From: Actinomycetota bacterium | GTDB taxonomy: Bacteria; Actinomycetota; Thermoleophilia; Solirubrobacterales; Thermoleophilaceae | DNA length: 38,312 bases | Assembly (NCBI GenBank): GCA_005885165.1 | Contig: VAXR01000060.1 | Coordinates: 1-38,312 of the forward strand | Direction: 5' to 3' | Shown here: piece after piece, positions 1-38,312 of the stretch | How positions within the stretch are numbered: the stretch's first letter is position 1 | Layout of the letters: each line of letters starts with the position of its first letter | Notes under the pieces: model-generated | The model's database searches: none | What the model was told of the DNA's origin: nothing | What the model saw: the letters and a program-made list of their open reading frames with translations, nothing else | Made by a program: the position numbers and the translations under genes

Positions 1-113
1 TCCATTACCCGAGCCGGGGGTGGGAGCTCCAGGACGCCCCGCCGATGCTGCCGGCGCAGCGCTACGCGGAGGCGCTGCTTGCGTTCTTTGCGGCTCGTGG
101 TGGGGGCGGCTAG
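1..113 (+). CDS. 3' end of an upstream gene (partial, product not identifiable)
   Basis: Open frame enters from the left edge and ends at TAG 111-113 (...HYPSRGWELQDAPPMLPAQRYAEALLAFFAARGGGG*). Codons are GC3-rich. Too short to name. Confidence 0.3.
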   Translation, partial: HYPSRGWELQDAPPMLPAQRYAEALLAFFAARGGGG

Positions 114-312
114 AAGGCTCGCTGCGTTGTCGCACTTTCGTAACGGTGCGTTTGAACGAAGCGGCCGTTCTCAGGCGCGAGTCGAATCTTGTGCGCTATA
201 GGCCACAAGAATGGCCTCGCGCCTGACTGCCGCCTTCGCGGGAGGCGAACACAGGGTTACGGGGCAGCCAACTACGTAACAGGGACCATCAACCGCGATC
301 GGGCCCGCCCCC
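102..312 (-). ncRNA. Candidate structured RNA, copy 1 of a two-member family (unnamed)
   Basis: Closing helix 102-109 (GGGGGCGG) pairs with 305-312 (CCGCCCCC). It encloses helices 171-181/216-226 and 188-193/204-209, whose loop contains GCTATAG. Collinear sequence blocks match the reverse complement of 33668-33885. Strand is guessed from a U.G pair (251/166) that is only possible on the minus strand. Confidence 0.4.
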
Positions 313-440
313 TTCGTTGCCCGCTGTGGGCCAACGACCGAAGGACGGCGCCGACGCAGTGTGACCGCCGCGGCCGGGGGATGGGTAGCGCCAGCGACGT
401 TGGCGCCGCGATGCTTGCCCGCGGGCGGGGCCCTAGCGCG

Positions 441-1742
441 TCAGCCCGCGCTCTGCAGGCGCGGCACGGCGGCCAGCCAGGCGAAGAGCGCGACCGGTGC
501 GGCGTGCGTCATGAGCTGCCCGTAGCGGTAGCTGCGGTACCCGTCCCGGTGCTTGGCGGCGGCGCTGCCGTCCCAGAACTTGACGTATAGCTCGCCGACG
601 CGGGCGTTGCGTACGGCGTCCTCGGCGGCCACCCGTGCCCAGTCGTATAGCGCCGTCGGGGCGATTCGAATGTGCCGCCTGGTGGCCTCGCGCGCTGCGC
701 GCTTGTCGGCGGCGAGCTGCAGCATGTAGCGGAACATGATCGTGTCGGCGGGCGGCTTGTAGAAGGGGTCCCGCGCGTTCCAGCGCTTCAGGGCGTGCAT
801 GCCGAGCGACCAGGCGGCCGCGCATGCGCGGCTCGCACCCGTGTGGCACATGGCCAGCTGCGCGCCGATCATCGTTCCCTCGATGTAGGTGAGCGGCGGC
901 TCGTCCCGGGTTCCGTACAACCAGCCGTTCTTACCGGAGGGGGTGGCGAAGGCATCGGCCGCGCCGATGTAGCGGCGCGCGCTCGCCAGGAACTGGGTGC
1001 GGCCCGTGTGCTCGTAGAGCTCCGCGGCGAGCGCGGCAGCGCCGCCGAGCGTCTCGAGGTTGGAGCCCTTGTTCGCCACGCGCGTGCTCCAGCGCATCCG
1101 CTGGTGGGCGGCGTCCCAGCCGCGGGTGTCGATGAACCGCAGCGCGAGCGCCGCGTCGTCGAGGTACCGGCGCTCGTGCGTGGCGCGGTACGCGTCGACG
1201 AAGGCGAGCCCCCACCAGGCGTTGTCGTCGACCCAGATCTCGTCGCCCGGGGTGTGCGACCCCGGGTAGGGCCCGTAGCCGCCCATGGCGTGGTTGAAGT
1301 AGGTCTCCGCGAAATCCGCGACGGACCGGACGGCGTCGCTGTGCGCGGGGCTGGGCTCGGCGATGGCGACGCCGGACATCGCCTCCCAGAGCGGAAAGAG
1401 AGTCCAGATCGTGCCGAGCGGGTACTGGTCGGTGTCGTTCAGCCGGTCGTTGAACCAGGCGTGCTCGGGGTTCCACCAGAACGCGCGCGCGGTGGCGATC
1501 CCCTGCGTCGCGAGCCTCAGGTAGCGGTCGGAGCGGGCCGCGTGGAGCGCGCCGCCCCCGGCCAGCCGGCCCGTCGAGGGCCGCGCTTCGAGATGGGCCC
1601 GCGACCCCGTCTGGTTCAGGGCGAAAACGACGATCGCCGCGATCACGGCCATGAGCGCGGCGGACCACGCGACGATGCGCCCCACGCGGACGCGGCCCCG
1701 CCGGCCCCGCCGCCCTCGGTCCCCTGGCAGATGCGTACTCAT
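441..1742 (-). CDS. Glycoside hydrolase family 76-like protein (putative alpha-1,6-mannanase fold), N-terminal membrane anchor
   Basis: 433-aa ORF. After an Arg-rich N-terminus there is one hydrophobic helix (IVAWSAALMAVIAAIVVFAL). It has the GH76-type block IWVDDNAWWGLAFVDAYRATHERRYLDDA and the GSNLETLGGAA block. It is a tandem paralog of 1759-3039. Confidence 0.75.
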   Translation of the reverse strand: MSTHLPGDRGRRGRRGRVRVGRIVAWSAALMAVIAAIVVFALNQTGSRAHLEARPSTGRLAGGGALHAARSDRYLRLATQGIATARAFWWNPEHAWFNDRLNDTDQYPLGTIWTLFPLWEAMSGVAIAEPSPAHSDAVRSVADFAETYFNHAMGGYGPYPGSHTPGDEIWVDDNAWWGLAFVDAYRATHERRYLDDAALALRFIDTRGWDAAHQRMRWSTRVANKGSNLETLGGAAALAAELYEHTGRTQFLASARRYIGAADAFATPSGKNGWLYGTRDEPPLTYIEGTMIGAQLAMCHTGASRACAAAWSLGMHALKRWNARDPFYKPPADTIMFRYMLQLAADKRAAREATRRHIRIAPTALYDWARVAAEDAVRNARVGELYVKFWDGSAAAKHRDGYRSYRYGQLMTHAAPVALFAWLAAVPRLQSAG

Positions 1743-1758
1743 CGCTGCGCGCGGGGGG

Positions 1759-3039
1759 TCAGTGCTTCGGCCGGTGGACGACCCCGAGCCACGCGAGCAG
1801 CGCCACTGGTGCGGCGTGGGTCATCAGCTGCCCGTAGCGATAGCTCCGGTACCCGTCGTGGTGCTTGGAGGCCGCCGTGCCGTCCCAGAACTTGATGAAC
1901 AAGCCGTGGACGCGCGCGTTGTTGAGAGCGTCCTCCGCGGCGCGGCGGGCCCACTCATAGAGCTGTCGTGGAGTGGTGTACGGGTGCACCTCGCGGGAGA
2001 GCCGCAGCGCGCGCTTGTCGCCCGCGAGCTGGAGCACGTAGCGGAAGAGGATGGAATCGGCGGGCGGGTTGTAGAAGGGATCGCGGTGGCGCCAGTGCTT
2101 GTACGCCTTCGCGCCCAAGCTCCAGGCCCTGCGGCACGCGCGGTGATCGCCCTTCCGGCAGAGCGCGAGGTGCCCGGCGATGAACGTCCCCTCGACGTAC
2201 GACAGGGCGGGCTCGTCGCGGGATTCGTAGAGCGACTTGCCGCGGTGGCGGCGGGTCCCCTTCTTGTCGGCCCAGCGGATGTACTTGCGCGCGATGTTGC
2301 GGTAGGTCTTGTTGCCCGTGTACTCGTAGAGCTCGCCCGCGAGCGCCGTCGCTCCACCCAGGGTCTCGAGGTTCGACCCCTGGTTCTGGACAGCTGTGCT
2401 CCACCGCATGCGGTGGTGCTTTCGATCCCAGCCGTACGAGTTGAGGAACTGGATCCCGCGCGCCGCGTCGTCGAGGTAGCGGCGGTCGCGGGTCGCGCGG
2501 TAGGCGTCGACAAACCCGAGCCCCCACCAAGCGTTGTCGTCGAACCAGATTTCGTCGCGCGTGTGGCTGCCCGGGTAGGGGCCGTACCCCTGCATCAGCG
2601 AGTTGAAGTACGTCTCGGCGGTGTTGGCGAACCAGGCGACCTCGTTGCGGTGCGCCGAGGTCGGCTGGGCGATGGCAACGCCCGACAGCGCCTCCCAGAG
2701 CGGGAACAGCGTCCAGATCGTTCCGAGCGGGTACTGGTCGGTGTCGTTCATCCGGTCGTTGAACCACTGCTTGCCGGGGTTCCACCAGTTCCGGTACGAG
2801 TTGTAGATGCCCTGCCTGGCCAGGGACAGGTAGTGGCCGTTGTGGTTCACGCGGCGGCGGTGCTTCTTCTTGTGCTTTGCGGCGTGCGCGGACCCGCGCG
2901 CGGCGTGCGACTGCGGGGGGTGAGCCGCGACGACGATGGCGGCGGCGATCAGCAGGGCCGCGCCGAGCGCGGCGACGCTGCTCCGGAGGCGGCGAGCGAT
3001 TTGCCTCCGGCCATGGAAGCTTGGCAACGGCAAGTACAT
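1759..3039 (-). CDS. Glycoside hydrolase family 76-like protein, paralog, N-terminal membrane anchor
   Basis: 426-aa ORF with ATG at 3039. It carries the same conserved blocks (IWFDDNAWWGLGFVDAYRATRDRRYLDDA, GSNLETLGGATALAGELYE) and aligns collinearly with the 441-1742 product. Confidence 0.75.
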   Translation of the reverse strand: MYLPLPSFHGRRQIARRLRSSVAALGAALLIAAAIVVAAHPPQSHAARGSAHAAKHKKKHRRRVNHNGHYLSLARQGIYNSYRNWWNPGKQWFNDRMNDTDQYPLGTIWTLFPLWEALSGVAIAQPTSAHRNEVAWFANTAETYFNSLMQGYGPYPGSHTRDEIWFDDNAWWGLGFVDAYRATRDRRYLDDAARGIQFLNSYGWDRKHHRMRWSTAVQNQGSNLETLGGATALAGELYEYTGNKTYRNIARKYIRWADKKGTRRHRGKSLYESRDEPALSYVEGTFIAGHLALCRKGDHRACRRAWSLGAKAYKHWRHRDPFYNPPADSILFRYVLQLAGDKRALRLSREVHPYTTPRQLYEWARRAAEDALNNARVHGLFIKFWDGTAASKHHDGYRSYRYGQLMTHAAPVALLAWLGVVHRPKH

Positions 3040-3149
3040 GAGAGGGGGGGTCCGGCCGGAGCGGCCACACCATAGCGACCGCCCTCGCCGTCCTCGCCGG
3101 GTCTCTGCAGCGCGCGCCGTTCGAACCGGTTTAGGCTGCCGACCCGGAA

Positions 3150-5876
3150 ATGCGGGGCATCAGATGGGTCGGGGCGATTCTCGCGGTTGGGGCCGTGCTG
3201 GCGCCGGCCGCGCTCGCCGCGCCTCCTCCGCCGCTGGCGCACGGGCAGGGTGACGCCGGCGGATTCCACGACGTCCTGCCGCCCGGAACGAACGGCTTCG
3301 ACAACGCCCTGGAGCTCCTGCAGTTCGAGAGCACGGGCGCGCGCCCCGCGCACAACCAGGACCAGCTCGGCATGTATCGCGACCTTCTGTACGCGTCACC
3401 GGGCCTACGCGCCGCGAACCTGACTCGCTACTACAAGGACTCCCGCTTCGGCGCGGCCCTCGCCGGCGCTGGCCAGCCGTACCACCCCGGCGGCAGGGAC
3501 GTGACCGTCGTGCGGGATCGCTACGGGGTCCCTCACATCAGGGGCGCCACGCGCGCGGACACCATGTACGCGATCGGCTACGTGACCGCGGAGGACCGGC
3601 TCTTCTTCATCGACGTCCTGCGCCACGTAGGCCGCGCGGAGCTGTCCTCGTTCGCCGGCGGGGCGTCCGCCAACCGCCTCCTCGACCGGGAGATCTGGCA
3701 GACGGCCCCGTACACCGAGGCCGACCTGCAGCGGCAGGTGGACCAGTCGCCGCCGGGCTTCGCGAAGCCGGCGGCCAAGCTGCGGGCTGACCTGCACGCG
3801 TACGTGGACGGGATCAACGGCTACATCGCCGAGGCGCGGCTCGATCCCAGCAAGATGCCGGCCGAGTACGCGGCCATCGACCAGCCGCTCGGCCCGACCG
3901 ACTGGAAGGCCACGGATACGGTGGCGGTTGCGACGCTGGTGGGGGCGATATTCGGCGCCGGGGGCGGCAGCGAGCTGCCGTCGGCGCTCGCGCTCGAGGA
4001 CGCGCGTCATCGCTACGGCAAGCGCGCCGGCACGCGCGTGTGGCAGGACTTCCGCGAGGCGAACGACCCGGAGGCGCCCACCACCGTGCGCGGCCGCGCG
4101 TTCCCCTACGAGCCCACCCCCAGGCACGCGCACGGGGTCGCGCTGCCGGATCCCGGCTCGCTGAAGGACTACGTGAACCTGGACGCGTCGACCACCAACA
4201 CGAAGGTCAGCGGTCCCGTCAAGACGCCGTTCCCGCTGGGGACGCTGGCCTTCCCGGGCGGGATGTCCAACGCGCTCCTCATCTCAGCCCGGCTCTCGGC
4301 CTCCGGCCACCCGCTCGCGGTGTTCGGGCCGCAGGTGGCCTACTTCGCGCCCGAGATCCTGATGGAGCAGGACGTGCACGGGCCCGGCCTGGCCGCTCGC
4401 GGCGCCGCGTTCCCGGGCGCCAACCTCTACGTGTCGCTCGGCCACGGCCGCGACTACGCGTGGAGCGCGACATCCGCCGGCCAGGACCTGACCGACACCT
4501 TCGGCGTCCCGCTCTGCGAGCCGGGCGGGAAGAAGCCGTCGATCGACTCCATGCACTACCTGTTCCGCGGCCGCTGCGTGGCGATCGAGGTGCTGAAGCG
4601 AACGGACTCGTGGAAGCCGAACGCCGCCGATCAAACCCCGCCCGGCACCGAGACCTACACGGTTCAGCGCACGGCCCTTGGCATCGTCACGGCGCGGGCG
4701 CGGGTGCACGGGCGGCCGGTCGTGTACACGAAGCTGCGCTCGACCTACATGCACGAGCCGGACTCGGGCCTCGGGCTCTCGCTGTTCAACGACCCGAACG
4801 TGATCCACGGCCCGCGCTCGTTCCAGCGCGCCGCCTCCCTGATCGGATACACGTTCAACTGGTTCTACGTCGACTCGCGGCACATCGCGTACATCAACTC
4901 CGGAATGAACCCGGTCAGGTCGCGCGACGTGAATCCGGACCTGCCGGTGCTCGCGTCGCGCCACACCGAGTGGAAGGGGTGGAACCCCGCCATCCGCTGG
5001 GAGAAGCTCTTCCCGTTCGCCCAGCGGGCGAAGACGATCGACCAGTCGTACATGACGAGCTGGAACAACAAGCAGGCGCGCGGGACGCGGGCGGCGGACG
5101 GCAACTGGGGCTACGGATCGGTGTACCGCTCGCAACCGCTCGACCAGGGGATCGTCCGCGCCACGAGACACGGCCGGAAGATGACGCTGCCGCAGCTCGT
5201 GGACGCGATGGAGCGCGCCGCGACCGTCGACCTCCGCGGCAGCCGCGTCCTGCCGTGGGCGCTGCGGGTGCTCGGCAACCGCCGCGACCCAGAGCTCCGC
5301 CACGCGCTCGCCCTCCTGCGGGCGTGGGTGCGCTCCGGCGCCCATCGCATCGACCGCAACCGCGACGGCGCCTACGACCAGTCGGAGGCGGTGCGGATTA
5401 TGGACGCCTGGTGGCCGCGCTGGCTGCACGCCGAGTTCGAGTCGGTGGTCGGCGGGCGGCTATTCCGGGACATCGCCGGCCTCAACGAGCTCGTCAACGC
5501 GCCGAACAACTCCGGCCAGCACCTCGGCTCCGCGTGGCAGGCCGGCTGGTACGGATATGCCCAGAAGGACCTGCGCACGGTGCTGGGACGCCACGTCCGC
5601 GGCCGCTACTCGCGCGTCTACTGCGGCAGGGGATCGCTCGCCCGCTGCCGCAACGCGCTCGCCGCGTCGCTGCGGGCAGCCCTCCGCCACGACACCCCGG
5701 CCGAGCTCTACTCCGGCGACCCGGTCTGCAAGCCCGCCAATCGCGACGCGAGCCAGACCTGCTGGGACTCGATCTACTTCCGCCCGCTCGGGGCCATCAC
5801 GCAGCCGCTGATCCCGTGGCAGAACCGGCCGACCTACCAGCAGGCGGTGGAGATCCCGCGCTCGATTGCTCGCTAG
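3150..5876 (+). CDS. Penicillin acylase family protein (Ntn hydrolase, S45), secreted
   Basis: 908-aa ORF with signal peptide MRGIRWVGAILAVGAVLAPAALAA. The internal GGMS-NALLIS block looks like the autoproteolytic Ser-Asn N-terminal nucleophile site (Ser codon 4266-4268). Size and two-chain architecture are typical of the family. Confidence 0.85.
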   Translation: MRGIRWVGAILAVGAVLAPAALAAPPPPLAHGQGDAGGFHDVLPPGTNGFDNALELLQFESTGARPAHNQDQLGMYRDLLYASPGLRAANLTRYYKDSRFGAALAGAGQPYHPGGRDVTVVRDRYGVPHIRGATRADTMYAIGYVTAEDRLFFIDVLRHVGRAELSSFAGGASANRLLDREIWQTAPYTEADLQRQVDQSPPGFAKPAAKLRADLHAYVDGINGYIAEARLDPSKMPAEYAAIDQPLGPTDWKATDTVAVATLVGAIFGAGGGSELPSALALEDARHRYGKRAGTRVWQDFREANDPEAPTTVRGRAFPYEPTPRHAHGVALPDPGSLKDYVNLDASTTNTKVSGPVKTPFPLGTLAFPGGMSNALLISARLSASGHPLAVFGPQVAYFAPEILMEQDVHGPGLAARGAAFPGANLYVSLGHGRDYAWSATSAGQDLTDTFGVPLCEPGGKKPSIDSMHYLFRGRCVAIEVLKRTDSWKPNAADQTPPGTETYTVQRTALGIVTARARVHGRPVVYTKLRSTYMHEPDSGLGLSLFNDPNVIHGPRSFQRAASLIGYTFNWFYVDSRHIAYINSGMNPVRSRDVNPDLPVLASRHTEWKGWNPAIRWEKLFPFAQRAKTIDQSYMTSWNNKQARGTRAADGNWGYGSVYRSQPLDQGIVRATRHGRKMTLPQLVDAMERAATVDLRGSRVLPWALRVLGNRRDPELRHALALLRAWVRSGAHRIDRNRDGAYDQSEAVRIMDAWWPRWLHAEFESVVGGRLFRDIAGLNELVNAPNNSGQHLGSAWQAGWYGYAQKDLRTVLGRHVRGRYSRVYCGRGSLARCRNALAASLRAALRHDTPAELYSGDPVCKPANRDASQTCWDSIYFRPLGAITQPLIPWQNRPTYQQAVEIPRSIAR

Positions 5877-6100
5877 TCGCCGCAGCACGTAGACGTTGCG
5901 AATGCGTCAGCCGCGGTCGCGCGTGCGCTCGTACGCTCGCGCGCTCCGCTCCTACGCTCGCGCACCACCCGCGCCTCCGGAGGGCGACGAACAAGGGGGT
6001 GGAAGTTACGTTCCCGTCACCCTCGTCGCGCTGCTGTCACGCGGCGTTCGGCCCCCGCCGAGCACGAGGGTCCTTCGAGCGTAGTCCGCCCGAGCAGCTG

Positions 6101-6137
6101 TCCTGAGTTAGCTACACATACGGTGGTCAAGTCAGGA
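6101..6137. repeat. 37-nt imperfect palindromic element (degenerate copy of 25765-25801)
   Basis: TCCTGAGTTAGCTACACATACGGTGGTCAAGTCAGGA matches the 25765-25801 element at 32 of 37 positions (counted by eye). It lies in the 340-bp convergent spacer between the acylase and lipoprotein genes. Confidence 0.6.
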
Positions 6138-6216
6138 CTGCTGCTGTAGGTCGAAGCCACCGCGTGGCAGGAGCTGAGCGTGGCTGCGATGGGATGGAGC
6201 GCGGGGGGATCGTGGC

Positions 6217-6813
6217 CTACTGCTTGTGGTTGGCCGTGCCGTTCGGGGCGAGGACCCACCACGTGCCGCCGAACTCGCTGACGCCCTGGCACAGGACCTC
6301 GCCGGGGTCGCGCTCGCCCACGTAGCGGTAGAGCGGCTGGCCGGCGTAGGTCGCCTGCAGGGTGCCGTCGTTCCGGCGGACGGTCCCGAGCAGGCTCTGC
6401 TTGACCGGGCCCTGCGCGACCGGCGTCTGCTTGACGATCACCGGCGGCCACTTGACGGCGCAGTCGCCGTAGCAGGTGCTGGGGCGGCCCGGTGTGTCGT
6501 GCGTGAACACGTAGACCGCGTGGCCGCCGGGCACCTGGAGGATCCGGCCGTACTGGGAGCGGAAGGCCGAGATCGGGATCGGCTTCGGCGCCGACGCCCG
6601 GCTACCCGTCGAGTGGCCGGCGGCGGCCTTGCTTCCACCGGCCTTCTTGCCGCCCGCTCCGCCTGACGTGCCGGTGCCGGTCGTCTCGGACATGCCTCTT
6701 GCCTGACTCGAGGCGCTCGCGTGGCTCTTGTGGGAGCTGCTGCAACCAGCTGCCGCCAGCGCCACCGCCGCCACCAGTACAAGGGCCAGAACCGATCCAG
6801 CACGGCGTGTCAT
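6217..6813 (-). CDS. Lipoprotein with Yx(FWY)xxD-type secreted repeats (COG4315-like)
   Basis: Lipobox AAAGC follows signal MTRRAGSVLALVLVAAVALAAAGC. The C-terminal half has two repeats of the type CYGDCAVKWPPV ... GQPLYRYVGE ... GGTWWVLAPNG. ATG 6813 is preferred over GTG 6828. Confidence 0.7.
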   Translation of the reverse strand: MTRRAGSVLALVLVAAVALAAAGCSSSHKSHASASSQARGMSETTGTGTSGGAGGKKAGGSKAAAGHSTGSRASAPKPIPISAFRSQYGRILQVPGGHAVYVFTHDTPGRPSTCYGDCAVKWPPVIVKQTPVAQGPVKQSLLGTVRRNDGTLQATYAGQPLYRYVGERDPGEVLCQGVSEFGGTWWVLAPNGTANHKQ

Positions 6814-6930
6814 GACCGTGTGGTCCACGAGCGGGACCCTACGTTACGAATCGGAGGATTCATCGGAGGACTCGCGGCGTCCGACCACGGGGACCCACGG
6901 CGTCCCGGCCCGGGCGTAGATTCGGGCGCT

Positions 6931-9858
6931 GTGCCGCTCACGCTCGTAACGGGTCCCGCCAACGCCGGCAAGGCGGGCGAGGTCCTGGCCGGCTACCGCA
7001 CCCGGCTCGACGAGGAGCCCGTGCTGGTCGTGCCCGCCTTCCGCGACGCCGACCACGCCCAGCGCGAGCTTGCGGGCCACGGCGCGGTGTTCGGGACCCG
7101 CGTGCTCCGCTTCGCGTGGCTGTTCGAGATGGTCGCGGAGCGTTGCGGCGCCGACGTCCGCGGTCCGCGGCGGGCGAGCGCGGTCCAGCGCCGGGTGCTG
7201 GTCGAGCGGGCGGTGGCGGCGACCCGCCTCACGAGCCTCGCGGCAGCGGCGGCGCGCCCGGGATTCGCGCGCGCCGCGGGGCGCTTCTTCGCCGAGCTCG
7301 GCCGCGCGATGGTCGACGCGGCACGCCTGCGCGTGGCGCTGCGCGCCTGGGCGGGAGACGGGCCGCGCCGTTCCCGCGCGGAGGACCTCGCCTCCCTTTA
7401 CTCGTCGTACAGGGACGTTCTCGAAGACGCCGGCCTCGTCGACGACCAGCTCTTCGCCTGGCGCGCGCTCGAGGCGCTGCGCGCGAACCCGTCGGGCTGG
7501 CGCGCGACCCCCGTCCACGTCTACGGATTCGACGACTTCACGGAGATCGAGCTGGCGCTGCTCGAGACGCTCTCGTCTGCCGCCGGCGCCGACGTGATGG
7601 TCTCGCTTCCCCACGAGGACGGACGGACCGCGTTCGACGCGATCGCGGCGACGCGCGAGCGGCTTGCCGCGATCGCGTCAGAGGAGATCGCGCTGCCTGG
7701 GTCGAGCGAGCACTACGACCCCGAGTCGCGGCCGGTCCTCAACCACCTCGAGCGCCGGCTGTTCGAGGCCTCCGGGGAGCGCGTCGACCCGGGCCGGGCG
7801 GTGCTCCTCCTGCGCTCCGGCGGCGAGCGTGCGGAGGTCGAGCTCGTCGGCGCCGAGGTGCTCTCGCTGCTCCGCGCCGGCACCCCCGCCGGGCAGATCG
7901 CGGTCGTCTTTCGCGACACCGCGGCCTGCGAATCCGTCGTGGACCAGGTGTTCACCGCGTACGGGATCCCGTACGCGCTCGACCGGACCGTCCCGCTCAG
8001 GCACACCGCACTCGGCGCAGGGTCGCTCGCGCTGCTCCGCTGCGCCGGCCCCACCGGTACGGCGGACGATCTCCTCACCTACCTGCGCACCCCCGGACGC
8101 CTCGACCAGCCCGCCCTGGCGGACGCCCTCGAGTCGGAGGTCCGGCGGAGCGGCGAGCGGAGCGCGGCCGCGGCCCGCAAGCGCTGGGAGGAGCGCCGCT
8201 GGCCGCTCGCGGAGATCGACCGCGTGGCGGCCGCGCGTGGAACGGCCGCGCTGGCGGCGCAGCTCGACGGCGAGGTCGAGAGGCTCTTCGGGCGCCAGTA
8301 CCAGCGCGCCGCGCACCTGTTCTCGCACGACGAGCTGGAGGATCCCCGAGCGCGCGAGGCGCTGCGTGCCGCGCTTCGGGACATCGCGACGCTCGCCACG
8401 GCCGCACCCCGGATCGTCCCCGACCGGCAGGCCCTGCACGACCTGCTGGGCGACGTCCCGGTCCACCTCGGGGCCGACCCCGCGCCCGACCGGGTTCAGG
8501 TCGCGCGTCCCGAGGCGATCCGCGCGCGGCGGTTCGAGGCGGTGTTCGTCTGCGGGCTCCAGGAGGGGGAGTTCCCGCGGCCCCGGCGCGCCGAGCCGTT
8601 CCTCTCGGACGAGGAACGCGTTGAGCTGGCGCGCGCCAGCGGGCTCGCGCTCCCGGTTCGCGACGACCGGGCCGCACGCGAGCGCTACCTCTTCTACTCG
8701 TGCGTCTCGCGGGCCGAGCGCCTGCTCGCGCTTTCCTGGCGCGAGACCGACGAGGAGGGGGCGCCGGCGGTTCGGTCCTTCCTGGTCGAGGACATCCTCG
8801 ACCAGCTCGATACGAGCGCGCTCGACGGGGTGACCCGCTCGCGTCCGCTCTCCGAGGTCGCCTGGCCGGCCGACCGCGCGCCGAGCGAGGCGGAGTGGCG
8901 GCGCGCGCTCGCGCTCGCCGGCCCGCGGCGCGCCCCGGTGCATCCCGAGCGGCTCGAGTCCGACGAGATCCTCGCCGACCTCGCCTCGCGCGACCGGCTC
9001 TCCGCGGCGGCGCTCGAGAGCTACGCCGACTGCCCGGTCAAGTGGCTGATCGAGCGCCAGCTCGAGCCCGAGTCGCTCGAGCCCGACCCGGAGCCGCTCG
9101 TGCGCGGCCGCTACGCGCACGCCGTCCTCGACGCGACCTACCGGAGGCTGCGGGAGCGCACCGGGGCGCGCCGGGTGACCCAGGACAACCTGGTGGCGGC
9201 GGAGGAGATCCTGATCGAGGCCCTGCGCGAGCAGGAGGGCCAGTTCCAGATCTCGCCGATGGCCACGCGCGTACGGACGGCCGTGCGACGGCTCGAGTTC
9301 GACCTCCTCCGCCACCTCCGCGCCGAGGCGGACACGAGCGGCCGCTTCGAGCCGTCCGAGCTGGAGCTCGAGTTCGGCCTCGAGGGGTCGCTGCAGCCCG
9401 CCGTCCCGATCGGCGACGGCCTGAGCATTCGCGGGCGCATCGACCGCGTCGACACCTGGAACGGCTACGCCCTCGTCCGCGACTACAAGAGCGGAAAGAC
9501 CGTCCACCCCGTCGCGCGCTGGGAGCGCGACCGCCGGCTGCAGGTCGCGCTCTACATGCTGGCCGTTCGCGAGCTCCTCTCGGCGGACGTCGCGGGCGGC
9601 GTCTACGTGCCGCTCGCGGGCGACGACCGCCGCGCCCGCGGCGTCGTCCTCGACGAGCTGCGCGAGGAGCTCGGGGAGGGCTTCGTGAGGAACGACTTCA
9701 TGCCCGCGGCGGAGATCGAAGCGGAGCTCGAGCGCGCCCGGGAACGCGCTCGCGAGCTGGCCGGCCGCCTGCGCTCCGGGGAGGTGCGCCCCTGCCCCAA
9801 GACGTGCGCGTGGAACGGCGGCTGCTCGTATCCGTCGGTCTGCCGGGTGGAGCGCTGA
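6931..9858 (+). CDS. Helicase-nuclease subunit, AddB/AdnA-like (degenerate motor plus C-terminal PD-(D/E)XK nuclease with Cys cluster)
   Basis: GTG 6931 gives VPLTLVTGPANAGKAG (Walker A-like). The C-terminus has the RecB-nuclease motif GRIDRVD...ALVRDYKSGK, and Cys residues at DCPVKW plus CPKTCAWNGGCSYPSVC. TGA 9856-9858 overlaps the ATG of the next gene. Confidence 0.8.
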   Translation: MPLTLVTGPANAGKAGEVLAGYRTRLDEEPVLVVPAFRDADHAQRELAGHGAVFGTRVLRFAWLFEMVAERCGADVRGPRRASAVQRRVLVERAVAATRLTSLAAAAARPGFARAAGRFFAELGRAMVDAARLRVALRAWAGDGPRRSRAEDLASLYSSYRDVLEDAGLVDDQLFAWRALEALRANPSGWRATPVHVYGFDDFTEIELALLETLSSAAGADVMVSLPHEDGRTAFDAIAATRERLAAIASEEIALPGSSEHYDPESRPVLNHLERRLFEASGERVDPGRAVLLLRSGGERAEVELVGAEVLSLLRAGTPAGQIAVVFRDTAACESVVDQVFTAYGIPYALDRTVPLRHTALGAGSLALLRCAGPTGTADDLLTYLRTPGRLDQPALADALESEVRRSGERSAAAARKRWEERRWPLAEIDRVAAARGTAALAAQLDGEVERLFGRQYQRAAHLFSHDELEDPRAREALRAALRDIATLATAAPRIVPDRQALHDLLGDVPVHLGADPAPDRVQVARPEAIRARRFEAVFVCGLQEGEFPRPRRAEPFLSDEERVELARASGLALPVRDDRAARERYLFYSCVSRAERLLALSWRETDEEGAPAVRSFLVEDILDQLDTSALDGVTRSRPLSEVAWPADRAPSEAEWRRALALAGPRRAPVHPERLESDEILADLASRDRLSAAALESYADCPVKWLIERQLEPESLEPDPEPLVRGRYAHAVLDATYRRLRERTGARRVTQDNLVAAEEILIEALREQEGQFQISPMATRVRTAVRRLEFDLLRHLRAEADTSGRFEPSELELEFGLEGSLQPAVPIGDGLSIRGRIDRVDTWNGYALVRDYKSGKTVHPVARWERDRRLQVALYMLAVRELLSADVAGGVYVPLAGDDRRARGVVLDELREELGEGFVRNDFMPAAEIEAELERARERARELAGRLRSGEVRPCPKTCAWNGGCSYPSVCRVER

Positions 9859-12800
9859 TGGCGCGGGCCCCTCTCACGAAGGAGCAGCGAGAAGCCGTCG
9901 AGCGCCGCGACGGTCCGCTGTTCGTGCGCGCCGGGGCCGGCACGGGCAAGACGCGGGTTCTTGTCGAGCGTTTCCTGGCGTGCGTGCTCGAGGACGGCGT
10001 CCCGGTCGACCGCATCCTCGCGATCACCTTCACAGACCGCGCGGCGGCCGAGATGCGCTCGCGCGTCCGGGCCCGCCTGCTCGAGCTCGGCGAGCGCGAT
10101 CGCGCCCGCGAGGCGGAGTCCGCTGCGATCTCCACGATCCACGCGTTCTGCGCCCGGCTGCTCCGCACGGGCGCGCTCGACGCGGGACTCGATCCAGAGT
10201 TCGCGGTGCTCGAGGACGTCGCGGCCGCGCGGATCACGATCGACGCGTTCGACAACGCGCTCGAGCAGTTCCTGCACGACGCCCGAGGCACGAGCGAGCT
10301 CGATTTGGCGGCGACATACGGGCCGGACCGTCTTCGGACGATGGTCACCACGGTCCATGCGCGCCTCCGCAGCCGCGGTGAGCGTCGGCCGGGGCTGCGG
10401 CCCGTGGAGGCACCGCCCGGGGCGAGCGAGGACGACCGCAAGGCGGTCGCCGACCACGCTCTGCTCGCGCGGCTGCTCGAGCTCTTCGGCGACCGCTACG
10501 CGCGCCTGAAGGAGGAGCGCTCGGCGCTCGACTTCGACGACCTCGAGCTGTGCACGCGGGATCTCCTGTCGAGCCAGCCGGCGCTCGGCGCCTCGATCCG
10601 CGAACGATTCGCACACGTGATGGTCGACGAGTTCCAGGACGTGAACCCGCTCCAGGAGGAGCTGCTCGAGCTCGTCTCGGGCGGCAACCTCTTCGCCGTC
10701 GGCGACGAGCAGCAGTCGATCTACGGCTTCCGCCATGCCGACGTCGAGATATTCGAGCGCCGGCTCGCCGCGGCGCGCGAGGCCGGCCGCGCCACGTCGC
10801 TGACCACGAACTTCCGCAGCCGCCCCGAGATCCTGAACGTGATCGACCTCGCCTTCGGGTCGATCTGGGCGGAGGGGGGCTTCGAGCCGCTGCGGCCCGC
10901 CGAGCCGCAGGGGGGCGCTGCGGCTGCGCGCACCTCGCCCTGCGTCGACCTGATGCTCGTCGATCGGACCAAGGGTTGCTGGGACGGCCTCGGAGACGAC
11001 CCGTTCGGCGCCACGATCGGCGACGTCACGGTCTGGCGTGCGGCCGAGGCGCGCCTGCTGGCGCAGCGCATCTCCGAGCTGGCCGGGCCGGGACGACCGT
11101 TCGAATGGGGCGACGTGGCGGTGCTCGTGCGCGCCGGCACCGACATGCACGTCTACGAGCGGGCCCTCGCCGAGCGGGGGATCCCGGCGTACGCCCACGG
11201 CGGACGCGGGTTCGCCGACGCCCAGCAGGTGAGCGACCTGCGCGCGTATCTCGCAGGGCTGGCCAACCCTCTCGACGAGCTCGCCCTGGTGTCGGTGCTC
11301 GCTTCGCCGCTCGCGGGCGTAACGCTCGGCGGCATCGCCTGTCTGCGCCTTCGCGCCCGCCGGCTCGGCCGCGGCCTCTGGCACGCCGTCCGGGAGGCCT
11401 TCCTGCCGGGCGGCGACGGATCGGACGACCTGGCCGGCGCGCTCGATGAGCGGGACCGGGACGCCCTCGCCGCCTTCGCCGGGCGCTTCGCCGGCGAGCG
11501 GGCGATCGCGCCGCGGCTGTCGCTCGAGGCGCTGATCGACCGCGTGGTCACCGAGTCCGGGTACGACGTCGCGGTCCTCGCGATGCCGGCCGGCGACCGG
11601 CGGCTGGCCAACGTCCGCAAGCTGATGCGGATCGCGAGGCGCTTCGAGTCGACCGACGGGCGCGACATCCGCGGCTTCATCGACCACCTGGACGAGCGGC
11701 GGCTGCTCCAGTCGCGCGAGGCCGAGGCGCCAGTCGAGGGGGAGACGAGCGAGCCGGCCGTGCGCGTGATGACCGTCCACGCCGCGAAGGGGGTCGAGTT
11801 CCCCGTGGTCTGCGTCGCCGACCTCGGGCGCGAGGCGCGCCAGGACAGCGGCGGCGGCCTCGAGGTCTCCCAGGACGGGCGGATCGGCCTGCGGCTCGCG
11901 TCGCTCTCGGGCGAGACGCGCGGCGCGCTCGACTGGGAGGAGCTCAAGCATGAGCAGGCCGAGCGGGGAGAAGAGGAGGAGCGCAGGATCTTCTACGTCG
12001 CGATGACGCGCGCGGAGGAGCACCTGGTGCTGAGCGGTGCGGTCGACGCGAAGCGCTGGCCCGAGCCGCGCCCGCTGGGCGCGCCGATCGACTGGATCTG
12101 GCGGGCGGTCGCCCCGGGGGCTAGCGAGACGCTCGCGCACGCCCACGAGGGTGAGGAGCGTCGGGCCTTCGAGGGCCAACCGGCAGCCGTCTCGCTCCGC
12201 CTGTGCGGGCCGGGATCGGTTGACGCCCTCCTGCCCGGCAAAGCGCGCGCGCCAGACGTCGCCGCCGCGGATGCCCTGGACGAGGGCGACCGCCGTACCG
12301 TGCCGTCGTTCGAGTCGCCCCGGGTACCGGCGTCGCTGCCCGTCCCACGCCTGAGCTACTCCGCCCTCGAGAGCTACCAGCGGTGCGGGTACCGCTTCTA
12401 CCTCGAGCGCGTGGCGCAGCTCCGCGGTCCCGAGGCCGGCCCGCGCGTGCGGCCCTCCGCCGCGTCGAACGGCCAGCTGGTCCTCGACGTCGACGCCGCC
12501 GCTGCCGAGCTCCCGGCCGAGGACGAGCCGACCGGGATCTCCGCGCTGCTGCGAGGGACCATCGTGCACGAGCTACTCGAGGGCCTCGACTTCGCGCGGC
12601 CGGCCGTGCCGGACGAGGAGCGGATCGCGGCGTCGATCGCCGCACACGGCGCCCCGGCCGGGCCTGAGGAGGTCGCCCGGATCGCCGAGCTGATCGCGGG
12701 CTTCGCCGGCTCCGAGCTGTGCGCGCGGGTCGGACGCGCGGCGCGTGCTCGTACGGAGCTTGCGTTCTCGTTCGAGCTCGCGCCCGGTCCCGACGGCGTG

Positions 12801-13229
12801 CGCTCGCTCCTCGTGAACGGCGTGGTGGACGTGCTGGCCGAGGAGCCCGGCGGGCTCCTGATCGTGGACTACAAGACCGATCCGCTGGAGGGGCGCACGC
12901 CGGCGTCGATCGTTGAGGAGAGCTACGACACGCAGCGGCTGGTCTACGCGCTTGCTGCGCTGCGATCCGGCGCTCCCCAGGTCGAGGTCGCCTACTCGTT
13001 CCTCGAGGCGCCCGGCGACCCGGTGCTCCGGTCATTCGGCTCCGGGGACGCGGCCGCGCTCGAACAGGGGCTGCTCGCCCTGGCCGACGGCGTGCTCGCG
13101 GGCCGCTTCGCGCCCACCGACGCTCCGCACCGCGAGCTCTGCCTGACCTGCCCGGGCCGCGCGACGCTCTGCACGTGGGGCCCCGAGCACACGCTGCGGG
13201 AACGTCCGGAGCCCGCTTTACGCTCGTGA
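9858..13229 (+). CDS. UvrD/Rep-family helicase with C-terminal RecB-type nuclease, AddA/AdnB-like
   Basis: ATG 9858 (ATGA overlap). Motifs seen: GAGTGKT Walker A, MVDEFQDVNP motif II, TVHAAKGVEF, C-terminal LLIVDYKTD nuclease motif, and Cys pattern YQRCGY ... CLTCPGRATLC. Confidence 0.85.
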   Translation: MARAPLTKEQREAVERRDGPLFVRAGAGTGKTRVLVERFLACVLEDGVPVDRILAITFTDRAAAEMRSRVRARLLELGERDRAREAESAAISTIHAFCARLLRTGALDAGLDPEFAVLEDVAAARITIDAFDNALEQFLHDARGTSELDLAATYGPDRLRTMVTTVHARLRSRGERRPGLRPVEAPPGASEDDRKAVADHALLARLLELFGDRYARLKEERSALDFDDLELCTRDLLSSQPALGASIRERFAHVMVDEFQDVNPLQEELLELVSGGNLFAVGDEQQSIYGFRHADVEIFERRLAAAREAGRATSLTTNFRSRPEILNVIDLAFGSIWAEGGFEPLRPAEPQGGAAAARTSPCVDLMLVDRTKGCWDGLGDDPFGATIGDVTVWRAAEARLLAQRISELAGPGRPFEWGDVAVLVRAGTDMHVYERALAERGIPAYAHGGRGFADAQQVSDLRAYLAGLANPLDELALVSVLASPLAGVTLGGIACLRLRARRLGRGLWHAVREAFLPGGDGSDDLAGALDERDRDALAAFAGRFAGERAIAPRLSLEALIDRVVTESGYDVAVLAMPAGDRRLANVRKLMRIARRFESTDGRDIRGFIDHLDERRLLQSREAEAPVEGETSEPAVRVMTVHAAKGVEFPVVCVADLGREARQDSGGGLEVSQDGRIGLRLASLSGETRGALDWEELKHEQAERGEEEERRIFYVAMTRAEEHLVLSGAVDAKRWPEPRPLGAPIDWIWRAVAPGASETLAHAHEGEERRAFEGQPAAVSLRLCGPGSVDALLPGKARAPDVAAADALDEGDRRTVPSFESPRVPASLPVPRLSYSALESYQRCGYRFYLERVAQLRGPEAGPRVRPSAASNGQLVLDVDAAAAELPAEDEPTGISALLRGTIVHELLEGLDFARPAVPDEERIAASIAAHGAPAGPEEVARIAELIAGFAGSELCARVGRAARARTELAFSFELAPGPDGVRSLLVNGVVDVLAEEPGGLLIVDYKTDPLEGRTPASIVEESYDTQRLVYALAALRSGAPQVEVAYSFLEAPGDPVLRSFGSGDAAALEQGLLALADGVLAGRFAPTDAPHRELCLTCPGRATLCTWGPEHTLRERPEPALRS

Positions 13230-13230
13230 C

Positions 13231-14673
13231 ATGAATGGCGGAGTGCGCCTCGAGGCCGCGGGTGATCGCCCGGCGGCGGCGCCTGGCGCAGCGGAGGCCG
13301 GTGCCACCGGCGTGCCCGGCTATCCCGGGCCGTACGCGGTCGGCCGCTACGCGGCGCGGCTCCGCGAGCGGCTCCGCGAGCTCGCCCGTGTCTGCCTGAT
13401 CGGGGAGGCCACGGGCGTACGGATCGGCGCGGGGCCGAACGTCTACTTCGAGCTGCGCGACGCCGACGGCGCAATTCCGTGCGCGATGTGGCGAACGGAC
13501 TTCGAGCGCCAGGGGCTGAGCGCCGACGAGTTCCGCGACGGCGTCGAGGTCGTGGCCGCCGGCGGCTGCGACTTCTATCCGGGCAGCGCAAGCGCCTCGC
13601 CGCGGTTCGCGTTTCGCGTCGAGCAGCTTCGCCTCGCGGGCGAGGGCGACCTGCTCGCCCGGCTGGCGCGGCTACGCCGCCAGCTCGCCGCCGAGGGGCT
13701 GTTCGAGCCCCAGAAGCTCCTCCCGCGCCGCGTGCTTCCCCGCCGGATCGGGGTCGTGACGGCGGACGCCAGCGCCGCGCGGCGCGACTTCCTCGCCGGG
13801 CTCGAGCGGCGCGCCTGGCGCGGGACGATCGTGTGGGCGTACGCGCCGGTCCAGGATCGCCGGGCCGCGCCGGCGATCGCCGCGGCGGTGCGCGACCTGG
13901 CGGCCTTCGCCGGGGTCGAGGCGATCGTCGTGACGCGCGGCGGCGGCAGCATCGCCGACCTCTGGGCGTTCTGCGACGAGACGCTGTGCCGCACCGTCGC
14001 GCTCACCCCGATTCCCGTGATCAGCGCGGTCGGGCACGAGGTGGACCGCACGCTGATCGACGACGTCGCGGCGGTCTCCTGCTCCACGCCCACCCACGCG
14101 GCCGAGGCCGCGGTGGGAATCGACTGCGCGGCAGCGCGCGCGGCGCTGTCCGTCGCGGCCCGCACGATCGACTCCGCCGGCCGATCGGCCGTACTGGTAC
14201 GCGCGCGCGAGCTGGCGGGCCACTCGCGGGCCCCGCGCGAGCACCTCTCGCGCCACCGGCGGCGCCTGCACCAGCTCGCGCGCGAGCTGCGCGCCGCCAC
14301 CTCGCGCGGTAGGTCCATGCGGTTGGAGTTCCAGCGCCGGATCGCCCTGACCGTCATGCGCCGCAAGGCCGAGGCCGAGGAGCGGCGCATCGCGGCGGAG
14401 CGCCGCGCGCTCGTCGGGCGCACGGGATCGCTCGCGGACTCCGCCGAGCGAGCCGGAGAGCGCCGCGCGACGGCGGTTGCCGCGTTCGCGGCCGCTTTGA
14501 GGGCTCACGACCCGGAGCGCACGCTCGAGCGCGGATACGCGCTGGCGCTCGATGCGCGGGGCGAGCCGCTCACCGACCCGCTGGCCGTGCGCCGCGCGGG
14601 GAAGTTCGACCTGCGCCTGGCCGGCGGCACCGTCCCGGCGCGACCACTGGATTCAACGCAGGAGGAGAGATGA
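13231..14673 (+). CDS. xseA: Exodeoxyribonuclease VII large subunit
   Basis: 480-aa ORF that starts 2 nt after the upstream stop. It shows an OB-fold-like N-terminus (NVYFELRDADGAIPCAMW), a catalytic core (IGVVTADASAARRDF, VTRGGGSIADLWAFCDE, ISAVGHEVD), and a coiled-coil tail. It is followed by xseB with an ATGA overlap. Confidence 0.9.
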   Translation: MNGGVRLEAAGDRPAAAPGAAEAGATGVPGYPGPYAVGRYAARLRERLRELARVCLIGEATGVRIGAGPNVYFELRDADGAIPCAMWRTDFERQGLSADEFRDGVEVVAAGGCDFYPGSASASPRFAFRVEQLRLAGEGDLLARLARLRRQLAAEGLFEPQKLLPRRVLPRRIGVVTADASAARRDFLAGLERRAWRGTIVWAYAPVQDRRAAPAIAAAVRDLAAFAGVEAIVVTRGGGSIADLWAFCDETLCRTVALTPIPVISAVGHEVDRTLIDDVAAVSCSTPTHAAEAAVGIDCAAARAALSVAARTIDSAGRSAVLVRARELAGHSRAPREHLSRHRRRLHQLARELRAATSRGRSMRLEFQRRIALTVMRRKAEAEERRIAAERRALVGRTGSLADSAERAGERRATAVAAFAAALRAHDPERTLERGYALALDARGEPLTDPLAVRRAGKFDLRLAGGTVPARPLDSTQEER

Positions 14674-14918
14674 CGACAGAGACGACGACCCCTCAGCCGG
14701 CTCCGACCTACGAGTCGGCTGTCGAGCGGCTCGAGCAGATAATCGCGAGGCTCGACTCGAACCAGGCGGGGCTCCGCGAGACGCTCGAGCTGTGCGCCGA
14801 GGGCCGCGGGCTGATCGAGTTCGCCGCGGCTGAGCTCGAGGCGGTCGGCCGCGGGCTCGAGGAGCTGCGGCTCGACGAGCTCATACAGCGCCTCGAGGCC
14901 GAGGCGCCCGCCGCCTGA
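14670..14918 (+). CDS. xseB: Exodeoxyribonuclease VII small subunit
   Basis: 82-aa ORF with the typical YESAVERLEQIIARLDS...LRETLELCAEGRGLIEF helix-hairpin. It is translationally coupled to xseA. Confidence 0.9.
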   Translation: MTTETTTPQPAPTYESAVERLEQIIARLDSNQAGLRETLELCAEGRGLIEFAAAELEAVGRGLEELRLDELIQRLEAEAPAA

Positions 14919-15030
14919 GGCGGCGCTCCCACTCGCAGCCTGGGCCGGCGCTGCCACCCCCGTTTTTCCGTCGGGGGCGCGGCTTACCTTGAGCGGGAAC
15001 CCGAACTTCGACCAGAGACCGGAGTCCCAC

Positions 15031-15486
15031 ATGGCCCTCTGCTTCATCGAGCCCCAGGAAGCGATCCGCGTCGTCGCGGAGTCAGTCGGCCGGGAGGCGC
15101 GCCGCCAGCTTCTCGGCGAGGTGGTCGCCGCGTGGGTTGACGAGATCCCGGACGACGAGCTGGACGTCCACTACGCGAAGGCCGTGGAGGACCTCGACGA
15201 TGACGACCTCTCGATGCTTGCCGCCTGGCACGCCGCGCTCGAGGTCGGCCAGCCGGTCGCCAACAAGGAGTTCCTGCTCAGGGCGTTCCCGGCGCTCGGC
15301 GTGCACCGCCGCGAGGCCCTGCGGATCGCCGCGGGCTTCCGCGGCGACGAGGCGTTCGACTGCGGGGCCAGCGAGGAGCAGGCCCTCAACACGGTGCTGC
15401 CGTGGCTCTCGCAGGAGCGGGCGATCGACCTCGCCGCGGAGGCGGTCGAGATCTATTGCTGGGACCGCTTAGGCTCGGATAACTAA
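15031..15486 (+). CDS. Hypothetical acidic protein
   Basis: The ORF opens at TTG 14989, but ATG 15031 has a GGAG 6 nt upstream. Codon usage is consistent with coding. I recognise no domain. Confidence 0.5.
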   Translation: MALCFIEPQEAIRVVAESVGREARRQLLGEVVAAWVDEIPDDELDVHYAKAVEDLDDDDLSMLAAWHAALEVGQPVANKEFLLRAFPALGVHRREALRIAAGFRGDEAFDCGASEEQALNTVLPWLSQERAIDLAAEAVEIYCWDRLGSDN

Positions 15487-15527
15487 GCGCCGGGGCGAAG
15501 CAACTCTGCGAGACCCCTTAGCCGTAC

Positions 15528-16037
15528 GTGAGACGGTCCCGGCGCCAGTTCCTCATTCCCTGGCTGGTCGCGGCCGCGCTGGCCGTCGCGCTGATCGTCA
15601 CCCGCACGGGCGATGACGGCAAGCCGAGCTTCGACGGCGCTCCGTCGGCCAGGGTCCAGCGGGTGGTCGACGGCGACACGGTTCGCCTCGTCGGCCTCGG
15701 GCCCGTCCGGCTGATCGGCGTCAACACGCCAGAGGTGTACGGGCACGTGCAGTGCTTCGGGCCGGAGGCGTCCGCCTTCGCGAAGCGCGTGATGCGCAAG
15801 GGGGCGGAGGTCCGATACCGGATCGGCAGGGAGGCGCACGATCGCTACGGGCGCCTGCTCGCGTACGTGTGGCTTCCCGACGGCCGGCTGTTCAACAAGA
15901 TGCTGGTCGACGGCGGCTACGCGGAGCCGCTCACGATCCACCCGAACGACCAGCTCGCGCCGACGTTCCGGGCGGCCGCCGCCCACGCGCGCGCGGCCCA
16001 CGCGGGCATGTGGGCGCACCCCGGCTGCGCCCCTTGA
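15528..16037 (+). CDS. Thermonuclease (staphylococcal nuclease/SNase) family protein, membrane-anchored or secreted
   Basis: N-terminal hydrophobic segment FLIPWLVAAALAVALIV. SNase blocks VVDGDTVRLVG...VRLIGVNTPE and DRYGRLLAYVWLPDGRLFNKMLVDGGYA are present. Confidence 0.85.
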   Translation: MRRSRRQFLIPWLVAAALAVALIVTRTGDDGKPSFDGAPSARVQRVVDGDTVRLVGLGPVRLIGVNTPEVYGHVQCFGPEASAFAKRVMRKGAEVRYRIGREAHDRYGRLLAYVWLPDGRLFNKMLVDGGYAEPLTIHPNDQLAPTFRAAAAHARAAHAGMWAHPGCAP

Positions 16038-17650
16038 GCCGAGGCCGTCACGGGCGTAAATTGTGGGGCGTGACCGGCTCGCTGCCGCAGGACGTCCAGC
16101 AGGTCTTCGACCGGTTCATCACGACCGAGTACACGACGGTCGACCGGCGCGGGCAGCCCATCACCTGGCCGGTGACGCCTTACTACGAGCCCGGCGCCGA
16201 GTGCATCGACGTCACCACCGGCCTTGGCTATCCGAAAAAGGCCGACGACGCGGCCGCGAACCCCAAGGTCGCGCTGCTCTTCTCCGACCCCACGGGCGCC
16301 AGCATGAGCGATCCGCCCACCGTTCTCGTCCAGGGGACCGGGGCGGTCGACGACCGCGACCTCGATGCGAACCGCGAGCGCTACACGCGCGAGTCCGTGG
16401 AGAAGCTGCCCGCCGCGAAGTCGATGCTGCCGCCCGGGCCGATCCAGCGCCTGTTCGACTGGTACTTCAAGCGGATCTACGTGCACGTCCGGCCGGAGCG
16501 GGTGTACGTCTGGCGGGCCGGCGCCCAGGAGCCCGAGCTGCTCGACGCGCACCTGGAGGAGGTGCGCTCGGGTCACAACGAGGAGCCGGATGCGCCGCAT
16601 GCGGGGCCGCGCGCGAAGGAGCCCTCCTGGGACAGCAGGATCGAGGAGCTCGGCCAGCGCTACGACAGCGCAGTGCTCTCGGTGGTGGCGCCGGACGGCT
16701 TCCCGTTCTCGGTGCGGGTCCCGGTCGAGGTCGACAGGCGAGCGGGGAGGATCCGGCTCGGCAGCGCGCCGCCCGGTCTGCCGCTTTCGCCCGGGCTCGT
16801 ATGCCTGACCGCGCACGACCACGCACCCGACTTCGCGTGGCAGCGGAACTTCCAAGTCCGCGGCGACCTCGTAGAGGACGGCGAGGCGTGGTCGCTCGTT
16901 CCGTCCAAGCTCATCGGTGGCTTCGAGATGCCGCCCACCTCGACGATCGCCCGTTACCGGCAGAACCTGTCGAAGGTCATGCGCTTCCGCCGCATCGCCA
17001 AGCGGGAGCTCGCGAAGCGCTAAGGCCACTAGAAGCGCCTCCAGCGCCGCGATCGTCTGCTCGTTCGTCTCGAACCGGATCGCGTGCATCCCGAGCTCCT
17101 CGGCTGCCTGGCAGTTCACGTCCGTGTCGTCGACGAACGCGCAGTCGGCGGGCGGGATGCCGTCGCCCAGTCGCTCCAGCGTGAGCTCGTAGATCCCGCG
17201 CTCCGGCTTGCGCATCCCGACGAACGCCGAGTCGACCACGATCTCGAAGATCTCGTCGATGTCGGGGAGCTTCGCCCGCCAGTGCGGCTCCCACTCGCGG
17301 ACGTTGTTCGTGAGGAGCGCGAGACGCAGGCCTCGATCGCGCAGCTCGCGCATGTATCGGATCATCCGCTCGTTCGGATGGAGGTTGGCGAAGTACGTCT
17401 CGCGCAGCGAGTCGAGCTGCACGCCGCCGCCGAGCTCCGCCTCGATGGCGCCCAGGAACTCGGCCTCCGTAAGCCGGCCTCGCTCGAGCTCGTAGAGCGG
17501 GTAGTCGCCGCCGGACTTCTCGGCCACCCGCGCCATCGCCTTGCCCAGCTCCTCGAACGAGATGCCCGTCTCGCTGCGGTACGCGCGGAACGACTCGATC
17601 AGCGGGGTGGTGAGGACGCCCCCGAAGTCGGAGATCACCGCTCGGATCAC
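15917..17650 (-). CDS. HAD-superfamily hydrolase (domain 17650-17030) whose ORF has no stop at the expected end and runs antisense to 15917
   Basis: GTG 17650 overlaps the upstream stop (GTGA). HAD motifs: ISDFGGVLT (motif I DxG), LLTNN (motif II), KPE (motif III Lys), FVDDTDVN (motif IV). The homology-like sequence ends at ...IAALEALL (about 17030). The next in-frame stop is at 15917, so the rest of the ORF lies antisense to two well-supported genes. Confidence 0.6.
   Translation of the reverse strand: MIRAVISDFGGVLTTPLIESFRAYRSETGISFEELGKAMARVAEKSGGDYPLYELERGRLTEAEFLGAIEAELGGGVQLDSLRETYFANLHPNERMIRYMRELRDRGLRLALLTNNVREWEPHWRAKLPDIDEIFEIVVDSAFVGMRKPERGIYELTLERLGDGIPPADCAFVDDTDVNCQAAEELGMHAIRFETNEQTIAALEALLVALALRELPLGDAAEAHDLRQVLPVTGDRRGGRHLEATDELGRNERPRLAVLYEVAADLEVPLPREVGCVVVRGQAYEPGRKRQTGRRAAEPDPPRSPVDLDRDPHREREAVRRHHREHCAVVALAELLDPAVPGGLLRARPRMRRIRLLVVTRAHLLQVRVEQLGLLGAGPPDVHPLRPDVHVDPLEVPVEQALDRPGRQHRLRGGQLLHGLARVALAVRIEVAVVDRPGPLDENGGRIAHAGARGVGEEQRDLGVRGRVVGLFRIAKAGGDVDALGAGLVVRRHRPGDGLPAPVDRRVLGRDEPVEDLLDVLRQRAGHAPQFTPVTASAQGAQPGCAHMPAWAARAWAAAARNVGASWSFGWIVSGSA
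16070..17023 (+). CDS. Pyridoxamine 5'-phosphate oxidase family (split-barrel flavin/F420-binding) protein, two-domain
   Basis: GTG 16070 (or TTG 16061) is the first start after the upstream stop. The sequence has PNPOx-like blocks TTVDRRGQPITWPVTPYY ... NPKVALLFSDP ... VLVQGTGAVDD, and a second barrel-like half. Confidence 0.75.
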   Translation: MTGSLPQDVQQVFDRFITTEYTTVDRRGQPITWPVTPYYEPGAECIDVTTGLGYPKKADDAAANPKVALLFSDPTGASMSDPPTVLVQGTGAVDDRDLDANRERYTRESVEKLPAAKSMLPPGPIQRLFDWYFKRIYVHVRPERVYVWRAGAQEPELLDAHLEEVRSGHNEEPDAPHAGPRAKEPSWDSRIEELGQRYDSAVLSVVAPDGFPFSVRVPVEVDRRAGRIRLGSAPPGLPLSPGLVCLTAHDHAPDFAWQRNFQVRGDLVEDGEAWSLVPSKLIGGFEMPPTSTIARYRQNLSKVMRFRRIAKRELAKR

Positions 17651-18363
17651 GCCGCCGCCGCAGGCTCGTAGGGCTCGTCCCGTACTGTGATCTCGTAGGC
17701 GCCGACGCCGTCGCGGCCCTCCATCCGCCAGGCGAACACGGCGAGGTTCACGCGGAGGCCCTCGAGGGTCAGCGACATTCCGGCCTGCACCGTGCCGGAT
17801 GCGCGCCGCGGGAAGTCCTCCTCCGGGAGCCACAGCTCGAGCCCGGCCGCGCGCTGGCGCCCGTCCGGGTCGTACACGGTCGAGATCCGCGCTTTCTCGG
17901 GGGCTGCCGCCTCCTCACCGGCGAGCAGGTGGGCGCTCACGCGCTCCTGACCGTGCCCAACGGCCCCGCGCGGGCGGAGCGCGACGGCGAGCGCCGCGTG
18001 CTCCTCGTCGAACAGCGCGGACACGGTCCGCAGCGCGTCGAGTTCAGACCAGGCCGGAGGCTCGAACGTCTCGCTGGCGGTACCCAGGCAGTCGATCTGG
18101 TGTCCCGCGGCAGACCCCGACACCCGGCAGACCCATATCGCGGTGCCGGCCAGCTCGATCGCAGCCGACACCGGCGCGAACGAGAGCTCGAGCCCGTCCC
18201 CATGCCGGGCGGCGAACTGGTCGCCGGCTCGCTCTAGCGCTGGCGCACCGTCGAGCGCTCGCGCCTCGTCGCGCTCGAAGAGGACCGCGGCGCCCGAGCG
18301 CAACGTCGCGTGCAGCTCGCGCTCCTGGTCGAAGAAGGCGAGCGAGACCGCCGGCTCGCTCAC
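17647..18363 (-). CDS. Hypothetical protein
   Basis: The ORF opens at TTG 18387, but GTG 18363 forms a GTGA overlap with the fxsA stop. Its own TGA overlaps the HAD GTG start. Composition is coding-like. I recognise no domain. Confidence 0.55.
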   Translation of the reverse strand: MSEPAVSLAFFDQERELHATLRSGAAVLFERDEARALDGAPALERAGDQFAARHGDGLELSFAPVSAAIELAGTAIWVCRVSGSAAGHQIDCLGTASETFEPPAWSELDALRTVSALFDEEHAALAVALRPRGAVGHGQERVSAHLLAGEEAAAPEKARISTVYDPDGRQRAAGLELWLPEEDFPRRASGTVQAGMSLTLEGLRVNLAVFAWRMEGRDGVGAYEITVRDEPYEPAAAA

Positions 18364-18845
18364 CTCGGCAGCCGCGGGCTCTCCCAATCGACCTCGGTGG
18401 CCGTGCCCTCGACGTCCCAGCCGTCCGTCCCGGGCGGCGGGCCCCGTCTTCGCCGGCGACCGCCGCGGGCTACGCCCGTCGCCGCGCGGCGCTCGATCCT
18501 GCGCCGAACCGCCCGACGGAACAGTGCGCGCGTCGGCGGCAGGAGCAGCAGCAGCCCCACGACGTCGGTGAGGAACCCGGGCGTGATGAGGAACGCCCCG
18601 CCGAAGATCACGAGCACGCCGTCGATGACCTCGCTGTGCGGCACGCGTCCGGCCCGCACGGTCTCGTTGAAACGGCGCCAGACGACCCGGCCCTGCGAGC
18701 GCAGGAGCAGCGAGCCGAGCACGGAATCGGCGGCGAGGAGCAGGATCGTCGGCACCGCGCCGATCGCCTCGCCGACCTTGAAGATCACGTACAGCTCCGC
18801 GAGCGGCACCGCGATGAACAGGGCGAGGAGCGCCAAGAGGACCAT
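18360..18845 (-). CDS. fxsA: FxsA family membrane protein
   Basis: ATG 18845. MVLLALLALFIAVPLAELYVIFKVGEAIG...LITPGFLTDVVGLLLLLPPTR is the characteristic FxsA signature, followed by an Arg-rich tail. Confidence 0.85.
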   Translation of the reverse strand: MVLLALLALFIAVPLAELYVIFKVGEAIGAVPTILLLAADSVLGSLLLRSQGRVVWRRFNETVRAGRVPHSEVIDGVLVIFGGAFLITPGFLTDVVGLLLLLPPTRALFRRAVRRRIERRAATGVARGGRRRRRGPPPGTDGWDVEGTATEVDWESPRLPR

Positions 18846-18887
18846 CGAAAAGCAGGCTACCGAGCGTCCGGGACCGTCCGCCCTAAC

Positions 18888-19193
18888 ATGGTCTCCATGC
18901 CCACCGTCGAGGAGGTCAACGAGGCCCTCAGCAACGTGATCGACCCCGAGCTCGGGCTCGATTTCGTCGAGCTCGGGCTCGTCTACGGCGTCGAGGTCGA
19001 GGACGGCGACGTGCACGTCACGTTCACGCTCACCTCGCCCGGCTGCCCGATCGGGCCCCAGGTGACCGAACAGATCAGGGAGTACGTGGGCGAGCTCGAC
19101 GGCGTCGAGAACGTCGAGCCGAGCATGACGTTCTCGCCTCCGTGGACGCCGGACATGATGAGCGAGGACGCGAAGTTCGCGCTCGGCTATTGA
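18888..19193 (+). CDS. DUF59/MIP18-family Fe-S cluster assembly protein (SufT/PaaD-like)
   Basis: 101 aa. VIDPELGLDFVELGLVY ... TLTSPGCPIGPQV is the typical DUF59 motif with its conserved Cys. Confidence 0.85.
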   Translation: MVSMPTVEEVNEALSNVIDPELGLDFVELGLVYGVEVEDGDVHVTFTLTSPGCPIGPQVTEQIREYVGELDGVENVEPSMTFSPPWTPDMMSEDAKFALGY

Positions 19194-19224
19194 GCTCCGT
19201 CGCAGCGAACTGGGATAGGCGGCG

Positions 19225-20661
19225 CTAGGAGCCCGTGCCCGCCGGCTCGGGCGTCGCCGGTGCCGCAGGCTCCTCGCCCGAAGCCGCAAGCAGCTCCTGA
19301 AGCGATTCCTCGAGCGCCTCGGCGACGAAGTCGAGGTCCGGCATGGCGTCGTAGTCGGCGAGCAGCCCGAACTCGAGCGCGCCGTTGTAGCTCACGATCG
19401 CGAGCGCGAGCGCGTGGTTGTCCGGCAGGAACGCGAGCGGGACGAGCTCGCGCAGCTCCCGACCGTGCATGTAGAGCGGGAACTGGGGACCCGGCACGTT
19501 CGTCACGATCAGGTTGAAGAGGCGCGTGGAGAAGTTGAGGCGCGACGCCTGGGCGAGGATCGTGGGCGGCGCGAAGTCGGACAGGCCCGCGATCACCTCG
19601 GCGCCGAGCGCCTGCTTCGACTCCTTGAGCCCCTCCATCGCCTCGCGAACGATGTTCAGACGCTCGACCGGGTCGTCGACGTAGACGGGCAGCGGCCCGC
19701 GCATGGCGGCGATCCTGTTCCCAAGCGCGCCCTCGTCTGCCTCGGTCCGGATCGACACCGGCACGAGCGCGCGAAGCTCGAGTCCCTCGGTGCGAACCCC
19801 GCGCGAGGTGAGCCAGCGGCGCAGCGCTCCGGCGACGACGGTCAGCACGACGTCGTTGACCGTGCCGGCGAGCTCGTTCTTCGCCCGCTTGAAGTCGGCG
19901 AGGGTCGACCTGACCCAGCGGATGCGCCGGTGCGGCCCGATCTCGACGTTCAGCGGGAGCTCGGGGGCCGGGTTCAGGTTTGCCCACGCCACCTCGCCGA
20001 GCCCCTCGGCCGCCTCCCGGACCTCGTGCAGGGCGCGGCTGGGCGACTGGACGGCCCCGATTCCGCGGCGGAGGGCGCCGAGCGGGGCATTAACGAAATC
20101 GCGCACGCCCTCGGCCACCAGCTCCGCGGTCGACGGCAGCGGCTGTGGAGTCCACGGCTCCGGCTCGATGTGGCGAGGGACTGGGTCGACGTCGAACAGG
20201 ACGCTCGCGAGGTCGAGGCCCGAGATCCCGTCGACCATCGAGTGATGCGTCTTCGTGATCAGGGCGAAGCTGTTGCCCTCGAGGCCCTGGACGAGCCACG
20301 TCTCCCACAGCGGCTTGGAGCGATCGAGGCGCTGCGAGTAGATGCGCCCGGCCAGCGCGCGCAGCTGGTCTGTCGAGCCCGGGTTCGGAAGCGCGGTGTG
20401 CCGCACGTGGTACTCGAGGTTGAAGCTCGGATCGTCGATCCACACCGGGCGGCCGGCCTGGAACGGCGGGAACGCCAGCTTCTGCCGGTAGCGCGGGACC
20501 AGGTGCAGCCGGGACTCGACGTCCTCGAGTAGCTCCTCGTGGCTCGGCGGCGGCCCCTCGAACAGCAGGATCGCGCCGACGTGCATGTGCGACGCCCGTC
20601 CCTCCTGGGCTAGGAAGGACGCGTCGACGGCGGTCAGGCGGTCCTTGTGGCGCGGCGCCAT
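19225..20661 (-). CDS. Wax ester synthase/diacylglycerol acyltransferase (WS/DGAT)
   Basis: ATG 20661 gives MAPRHKDRLTAVDASFL. The catalytic HHSMVDG (HHxxxDG) motif is present. Length of about 478 aa is typical. Confidence 0.9.
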   Translation of the reverse strand: MAPRHKDRLTAVDASFLAQEGRASHMHVGAILLFEGPPPSHEELLEDVESRLHLVPRYRQKLAFPPFQAGRPVWIDDPSFNLEYHVRHTALPNPGSTDQLRALAGRIYSQRLDRSKPLWETWLVQGLEGNSFALITKTHHSMVDGISGLDLASVLFDVDPVPRHIEPEPWTPQPLPSTAELVAEGVRDFVNAPLGALRRGIGAVQSPSRALHEVREAAEGLGEVAWANLNPAPELPLNVEIGPHRRIRWVRSTLADFKRAKNELAGTVNDVVLTVVAGALRRWLTSRGVRTEGLELRALVPVSIRTEADEGALGNRIAAMRGPLPVYVDDPVERLNIVREAMEGLKESKQALGAEVIAGLSDFAPPTILAQASRLNFSTRLFNLIVTNVPGPQFPLYMHGRELRELVPLAFLPDNHALALAIVSYNGALEFGLLADYDAMPDLDFVAEALEESLQELLAASGEEPAAPATPEPAGTGS

Positions 20662-20701
20662 GGTGCCGCAGAGTACCCGGAAATCGGGCGAGAATGGGCG
20701 A

Positions 20702-21556
20702 ATGCGGAAGCTCCTGCCGCTGGCGTGCCTCGCGCTCGTCGCCGGTTGCGGAGGAGCCGCGACGGGCCAGCCGCGATCGGCCGGCAAGGTCCGCTTCGAC
20801 GCAGCCGCGGCCATGCATCTCGTGCGCGTGCAGGTCGGCTACGGACCGCGCCCGGCGGGCTCCCGCGCGTCGCGGCGGCTGGGCAGGTGGCTTCGCTCCG
20901 AGCTACCGCACGGACGGTTTCAGCGCGTGCCGCACGGGCTCCGCAACGTTGTCGGATCTGTGGTGGGCCGCGATCCGCGACGCATCGTGGTTGTCGGTGC
21001 GCACTACGACACGAAGGACATCCCCGGCTACCTAGGCGCGGTCGACTCGGCCTCGGGCACCGCCGTCGCGGTGCAGCTCGCCCGCACGATCAGACCGCGG
21101 GAGCTCGGCCCGACGGTCGTGTTCGTGCTGTTCGACGGCGAGGAGAGCCCGCCCGGGCCGCCCGAGACCCCGGCGGACTTCGTGCGCCGGGGGCTCAGGG
21201 GGAGCAAGGTCGCCGCTCGCTCGCTGCGTGAGGCCGAGACGATGGTCCTGCTGGACCTGGTCGGCAACCGCCACCTCCGACTCCGCCGCGATCCCTTCTC
21301 AGACAAGCACCTCTGGTCGCGGCTCCGCGACGTCGCGAACCACCTCGGGACGGGGCACGCATTCCGCGACGGGACCGCCGACGCCACCTTCTACGACGAT
21401 CACTATCCGTTCGTGCGTGCCGGAGTGCCGTCGATCGACCTGATCGATTTCGACTTTCCCTGCTGGCATGCGCCCTGCGACAACCTCTCGCAGGTGTCGC
21501 AGGCGTCGCTGGGAGAGACGGGGCGGACGGTGCTGGGTTTGCTTCTTACACTCTGA
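20702..21556 (+). CDS. M28-family peptidase / glutaminyl-cyclase-like lipoprotein
   Basis: ATG 20702 gives MRKLLPLACLALVAGCGG (lipobox). Metal-site blocks VVVGAHYDTKD, GAVDSASG and VLFDGEE are present. Confidence 0.75.
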   Translation: MRKLLPLACLALVAGCGGAATGQPRSAGKVRFDAAAAMHLVRVQVGYGPRPAGSRASRRLGRWLRSELPHGRFQRVPHGLRNVVGSVVGRDPRRIVVVGAHYDTKDIPGYLGAVDSASGTAVAVQLARTIRPRELGPTVVFVLFDGEESPPGPPETPADFVRRGLRGSKVAARSLREAETMVLLDLVGNRHLRLRRDPFSDKHLWSRLRDVANHLGTGHAFRDGTADATFYDDHYPFVRAGVPSIDLIDFDFPCWHAPCDNLSQVSQASLGETGRTVLGLLLTL

Positions 21557-21560
21557 GGCG

Positions 21561-22517
21561 ATGCCCGCCGCCCCCGAGAGGCTGCTTCTCGCCGCGCCGC
21601 GCGGCTACTGCGCCGGCGTCGACCGCGCCGTGCAGACGGTAGAGCGCGCGCTCGAGCTCTACGGCCCGCCGGTCTACGTCCGCAAGGAGATCGTCCACAA
21701 CAAGCACGTGGTCGAGCAGCTCCGCGAGCGCGGAGCGGTCTTCGTGGACCAGGAGACCGAGGTGCCGGAGAGTGAGACGGTTGTCTTCTCGGCGCACGGG
21801 GTCGCGCCGAGCGTGCACGCCAACGCCGAGCGGCGCACGCTGCGGACCATCGACGCCACCTGCCCGCTCGTAACCAAGGTCCACGTCGAGGCGAAGAAGT
21901 TCGCGGCCCAGGGCTACACGATCGTGCTGATCGGGCACGCGGGCCACGAGGAGGTCGAGGGGACGATGGGGGAGGCGCCCGAGAGCATCGTCCTGATCGA
22001 GACCGAAGAGGACGTTGACCGGCTCGAAGTCGAGGATCCGGAGCGCGTCGCCTACATATCGCAGACGACGCTGTCGGTCGACGAGACGGATGCGATCATC
22101 GCCCGGCTGCGCGAGCGCTTCCCGAGCATCGTCGGGCCGCGGACCGACGACATCTGCTACGCGACCACCAACCGCCAGGCTGCGGTGCGCGAGATGGCAG
22201 GCGAGTGCGACCTCGTGCTGGTGATCGGCTCGAAGAACTCGTCGAACTCGAACCGCCTGGTTGAGGTCGCCCGTGCCCACGGGGCCGAGGCGCACCTGAT
22301 CGACAACGAGCTGCTCGTCGAGGAGGAGTGGCTCGAGGGCAAGCGCACCGTCGGGATCACGTCGGGGGCGAGCGCGCCCGAGGAGCTCGTGCAGCGGCTC
22401 GTCGACTTCTTCCGCGAGCGCGGCACGCGCGAGGTGAGCGAGTTCGAGGTCGTCCAGGAGGACGTCCGCTTCATGCTGCCGAAGGAGATCAGGAAGGCGA
22501 TGGCGGCAACGGCGTGA
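21561..22517 (+). CDS. ispH: 4-hydroxy-3-methylbut-2-enyl diphosphate reductase
   Basis: ATG 21561. LLLAAPRGYCAGVDRAV, IVHNKHVV, IDATCPLVTKVH and SSNSNRL are hallmark IspH/LytB blocks that include the three cluster Cys. Confidence 0.95.
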   Translation: MPAAPERLLLAAPRGYCAGVDRAVQTVERALELYGPPVYVRKEIVHNKHVVEQLRERGAVFVDQETEVPESETVVFSAHGVAPSVHANAERRTLRTIDATCPLVTKVHVEAKKFAAQGYTIVLIGHAGHEEVEGTMGEAPESIVLIETEEDVDRLEVEDPERVAYISQTTLSVDETDAIIARLRERFPSIVGPRTDDICYATTNRQAAVREMAGECDLVLVIGSKNSSNSNRLVEVARAHGAEAHLIDNELLVEEEWLEGKRTVGITSGASAPEELVQRLVDFFRERGTREVSEFEVVQEDVRFMLPKEIRKAMAATA

Positions 22518-23310
22518 ACTGGAAGCCGTGCAGCCGCAGGCCGGGCTCCTCGGCCACGACCGTTCCGTCGCTCTCGTAGAGGCCGGGCTCGACCTCGGCG
22601 CCGGACAGCACTGCCCAGGCGCCGCCCGCCCGGAACCGCATCGTCGCTGACGCCCCGGCGTCGGCCGCCTCGATGTAGTCCTCTCCGTCGGTCCAATCGC
22701 GCACCAGCTCGAGGCGGCCGCGGTCCGCCGGCAGCGCCACATCGGCGGTCTGCGGCTCGAACAGCGCGCCGGGGGCGTCCTCGGGGCGGATAGGGGCCAT
22801 GGGCGCCGGCGGCTCGAAATCGGGATCGATCTCGCGCAGGAGCTCCTGGATGGCGAGCTCGGTGCCCTCGTAGTCGCCCTCGCCGTAGTGGTAGTAGCGG
22901 AGGACGCTTCTGCGGTCGAAGAGGTAGCGCCCCGGCCACCCCCGGTTTCCGTACAGGCGCCATACCGCGAAGTCGGGGTCGAGCGCGACCGGGAAGGGGA
23001 CCTCGAGCGCCTCAACCGCGCGCGTAGCCACCTGACGGTCGCGCCCGAACGAGTAGCCCGGGGAGTGGACCGCGATCACCCGCAGGCCGGCATCGGCGTA
23101 GCGCTCGTGCCACTCCTTCAGGTAGGGCAGCGTGCGCAGCGAGTTGATGCGCGCGGAGTCCCAGAACTCGACGAGCACGGCGTGCCGGCCAATGAGCCGG
23201 TCCATGCGCAGGAACGCGACCCCCAGCCAGTCGAGCTCGGGTGGAAACGCCGCAATTCCACACCAGGCCCGCACGCCGCAACTTTCCGGTGCGCCCACCG
23301 TTGATATCAA
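22489..23310 (-). CDS. DipZ C-terminal-like protein: thioredoxin-fold domain lacking CxxC plus jelly-roll-like domain
   Basis: LIGRHAVLVEFWDSARINSLRTLPYLKEW aligns in my memory to the FWTYSCINCxRTLPY block of DipZ-type redoxins, but both Cys are replaced. The start is uncertain (TTG 23310, GTG 23298 or GTG 23274). The 3' end overlaps ispH by 29 nt. Confidence 0.6.
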   Translation of the reverse strand: MISTVGAPESCGVRAWCGIAAFPPELDWLGVAFLRMDRLIGRHAVLVEFWDSARINSLRTLPYLKEWHERYADAGLRVIAVHSPGYSFGRDRQVATRAVEALEVPFPVALDPDFAVWRLYGNRGWPGRYLFDRRSVLRYYHYGEGDYEGTELAIQELLREIDPDFEPPAPMAPIRPEDAPGALFEPQTADVALPADRGRLELVRDWTDGEDYIEAADAGASATMRFRAGGAWAVLSGAEVEPGLYESDGTVVAEEPGLRLHGFQFTPLPPSPS

Positions 23311-23384
23311 TACGGCCCCGGGTATTCCATCTGGCCACCCGTTTACGGGTCGGCGGACTCACGAACCCTCGTAAAGGAGGAGCG

Positions 23385-24188
23385 TTGCGAAAGCTTCTAA
23401 TCGGCTGCCTCGTGGCGGTGGCGGCGCTCGGTATCACCGCAGTGGCGCTTGCCGTCACGGTGCAGAACTACAAGCAGACGTTCTCGTCGAAGAAGCCGGG
23501 CAAGCCTTCGGGTTCGGTCTTCCACGCGAACTCGAACGACTCGGCGAACACGTCGAACAACCAGCAGCCGGCGGCCGCGAAGGAAGTCGACATCATCTTC
23601 CCGAAGGGCTCGGCGGTCGATCAGAAGGCGATTCCGACATGCTCGGCGAGCGATCAGGACTTCAGCTCGAAGGGCCAGGCAGCGTGTCCGTCGAAGAGCC
23701 AGATCGGGCATCAGAAGCCCAAGTGCCACGCCAGCGGGCCCCAGGCGAACTGCTCGGGCCACGCGTCGCTGCGGCTGCGGTTCGGCAACAAGGGAAGCGC
23801 GGCTGACATCGCCGCTCGGATCTACGCCTTCAACGGAAAGAACAAGACGCTGATTCTCTACATCGTCCCGAACGGCGCGAACCCGATCGTCCTGCGGCCG
23901 AAGATCAAGACCGGGAAGACGCCGAAGATCATCACGAAGATCCCGGGTATCTGCACGCTCGGGACCTACCCGAACTGCGGGACCGCCGGCGAGGCAAGGC
24001 TCGACGACCTCGACCTGACGATCGACAAGCTCGGGTCGAAGACGAAGCCGTACCTCAAGACGCCGCCGACGTGCCCGTCGTCGAAGAAGTGGGTCTTCAA
24101 GGCGACTTGGCACTACCGCCCCGCGACGAGCGGCGAGCCGCCGCAGCCGGCTTCGGACACGAAGACGAGCAATTCGCCGTGCAAGTAG
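23385..24188 (+). CDS. Secreted Lys/Ser/Asn-rich, Cys-rich protein of unknown function
   Basis: TTG 23385 lies 4 nt after a perfect AAAGGAGG. The signal peptide is LRKLLIGCLVAVAALGITAVALA. The mature part has 10 Cys. A strong hairpin terminator follows. Confidence 0.7.
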   Translation: MRKLLIGCLVAVAALGITAVALAVTVQNYKQTFSSKKPGKPSGSVFHANSNDSANTSNNQQPAAAKEVDIIFPKGSAVDQKAIPTCSASDQDFSSKGQAACPSKSQIGHQKPKCHASGPQANCSGHASLRLRFGNKGSAADIAARIYAFNGKNKTLILYIVPNGANPIVLRPKIKTGKTPKIITKIPGICTLGTYPNCGTAGEARLDDLDLTIDKLGSKTKPYLKTPPTCPSSKKWVFKATWHYRPATSGEPPQPASDTKTSNSPCK

Positions 24189-24217
24189 CAGCGATCGCCT
24201 GACCAGACGGTCGCTTG

Positions 24218-24252
24218 GAACGGCCCCGCTCCGGCGGGGCCGTTCGCTTTCC
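24218..24252 (+). terminator. Intrinsic terminator-like hairpin
   Basis: GAACGGCCCCGC-TCCG-GCGGGGCCGTTC forms a perfect 12-bp stem with a 4-nt loop, followed by GCTTTCC. It sits between convergent genes. Confidence 0.6.
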
Positions 24253-24278
24253 TGGACGGCGGTGATGCGCGGCGGTTG

Positions 24279-24944
24279 CTAGCGCGCGAGCGCGAGGATC
24301 ACGTGCGGAGTCACGTACACCTCGACGAGGCAGCTGATCATCAGCACCGGCAGCGAGATCGCCGTCGTCACGATGGTCGCCGCGAGCAGCTTGTGCCAGT
24401 CGTCGCGCCTGCTCGCCACGACCCACGCGGCCAGCGGGAGGAACAGCGCCGTGAGCTCCGGCACCGCGTGGATCGAGAGCGCGAGCAGGAGCTTCGCCAC
24501 GCCGATGCCGAGGTGCGCCGAGAGGGTCGACGCGGCGTGGCCGAGGACGTACGCCTGCGTCGAGAGGGAGAAGGTGGTGGCGCCGATCACGAACGCGATC
24601 GCGAACCGGCCCGCCTTCTCGTGGATCCAGCGCGAGAACCCGTTTCGCATCGCCGCCTGCTGGGGGAGGGTGCTCCCCGCCATGAAGCCGGCGACGCACG
24701 CCATCGAGTGAAGGGCGAGCACGAGGAGGTTGCGGTAGAAGACGTGCTGGGCGTCCCCGAATGCGGGGTCGCGATTCACGCCGGGCAGCACGAGCGGGGT
24801 CGGGTCCGGCCGCGACAGCTTCGCCACGACGTAGACCGCGCAGAGGAGGCCGACGGCCGTCACCACGCTCCAGAAGAGCCAGGTGCGGAAGACCGGCCAG
24901 GGACGCCTGTTCCACTCGGCCAGGGTCTCCTTCGTGTCCGACAT
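24279..24944 (-). CDS. SpoIIM/DUF95-like integral membrane protein
   Basis: ATG 24944 is preferred over the ORF start at 25028. The product has multiple TM helices and a HAVPELTALFLPLAAW block resembling the H-G-x-x-E-hydrophobic motif of the DUF95 family. Confidence 0.55.
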   Translation of the reverse strand: MSDTKETLAEWNRRPWPVFRTWLFWSVVTAVGLLCAVYVVAKLSRPDPTPLVLPGVNRDPAFGDAQHVFYRNLLVLALHSMACVAGFMAGSTLPQQAAMRNGFSRWIHEKAGRFAIAFVIGATTFSLSTQAYVLGHAASTLSAHLGIGVAKLLLALSIHAVPELTALFLPLAAWVVASRRDDWHKLLAATIVTTAISLPVLMISCLVEVYVTPHVILALAR

Positions 24945-25059
24945 CCCCTGGACGAGCACGAGCTCGTTGACGCTCACCCCTCCCGAATCGGCACGGCCGC
25001 CCCGGAGGCTGAGCCGCGGGCGCCTCACGACGCGCCCGGTTCGCGGGCCGGCAGTGGAC

Positions 25060-25677
25060 TCACGACGCGCCCAGCGCGCGGAGGTCGTGAGCCAGCCGCT
25101 CCGGCGTGGCCTGCTGCGCCGGGTAGCCGACGCGCTGCATCCCGCGGGCGTCGGCCAGCACGAGCCTGGCCTGGTGCTCCTCGTGCGGGAGCTGCGGCCG
25201 GATCGCGAAGGCCCGCCAGAGCGGAGCGAGCTGCTGCCGCGTTCCGAGCAGGAAGTGCATCCGGCCTGTCATCCCGACCTTCGCGAGAAAGCGGCGTGCG
25301 CTGCCGGGCGTGTCGTGTGCGGGATCGACCGAGATGGCGATCGCCGTGACGGGCCCCCGCAGGTCGTCGAGCGCCCCCTTCACCTGCTGCGCGGTTATCG
25401 GGCAGGTGTCGTGGCAGTGGCTGTAGAGGAACGTGATCACGGCGGGCCGGCCGAGCAGCGTCCTGGAGGAGACCTCGCGGCCGTCCTGGTCCTTGAGATT
25501 GAAGTTCGGAACGCGCAGGCCCGCGGGGAGGAGGGCGCCGTTGAAGTGCGAGGCGGGGCCCGAAGCGGAGCCGCGCAGGTCGTTCGCTTCGTGGTGGGCG
25601 CGAGTCGCTGCCAAAACGACCGCCGCGAAGGCGAGAGCGGCGCCGGCGACTAGGAGGGCGATCCAGCGGGGTCTCAT
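25060..25677 (-). CDS. SCO1/SenC family copper chaperone (thioredoxin fold)
   Basis: N-terminal anchor RWIALLVAGAALAFAAVVLA. The CxxxC motif is in FLYSHCHDTCP. Downstream are the SVDPAHDTP block and a conserved His (EEHQARLVLAD). Confidence 0.85.
   Translation of the reverse strand: MRPRWIALLVAGAALAFAAVVLAATRAHHEANDLRGSASGPASHFNGALLPAGLRVPNFNLKDQDGREVSSRTLLGRPAVITFLYSHCHDTCPITAQQVKGALDDLRGPVTAIAISVDPAHDTPGSARRFLAKVGMTGRMHFLLGTRQQLAPLWRAFAIRPQLPHEEHQARLVLADARGMQRVGYPAQQATPERLAHDLRALGAS
25275..25367. repeat. 93-bp inverted repeat, copy A (native context inside the SCO gene)
   Basis: Its reverse complement is identical at all 93 positions to 26473-26565 (checked base by base). It encodes DLRGPVTAIAISVDPAHDTPGSARRFLAKV of the SCO protein. 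Confidence 0.95.
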
Positions 25678-25764
25678 CCGGCCCCAATCGTTGCAGCCCT
25701 CCGGCTTGGATCAGGTAGGCGACGAAGGGAGGGGAGCCATCGCCGCTCCGGAAATCCGGAGCAA

Positions 25765-25801
25765 TCCTGACTTAGCTACCCATACTGTGGCTAAGTCAGG
25801 A
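25765..25801. repeat. 37-nt palindromic element (perfect 12-bp arms, 13-nt centre)
   Basis: TCCTGACTTAGC-TACCCATACTGTG-GCTAAGTCAGGA lies in the divergent SCO / E1 intergenic region. It is immediately preceded by a second hairpin, CTCCGG-AAAT-CCGGAG. A degenerate copy lies at 6101-6137. Confidence 0.7.
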
Positions 25802-25898
25802 ATGCTCTCGAAGAATGTGCTTTCGTTGCCATACTCGAGGCGGTTCGGAGGCCTTGATCGCTTGGACCTGACCGCCCTGACGGGCCGGACCTCCAACG

Positions 25899-25913
25899 CT
25901 ACACTTTCTGAAG
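25899..25913 (+). promoter_or_regulatory. Shared 15-nt motif CTACACTTTCTGAAG (contains a -10-like TACACT) upstream of the E1 gene
   Basis: It is identical to 27553-27567. CTGACG lies 17 nt upstream of TACACT and is -35-like. The motif sits 78 nt before ATG 25991. Confidence 0.45.
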
Positions 25914-25990
25914 TAATAAGCCGATGTGAGGCTTTGAGTCAAGCCGATTTGCGGTTTGATCGAAGCTCTCCTGAGGCACAGGAGCCCTAG

Positions 25991-27122
25991 ATGCCCAGCG
26001 GTTCAGAGCTGATACGACAGATTCGAGACCAGGTACGCGAGCTCGATCCCCGCGAGGTTCACGACGCCCTGGCGAGCTCGAACGGCAACGGGCGCGTGCC
26101 GGTGCTGGTCGACGTCCGCGAGCAGCACGAGTTCGAGGAGGCGCATATCCCGGGAGCCATCCATGTCCCGCGCGCCTATCTCGAGTCGCGAATCGAGGGG
26201 AAGGTCGGCGACAAGTCGCAGTCTGTCGTCCTTTACTGCGCGACCGGTCAGCGTTCGGCGCTCGCCGCTCACACGCTCGAGCACCTGCTCGGTTACCAGG
26301 ACGTTGCGTCGATGAACGGCGGGATCACGCTCTGGAAGGACCGCGGCTTCGAGGTGGAGACGCCCCGCGCGCTGAGCGCCGAGCAGAAGAGCCGCTACTC
26401 GCGCCATCTCCTGCTTCCCGAGATCGGGCTCGAGGGCCAGCTCAAGCTGCTTGACGCGAAGGTTCTTCTGCTACGACCTGCGGGGGCCCGTCACGGCGAT
26501 CGCCATCTCGGTCGATCCCGCACACGACACGCCCGGCAGCGCACGCCGCTTTCTCGCGAAGGTCGACTCCGCCGAGCAGACCATCAACTCGCTCAACCCC
26601 GACGTCGAGGTGGTCAAGTACAAGACGCGCCTCGACGCGTCGAACATCATGGAGATCATCGACGGCTACGACGTGATCGTCGACGGCGCCGACAACTTCC
26701 CGACGCGCTACCTGCTGAACGACGCGACAGTCCGGCTCGGGATCCCGGTGGTCTCGGCGTCGATCCTCGGCTTCGACGGCCAGCTCTCGGTGTTCGCGCC
26801 GTACGAGGGCCCGTGCTACCGCTGCCTCTACCCGACCCCGCCGCCCGCGGAGCTCGCGCCGTCGTGCGGTGCCAACGGCGTGCTCGGCGTCCTGCCGGGC
26901 ACGATGGGGATGCTCCAGGCCACCGAGGTGATCAAGCTGATCACCGGGTCCGGCGAGCCGCTGATCGGGAGGCTGCTCCTGTACGACGCATTGGGCGCGA
27001 CGTTCACGGAGCTCAAGGTTCGCCGGGATCCGAACTGCCCGATCTGCTCGCGCGACCCCGATTCCATCTCCGAGGAGGAGATGGGGAAGTTCCCTGACTA
27101 CGAAGCCTTCTGCGCCGGCTAG
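25991..27122 (+). pseudogene. Rhodanese + ThiF/MoeB-type E1 (MoeZ-like sulfur-carrier adenylyltransferase/sulfurtransferase), disrupted
   Basis: The N-terminal part (frame of 25991) holds a rhodanese domain with CATGQRS, followed by RYSRHLLLPEIGLEGQLKLLDAKVLLL. The C-terminal part (frame of 26451) runs DSAEQTINSLNPDVEVV...DGADNFPTRYLLND...CYRC...CPIC. Between them lie 93 bp of SCO-derived sequence and a frame change. The GxGxxG nucleotide-binding loop is absent. Confidence 0.8.
26473..26565. repeat. 93-bp inverted repeat, copy B (ectopic, inside the E1 gene)
   Basis: This is the perfect reverse complement of 25275-25367. On the plus strand it reads the SCO peptide in the same frame as the downstream E1 half. 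Confidence 0.95.
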
Positions 27123-27253
27123 GGCTTACGCGCCTGCAAACCGTCGCACCCGTGCGTCCTCGGCTCTCGGCTTGGCCCGCCAAGCCTTCGAGCCTGCGTC
27201 CTTCGGCTGCTCGGTTTTCGGCGCGCCGCCAAGTCGCGGTAGCGTAGGCGGCG

Positions 27254-27535
27254 ATGAGCACGGTCAAGATTCCGCCGGTGCTCCGGTCGGCAACGGGTGG
27301 CGAGAAGGAGGTCGGAGCGGACGGCTCGAACGTCGGCGAGGTGCTGCGCTCGCTCGCCGAGCGCCACCCCGAGACCCAGCATCAGCTCTTCTCCGAGGAA
27401 GGCGAGCTGAACCGTTACGTGAACGTGTACCTGAACGACGAGGACGTACGTGTGCTGGCCGGGCTTGAGACTCCGGTCAGCGAGGCCGACATACTCGTGA
27501 TCCTCCCGGCGATGGCCGGCGGGTCCCCCGGTTAG
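27254..27535 (+). CDS. cysO: ThiS/MoaD-family sulfur carrier protein CysO, with a GG-SPG C-terminus
   Basis: 93 aa. PPVLRSATGGEKEV...RYVNVYLNDEDVR...ILVILPAMAGGSPG* closely parallels mycobacterial CysO, but three residues follow the Gly-Gly. Confidence 0.9.
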   Translation: MSTVKIPPVLRSATGGEKEVGADGSNVGEVLRSLAERHPETQHQLFSEEGELNRYVNVYLNDEDVRVLAGLETPVSEADILVILPAMAGGSPG

Positions 27536-27552
27536 CACGCGTTAGGGCACTA

Positions 27553-27567
27553 CTACACTTTCTGAAG
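27553..27567 (+). promoter_or_regulatory. Shared 15-nt motif CTACACTTTCTGAAG directly upstream of cysM
   Basis: It is identical to 25899-25913. TTAGCA (27531-27536) lies 17 nt upstream of TACACT (27554-27559). The motif ends 2 nt before ATG 27570, so there is no room for a Shine-Dalgarno sequence. Confidence 0.45.
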
Positions 27568-27569
27568 CG

Positions 27570-28541
27570 ATGATCGAGCCGCGACTCGACAATCAGCCGT
27601 GCGGGGGGAAGTACGCGGACATCGTTCAGGCCATCGGGCACACGCCGCTCGTGGAGCTGCGCCGGCTCTCGCCGAAGCCCGGCGTCCGGATCTACGCGAA
27701 GCTCGAGAGCTACAACCCGACCGGCTCGGTCAAGGACCGCGTGGCTCGCGCGATGCTCGAGGACGCGGAGGCGCGGGGTGCGATCTCTCCGGGACAGACG
27801 ATCCTCGAGCCGACGTCCGGCAACACCGGGATATCGCTGGCGATGATCTGCTCGCGCAGGGGCTACCCGCTGAAGGTCGTCATGCCGGACAACGTGACCG
27901 AGGAGCGCACCCAGCTCCTCAGGATGTACGGGGCGGAGATCGCCTACTCCCCGGGCGCGCAGGGGTCGAACGGCGCGGTCGCGATGGCGCTCGAGATGGC
28001 CGAGGCCGACGCCTCGTACTACATGCCGTACCAGTACGGCAACGAGGCGAACCCGCTCGCCCACTACAACGGCACCGCCGTGGAGATACTCGAGGAGCTC
28101 GACGACGTCGCCGCCTTCGTCGGCGGCCTTGGAACCGGCGGCACGCTGATGGGCTGCGCCCGCCGACTCAAGGAGGAGGACCCGGACACGCTGATCGTGG
28201 CGGCCGAGCCGCTCCAGGGCGAGCAGGTGCAGGGGCTCCGCTCGCTCGAGGACGGCTACATCCCGCCGATCCTCGACCTCTCGTTGCTGGACCGCAAGAT
28301 CTTCGTCTCCAACCGCGACGCCGTCGTTTGGACCAAGCGCCTCCTCGCCGACGAGGGCCTCTTCACCGGTGTCTCCGCCGGTGCCGTCGCGTCGATTGCG
28401 GTGCGCGTCGCCCAGGACATCGACGAGGGCAGCGTGGTCTTCGTCGTGCCGGACGACGGCTGGAAGTACCTGAGCTCCGGCGTGTACTCGAAGCCGCTCG
28501 AGGAGCTCGAGGACTCGCTCGAGTCGGCGTCGTTCTGGTAG
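27570..28541 (+). CDS. cysM: Cysteine synthase B-type PLP enzyme (CysM, CysO-thiocarboxylate dependent)
   Basis: 323 aa. Blocks seen: NPTGSVKDR (PLP Lys), EPTSGNTGISLA, GLGTGGTLMG, DDGWKYLSSGVY. It is collinear with mycobacterial CysM as I recall it. Confidence 0.9.
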   Translation: MIEPRLDNQPCGGKYADIVQAIGHTPLVELRRLSPKPGVRIYAKLESYNPTGSVKDRVARAMLEDAEARGAISPGQTILEPTSGNTGISLAMICSRRGYPLKVVMPDNVTEERTQLLRMYGAEIAYSPGAQGSNGAVAMALEMAEADASYYMPYQYGNEANPLAHYNGTAVEILEELDDVAAFVGGLGTGGTLMGCARRLKEEDPDTLIVAAEPLQGEQVQGLRSLEDGYIPPILDLSLLDRKIFVSNRDAVVWTKRLLADEGLFTGVSAGAVASIAVRVAQDIDEGSVVFVVPDDGWKYLSSGVYSKPLEELEDSLESASFW

Positions 28542-28551
28542 CCGGCCGCCG

Positions 28552-28884
28552 CTAGCTCGGCGAACTGGGCGCTTGCGACTTTGCCGCCGCGGGCTGATCC
28601 TTCGCAGCCGCCGGCTTGGCGGGCTCGGCGGCTGGAGTCGCTGCCGGCTCGGCGGGCTTGTCCGCCGCGCCGGTGTGCTCCGGAGCCGGCAGTGCCTCGG
28701 TCTGCGCGGGCGGCGGAGGCGCCGTGTAGTCATCCTCGTCGTCGTGCTCCATGTTCAGCGCGCCGCGGAACTCGCGGATTCCGCGGCCCATCGCGCGCGC
28801 GGCGTCGGGAAGCCGGTGCGGACCGAGCACGATCAGCGCGATGATCAGGACGACGATCAGCTCGAGCGGGCCGATGTTGAACAC
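28552..28884 (-). CDS. tatA: Twin-arginine translocase TatA/E family protein
   Basis: GTG 28884 gives VFNIGPLELIVVLIIALIVLGPHRLPDAARAMGRGIREFRGAL, followed by an acidic / Pro-Ala-rich tail. Confidence 0.85.
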   Translation of the reverse strand: MFNIGPLELIVVLIIALIVLGPHRLPDAARAMGRGIREFRGALNMEHDDEDDYTAPPPPAQTEALPAPEHTGAADKPAEPAATPAAEPAKPAAAKDQPAAAKSQAPSSPS

Positions 28885-28939
28885 GGGGCCAGGATAGACC
28901 CGCAAAGGGCGGCCCGGTGCCGCCCGCTGTGGCCGTTGC

Positions 28940-29500
28940 TCAGGCGGCGCCGCGCTCGAACGCGCTCGGTACCGGCTGCTCGTGCAGCAGCTGGCGCAGG
29001 AGCACCAGGTGCTGCGCATCCGAGCCGACGATCCCGGCGAGCGCCTGGCGGATCTGGGAGTCGTAGGCGGTCCGGATGCCGGAGATGTTCGTCGCGATCG
29101 CGCGTCCCTCGAGCCTGCTCGCGAATCGAAGCGCCGCCGTCCGGTCGCGGAGGCCCAGGAGCCCGGAGATCTCGGTGCGCCTCGGAGTGGCAGGTGGCTC
29201 GGTCCCCAACTGGTCCTTCATCAGCTGCCCCAGTGCCGCCGCGTGCTGGGTGGCGTGCTCCTCGAGGATCCGAACGACGGAAGTCTCGGACGGGCGGAGC
29301 AGCCGGCCGTTCGCGATCGCCTCGAGCGCGACCATCTTCCTCAGCTCGTCGAGCGTCGCCGCGCCCACCGCCCTGCGCTCGATCTTCTTGACCAGCGCCT
29401 TGTCGACGGCTGCACGTGCCGAGCCCGGCGAGGAGGCCACGGCGACTGCGGCTCCGCCGGCGAGCAGCGCGCGCCGCCGGGTGATCGGGCGGTCCGTCAC
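28940..29500 (-). CDS. Tat-signal ferritin-like domain protein
   Basis: GTG 29500 overlaps the upstream TGA (GTGA). The signal is TDRPITRRRALLAGGAAVAVASSPGSARA. Helical EEHATQHAAAL ... DAQHLVLL blocks are typical of ferritin-like / DUF4439-type proteins. Confidence 0.7.
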   Translation of the reverse strand: MTDRPITRRRALLAGGAAVAVASSPGSARAAVDKALVKKIERRAVGAATLDELRKMVALEAIANGRLLRPSETSVVRILEEHATQHAAALGQLMKDQLGTEPPATPRRTEISGLLGLRDRTAALRFASRLEGRAIATNISGIRTAYDSQIRQALAGIVGSDAQHLVLLRQLLHEQPVPSAFERGAA

Positions 29501-30207
29501 GTCGGCTTGCTCCCGGTGACGACCGCTTGCGGAGCCTGCGGCTCGTGGAGCTCGCCGAGGATCACCGACATGTGCTCGGCCTCGGTGGCGAGGATCGATG
29601 CGAGCGTGGCCCGCAGCCCCGGAGCCGCGACGGTGCCCAGCGCATTGACGTAGGCCGAGACCTGCGTGTTCTCCACGTCGAGGGCGAAGCGCAGCGCCGA
29701 TTCCGCGTCGGAGAGCCGGGGGAAGCCCGCCGAGTAGGCCGCTGGCGTTCTGCGGATCGGCGGCTTCCCTCCGAGCGAGAGGATCGCGCGGGTGAGTGCA
29801 CCCTAGTGCTCCTCCTCGTGCCCCAGGAACCGCACCCCGGTGGCGCGTGCCGCACCTGCGAGGCGCCCCATCCCCAGCCGGTACGCGGCGATCGCCGTGC
29901 GCTCCGCCTCGATCAGCGCGCTCACGACCGCGGCATCGGCTTGCACCTGGGTGGGGTTGACAGTCGGCAGCGTTCGCGCGCCGCCCCCGCCGCACCCGGC
30001 GCGCAGCACGGCCATGCCCGCACCTGCGCCGCCGCCCGCGAGCCGGACGGCATCGCGTCGCGACAGCGCGCCGCCCGCTTCGGCGCGGGGCCGCCCCGGG
30101 GTCGGCGGGGTGTCTCGCGCTCCGGCGTCGATCCGGGGATCGTATTCGGTGTCTACGCTCTCGGCATGCGCATCTCGCGCGCACTGCTGGACGAGCTTGT
30201 CGCACAC
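29497..30207 (-). pseudogene. Tat-signal ferritin-like domain protein (paralog) interrupted by an in-frame TAG
   Basis: A single frame reads ...LSRRDAVRLAGGG...SALIEAERTAIAAYRL...RFLGHEEEH-TAG(29805-29803)-GALTRAILSLGG...ATEAEHMSVILGEL...*. The stop aligns with Ala in the paralog block QHAAAL. The 5' end is uncertain: ATG 30015 lies after the RR motif, and GTG 30207 would overlap mec. Confidence 0.55.
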
Positions 30208-30549
30208 GCGCGAGAGGAGGCGCCGAACGAGTGCTGCGGCTACGCGCGCGTGAACGAGGGGGTGGTGGAGGAGGTGTTTCGCGGCGAGAACATGCGCCAC
30301 TCGCCATACGGCTTCGACCTGGATCCGCAGAGCCTCCTCGCCGCGAACGAGCTCGACGGCGAGGGCTTCGGAGTGGCCGTGTACCACTCCCACCCGCGCA
30401 GCGCGGCCGAGCCCTCCGAGCAGGACCGCAACCTCGCGCAGTATCCGCACTGGACCTACCTGATCGTGTCGCTCGACGGAGAGCCCGAGGTCAGGGCGTG
30501 GAAGATCGCCGATGGACGGGTCGAGGAAGAAGCGCTCCAGGTCGACTGA
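30166..30549 (+). CDS. mec: JAMM/MPN+ metalloprotease (Mec, CysO-cysteine peptidase)
   Basis: 127 aa. The catalytic Glu is in EAPNECCGY. The JAMM motif is HSHPRSAAEPSEQD (HxHx7Sx2D). Confidence 0.85.
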   Translation: MRISRALLDELVAHAREEAPNECCGYARVNEGVVEEVFRGENMRHSPYGFDLDPQSLLAANELDGEGFGVAVYHSHPRSAAEPSEQDRNLAQYPHWTYLIVSLDGEPEVRAWKIADGRVEEEALQVD

Positions 30550-31066
30550 CGCGGAGCCCGCGCACCCCGAGGCGCTGGCCTGCCCGGCGTGCGCGCGCCG
30601 CTACCCCCTGGAGGAGCGTTTCTGCAGCCACTGCGGGATGCCACTCGTGTACGCCGGCGGCCGCAACGTCGAGGAGCCGCGCGACGAGGCGCACGAGCGC
30701 GCGCGCAAGATCCGCCCGGAGCTCACCCGCGGCGAGCTGGTTCGCGTGGGGTTCGCCCGCAACCAGGCGGAGGCCGAGCTGATGCAGAACCTCTTGATCG
30801 AGGAGGGCATCCCGAGCGTCCTGCGGCGGACCGCCGGCTTCGACGTGCCCGACTTCCTCGCCGCCGGGCCGCGTGACGTGCTCGTGCCCGAGTCGGGTGT
30901 GGAGCTCGCCCGCATCACCCTCCGGAGGGCGGACGTCGAGCCCGTCGAGGCGCGGGTCCCGGAGGCGACCTCGGGCGCCCAGGTCGCGCGCATCGTGGTC
31001 GGGATCGTGGCGGGTGCCGCGGTCGCTGCGCTGATCGCGTGGGGGCTGCTCCAGGCGACCACCTGA
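30512..31066 (+). CDS. Zinc-ribbon + DUF2007-like domain protein with C-terminal TM helix
   Basis: CPACARRYPLEERFCSHCG is a zinc ribbon. ARNQAEAELMQNLLIEEGIP resembles DUF2007. The C-terminus is hydrophobic (IVVGIVAGAAVAALIAWGLL). It overlaps mec by 38 nt. Confidence 0.6.
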   Translation: MDGSRKKRSRSTDAEPAHPEALACPACARRYPLEERFCSHCGMPLVYAGGRNVEEPRDEAHERARKIRPELTRGELVRVGFARNQAEAELMQNLLIEEGIPSVLRRTAGFDVPDFLAAGPRDVLVPESGVELARITLRRADVEPVEARVPEATSGAQVARIVVGIVAGAAVAALIAWGLLQATT

Positions 31067-31090
31067 TGCGCCGCCCCGGCACGGCGCCTG

Positions 31091-31852
31091 GTGGTAGGGT
31101 CGCCGGCCCAGGTGGGGGAGCAAGGGGATAGCCGCTCTGGGCTCCGGCTCTTGCGGAGCGGGATTTCGCGCAGGGCTTTCCTCGAGCGCGCCGGGCTGAC
31201 GGGTGCCGCCGCGATCCTCGCCCAGATCCCGGGCTTCCTGGCAAAGCAGGGCTGGCTCGAGGCGGCGCTCGCCGCGGAGACCGACCTCACGCGCGACACG
31301 CTGAACGGGCTGGTGGCGTTCGTCGTGCCCGGGCCGGACGCCTACTCGAAGGCGCAGGGGCAGAGCTCGAAACGCCCGGGCGGCATCCAGGCGGGGACCA
31401 CCCCGGCGCTCATCGAGCTTCTCGATCGCTTCGTCGGCACCTCCGAGGGGCCGACGCTGCCCTCGTCGGGCGGCGTCGCCACGCTGCTCAACGGCCTGGC
31501 CGTCGACGTGAACCCCGCCGCGTCGAGCGGCGCGTTCCTGTCCCCGTTCGCCCGGCTCTCCTTCGCGGACAAGATCGAGGTCTTCCACCGCTTCGAGCAG
31601 ATGACCGAGGGCTCGGAGCTGCGCTTCGTGTCGGGGATCCTCATCGGCGCCGTCGCGTTCCTCGCGTACGGCGAGGCCGGTGTATTCGATCCCGCGACGG
31701 GACGGCTCAAGGGGAAGCCGGTCGGCTGGACGATCTCGAACTACTCCGGGATCGCGGAGGGCCGCAACGAGCTCAAGGGCTACTGGCAGGGGCGCCGCAG
31801 CGTCCACACGAGCAAGCGTTACCACGTCAAGCGCCACGCGAGGCATCACTGA
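31091..31852 (+). CDS. Twin-arginine-signal protein, probable small subunit/escort of the adjacent GMC oxidoreductase
   Basis: The Tat motif is GISRRAFLERAGLTGAAA. The stop overlaps the ATG of the next gene (TGATG). The start is uncertain (GTG 31091, GTG 31112 or TTG 31151). Confidence 0.6.
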   Translation: MVGSPAQVGEQGDSRSGLRLLRSGISRRAFLERAGLTGAAAILAQIPGFLAKQGWLEAALAAETDLTRDTLNGLVAFVVPGPDAYSKAQGQSSKRPGGIQAGTTPALIELLDRFVGTSEGPTLPSSGGVATLLNGLAVDVNPAASSGAFLSPFARLSFADKIEVFHRFEQMTEGSELRFVSGILIGAVAFLAYGEAGVFDPATGRLKGKPVGWTISNYSGIAEGRNELKGYWQGRRSVHTSKRYHVKRHARHH

Positions 31853-33624
31853 TGCGCGACGTGATCGTAATCGGCGCGGGCGGCGGCGGCCCGGTGGTGG
31901 CGAAGGAGCTCGCCGCCCACGGGCTCGACGTGCTGGTGCTCGAGGCGGGCCCGCGCCACCTGCGGCCTGAGCGCGAGTGGCGGCACCTCGAGAACGACGC
32001 CAACAACCCGGTGTCCGGCTACTTCCGCTGGGGGCCTGCCGACCGCGCGAAGTCCGAGTGGCTGCGCGAGACCCCGCAGAACTGCTTCGTCTGGCAGCTC
32101 TCGGGCGTGGGAGGTACGACGCAGCACTACTACGGCAACTGCCCACGCGCCGTCCCGGGCGTCTTCCACGGCTACAGGGGCAGGGACCGCTCGCGCTACG
32201 ACCGCGCGCACGAGTTCCCGTTCTCCTACAAGACCCTCGTCCCCTACTACGAGTGGGTTGAGCACACGCTGCCCGTGCAGACGGCCGCGATGGGCACGAA
32301 GGAGGAGGTCTTCCTCCACGGCGCGAGCAAGCTCGGGATCCCGGTGCAGAAGACGAAGGACGCCCTGCACGCCGCGTACAGGCCCCAGGAGAACGCGATC
32401 CTCCAGCCCCACGGCACGGCGGGCAAGACGGCCGAGCGGAACAAGCTCGTGTTCCCGAAAGCGCGCGGCTGCACCTTCTGCGGCTACTGCTTCCAGGGCT
32501 GCTTCGAGCCGCGCCACGCCCCGCGCAACCTCTTCGCCAAGCGCTCCACCGACAACAGCTACGTGCCGATGGCCCTAACCGCGGACGCCTGGTCGAAGCA
32601 CGGCAAGCGGATCACGCTGATCCCCGACGCGTTCGCCACGAAGATCGGGACGACGACCGTCGGCGGCAAGACCGTCGCGAACAGCGTCACTTGGCGGGTC
32701 GGCAAGACCGGCGAGACGTTCACCGAGGAGGCCAAGGTGATCGTCATGTCGGGCGGGACGACGGAGAACCCGCGCCTGTGGCTGAACAGCGGGCTTCCGA
32801 ACCCGAACGACTGGGTCGGCCGCGGCTACACGGACCACTACTTCGACTGGCTGATCGGCGTCATGCCCCGCTACACGGGGTCGAGCAAGGGGCCGGGCTC
32901 CTCGGCGCGCGTCGACTTCCCCGGGCACGGCGGGCTCGAGAACGTCGGGCTGCCTCCGGCGCTTCAGGCGTTCTCGGCCACGTTCTCGGACGGCGGGATC
33001 AACGACGTGTACCTGAACGGCCACCCGAAGATGCACGGCGTGGACGGCAACGGACGCCGGGTGGGCAACCTCCTCAAGCAGCTGACCCACGACGTCGACC
33101 GCCTGCTGAACGTGCTCGTGATCACCGACGACGACGTGGAGGCCCAGAACCGCGTGACGCTGTCACAGGACCTGCCGGCGGACGAGAACGGTGCGGTGCC
33201 GAAGATCGAGTTCCACTACCGCCAGCGGACGGCACGTACCCTGCGGAACCGCGAGTACCTGGCGCGGAAGGCGCTGGCGCTCCTGAAGCACGCCGGCGCG
33301 AAGCAGGTCTACCGGCTGAACTGGCCGCCGCTGATACTCCACGTCCAATCGACGATGCGGATGGGGGCGAGCCCCTCGAACTCGGTGCTCGACCGGAGCT
33401 GCGAGGCGCGCTTCGTCAAGCGGCTCTTCATCGCCGACAACTCGGCGTTGCCGAACTCGCTCGGAGGCCCGAACCCGACGCTCACCAACCAGGCGCTCTC
33501 GACGCGCACGGCCGAGACGATCTTCAGGCGCTACTTCGGCGGCCACGACTACGTGAGGAACGGACACCCGGTGCAGTCGATCGACCACCGGGTGACGCGC
33601 GCGGTGCTGAAGCGGAAGCTGTAG
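31852..33624 (+). CDS. GMC family FAD-dependent oxidoreductase
   Basis: DVIVIGAGGGGPVVAKELAAHGLDVLVLEAG is the Rossmann FAD motif. The C-terminal block is HVQSTMRMG...LFIADNSALPNSLGGPNPTLT. Confidence 0.85.
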   Translation: MRDVIVIGAGGGGPVVAKELAAHGLDVLVLEAGPRHLRPEREWRHLENDANNPVSGYFRWGPADRAKSEWLRETPQNCFVWQLSGVGGTTQHYYGNCPRAVPGVFHGYRGRDRSRYDRAHEFPFSYKTLVPYYEWVEHTLPVQTAAMGTKEEVFLHGASKLGIPVQKTKDALHAAYRPQENAILQPHGTAGKTAERNKLVFPKARGCTFCGYCFQGCFEPRHAPRNLFAKRSTDNSYVPMALTADAWSKHGKRITLIPDAFATKIGTTTVGGKTVANSVTWRVGKTGETFTEEAKVIVMSGGTTENPRLWLNSGLPNPNDWVGRGYTDHYFDWLIGVMPRYTGSSKGPGSSARVDFPGHGGLENVGLPPALQAFSATFSDGGINDVYLNGHPKMHGVDGNGRRVGNLLKQLTHDVDRLLNVLVITDDDVEAQNRVTLSQDLPADENGAVPKIEFHYRQRTARTLRNREYLARKALALLKHAGAKQVYRLNWPPLILHVQSTMRMGASPSNSVLDRSCEARFVKRLFIADNSALPNSLGGPNPTLTNQALSTRTAETIFRRYFGGHDYVRNGHPVQSIDHRVTRAVLKRKL

Positions 33625-33667
33625 GGCGCGCTTACCCAACCGCCAGCGGGGCTCAGGCCAACAGCAT

Positions 33668-33885
33668 CGATAAAGGGGCAGGGATGGTTTCGCCGCGCGT
33701 TACGTTCGTTGCCGTCTTGTAACCGGACGTTCCCCTGAGAGGGCCTCCGGCGAAGACGAGAGTCCATTACTAGGTGCTATAGCCCCTACGAATGGACTCG
33801 CGCTCTAAGGGGGCGAACGCGCGGTTACGAGATTGAGACACGGCAACGTGATTGGCGCGCGGTAACAGGCCCACTCCCTTTATCG
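33668..33885 (+). ncRNA. Candidate structured RNA, copy 2 of a two-member family (unnamed)
   Basis: Nested helices seen: 33668-77/33876-85, 33693-702/33853-62, 33707-15/33840-48, 33718-25/33822-29, 33728-35/33811-19, 33760-68/33791-99, 33771-74/33785-88. Several G.U pairs exist only on the plus strand. It is homologous to the reverse complement of 102-312. Confidence 0.45.
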
Positions 33886-33948
33886 CTTCCCTCCACCTCG
33901 GGCAATGAGGCGTTCTGCGCCGCCCAGGTGCGGCTCGCAGGGGCCCGC

Positions 33949-34755
33949 CTACAGCGGCGTCTCGTGCGAGCCCGCTCGCCCGGCGTCGCTCTTCTCGTAG
34001 AACCGCTTGAGCCGGCCCAGCGTCTCCTCCGCGTCGGCGCACGAGTAGCCGTTCAGTGCCTCGATCCGCAGCTGGTCGTCGAGCGGCCGGCCGATCACGT
34101 CGAGGATCGTCTCCTTCGCCGAGCGCACGGCGACCTGGCTGTTGCGGAGTATCTGGCGCGCCACCCGCTCGGCCTCGTCCATCAGCCGCTCGTGGGGAAC
34201 GACGCGCGACACCAGGTTGCACTGGAGCGCCCGCTGCGCGTCGATCGGCTCCGCGGTGAGGAGCATCTCGAGCGCGATCCCTGAGCCGCAGGTGTTCACC
34301 AGCCTCACGATCCCGCCGTCACCGTGGTGGTAGCCGCGGCGGGCCTCGAACGACCCGAACATCGCGCGCTCCGAGGCGATGCGTATGTCGCAGGCCAGCG
34401 CGGTCTCGAGGCCGCCGGCAAGCGCCCAGCCGTTCACCGCGGCGATCGTCGGCTTGTACGTGCGGTGCAGTCCGCGCGTCAGCCCGCCCAGCCCGGTGGC
34501 GACGTTGTCGCGCACCTTCCGGGGCGTGGCGTCCTCGATCCACGGAGGGATGAAGGTCTTGAGATCTGCACCCGCGGAGAAGGAGTCACCGGTGCCGGTG
34601 AGGATCGCGACGTCGACCGCGTCGTCCGAGGCGAAGTCCTCCCAGGTGCTCCAGAGAAGCTCGTGCGTCTCGGGATCGATCGCGTTCTTGGCCTCGGGTC
34701 GGTTGATCGTGACGTAGGCGATCCGGTCGCGCTTCTCGTAGAGCACCTTGGGCAC
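33949..34755 (-). CDS. Enoyl-CoA hydratase/isomerase (crotonase) family protein
   Basis: GTG 34755 lies 4 nt after AAGGAGGA. Blocks seen: RIAYVTINRPEAKNA, FSAGADLK, AAVNGWALAGGLE. Confidence 0.85.
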   Translation of the reverse strand: MPKVLYEKRDRIAYVTINRPEAKNAIDPETHELLWSTWEDFASDDAVDVAILTGTGDSFSAGADLKTFIPPWIEDATPRKVRDNVATGLGGLTRGLHRTYKPTIAAVNGWALAGGLETALACDIRIASERAMFGSFEARRGYHHGDGGIVRLVNTCGSGIALEMLLTAEPIDAQRALQCNLVSRVVPHERLMDEAERVARQILRNSQVAVRSAKETILDVIGRPLDDQLRIEALNGYSCADAEETLGRLKRFYEKSDAGRAGSHETPL

Positions 34756-34768
34756 GGCGTCCTCCTTG

Positions 34769-36307
34769 CTACTTTGCGGGCACGGCGGACTCGACCGGGG
34801 TGGCGAGCGCCGTGGGCTCGGAGCGACCGCGGAGCACGACCTCCTCGCCGAGCTCCCAGCGCGCGGCCTCCTCGGTGCTCGCCCGCCCGATCGCTCGGCT
34901 CGAGGCAAGGACGCGCGGCCTGCGCTCCTTCGCCAGCTCGGACAGGCGCGCTGCCTCGTTCACCGGATCTCCGATCACGGTGTACTCGAAGCGCTCGGCC
35001 GCGCCGACGTTGCCCGCCACGACCTCGCCCCCCGAGACGCCGATCGCGGCGTCCAGCGGGCTCTCGGCCTCGAGGCGCTGGGCGAGCTCGCGCGCGGCGG
35101 CGAGCGCGTGGCCGGCGGCGTCGTCGAGCGGGGTCGGCACGCCGAACACGCACACGGCGGCGTCGCCCTCGAACTTGTTGACCCAGCCGCCGTGGTTCCG
35201 CACGACGTCGAGCACCAGGCCGAAGAACGCGTTGAGCCGGCGCACCACCTCGTGCGGAGGCGTGCTCCCGGCGAGCGCCGTCGATCCGACGACGTCCACG
35301 AACAGCACCGCGGCCTCCCGCACCTCGCCGCCGAGCTCTACCCCGGCCTCGAGCGCCTGGCGCGCGACGTCCTCGCCCACGTGGCGGCCGAAGAGATCGC
35401 GCAACCGTTCCCGCTCCCTGAGCCCGGCCGCCATCCGGTTGAACCCGGCCTGGAGGAGGCCCACCTCGCTCGCGTCGTCGACCGGCACCTCCACGTCGGT
35501 CACGCCCTCCTCGACGAGGGCGAGCGCGCGGCGCACGGAGCGAACCGGCTCGGCGATCGACTTGGCTGCTAACACGATCGCCAGCGCGCCCACCGCGATC
35601 CCGATCGCCGAGAGGAGGATGATGCTCCAGGCGGTGGCCTTGCTGCGCGGCGTGTCGCCGTTGATCATGCCCTCGGCCACGAAGGCGATCGCGAAGATCG
35701 GAACGCCCGTCGCGAGGGCCCACGCGAGGACGGTGCGCGCGATCACCCCGGGGACGACCGGCTGCATCGGCACACCGGACTCGAGCGCGCGCCGGGTCAC
35801 CGGTCGCACGACGCGCTCACCGAGCAGGTACGAGACCGCCCCGGTCACGAGGCCCCCCATGACGATGCCCGAAGCCACGTTGATCGCGATCTGGACCGAG
35901 AAGTGCAGGTTGATCAGGCCGAACACGACCGCGGCGGCCGCCCAGATCCCGCCGACGACCTTGAGTTGCACGAGCGGGTTGCGCAGCACGCGCCGCCGCT
36001 CCTCCGGCGTCGGCACGCGCTCCTCCTGCAGCCACCGGAGTCGCGGCAGGGAGATCGACCGGCCCCACCGCGGGCCGACGTAGGACGCCGCCAGCCCGAA
36101 GATCGCGAATGCCGGGCCGTTCCACAGGAACACCTCGCCTACGGGCGGCGGGTGCCGGACCGGAAGGATCAGCGTGAGGAAGACGAACACGATCAGCGCG
36201 CCCACGCAGTTGGAGACCGACATCGCGATCGTGAAGTCGCGGATCGTGCGCGCGCGCAGCTCCCGGCCGGTCAGCCGCTCATCCGCCGTCTTCGCCCCTG
36301 CGTGCAT
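34769..36307 (-). CDS. Membrane-bound class III adenylate/guanylate cyclase with HAMP domain
   Basis: The product has multiple N-terminal TM helices and a HAMP-like linker (AEPVRSVRRALALVEEG...GLLQAGFNRMAAGL). The cyclase domain shows AAVLFVDVVGSTAL, KFEGDAAVCVFG, GNVGA and IGDPVNEAARL. Confidence 0.85.
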   Translation of the reverse strand: MHAGAKTADERLTGRELRARTIRDFTIAMSVSNCVGALIVFVFLTLILPVRHPPPVGEVFLWNGPAFAIFGLAASYVGPRWGRSISLPRLRWLQEERVPTPEERRRVLRNPLVQLKVVGGIWAAAAVVFGLINLHFSVQIAINVASGIVMGGLVTGAVSYLLGERVVRPVTRRALESGVPMQPVVPGVIARTVLAWALATGVPIFAIAFVAEGMINGDTPRSKATAWSIILLSAIGIAVGALAIVLAAKSIAEPVRSVRRALALVEEGVTDVEVPVDDASEVGLLQAGFNRMAAGLRERERLRDLFGRHVGEDVARQALEAGVELGGEVREAAVLFVDVVGSTALAGSTPPHEVVRRLNAFFGLVLDVVRNHGGWVNKFEGDAAVCVFGVPTPLDDAAGHALAAARELAQRLEAESPLDAAIGVSGGEVVAGNVGAAERFEYTVIGDPVNEAARLSELAKERRPRVLASSRAIGRASTEEAARWELGEEVVLRGRSEPTALATPVESAVPAK

Positions 36308-36463
36308 AAGGAGGTTGTACCGCGCGGGGGTCCCTTACCCGCCCCTTCGAATTCTGTCGGCTGAAGACTTTGGTGTGCCAGAGCACCGAAAACCCTTCAG
36401 CCAAGGAGGGTTGGGCCGGGATGGCAGCAGGGCGGATGCCCCTGGCGAGGTAGCCTGCCGGAC

Positions 36464-37723
36464 ATGGACTTCTCTCCTTCCCCACGGGTCGAGGAGCTGC
36501 GCGAGCGCATAGCGGCGTTCCTCGACGAGCATCTCTATCCGGTCGAGCTCGAGGCGCTGCGCGCGCTCGACGAGGAGGTCGGGCCCGGCGTGCCCTACCC
36601 GCAGATCCTCGTCGACATCCGCGAGCGGGCGAAGGCCGAGGGGCTGTGGAACCTGTTCCTGCCGGACGAGGAGCACGGGACCGGGCTCACCAACTGGGAG
36701 TACGGGATGCTCTGCGAGGCGATGGGCCGCAGCCTGGTGGCGCCGATGGCCTTCAACTGCTCGGCGCCCGACACCGGCAACATCGAGATCCTCGTCGACC
36801 ACGGCACCCCCGAGCAGAAGGAGCGCTGGCTTCGGCCGCTCCTCGACGGCGACATCCGCAGCTGCTTCTCGATGACTGAGCCGGAGACCTCGGGATCCGA
36901 TCCAACCGGGCTGCAGGGCCGCGCCGTGCTCGACGGCGACGAGTGGGTGATCGATGCCCACAAGTGGTTCACGTCGGGCGCTGTCGGCGCGGACGTGGCC
37001 ATCGCGATGGTCGTGACCGATCCCGACGCACCCCCGCACAAGCGGGCAAGCATGATCCTCGTCCCGACCGACGCTCCTGGCTTCAACCTGATCCGGCCGG
37101 TGTCGGTGATGGGTCACGACGGCGGCCCCGGCCACTGCGAGATCCGCTACGAGTCCTGCCGGGTGCCGAAGGAGAGCCTCCTCGGCGAGCGCGGTGCAGG
37201 CTTCCTCATAGCCCAGGACCGGCTCGGCCCCGGCCGCATCCATCACTGCATGCGCGCGATCGGGGCTGCCGAGCGCGCGATCGAGCTGATGTGCCGTCGC
37301 GCGAACGAACGGCATTCCTTCGGCGGCCCGCTCGCCGAGAAGCAGTTCGTGCAGGACTTCGTCGCCAAGTCGCGGATCGAGACGGACGCCGCACGCCTGA
37401 TGGTCCTGCACGCAGCGTGGAAGATGGACACGCAGGGCAAGCGGGCAGCGCGGCAGGAGATCTCGATGACGAAGGTGGTGGCGGCGAACGTCGTGATGGA
37501 CGTCCTCGACCGCGCGATCCAGGTGCACGGCGCCCTCGGGGTCTCGGACGACACGCCGCTCGCGGTGATGTGGCGCTCGCTCCGGATGCTGCGCCTGGCC
37601 GACGGGCCGGACGAGGTTCACAAGATGGTCATCGCGATGCGCGAGCTGAACCGCTGGAAGGCGCGCGAGGAGGCGCCGGCGGAGGCGCCCGCCCCGGTCG
37701 GCGCGGGCACGGGCTCCTCGTAG
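36464..37723 (+). CDS. Acyl-CoA dehydrogenase family protein
   Basis: 419 aa. Blocks seen: CFSMTEPETSGSDPTGL, KWFTSGA, RLGPGRIHHCMRAIG, ADGPDEVH. Confidence 0.85.
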   Translation: MDFSPSPRVEELRERIAAFLDEHLYPVELEALRALDEEVGPGVPYPQILVDIRERAKAEGLWNLFLPDEEHGTGLTNWEYGMLCEAMGRSLVAPMAFNCSAPDTGNIEILVDHGTPEQKERWLRPLLDGDIRSCFSMTEPETSGSDPTGLQGRAVLDGDEWVIDAHKWFTSGAVGADVAIAMVVTDPDAPPHKRASMILVPTDAPGFNLIRPVSVMGHDGGPGHCEIRYESCRVPKESLLGERGAGFLIAQDRLGPGRIHHCMRAIGAAERAIELMCRRANERHSFGGPLAEKQFVQDFVAKSRIETDAARLMVLHAAWKMDTQGKRAARQEISMTKVVAANVVMDVLDRAIQVHGALGVSDDTPLAVMWRSLRMLRLADGPDEVHKMVIAMRELNRWKAREEAPAEAPAPVGAGTGSS

Positions 37724-37738
37724 CCGGCGAACGCAGCG

Positions 37739-38312
37739 GTGATCGACGCGACGGCGAAGCGCACGGCCGATCTCGGCCTCACCGATGAGCAGCAGGACTT
37801 CGTCCGCTCGGTTCGCGACTTCTGCTCGCGCGAGTTCCCTCGCGAGCGGCTGGCGGAGATCACGGGCGACTACCACGACCTGCACTCAGCGGAGGTCGCT
37901 CGCCAGATGGCCGAGCTCGGCTGGTACGGGTTGACTATCGACGAGCGCTACGGAGGATCCGGGGGCACGTTCTTCGACGCCGCGCTCTTCCTCGAGGAGA
38001 CCGCCCAAGGGCGGGCCCCGATCGGCGGCTACCCGGTGACGCTGATCGTGGTGGGCGCGCTCAACCGGTTCGGCACCGAGGAGCAGAAGAGCGACCTGCT
38101 CGGGCGGGTGGCCGCGGGCGGCGGGCTGGCGATCGCGATGTCCGAGCCGGAGTCGGGCTCGGACGTCGCGTCGCTCAAGACGTCAGCCGCGCGCGACAAC
38201 GGCGAGTGGGTCCTCAACGGGTCGAAGATGTGGTGCTCGTACGCGCACAAGGCGAGCCACATCCTCATCGTCTGCCGCAGCGAGCGTGGCGACTCGCCGC
38301 ACGAGGGGATCT
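37739..38312 (+). CDS. Acyl-CoA dehydrogenase family protein (5' partial, runs off the window)
   Basis: GTG 37739 is the first start after the upstream TAG in the same frame. My own translation gives LTDEQQDFVRSVRDF...GWYGLTIDERYGG...AIAMSEPESGSDVASL...NGSKMWCS. It is absent from the ORF track because it has no stop. Confidence 0.75.
   Translation, partial: MIDATAKRTADLGLTDEQQDFVRSVRDFCSREFPRERLAEITGDYHDLHSAEVARQMAELGWYGLTIDERYGGSGGTFFDAALFLEETAQGRAPIGGYPVTLIVVGALNRFGTEEQKSDLLGRVAAGGGLAIAMSEPESGSDVASLKTSAARDNGEWVLNGSKMWCSYAHKASHILIVCRSERGDSPHEGI

Follow-up and report, generated by a model that had tools for sequence, protein, structure and literature searches.

A probable deletion-damaged copy of a low-copy quasi-palindromic repeat in a Thermoleophilaceae contig

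The convergent spacer between a 215-aa CDS and a GH76 gene, at the start of a 38,312-nucleotide contig from a Thermoleophilaceae bacterium (the whole stretch analysed, here called the window; G+C content 71%), contains an element that is homologous to a second element in the same contig. The first element, copy 1 (~121-333), is probably a deletion-damaged copy of a lineage-specific, low-copy, interspersed quasi-palindromic repeat of ~230 bp. The repeat resembles the MITE, REPIN and ERIC classes. The family appears to be undescribed for Thermoleophilia; it is absent from Rfam, and no prior description was found in the literature on Thermoleophilia palindromes.

A palindromic DNA repeat can mimic the signature of a structured RNA, in that helices are kept while the sequence changes. 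The DNA-repeat and RNA readings could be separated here because strain-level alleles and empty orthologous sites were available. Cataloguing the family would avert false ncRNA calls, and the family would explain some of the assembly breaks and spacer-length polymorphism in MAGs of Thermoleophilia, a poorly studied yet abundant soil lineage.

The copies in the window

The first-pass annotation described positions 102-312 as a second, inverted and diverged copy of the element at copy 2 (33655-33900), and supported this with a series of short matching blocks. Every quoted string was found at its position (Table 1). The reverse complement of 90-330 and the forward strand of 33650-33900 share collinear conserved blocks in a MAFFT alignment. 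With nhmmer, the reverse complement of copy 1 matched the forward strand of copy 2 with E=3.2e-8. The local alignment between the two copies scored higher than all 1000 dinucleotide shuffles, with z-scores of 4.9 (inverted) and 6.3 (direct). When copy 1 was left out, a profile HMM of the remaining members of the family recovered it at E=1.9e-26. The description as a second, diverged copy of the same element is borne out by nhmmer, the shuffles and the leave-one-out HMM, and the position in a convergent spacer was confirmed. The claimed span corresponds to a real element, but its true limits run from a deletion junction at ~121-124 to ~333.

Table 1. Positions of the elements and of related features. 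Positions are those of the window unless a related locus (L number) is named.
Feature	Position	Strand	Basis or remark
Copy 1, truncated long-form palindromic repeat	121..333	nominal canonical -; orientation ambiguous	R2, leave-one-out HMM
Copy 1 core hairpin GCGCGAGTCGAAT-CTTGTGCG-CTATAG-GCCACAAG-AATGGCCTCGCGC	175..222	near-identical on both strands	pattern match, both strands
Surviving 5' strand of outer helix / terminal inverted repeat	301..330	-	reverse complement is CCCACAGCGGGCAACGAAGGGGGCGGGCCC
110-bp deletion junction	121..124		L003/L004 comparison; AACGC direct repeat flanks it in the undeleted allele
Last codons GGGGGCGGC and TAG stop of upstream CDS	102..113	+	read directly
Stop codon of upstream CDS	111-113		read directly
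Claimed closing-helix strand GGGGGCGG	102-109		read directly
Claimed closing-helix strand CCGCCCCC	305-312		read directly
Block GCGTTGTCG	124-132		read directly
Block and CGTNAC-type motif TCGTAAC	138-144		reverse complement GTTACGA at 33824-30; further motif sites at 256-260 and 276-280, these two 20 bp apart
Block GCGCGAGTC	175-183		reverse complement at 33795-803
Block GCTATAG	195-201		read directly
Block CTTCGCGGGAGGC	234-246		reverse complement matches 33743-55 at 12/13
Block ACGTAAC	274-280		read directly
Block ACCATC	285-290		read directly
Third copy, half element	5975..6068	-	R2 28 bits, E=1.6e-7; profile HMM 31 bits, E=1.2e-11
Copy 2, complete long form (227-nt rod-like hairpin)	33655..33900	+	MFE, R2
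Copy 2 core hairpin	33757..33803
Core hairpin/DUF559 overlap	L026 8332-9227
Core hairpin/DUF559 overlap	L012 2957-3436
Core hairpin/DUF559 overlap	L025 1276-1646
Core hairpin/DUF559 overlap	L028 4462-4530
Core hairpin/DUF559 overlap	L049 9966-10885

Under the R2 covariance model copy 1 scored 130 bits on the minus strand and 70 bits on the plus strand, and copy 2 scored 155 bits. The copy 1 core scored 62.9 and 60.5 bits under the R1 model, and its stem is present in the MFE fold. The segment 301-330 aligns with GGGCGACGAAGGGG of L011, L016 and L020. Copy 2 folds into one rod with ~105 bp per arm and an MFE of -115.8 kcal/mol. The third copy consists of the right arm only, CGAACGCCGC-GTGAC-n15-GTGAC-n6-GTAAC ... 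CCCCCTTGTTCGTCGCCC. Its core and left arm are missing, while three GTNAC sites and the outer repeat strand are kept, and it starts just past the stop codon of the gene at 3150..5876. The 38-kb window thus holds 2.5 copies in total. Between copy 1 and the GH76 stop codon lies ~110 nt of G+C-rich sequence with small hairpins (334-440), which belongs neither to the palindrome nor to the orthologous spacer; a trypanosomatid snoRNA match to it in Rfam (E=8.5) is a chance match.

Both copies 1 and 2 are near-perfect long palindromes around the core GCGAGTCCATT-N8-CTATAG-N8-AATGGACTCGC, and the centre of symmetry is the self-complementary CTATAG. Comparison of the two copies by nhmmer gave 28.2 bits inverted versus 24.9 bits direct, and local alignment gave scores of 33 direct versus 29 inverted. 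Leave-one-out profiles scored the two strands of the window copies at 80.4/75.5 and 63.5/62.7 bits. Alignments of an element with its own reverse complement reach the same height as alignments between elements. Because both copies are quasi-palindromes that match nearly equally on either strand, their relative orientation is undecidable and the term "inverted" cannot be upheld. The annotation also argued from a G.U pair that copy 1 is read as RNA from the minus strand. This argument fails across the family, whose stems contain 23 G.U versus 26 A.C pairs. The strand preferred by forward and reverse folding energies differs between members, with no consistent strand.

The repeat family

The core pattern CGAGKCSAWT-N6-10-CTATAG-N6-10-AWTSGMCTC, for which the number of chance matches expected in the window is 0, was used to scan genome and metagenome collections. 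Among 185,579 GTDB species genomes it produced 4 strict matches, all in one Thermoleophilaceae MAG. The pattern was present in 22 contigs from soil metagenomes, and no match was obtained in viral contigs or a plasmid collection. Removal of duplicates left ~22 distinct core loci. Covariance models and targeted look-up added three more (L025 1586-1656, L033 9225-9290 and L049), which brings the family to about 25 loci, all of them from Thermoleophilaceae or soil metagenomes. The L033 and L025 additions are variant cores: one has a GCGAGTTACCG/CGGTAACTCGC stem with CTATAG, the other the usual stem with CTAAAG.

Two forms were distinguished. The short form is a hairpin of ~50 nt alone, with an invariant lower stem GAGTCCATT/AATGGACTC, a variable but paired upper stem and a CTATAG loop. 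In the core alignment of 21 loci 80.7% of the cells are paired, with covariation in the upper stem above an invariant lower stem. The structure behind these pair counts was set by hand; RNAalifold on the core alignment gave only 5 invariant pairs.

The long form is an ORF-free sequence of 212-242 bp (about 230) in which the core is nested between arms. Seven long forms were found at unrelated loci, namely both window copies, L011/L029, L016 (twice), L020 and L017. The arms carry CGTNACG motifs 11 or 20-21 bp apart and a CGAACGC-NNC-GTNAC block. The outer inverted repeat, about GGGCGACGAAGGGG/CCCCTTCGTCGCCC, shows 14 bp of perfect pairing in L011; across the seven long forms 84% of it is paired. 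The density of GTNAC is 14.6 per kb in the long elements versus 1.67 per kb in the window, a 9-fold difference, and 7/16 GTWAC sites of the window lie inside the two copies.

Identity between copies of the same genome is only about 60%. The best pair, L016a/L016b, consists of two inverted long forms 6.4 kb apart (707-919 and 7118-7333, cores 795-836 and 7211-7252) that are ~80% identical. A composite transposon was considered for this pair and rejected, only OsmC, catalase, GST and BNR-repeat genes being found between the copies. No near-identical copies were found at different loci in the family; recent transposition is thus without support.

Alleles, orthologous sites and gene context

Both window copies are polymorphic. 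L003 and L004, which come from other samples and encode an identical GH76 protein, have 110 extra bases directly after ...GACAACGCA. These bases contain GGGCCACCCTCTTTGTCGCC, a clear homologue of CCCACTCCCTTTATCG in copy 2 and of CCCCTTCGTCGCCC elsewhere, and GGGCCACCCTCTTTGTCGCC is the true homologue of the 3' closing strand, lost from the window copy. The 110-bp deletion took the 3' strand of the outer helix and ~75 nt past it. The deleted allele is common to the window, L001, L002, L009 and L018; a full-length copy 1 is found at L003 1753-1984. The first-pass annotation treated the helix GGGGGCGG/CCGCCCCC as the counterpart of CGATAAAGGG/CCCTTTATCG in copy 2, which the L003/L004 alleles refute. 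It also noted that this closing helix overlaps the end of the upstream CDS. The pairing can indeed form, but it is a by-product of the deletion: the G-run at 305-312 pairs with the CDS-end codons because the deletion brought them near, and the pairing is not ancestral.

A 164-bp internal deletion in L041, L042 and L044 removed the whole core of copy 2. The full copy is present in L038, L039, L040 and L045, whose GMC-oxidoreductase protein is identical to that of the deleted strains. The deleted sequences (L041 4274-4433, L042 and L044) are alleles of window 33625-33948 with identical flanks and a remnant that carries extra substitutions, and the L041 remnant differs by further substitutions from that of L042/L044. 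Among close strains only internal deletions, and no precise empty allele, were found. Large deletions are typical of long palindromes.

Sites orthologous to those of the window were located in more distant relatives. At the copy 2 site, between the GMC oxidoreductase and enoyl-CoA hydratase genes, the spacer of L035 (86% protein identity) is 15 nt versus 324 nt here. At the copy 1 site, between the GH76 gene and a 223-aa gene, that of L046 (84% protein identity) is 4 nt versus 327 nt here and 437 nt in L003. Gene order in L035 and L046 is the same as at the window sites. At the copy 2 site L031, L032, L033, L034, L036 and L037 (72-85% identity) lack the element as well, and the core model found 0 copies in 58 kb from three of these. 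The enlarged spacers would most simply be gains in the window lineage, repeated losses elsewhere being much less parsimonious.

The inserted spacers exceed the palindrome by ~100-200 nt of unrelated sequence. In L003 the spacer at the copy 1 site is bounded by CTAG...CTAG, a possible target-site duplication, versus CTAT at the empty L046 site. These bounds sit 100-120 nt outside the palindrome, and copy 2 is without a comparable flanking repeat. The CDS upstream of copy 1 ends ...FFAARGGGG-stop and its L046 orthologue ...FFARPGRRA-stop (window 69-113 versus L046 4325-4390); the two C-termini diverge exactly at the edge of the enlarged spacer.

Most copies lie directly past stop codons or between convergent genes. 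In L008 one of the two stop codons directly abuts the hairpin (0 nt), and 3 nt separate it from the other. In L021 (205-324) a tRNA (Rfam tRNA, 61.9 bits) ends 6 nt before a short-form hairpin, which in turn closes 8 nt before a convergent gene. The neighbouring genes are functionally unrelated and include IF-1, a tRNA, an epimerase, a glyoxalase, OsmC, a LuxR regulator, enoyl-CoA hydratases and DUF427. A location downstream of secreted-enzyme genes, raised in the annotation as an example, showed no association when the neighbours were annotated with Pfam. A regulator specific to enoyl-CoA hydratase genes was rejected, the two hydratases being paralogues of only 34% identity. An integron attC site was rejected as well. 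Such sites have R''/R' core sites of the form RYYYAAC ... GTTRRRY and lie inside a gene-cassette array; GTTACGA is unlike GTTRRRY, and the neighbours here are syntenic housekeeping genes, not cassettes.

Origin of the repeat and other readings

The copies were probably inserted into formerly minimal convergent spacers of this lineage. They are not kept at orthologous sites, decay fast through large deletions and have no preferred strand. The family may spread, or may once have spread, as a non-autonomous mobile element like a MITE, REPIN or ERIC. The conserved structure with different sequence would then come from the two arms of a DNA palindrome co-varying, possibly through a shared recognition site of the mobilising enzyme, through template-switch correction of quasi-palindromes, or both. 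Covariation of this kind need not reflect selection on one RNA fold. A copy between convergent genes is probably co-transcribed into both 3' UTRs, where a very stable stem-loop could block 3' exonucleases or impede read-through. Such an effect is probably a consequence of the element and not the reason for its existence.

The elements share several features with MITEs and ERIC. They have terminal inverted repeats, one of which is deleted in copy 1; they are under about 500 bp, non-coding and dispersed in multiple copies; and they show presence/absence polymorphism at orthologous sites (empty L035 and L046). For MITE, ERIC, REP and SPRITE repeats a preference for 3' ends and convergent genes is known, as is an effect of some of them on mRNA stability (PMC3184786). 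As in ERIC and the MITEs Correia, RUP, Nezha and Chunjie (PMC3184786), the repeat is an imperfect palindrome of the 100-250 bp class with terminal inverted repeats, is intergenic and often co-transcribed at 3' ends or between convergent genes, occurs as length variants through internal deletion or insertion, and varies in presence among related genomes. Unlike in these elements its centre, not its termini, is the most conserved part, which is unusual for a MITE, and its copies share only the ~60% identity given above. No autonomous element or transposase with matching ends was found in the ~330 kb examined. SPRITE and other terminator-like repeats of Streptococcus pneumoniae (cited in PMC3184786) differ from the present repeat, which has no U-tail, is far longer and is nested.

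In REPINs, which are mobile DNA, a hairpin-forming spacer lies between two invariant inverted blocks, and within it "compensatory changes ... are common" (Bertels & Rainey 2011, PMC3116915). Two conserved inverted blocks with a hairpin spacer and compensatory changes were likewise found at 21 loci here, with the spacer conserved only as a hairpin, in extragenic positions and as solo units and higher-order forms. Unlike REP and REPIN repeats, which have tens to hundreds of copies per genome in Proteobacteria, the present repeat has a handful of copies (4 strict matches in one MAG) in an actinobacterial host, has no GTAG-type 5' motif, and has its core nested in a 230-bp palindrome. RAYT is a Y1 transposase gene that is flanked by REP/REPIN repeats. 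Near the copies neither a transposase nor a RAYT gene was found, and Y1_Tnp was not annotated among the called genes of the related loci. Since these palindromes are readily deleted, their absence at orthologous sites could also be due to repeated loss.

On another reading the element is a functional structured RNA, either a cis-acting 3'-UTR element or an independently transcribed small RNA, whose fold is under selection. That fold would have four helices: a closing stem, a pair of GUNAC hairpins and, at the apex, a CUAUAG hairpin. Copy 2 and copy 1 do fold strongly (z=-7.2 and -3.8), the upper stem of the core covaries and the CUAUAG loop is invariant in 24/25 loci. In the four-helix RNAalifold consensus of the seven long forms pairing reaches 88%, and 10 pairs have changed on both sides, a result equalled by 1/500 shuffles. 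Some helix covariation is thus above shuffled controls, and a constraint at the level of RNA or ssDNA may act. The observation that helices are kept with different sequence is upheld by these figures, but need not reflect selection on one RNA fold. The RNAalifold covariation term was +1.2 and adds no support. Strand asymmetry was found neither in the folding energies, nor in the G.U/A.C counts, nor in the profiles, and orientation to the flanking genes is inconsistent, L016a (canonical) being antisense to both its neighbours and L017 sense. The GTNAC pairs are sometimes direct repeats that cannot pair (GTCAC..GTCAC in L020; GTAAC..GTAAC in L017 and L016a). No sigma-70-type promoter was found at the copies, no terminator-like site with a U-tract was found in 1-600 or 33500-34100, and searches of the window, both copies and eight related loci against Rfam gave no relevant match at the gathering threshold or at E<=10. 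Finally, the element is missing at the same sites of related genomes, and large deletions segregate among near-identical strains. Taken with these results, a conserved functional RNA is disfavoured and we regard it as unlikely.

Chance sharing of sequence between ordinary bidirectional terminators, or a terminator cluster of convergent genes, is in our judgement very improbable. Terminators would suit the position of the copies in convergent spacers, the distance of often only 0-30 nt between hairpin and stop codon, and the symmetry of a hairpin that is the same on both strands. However, a U-tract is missing on either side, and a rod of ~230 nt whose primary sequence and loop are both conserved goes far beyond the needs of termination. 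The same hairpin occurs past a tRNA and at the 5' start of DUF559 genes, and relatives manage with spacers of 4-15 nt.

The association with DUF559 (PF04480) genes is the one part of this analysis that could lead somewhere new, and it may mark a mobilising or regulating partner. At L012, L026 (=L013/L014), L025, L028 and L049 a DUF559 gene starts at the ATG within the arm AATGGACTC. Close homologues (E<=1e-30) of the gene number 653 and come mostly from contigs of 1-3 kb, and the N-terminus MDS (=ATGGACTC) was present in 45/120 of the best of these. L049 is a 65%-identical homologue on a 70-kb contig that was picked only for its MDS N-terminus and large contig. Its hairpin sits exactly on the DUF559 start codon with 62 bits, which confirms the link at an independently chosen homologue. 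No closing inverted repeat was found at the 3' end of the gene, no DUF559 gene was found in the 38-kb window, and no literature on a link between DUF559 and the hairpin was found. An origin of the long-form arms from DUF559 coding sequence was rejected, as the profile of the gene's 5' end aligns over the core and <=35 nt only.

The repeat might instead be a double-stranded DNA module bound by protein, which distributes putative sites for a regulator or nucleoid protein. The core GAGTCCATT-N22-AATGGACTC would be a candidate operator, the AbiEi-like winged-helix N-terminus of DUF559 proteins a candidate binder, and the GTnAC boxes in the arms would be helically phased sites of the OmpR/GlnR type. 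The core lies exactly on the DUF559 ATG at L012, L026, L025b and L049 and at the L028 remnant of 9 codons, GTNAC sites are 9-fold enriched and spaced at 11 and 20-21 bp, and the symmetry and absent strand bias suit double-stranded recognition. The GlnR box published for Streptomyces venezuelae is moreover GTnAC-n6-GTnAC (Pullan et al. 2011, PMC3087709), and this box with its 11-bp offset occurs in the arms of L016a, L016b, L020 and L017, although this is a resemblance only. The window copies, unlike GlnR/OmpR boxes in promoter regions, have GTTAC-n15-GTAAC with offsets of 20 and 38 bp and lie at gene 3' ends. Most copies of the family are at 3' ends, which is unexpected for operators. The 22 bp between the half-sites are self-complementary and covary, which an operator would not need, and the 38-kb window has no gene for the candidate binder. 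We therefore consider a protein-bound module doubtful.

A further reading, which we hold to be quite unlikely, is that the CTATAG hairpin is the cis element of an undescribed selfish system around multi-copy DUF559 genes. The product of these genes is a Vsr-like PD-(D/E)XK nuclease whose N-terminus is an AbiEi-like winged helix. It would recognise the hairpin, or autoregulate there, and would disperse in trans the solo hairpins and the long forms with their phased GTnAC boxes. This would be a partnership like that of REP and RAYT, but with a different nuclease family. At two of the linked loci the DUF559 gene is degraded, being an internally deleted pseudogene in L025 and the 9-codon remnant in L028.

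What the first reader, a model, noticed from the sequence alone, without database searches (positions are those of the whole stretch)
26473..26565. E1 (MoeZ-like) gene destroyed by a perfect 93-bp inverted copy of an internal segment of the neighbouring SCO gene
Positions 26473-26565 are the exact reverse complement of 25275-25367. The donor copy lies inside an intact SCO1/SenC gene 1.1 kb away.

**What was lost.** In the E1 gene the copy sits where the Rossmann/GxGxxG ATP-binding segment should be, between ...AKVLLL and DSAEQTINSLNPDVEVV. By comparison with ThiF/MoeB proteins, it replaces an estimated ~150 nt of native sequence. It also shifts the reading frame by one.

**Junction details.**
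- The right junction falls in AAGGTCG. This encodes Lys-Val in SCO (..LAKV) and plausibly in the native E1 (..PKVDSA..). That looks like microhomology and explains why the SCO peptide is in frame with the E1 C-terminal half.
- The duplicated segment is itself bounded by a 6-nt inverted repeat, CGACCT...AGGTCG.

The pattern fits a microhomology-mediated template switch between inverted templates, which is a rarely documented way of killing a gene. It leaves the adjacent cysO-cysM-mec pathway without its local activating enzyme.
Basis: partly seen in the sequence, partly recalled or inferred. Interest (0 to 1): 0.7.

Follow-up and report, generated by a model that had tools for sequence, protein, structure and literature searches.

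The report
Inverted patch in E1 gene, probably misassembly
A sulfur-carrier-activating enzyme gene in this soil-bacterium contig is interrupted by a perfect 93-base backwards copy of part of the neighbouring gene, but comparison with about twenty sibling assemblies suggests this is more likely an assembly error at a hard-to-assemble G-rich spot than a real mutation.

Summary
Positions 26473-26565 are the exact reverse complement of 25275-25367, and the next-longest exact repeat in the window is 28 nt. Sibling contigs from the same soil population (99-99.9% identical) give the ancestral allele: 142 nt coding the Rossmann GxGxxG segment are replaced by 83 foreign nt plus a 10-nt shared stretch (GCGAAGGTCG). 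The net change is -59 nt, a frameshift. The left junction is blunt.

I doubt the event is biological.
- All 14 other contigs spanning the site are native.
- Neither junction occurs in any searchable public contig or protein.
- The window carries a second private blunt lesion, a 38-nt deletion at 23248|23249.
- Both left breakpoints fall, to the base, on contig-piece ends of independent assemblies: an N-gap start and scaffold end in an IDBA-UD scaffold, and a MEGAHIT contig end.
- Both missing segments begin with GGGCGCGGG, and contig ends cluster on both sides of that motif.
- Two other contigs show chimeric ends, one of them inverted, in the same part of E1.

Estimates: local assembly or scaffolding error about 0.57; real end-joining repair scar with a captured nearby fragment (Streptomyces precedent) about 0.28; another real structure about 0.1. 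Read mapping would settle it.

The parts
26473..26565 (+). Inverted copy of the SCO segment sitting inside the E1 gene. 83 nt (26473-26555) are foreign to E1; the last 10 nt are shared with native E1.
   Evidence: 100% reverse complement of 25275-25367; absent at this place in all sibling contigs.
25275..25367 (-). Donor copy, native to the SCO1/SenC gene. It codes residues ~104-134 (DLRGPVTAIAISVDPAHDTPGSARRFLAKV).
   Evidence: Pfam SCO1-SenC match covers residues 58-169; identical 93 nt present once, in SCO, in every sibling contig; no population SNP at either boundary.
26556..26565 (+). Right-junction microhomology GCGAAGGTCG, present in both the donor (reverse complement) and native E1.
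   Evidence: Chance of 10 nt or more is 7.6e-5.
26472..26473 (+). Left junction, blunt (0 nt microhomology). In the native allele 26472 is followed directly by GGGCGCGGGCGGG. IDBA-UD scaffold_15696 (L084/L101) and MEGAHIT contig k141_3624054 (L088) both end exactly at 26472.
25991..26472 (+). E1 5' fragment: rhodanese domain plus the first ~25 residues of the ThiF domain (160 codons, open, ends ...AKVLLL).
   Evidence: Rhodanese, E = 1.7e-21; only 2 amino-acid differences from the intact allele.
26565..27122 (+). E1 3' fragment: ThiF profile positions 78-237 of 238, in the +1 frame relative to the 5' fragment. The protein is identical to the intact allele.
   Evidence: ThiF, E = 7.1e-46.
25060..25677 (-). 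Intact SCO1/SenC copper-chaperone gene (205 aa, CHDTC motif), transcribed divergently from E1.
   Evidence: the identical protein is found on 23 public contigs.
23248..23249 (.). Second window-private lesion: a blunt 38-nt deletion (native TCGGGCGCGGGAATATCGGCGCCTGCGGGCGGTCGCAT). It removes the ATG and 12 codons of the minus-strand thioredoxin-like gene. An N-gap of scaffold_15696 starts exactly here.
   Evidence: (14 loci carry the 38 nt).
27254..28541 (+). Downstream partners: ThiS/MoaD-like sulfur carrier (27254-27535) and CysM/CysK-type PLP enzyme (27570-28541). A JAB/Mec-like peptidase lies at 30172-30549.

Best explanation
The 93-nt patch is most likely a local assembly or scaffolding error, not an allele carried by a cell.

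Proposed sequence of events (inferred):
1. The population is a mix of closely related strains in soil metagenomes.
2. Contigs of the window's strain type stop on either side of two G-run sites (GGGCGCGGG...). One of these codes the E1 Rossmann GAGGLG.
3. In the window's assembly, the pieces were abutted without Ns.
4. At 23248|23249 this dropped 38 nt.
5. At 26472|26473 the left piece was joined to a right-hand piece whose end was chimeric. That end held E1 3' sequence fused, through a 10-nt inverted match, to reverse-complemented SCO sequence from 1.2-1.3 kb away. That distance is about the fragment length of these libraries.

On this reading E1 is intact in the organism.

Shown: the coincidences of position, the shared motif, the absence of the junctions elsewhere, and the existence of similar chimeric contig ends.
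Inferred: which assembler made the window, and how the right junction arose.
For: (1) All 14 unique sibling contigs that span the site carry the native 142 nt. One of them (L097) shares the window's strain marker T at 26452.

(2) Neither junction is found elsewhere:
- not in JGI metagenome contigs;
- not in 131 fetched loci totalling 1.1 Mb;
- not as an exact gene product;
- not among 5.8 billion protein clusters.

(3) Over 4669-32029 the window has exactly two private structural differences, and both are blunt on the left.

(4) Both left breakpoints coincide to the base with piece ends in other assemblies. The N-gap of IDBA-UD scaffold_15696 starts at 23248, and that scaffold ends at 26472. 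MEGAHIT contig L088 also ends at 26472.

(5) GGGCGCGGG occurs only 3 times on the + strand in 26.9 kb of native sequence. Two of those copies open the two missing segments.

(6) Five unique contig or piece ends lie within 20 nt of the two sites, on both sides. About 0.15 would be expected. L088 starts just after motif 1, and L115 starts just after the motif-2 G-run cluster. Branching between a native and a lesion allele does not explain those right-hand ends.

(7) The 72-N gap estimate in scaffold_15696 fits the native length (79 nt) better than the deletion allele (41 nt). Other gap estimates are accurate to 2-19 nt.

(8) Other contigs have chimeric ends at the same part of E1:
- L131 begins with a 148-nt inverted copy, at only 85% identity, of its own E1 region, joined at the Rossmann site.
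- L096 has 470 unrelated nt joined inside E1.

(9) The sibling assemblies come from an IDBA-UD pipeline that needed a 'scaffolding error correction' step (PMC6784897). Consensus without support from any read is described as prominent in IDBA-UD, with 13 errors in 1.13 Mb (PMC7111523; PMC5220378).

(10) Both E1 fragments are otherwise undamaged. The 3' fragment's protein is identical to the intact allele.
Against: - De Bruijn graph assemblers cannot join sequences across a 10-nt or 0-nt overlap, so the right junction at least must exist in some read or molecule. I could not name a concrete tool step that makes it.
- A 10-nt microhomology (P = 7.6e-5) and a donor in cis 1.28 kb away are the hallmarks of a polymerase or repair event.
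- The window is long (38 kb, no Ns) and otherwise collinear with its siblings, so its strain was not poorly covered overall. Well-covered sibling strains pass both G-run sites without trouble (0 of 14 break).
- If lesion alleles coexist with native alleles, a graph branch at exactly 23248 and 26472 would also explain the coinciding left-hand piece ends.
- I do not know which assembler produced the window, or whether it was scaffolded.
Confidence: 0.57

Rival explanations
1. This is a real loss-of-function allele made in vivo by double-strand-break repair.

Proposed steps:
1. A break arises in E1 at or next to the G-run.
2. The right end is resected by about 140 nt.
3. Its 3' tail (...GTCGACCTTCGC-3' on the bottom strand) anneals to the identical 10-mer in SCO, 1.28 kb away on the opposite strand.
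4. It is extended by 83 nt and released.
5. It is ligated without homology to the left end, in the manner of Ku/LigD end joining.

The 38-nt blunt deletion would be a second scar of the same kind in the same lineage. Both alleles would be polymorphic in the population.
For: - One junction has 10-nt microhomology, the other is blunt, and native sequence was lost.
- The strand geometry works out exactly (sequence).
- There is an experimental precedent in another actinobacterium. [quoted passage not shown]
- The ancestral allele exists on the same strain background (L097).
- Coexisting native and lesion alleles would make graph branches at exactly 23248 and 26472, which explains the piece ends in L101 and L088.
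- Graph assemblers need reads to make such junctions.
Against: - It needs two independent, rare, gene-damaging blunt lesions 3.2 kb apart in one lineage.
- Both begin at the same 9-mer, at offsets (-2 and 0) that match the piece ends of other assemblies to the base.
- Right-hand piece ends lie next to the motif (L088 at +10, L115 at +20) rather than at the allele merge points 23249 and 26556.
- No other assembly, contig or protein carries either junction.
- The E1 remnants show no decay.
- Ku and LigD were not found in the window. They were not looked for specifically; the domain scans show only AddB/AdnB-type and ExoVII genes.
Confidence: 0.28
2. Only the right junction is real, and the true structure is different from the one shown. 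A fold-back (inverted-duplication) or inversion junction formed between the 10-nt inverted repeats CGACCTTCGC (SCO, 25275-25284) and GCGAAGGTCG (E1). It could have formed in a subpopulation, or in vitro by snap-back priming of a single strand ending at 25275. The inverted SCO sequence would then continue past 25367, and the 93-nt length is an accident of where the contig piece ended and was abutted to 26472.
For: - The minus strand carries both 10-mers in self-complementary arrangement 1.28 kb apart. A minus-strand 3' end at 25275 can therefore fold back on the E1 site and prime exactly the observed junction (sequence).
- The patch's left end lies 3 nt from another G-run in the donor context (...AAGGGGGCGCTCG|ACGACC), like the other piece ends.
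- L131 shows a fold-back-type contig end at the same gene.
- Foldback priming at breaks is an established route to inverted duplications in yeast (PMC10622511, listed; abstract only read).
Against: - The window is native at the reciprocal breakpoint: SCO is intact across 25274|25275. This excludes a simple inversion in that genome.
- A large inverted duplication would be hard to maintain in a bacterial chromosome.
- No contig shows SCO sequence continuing past the patch.
Confidence: 0.1

Closest known systems
Local assembly / scaffolding errors of short-read metagenome assemblers (IDBA-UD in particular), as described by Chen et al. 2020 (PMC7111523) and targeted by ra2.py
   Same: The lesion is private to one assembly. 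It sits at positions where other assemblies of the same population have contig ends or N-gaps. The join is blunt with sequence lost. It occurs in a strain-mixed soil population assembled with IDBA-UD and MEGAHIT. The published rate (13 per 1.13 Mb) makes one or two per 38 kb unsurprising.
   Different: Published descriptions do not mention an inverted fragment from 1.2 kb away joined through a 10-nt match. Read support could not be examined here, and the window's assembler is unknown.
DNA-fragment capture at end-joining repair scars in Streptomyces ambofaciens (Hoff et al. 2018, PMC5869714)
   Same: It is an actinobacterium. The insertions at a repaired break were 42 or 83 bp taken from a nearby chromosomal region, with loss of native sequence and little or no homology at junctions. 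The 83 foreign nt here are the same size.
   Different: Those scars followed an engineered I-SceI cut and were verified in clones. Here there is no known break, no clone, and only one assembly. Orientation and microhomology details of the Streptomyces inserts were not checked.
Quasipalindrome-associated template-switch mutation (E. coli; e.g. PMC7202029) and short-range template switching (PMC8794818 and related work)
   Same: A stretch is replaced by the reverse complement of nearby sequence, creating or perfecting an inverted repeat.
   Different: Those events act within imperfect hairpins over tens of nt and use pairing at both switch points. Here the donor is 1.1-1.3 kb away, there is no pre-existing quasipalindrome beyond 10 nt, and one junction has no pairing at all.
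MoeZ/CysO/CysM/Mec cysteine pathway of Mycobacterium tuberculosis (own knowledge: Burns et al. 2005)
   Same: The gene set in one neighbourhood matches: a ThiF-type E1 with a rhodanese domain, a ThiS/MoaD-like carrier, a CysM-type PLP enzyme and a JAB peptidase.
   Different: The E1 has the rhodanese domain at the N-terminus. It belongs to NCBIfam NF006444 (PRK08762 'MoeB'), not to the MoeZ model (374 bits against a cut-off of 647). The carrier's best NCBIfam match is SAMP1/MoaD-arch. No function was tested.

Membership tests
Local assembly / scaffolding error | The consensus at the site is not supported by any single read or proper read pair | not testable with these tools
   No reads are available. 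This is the decisive test.
Local assembly / scaffolding error | The site coincides with a contig-piece boundary or gap | tested here: met
   By proxy. In independent assemblies of the same population an N-gap starts at 23248, and a scaffold and a contig end at 26472. The window's own piece structure is unknown.
Local assembly / scaffolding error | The structure is absent from independent assemblies of the same population | tested here: met
   14 unique contigs are native. The junctions are absent from 131 loci, from JGI metagenome contigs and from the protein collection.
Templated insertion at a double-strand-break repair scar (NHEJ/MMEJ type) | The inserted DNA is a copy of genomic sequence, with the ancestral allele known and native sequence lost | tested here: met
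   93-nt perfect copy of SCO; 142 nt of native E1 lost; ancestral allele found in L097 and 13 other contigs.
Templated insertion at a double-strand-break repair scar (NHEJ/MMEJ type) | Junction microhomology consistent with primed copying at one end and ligation at the other | tested here: met
   10 nt at the right junction, 0 nt at the left. The strand geometry is consistent.
Templated insertion at a double-strand-break repair scar (NHEJ/MMEJ type) | The allele exists in cells (reads, clones or independent assemblies) | tested here: inconclusive
   It was not found anywhere else. ENA and Logan contigs could only be searched through exact protein products, and reads not at all.
Quasipalindrome / short-range template switch | A pre-existing imperfect inverted repeat around the site, with pairing at both switch points | tested here: not met
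   Only a 10-nt inverted match at one end. The left junction has 0 nt. The donor is 1.1-1.3 kb away.
MoeZ (NCBIfam NF005902) | Full-length match above the curated cut-off; ThiF domain N-terminal and rhodanese C-terminal | tested here: not met
   The intact allele scores 374 bits against a cut-off of 647, and only its ThiF part aligns. The rhodanese domain is N-terminal.
MoeB, PRK08762 type (NCBIfam NF006444) | Full-length match above the curated cut-off | tested here: met
   The intact allele (L091) scores 556 bits against a cut-off of 449, covering residues 6-395 on profile positions 5-384 of 387. The window's copy lacks profile positions equivalent to ThiF 28-77.
SCO1/SenC | Pfam PF02630 above the gathering score, and a CxxxC copper-binding motif | tested here: met
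   72.9 bits against 22.8. CHDTC is present in the translation.

The most novel reading that the evidence does not exclude
Both lesions are real scars of breaks at G-run (G4-like) sites in one lineage of an uncultivated soil member of the Thermoleophilia. Each starts exactly at the 5' edge of GGGCGCGGG. One was healed by blunt end joining. The other was healed by priming on a 10-nt match in the neighbouring gene, copying 83 nt, and then blunt ligation. That would be a natural-population example of G-run-triggered, end-joining-type repair with templated insertion in bacteria. It would also knock out the E1 of a local sulfur-carrier cysteine pathway.
Probability: 0.2. Interest if true: 0.55.

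Novelty: not a real feature. Interest (0 to 1): 0.22.

Why it matters
If it is an artefact, the value is practical.
- A striking 'gene killed by an inverted copy of its neighbour' in a public metagenome contig should not be read as biology, nor annotated as a pseudogene, without read support.
- Comparing sibling assemblies exposed the problem: private blunt lesions that fall on other assemblies' contig ends.
- G-run-coding Rossmann motifs in high-G+C genomes appear to be places where contigs break and chimeric ends form.

If it is real, it would be a rare natural example in bacteria of break repair that captures a nearby fragment through microhomology. So far this is known mainly from engineered breaks in Streptomyces. 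It would also show loss of the activating enzyme of a CysO/CysM-type pathway segregating in a soil population.

Tried and rejected
- **Chance repeat.** Rejected: 93 nt against the next-best 28 nt.
- **Sequence native to this E1 family.** Rejected: intact orthologues and near-identical siblings have the Rossmann segment instead.
- **Deliberately or randomly pasted segment.** Unlikely, given the 10-nt microhomology and the fact that other assemblies' contigs end at the junction.
- **Invertible switch between the two 93-nt arms.** Inversion would fuse SCO residues 1-134 in frame to the E1 C-terminus and would destroy SCO. It restores neither gene, so this was rejected by reasoning.
- **Simple inversion between the 10-nt inverted repeats.** Rejected for the window's genome, because SCO is native across 25274|25275.
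- **The 93-nt segment is a graph unitig bounded by strain SNPs.** Not supported: the nearest SNPs are at 25149 and 25372. The contig set is biased, though, because it was selected for identical SCO proteins.
- **The window is derived from scaffold_15696 with its Ns removed.** Rejected: there are 26 mismatches over 12.8 kb, and the window contains 23249-23289, which that scaffold lacks.
- **Tandem duplication or circle joining the two motif copies, to explain the ends of L088.** The predicted unitig ends do not match (reasoning).
- **Gap closing by a minimum 10-nt overlap.** This rests on my recollection of SPAdes and was not checked. It needs a dead end at 25275 and same-strand read pairs, so I consider it unlikely.
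- **Searches that found nothing.** Exact products of both chimeric ORFs; XseA and the acyl-CoA dehydrogenase ORFs as look-up handles; Rfam and tRNA scans.
- **The window's own record** is not in the searchable collections, so its sample and assembler stay unknown.

Full report
**1. Observation**

Positions 26473-26565 are the perfect reverse complement of 25275-25367 (93 nt, 1105 nt apart). In this 38,312-nt window (71.2% G+C) the next-longest exact repeats are 28 nt (direct) and 22 or 18 nt (inverted). The repeat is therefore real and not due to chance.

**2. The genes**

- The minus-strand ORF 25060-25677 is an SCO1/SenC protein (Pfam 72.9 bits; CHDTC motif). The donor segment lies inside the Pfam match.
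- On the plus strand, 25991-26472 codes a rhodanese domain followed by ...SRYSRHLLLPEIGLEGQLKLLDAKVLLL.
- After the patch, and in another frame, 26565-27122 matches ThiF profile positions 78-237 of 238.
- Downstream lie a ThiS/MoaD-like carrier, a CysM/CysK-type enzyme and a JAB peptidase.
- There is no second ThiF gene in the window.

**3. The ancestral allele**

Exact-protein look-ups with SCO, the carrier, CysM, a neighbouring hypothetical protein and XseB brought in about 50 loci from about 35 distinct contigs. They come from:
- per-sample IDBA-UD scaffolds named CRIT18-1_SAMN089028xx;
- MEGAHIT k141 contigs;
- two JGI metagenomes;
- the MAG GCA_005885525.1.

They are 96-99.9% identical to the window. 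The GTDB scan places the lineage among Thermoleophilaceae/Solirubrobacteraceae MAGs.

Fourteen unique contigs span the E1 site, and all carry a 396-aa intact E1. Against them the window aligns up to 26472 and again from 26556. Between those points the native allele has 142 nt (GGGCGCGGGCGGGCTAGG...GATCGGCGTA), coding [48 protein letters not shown].

- The window has 83 foreign nt, followed by 10 nt (GCGAAGGTCG) that both the donor and native E1 possess.
- The net change is -59 nt, hence the frameshift.
- The left junction has no shared base.
- A microhomology of 10 nt or more arises by chance with P = 7.6e-5.
- L097 carries the window's strain marker (T at 26452) together with the native 142 nt. 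The ancestral allele therefore exists on the same background.
- The intact E1 is a full-length member of NCBIfam NF006444 (PRK08762 'MoeB', 556 bits against 449). It fails the MoeZ model (374 against 647), and its rhodanese domain is N-terminal.

**4. Is the junction seen anywhere else?**

No.
- The two chimeric ORF products are not on record.
- A 30-mer across the left junction and a 25-mer across the right junction are absent from the JGI metagenome contigs.
- Protein searches with the chimeric ORF and with a 74-aa junction peptide found no protein covering the SCO-derived part.
- None of 131 fetched loci has either junction.

The window's own record is not in the searchable collections.

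**5. A second lesion, and coincidences with other assemblies**

Over 4669-32029 the window differs structurally from all siblings at only two places: the E1 patch, and a blunt 38-nt deletion at 23248|23249. The deletion removes the ATG and 12 codons of the minus-strand thioredoxin-like gene. Fourteen loci have those 38 nt.

- In the raw IDBA-UD scaffold_15696 (L084/L101/L125), a run of 72 Ns starts exactly after 23248, and the scaffold ends exactly at 26472.
- MEGAHIT contig k141_3624054 (L088) is identical to the window over 25000-26472. It also ends exactly at 26472. It begins inside the native 38 nt, 10 nt after 23248.
- The 72-N estimate fits the native length (79 nt) better than the deletion allele (41 nt). 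Other gaps in these scaffolds are estimated to within 2-19 nt.

**6. A shared motif**

In 26.9 kb of native sequence, GGGCGCGGG occurs three times on the plus strand. Two of those copies open the two segments that the window lacks, at offsets +3 and +1.

I mapped about 65 unique true contig ends and N-gap edges. Five lie within 20 nt of these two sites, where about 0.15 would be expected, and they lie on both sides:
- left pieces stop just before the motif;
- L088 starts just after motif 1;
- L115, from a JGI sample, starts just after the G-run cluster of motif 2.

So these sites are places where assemblies of this population break. Ends on the right-hand side of the motif are not what one expects if the breaks were caused only by a branch between a native allele and a lesion allele. 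Such a branch would re-merge at 23249 and 26556.

**7. Chimeric contig ends at the same part of E1**

- L096/L111 comes from the same sample as scaffold_15696. It has 470 nt of unrelated DNA joined inside the Rossmann-coding region, followed by about 70 nt of divergent E1.
- P0012/L131 is a MEGAHIT contig from a related species. It starts with 148 nt that are an inverted copy, at only 85% identity, of its own E1 region 255-402, joined right at the Rossmann site. An in-vivo copy would be near-identical, so this is an assembly or library chimera.

Inverted chimeric ends therefore do arise at this spot in these data.

**8. What is known about these assemblies**

- The Angelo meadow study assembled each of 60 samples with IDBA-UD (k from 30 to 200). 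Reads were 250-nt pairs with a 500-nt inter-read spacing, so fragments were about 1 kb. 'Scaffolding errors' in the bins were then corrected (PMC6784897).
- ra2.py corrects local scaffolding errors or replaces them with Ns (PMC5220378).
- Chen et al. describe local assembly errors as consensus lacking support from even one read. [quoted passage not shown] They also note Ns inserted despite overlapping flanks (PMC7111523).

That implies the scaffolder trusts estimated distances rather than sequence. By inference, a negative estimate would give a blunt join with lost bases, which is what 23248|23249 looks like. The SCO donor lies 1.1-1.3 kb from the patch, within reach of these fragments.

**9. 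Weighing**

For an artefact:
- uniqueness of the structure;
- two private blunt lesions that fall on other assemblies' piece ends;
- the shared motif, with ends on both sides of it;
- recurrent chimeric ends at this gene;
- the known error class;
- undamaged E1 remnants (the C-terminal protein is identical to the intact allele).

For a real event:
- the 10-nt microhomology and the cis donor;
- graph assemblers need reads to make such junctions;
- the window is long, contains no Ns, and is otherwise clean;
- well-covered sibling strains pass both motif sites;
- coexisting native and lesion alleles would also explain the left-hand piece ends;
- a close experimental precedent exists: end-joining scars in Streptomyces ambofaciens that captured 42 or 83 bp from a region near the break (PMC5869714).

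If the event is real, the strand geometry is as follows.
1. The bottom-strand 3' end ...GTCGACCTTCGC at the E1 break equals plus-strand 25275-25284.
2. It pairs with the minus strand of SCO and is extended to 25367.
3. It is then ligated without homology to ...TTCTGCT.

A template switch at both ends does not fit the blunt left junction.

A third reading keeps only the right junction as real: a fold-back or inversion junction between the 10-nt inverted repeats. A simple inversion is excluded for this contig, because SCO is native across 25275.

**10. Verdict**

| Reading | Probability |
|---|---|
| Local assembly or scaffolding error | about 0.57 |
| Real repair scar as drawn | about 0.28 |
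| Another real structure behind the right junction | about 0.10 |

The remainder is unassigned. Read mapping across three junctions would decide it in minutes. Interest is low unless the reads support the junctions.

Noticed in passing
window 23248-23249 (gene 22489-23310, minus strand): A blunt 38-nt deletion private to the window. It removes the ATG and the first 12 codons of a thioredoxin-like (AhpC/TSA, ResA-like) gene next to SCO. 14 sibling loci have the 38 nt. An N-gap of an independent IDBA-UD scaffold starts at exactly this base.
   Followed up: yes
native sequence at window 23249 and 26473 equivalents (L121/L091); also window 4696 (+) and 8479 (-): The 9-mer GGGCGCGGG is rare (3 plus-strand copies in 26.9 kb). 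It opens both segments missing from the window. Contig and scaffold-piece ends of several assemblies cluster on both sides of it. It may be a general assembly or sequencing barrier at G-run (G4-like) sites in high-G+C genomes.
   Followed up: partly
L131:1-402 (ENA ERZ27252464 k141_235314): A MEGAHIT contig of a related species begins with a 148-nt inverted copy (85% identity) of its own E1 region 255-402, fused at the Rossmann-coding site. The result is a called 242-aa 'ThiF' protein (P0012) with an antisense-derived N-terminus MSLIAVCAESTF. This is a chimeric protein sitting in public databases.
   Followed up: partly
L096/L111:1-620 (SAMN08902887 scaffold_63307): 470 nt of DNA unrelated to the locus are joined inside the E1 Rossmann region, followed by ~70 nt of E1 that is much more divergent than the rest of the contig. 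It looks like an inter-genome chimeric contig end. It yields a 252-aa 'ThiF' call (P0002).
   Followed up: partly
window 25991-27122; intact form L091:2679-3869: The E1 has its rhodanese domain at the N-terminus and ThiF at the C-terminus, the reverse of MoeZ. It belongs to NCBIfam NF006444 (PRK08762). Many relatives in the protein search are 388-396 aa with both domains.
   Followed up: yes
window 25899-25913 and 27553-27567: An exact 15-nt A+T-rich repeat, CTACACTTTCTGAAG, lies 78 nt upstream of the E1 start and 3 nt upstream of the cysM start (0 expected by chance). The core CACTTTCTGAAG is present in 15 of 80 related GTDB loci. It may be a shared promoter or operator for the sulfur-carrier genes.
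   Followed up: partly
window 25759-25807: A 21-nt inverted repeat (90% complementary, 7-nt loop): GAGCAATCCTGACTTAGCTAC / GTGGCTAAGTCAGGAATGCTC. It sits in the divergent SCO-E1 intergenic region, which is also the most strain-variable stretch (indels at 25838-25990). It may be an operator or a hairpin.
   Followed up: no
window 566-2750: Several short exact direct repeats (19-28 nt) are spaced ~1310 nt apart (566/1878, 1148/2460, 1414/2723). This suggests two tandem paralogous genes; the second is a GH76-like glycosyl hydrolase at 1759-3159 on the minus strand.
   Followed up: no
window 6667-14918: A run of DNA-end-processing genes: an AddB/AdnB-like nuclease-helicase (6667-9858), a UvrD-type helicase-nuclease partner (to ~13229, by synteny with L121), exonuclease VII large and small subunits (13231-14918), and a staphylococcal-nuclease-like gene (~15528-16037).
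   Followed up: no
L126:339 (window 5983-6069 equivalent): One MEGAHIT sibling contig lacks 87 intergenic nt. The missing stretch is flanked by a 5-nt direct repeat (GAGGG), which is what an ordinary real microhomology deletion looks like. It contrasts with the window's blunt lesions.
   Followed up: partly

Follow-up and report, generated by a model that had tools for sequence, protein, structure and literature searches.

The DNA analysed here, referred to as the window, comprises 38,312 nt with a GC content of 72%. Its nearest named relatives are the Thermoleophilaceae, and aligned blocks are 98-99.7% identical to contigs of the soil actinobacterial MAG GCA_005885525.1 and related metagenome scaffolds. 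Loci fetched for comparison are designated by L numbers. In the window, a gene for a GMC-family oxidoreductase and a gene for an enoyl-CoA hydratase converge on a spacer of 324 bp with a GC content of 0.617, compared with ~0.67-0.72 in the flanking windows. The long, A/T-richer convergent spacer described in an earlier note on this DNA is thus confirmed by measurement. The spacer contains a palindromic element, copy B, and a second element, copy A, is located next to a GH76-like gene (Table 1). Two GH76-like paralogues are adjacent in the window (441-1742 and 1759-3039, minus strand) with ~70-82% DNA identity over >1 kb, and the tandem pair is also present in the relatives L045 and L051. The tetranucleotide CTAG is scarce in the whole window, with 16 occurrences observed versus ~100 expected from base composition; TAG is nevertheless the stop codon of roughly half of the window's heuristically called genes (58/122).

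Table 1. Coordinates of the two palindromic elements, their parts and the adjacent genes in the window.
Feature	Position	Strand	Basis or remark
GH76-like gene	441-1742	-	Convergent on copy A; used for locating the orthologous empty site
Copy A, long form, left end truncated	125-329		Deletion junction near 124/125
Core hairpin of copy A	171-226		GAGTCGAAT...CTATAG...AATGGCCTC; three mismatches in the lower stem
Degenerate right outer box of copy A	~307-329
GMC-family oxidoreductase gene	31852-33624	+	Stops 31 nt before copy B; used for locating orthologous sites
Copy B, complete long form (outer boxes, arms, core)	33656-33890 (~235 bp)		Folds; boundaries from outer boxes common to other loci
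Left outer box M1 of copy B, GGCCAACAGCATCGATAAAGGGG	33656-33678		Motif search of fetched loci and flank comparison
Left arm of copy B	33679-33751		GTTAC (33699), GTAAC (33719), CGTTCCCC box
Segment missing from strains L004 and L006	33710-33873 (164 nt)		Aligned flanks otherwise nearly identical
Core hairpin of copy B	33752-33807		GAGTCCATT...CTATAG...AATGGACTC at 33760-33799 plus 8-nt flanks; common to the whole family
Centre of symmetry of copy B, CTATAG	33777-33782		Hexamer occurs twice in the 38-kb window, once per copy centre
Right arm of copy B	33808-33875		GGGGGCGAAC, GGTTACG (33824), GGTAAC (33862)
Right outer box M1' of copy B, CCCTTTATCGCTTCC	33876-33890		Inverted partner of M1; fold, flanks and motif search
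Enoyl-CoA hydratase gene	33949-34755	-	Convergent with the GMC gene; stop codon 58 nt past copy B

The symmetry of the element is nearly perfect. Positions 33640-33900 fold with a free energy of -122.8 kcal/mol, compared with -96.6 ± 4.8 kcal/mol for shuffled sequences (z -5.5, 0 of 200 shuffles as stable). Every nested helix previously listed recurs at the same coordinates in this minimum-free-energy fold, and the interval 33668-33885, to which the earlier note had drawn attention, is the paired part of copy B. M1 and M1' pair as the basal helix. The helices make up a single long imperfect palindrome with no multi-stem junction, and the opposite strand of the same stretch reaches -120.8 kcal/mol (z -4.5). 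As both strands fold about equally well, the feature is an imperfect palindrome at the level of DNA, and the fold offers no basis for the strand assignment made earlier. The core of copy B is scored by covariance model R1 at 60.2 bits on the minus strand and 56.3 bits on the plus strand.

The arms of both copies carry identical sequence motifs in inverted orientation, so that they have more in common than structure alone. The arm module of copy B is also common to copy A, L025 and L028. The mutually exclusive pairing proposed for GTTACG and GTAAC spans 5 bp only and is a by-product of the GTAAC and GTTAC pentamers that recur in the arms. These pentamers are concentrated in the two elements, which hold 7 of the 16 occurrences in the window on 1.3% of its length.

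Copy A had been recorded as a diverged second copy at 102-312. It is real, though in the window it is truncated by a deletion of 110 nt, which has AACGC microhomology at its junction and is common to two other assemblies. The complete form is found in the strains L047 and L048, with flanks 100% identical to those in the window; it measures ~240 nt, shares 76% identity with copy B and forms one long hairpin of -113 to -116 kcal/mol. R1 assigns the core of copy A 52.7 bits on the plus strand and 39.9 bits on the minus strand. The compensatory changes claimed between the two copies hold for the apical stem only, while elsewhere the likeness is due to shared inverted motifs.

Copies A and B belong to a larger family. 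A degenerate central-hairpin pattern, for which no chance matches are expected in the window, matches there twice (179-218 and 33760-33799), and an unfiltered covariance-model run returned the same two places and no other. Species-representative genomes were scanned once with a loose pattern, which yielded four copies in the Thermoleophilaceae MAG SMAG_U3178, one in another actinobacterial MAG and four unrelated chance matches. A scan of metagenome contigs gave 26 loci, all from soil samples. After removal of duplicates from the genome and metagenome scans, ~25 distinct sites remain; the copy number thus looks low for very large collections, as read from strict exact patterns. BLAST searches of plasmids and phages and a scan of viral contigs gave no match to the element, and a literature search for published palindromic repeats of Thermoleophilia gave nothing relevant. 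The family looks undescribed and of a familiar kind.

The unit shared by all copies is a hairpin of 50-56 nt, GGYGAGAGTCCATTT-N7-8-CTATAG-N7-8-AAATGGACTCTCRCC (alignment A4). Its lower stem, GAGAGTCCATTT / AAATGGACTCTC, is conserved, its upper stem varies but stays self-complementary, and its CTATAG centre is invariant. This core is located, alone or with outer modules, at ~25 unrelated intergenic sites of soil Thermoleophilia contigs, and the elements range from 56 to ~245 bp. In some copies the core stands alone, in others it is wrapped by inverted arms and outer boxes; short-form copies share nothing beyond the 56-nt hairpin. The arms, which carry the GGGGGCGAAC box and two or three GTAAC/GTTAC pentamers, are present in the long forms only, namely both window copies, L025 and one side of L028. 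The outer boxes have the consensus (AACGGC)n-GCAGCGATAAGGGG and inverted CCCCTTATCGCTGC. Both members of the inverted pair GCAGCGATAAGGGG / CCCCTTATCGCTGC are present in window copy B, L031, L040 and L041, and other family copies have one outer box only or none. In 150 kb of fetched loci, the outer-box motif adjoins core hairpins only, except for one unlinked match with two mismatches in L038, which is probably due to chance. Tandem AACGGC hexamers of two to six units are found just outside the outer boxes in L019 (~462-510), L025 (~705-745), L033 (~725-760) and L041 (~560-600); the number of units varies by copy, and the arrangement resembles the subterminal repeats of transposons. Among the sites compared, no gene family recurs beside the copies. 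By heuristic, GC3-based gene calls, ~7 sites are located between convergent genes, ~11 between tandem genes and two or three between divergent genes.

Orthologous sites reveal how the two window copies arose. In L049, which has the same gene order and a GMC orthologue 86% identical to that of the window, the site of copy B is a 15-nt spacer with no element. In L051, read at its junction only, the site of copy A is a 4-nt spacer; here too the gene order is the same, and the GH76-like gene is 84% identical. The filled spacers in the species of the window measure 324 nt at the site of copy B and 327-437 nt at that of copy A. Filled and empty orthologous sites were therefore found for both copies, as expected of an insertion polymorphism, and a covariance-model search of 65 kb from the related loci L042-L044, L049 and L050 was negative. 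Since the orthologous spacers of relatives lack the element, both window copies are gains in this lineage.

Once present, the elements vary. Both copies are structurally polymorphic among strains with identical or near-identical aligned flanks. L004 and L006 keep a piece of the left arm of copy B without its partner, which indicates a deletion rather than an empty site. Copies are retained at orthologous sites of related strains in L016/L036 and L018/L032. The junction between the GMC and enoyl-CoA hydratase genes has itself been remodelled repeatedly. In the 85% relatives L042 (4714-5397) and L044 (5072-5755), a gene for a short-chain dehydrogenase of 227 aa is situated between the two genes, at a position orthologous to window ~33625-33948; this gene is absent from the window and from L049. 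The possibility that the window spacer is the remnant of an adh_short gene was considered and rejected, as no remnant is present.

A different mobile element is found at the same junction. In L050, an 89% relative, the site of copy B is occupied by T1, an element of 165 nt with terminal inverted repeats that begins exactly where the GMC orthologue has its stop codon. The ends of T1 read CTAG|TGTCCTGAGGCGGAAGTTCGG...CTCAGGACA|CTAG (L050 2225-2389, L040 1024-1458). In L040, the copy of T1 holds ~256 nt of extra sequence that includes an outer-box/core unit of the family described here, so that the two kinds of element are nested. The 437-nt insert that holds copy A is also bounded by CTAG...CTAG, but this interval comprises a stop codon as well as ~200 nt without counterpart in other copies. 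The extra flanks of the insertions contain no inverted repeat and bear no similarity to T1, which places them outside the shared unit. No consistent direct repeat that could represent a target-site duplication was found around 16 short copies. A target preference for TAG stop codons was likewise rejected as evidence (the adjacent stop is TAG in 14/21 cases versus 58/122 elsewhere, p=0.08).

The RNA reading was examined by database and covariation analysis. Rfam gave no match at the gathering score for the window and none at E<=10 for 33500-34050, in line with the earlier note, which had matched the feature to no RNA family. Ten related loci matched only mir-5879, on both strands and with 23-32 bits, whereas the gathering score is 97; mir-5879 is a eukaryotic miRNA-precursor model, and these matches are to a generic hairpin. 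In an alignment of 26 core sequences, 84% of cells pair, compared with 34-47% when the partners are slid, and two-sided changes are observed in 67 cells versus 35 in shuffles (0/500 as high). This covariation is restricted to the upper stem; in the lower stem, pair counts at the variable columns 6/51 and 8/49 indicate that each arm changes irrespective of the other. The covariation among homologs that had been put forward as a test of the RNA reading is therefore present, but it is confined to the upper stem of the core and has no strand specificity.

Where the sequence is palindromic, covariation fits a hairpin of RNA and one of single-stranded DNA alike, and strand orientation was examined in several ways. 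The better-folding strand agrees with the direction of the upstream gene in five cases and disagrees in six, which amounts to no correlation. Clustering of G.T versus A.C mismatches by copy is not significant (p ~0.19). When copies were oriented by one T.G position in the lower stem, the orientation agreed by eye with apical mismatches in 12/14 cases; this agreement was discounted and not relied on, because the copies share ancestry and the orientation was picked from the same data. The combination of strand-specific covariation and syntenic conservation across species that characterises structured ncRNAs and riboswitches was not found. The hairpin is nevertheless under some constraint, as its upper stem covaries and copies are retained at orthologous sites. 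Such constraint fits RNA selection as well as recognition of a DNA hairpin.

The feature is best explained as belonging to a new family of non-autonomous, palindromic repeats of the MITE/REP kind, which is specific to a lineage of soil Thermoleophilia and occupies intergenic sites, and a probability of roughly 65% is assigned to this reading. Selfish DNA is more likely than a dedicated RNA gene, because the repeat family inserts between genes and decays by deletion. New copies land in very short spacers at gene ends and later decay through internal deletion. Their spread may depend on an enzyme supplied in trans, with the hairpin and the repeated boxes as its target; candidates are a transposase and an enzyme of the HUH/Y1 type, which would act on single-stranded DNA in folded form. 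The fetched loci revealed no cognate transposase or RAYT-like gene, nor an autonomous element bounded by matching ends. If either flanking gene is transcribed past its end, the RNA is predicted to form a very stable hairpin, which could block 3' exonucleases or be cleaved by RNase III.

MITEs include bacterial types that form long hairpins, such as Correia/NEMIS, RUP and ERIC. The present elements resemble them in being short (56-245 bp), non-coding and essentially one long inverted repeat, with terminal inverted repeats and many copies at unrelated intergenic sites. Like MITEs, they may be present or absent at orthologous sites, are nested with a second small mobile element, fall into variable subfamilies and include derivatives with internal deletions. 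A MITE had been named as the alternative that would displace the RNA interpretation; the evidence points in this direction, although clear target-site duplications were not found. In addition, an autonomous partner was not found, the family is best conserved at the central hairpin with its invariant CTATAG apex and not at the termini only, and the core also occurs alone, without outer inverted boxes. These features distinguish it from known MITEs.

REP, REPIN and BIME elements of Proteobacteria are mobilised by RAYT Y1 transposases. REP and REPIN sequences reach hundreds of copies per genome, have a conserved GTAG head and are associated with a RAYT gene. Like the family described here, they are imperfect palindromes concentrated at gene 3' ends and between convergent genes and form mosaics of modular motifs; their hairpin is probably recognised as a folded single strand and can stabilise the upstream mRNA. 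In contrast, alignment A4 shows no evident GTAG head, the copy number is apparently tens at most (4 exact matches in one MAG) rather than hundreds, the host is actinobacterial, and a RAYT gene was not seen in the fetched loci.

A second reading, which partly overlaps with that of a mobile repeat, regards the element as a cis-acting RNA hairpin at gene ends, serving as a sequence-conserved, bidirectional, factor-dependent terminator or 3'-end stabiliser that would be kept, like mycobacterial TRIT or E. coli REP, for its punctuation of transcripts, with spread by duplication or transposition being secondary. It is considered rather unlikely. The placement of the copies speaks in its favour, as judged from heuristic, GC3-based gene calls. 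Most copies are located directly past stop codons, with 12 of the ~16 short copies starting 0-32 nt beyond one, and in several loci, such as L038 and L035, the element occupies the entire convergent spacer. In L029, the core hairpin (285-323) follows 9 nt downstream of a tRNA gene (205-275; Rfam tRNA, 61.9 bits). The covarying upper stem and a core that is somewhat better conserved than its flanks, as seen between L016 and L036, are also consistent with a function at transcript ends. However, two or three sites lie between divergent genes (L012/L027, L019, possibly L015), the better-folding strand is independent of the upstream gene, relatives do without the element at the same junctions, and strains tolerate large internal deletions. 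Moreover, neither strand of the window copies has a U-tract, the post-hairpin sequence being CTCTCGCC-like, and the GC-rich hairpin followed by a U-tract that defines a canonical intrinsic terminator is not present. Mycobacterial RNA polymerase is reported to need a U-tract at intrinsic terminators (PMC3993855).

A precedent for such hairpins at gene ends is the TRIT motif ("Tuberculosis Rho-independent terminator") of Mycobacterium, described by Gardner et al. in 2011 (PMC3152330). It consists of palindromic, sequence-conserved gene-end hairpins found in one actinobacterial genus only; a genome has 147 of them, placed within a very narrow range near -8 relative to the stop codon (PMC3152330). 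TRIT and the present family both consist of a sequence-conserved palindromic hairpin that is repeated at gene termini, near stop codons or overlapping them. Each is restricted to one actinobacterial lineage of high GC content, and each is bidirectional because it is palindromic. They differ in sequence and host; nested long forms, which reach ~245 bp, and some copies in the promoter regions of divergent genes are further features of the present family.

For TRIT, a protein that binds the hairpin and acts in termination or processing was once proposed. By analogy in kind, the core hairpin could be the recognition site of a dedicated Thermoleophilia factor, either a termination or processing protein or an HUH/Y1 enzyme, with the long forms growing, in a manner not described before, by successive inverted modules. 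The family would then be a new actinobacterial hairpin class and not an ordinary MITE. This is judged unlikely; if true, it would mirror the question posed by TRIT in mycobacteria.

A site recognised in duplex or cruciform DNA, whether a protein-binding or architectural site for a nucleoid protein or gyrase, as in BIME, or a symmetric recombinase site, is a further and very unlikely alternative. The nearly perfect symmetry would suit such a site, as would the CTATAG centre, itself palindromic and found nowhere else in the window, and the motifs kept on both arms with GTAAC pentamers in either orientation. However, ~22 bp separate the conserved half-sites from the centre, an arrangement not typical of recombinase cores, and the site is dispensable in relatives and strains. 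The upper stem varies yet stays self-complementary, which favours recognition of a folded single strand over that of a duplex.

Folded-strand recognition is also a property of the attC sites of integrons, which, like the present elements, are imperfect palindromes whose outer parts are conserved and whose central stem varies. Unlike attC sites, these are scattered in ordinary chromosomal intergenic regions without an integrase or a cassette array, and GTTAC/GTAAC does not resemble the R'/R'' core consensus. Two further resemblances, of GTCCATT...AATGGAC to the telomere-resolution site of phage N15, and of GTTAC/GTAAC to attC core sites, were dropped as short chance similarities with no supporting context.

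The weakest reading, that of a stand-alone structured ncRNA, riboswitch-like or an sRNA, whose nested helices and alternative GTTACG pairings form a functional architecture, can hardly be upheld: the very stable fold, the failure of known families to match and the second copy of similar architecture would fit it, but one long palindrome that folds equally well on both strands takes the place of a multi-stem junction, no promoter- or terminator-like signals were found around either window copy (0 terminator-like sites), the short forms share only the 56-nt hairpin, and at the variable positions of the lower stem each arm changes on its own. Of the candidate structured RNA originally proposed, a structure stable beyond chance and its second copy therefore stand. 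A dedicated RNA is not supported, given ~25 unrelated contexts, absence from the orthologous sites of relatives with ~85% protein identity, internal deletions in strains and a better-folding strand unrelated to transcription direction.

Assignment of the very stable 218-nt fold to a palindromic repeat, and not to a new riboswitch-like RNA, removes a false lead. The elements appear to constitute an undescribed repeat family of uncultivated soil Thermoleophilia, for which covariance model R1 and the motif definitions can be reused, and their recognition is of use in annotation. They flag junctions of convergent genes as insertion and deletion hotspots and may affect the 3' ends of transcripts. 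Repeats of this kind can also confound assembly and RNA-motif discovery in high-GC metagenomes.

A separate feature of the window is a perfect inverted repeat of 93 nt (25275-25367 / 26473-26565). A reading as an insertion sequence with related ends was rejected, since the repeat is an inverted copy of a gene fragment, the second arm reproducing part of the SCO1/SenC gene in inverted orientation. This arm replaces 142 nt of a ThiF/MoeB-rhodanese gene and breaks the reading frame, whereas the 142 nt are kept in the near-identical contigs L001 and L002. The repeat is probably an assembly chimera, or otherwise a real rearrangement.
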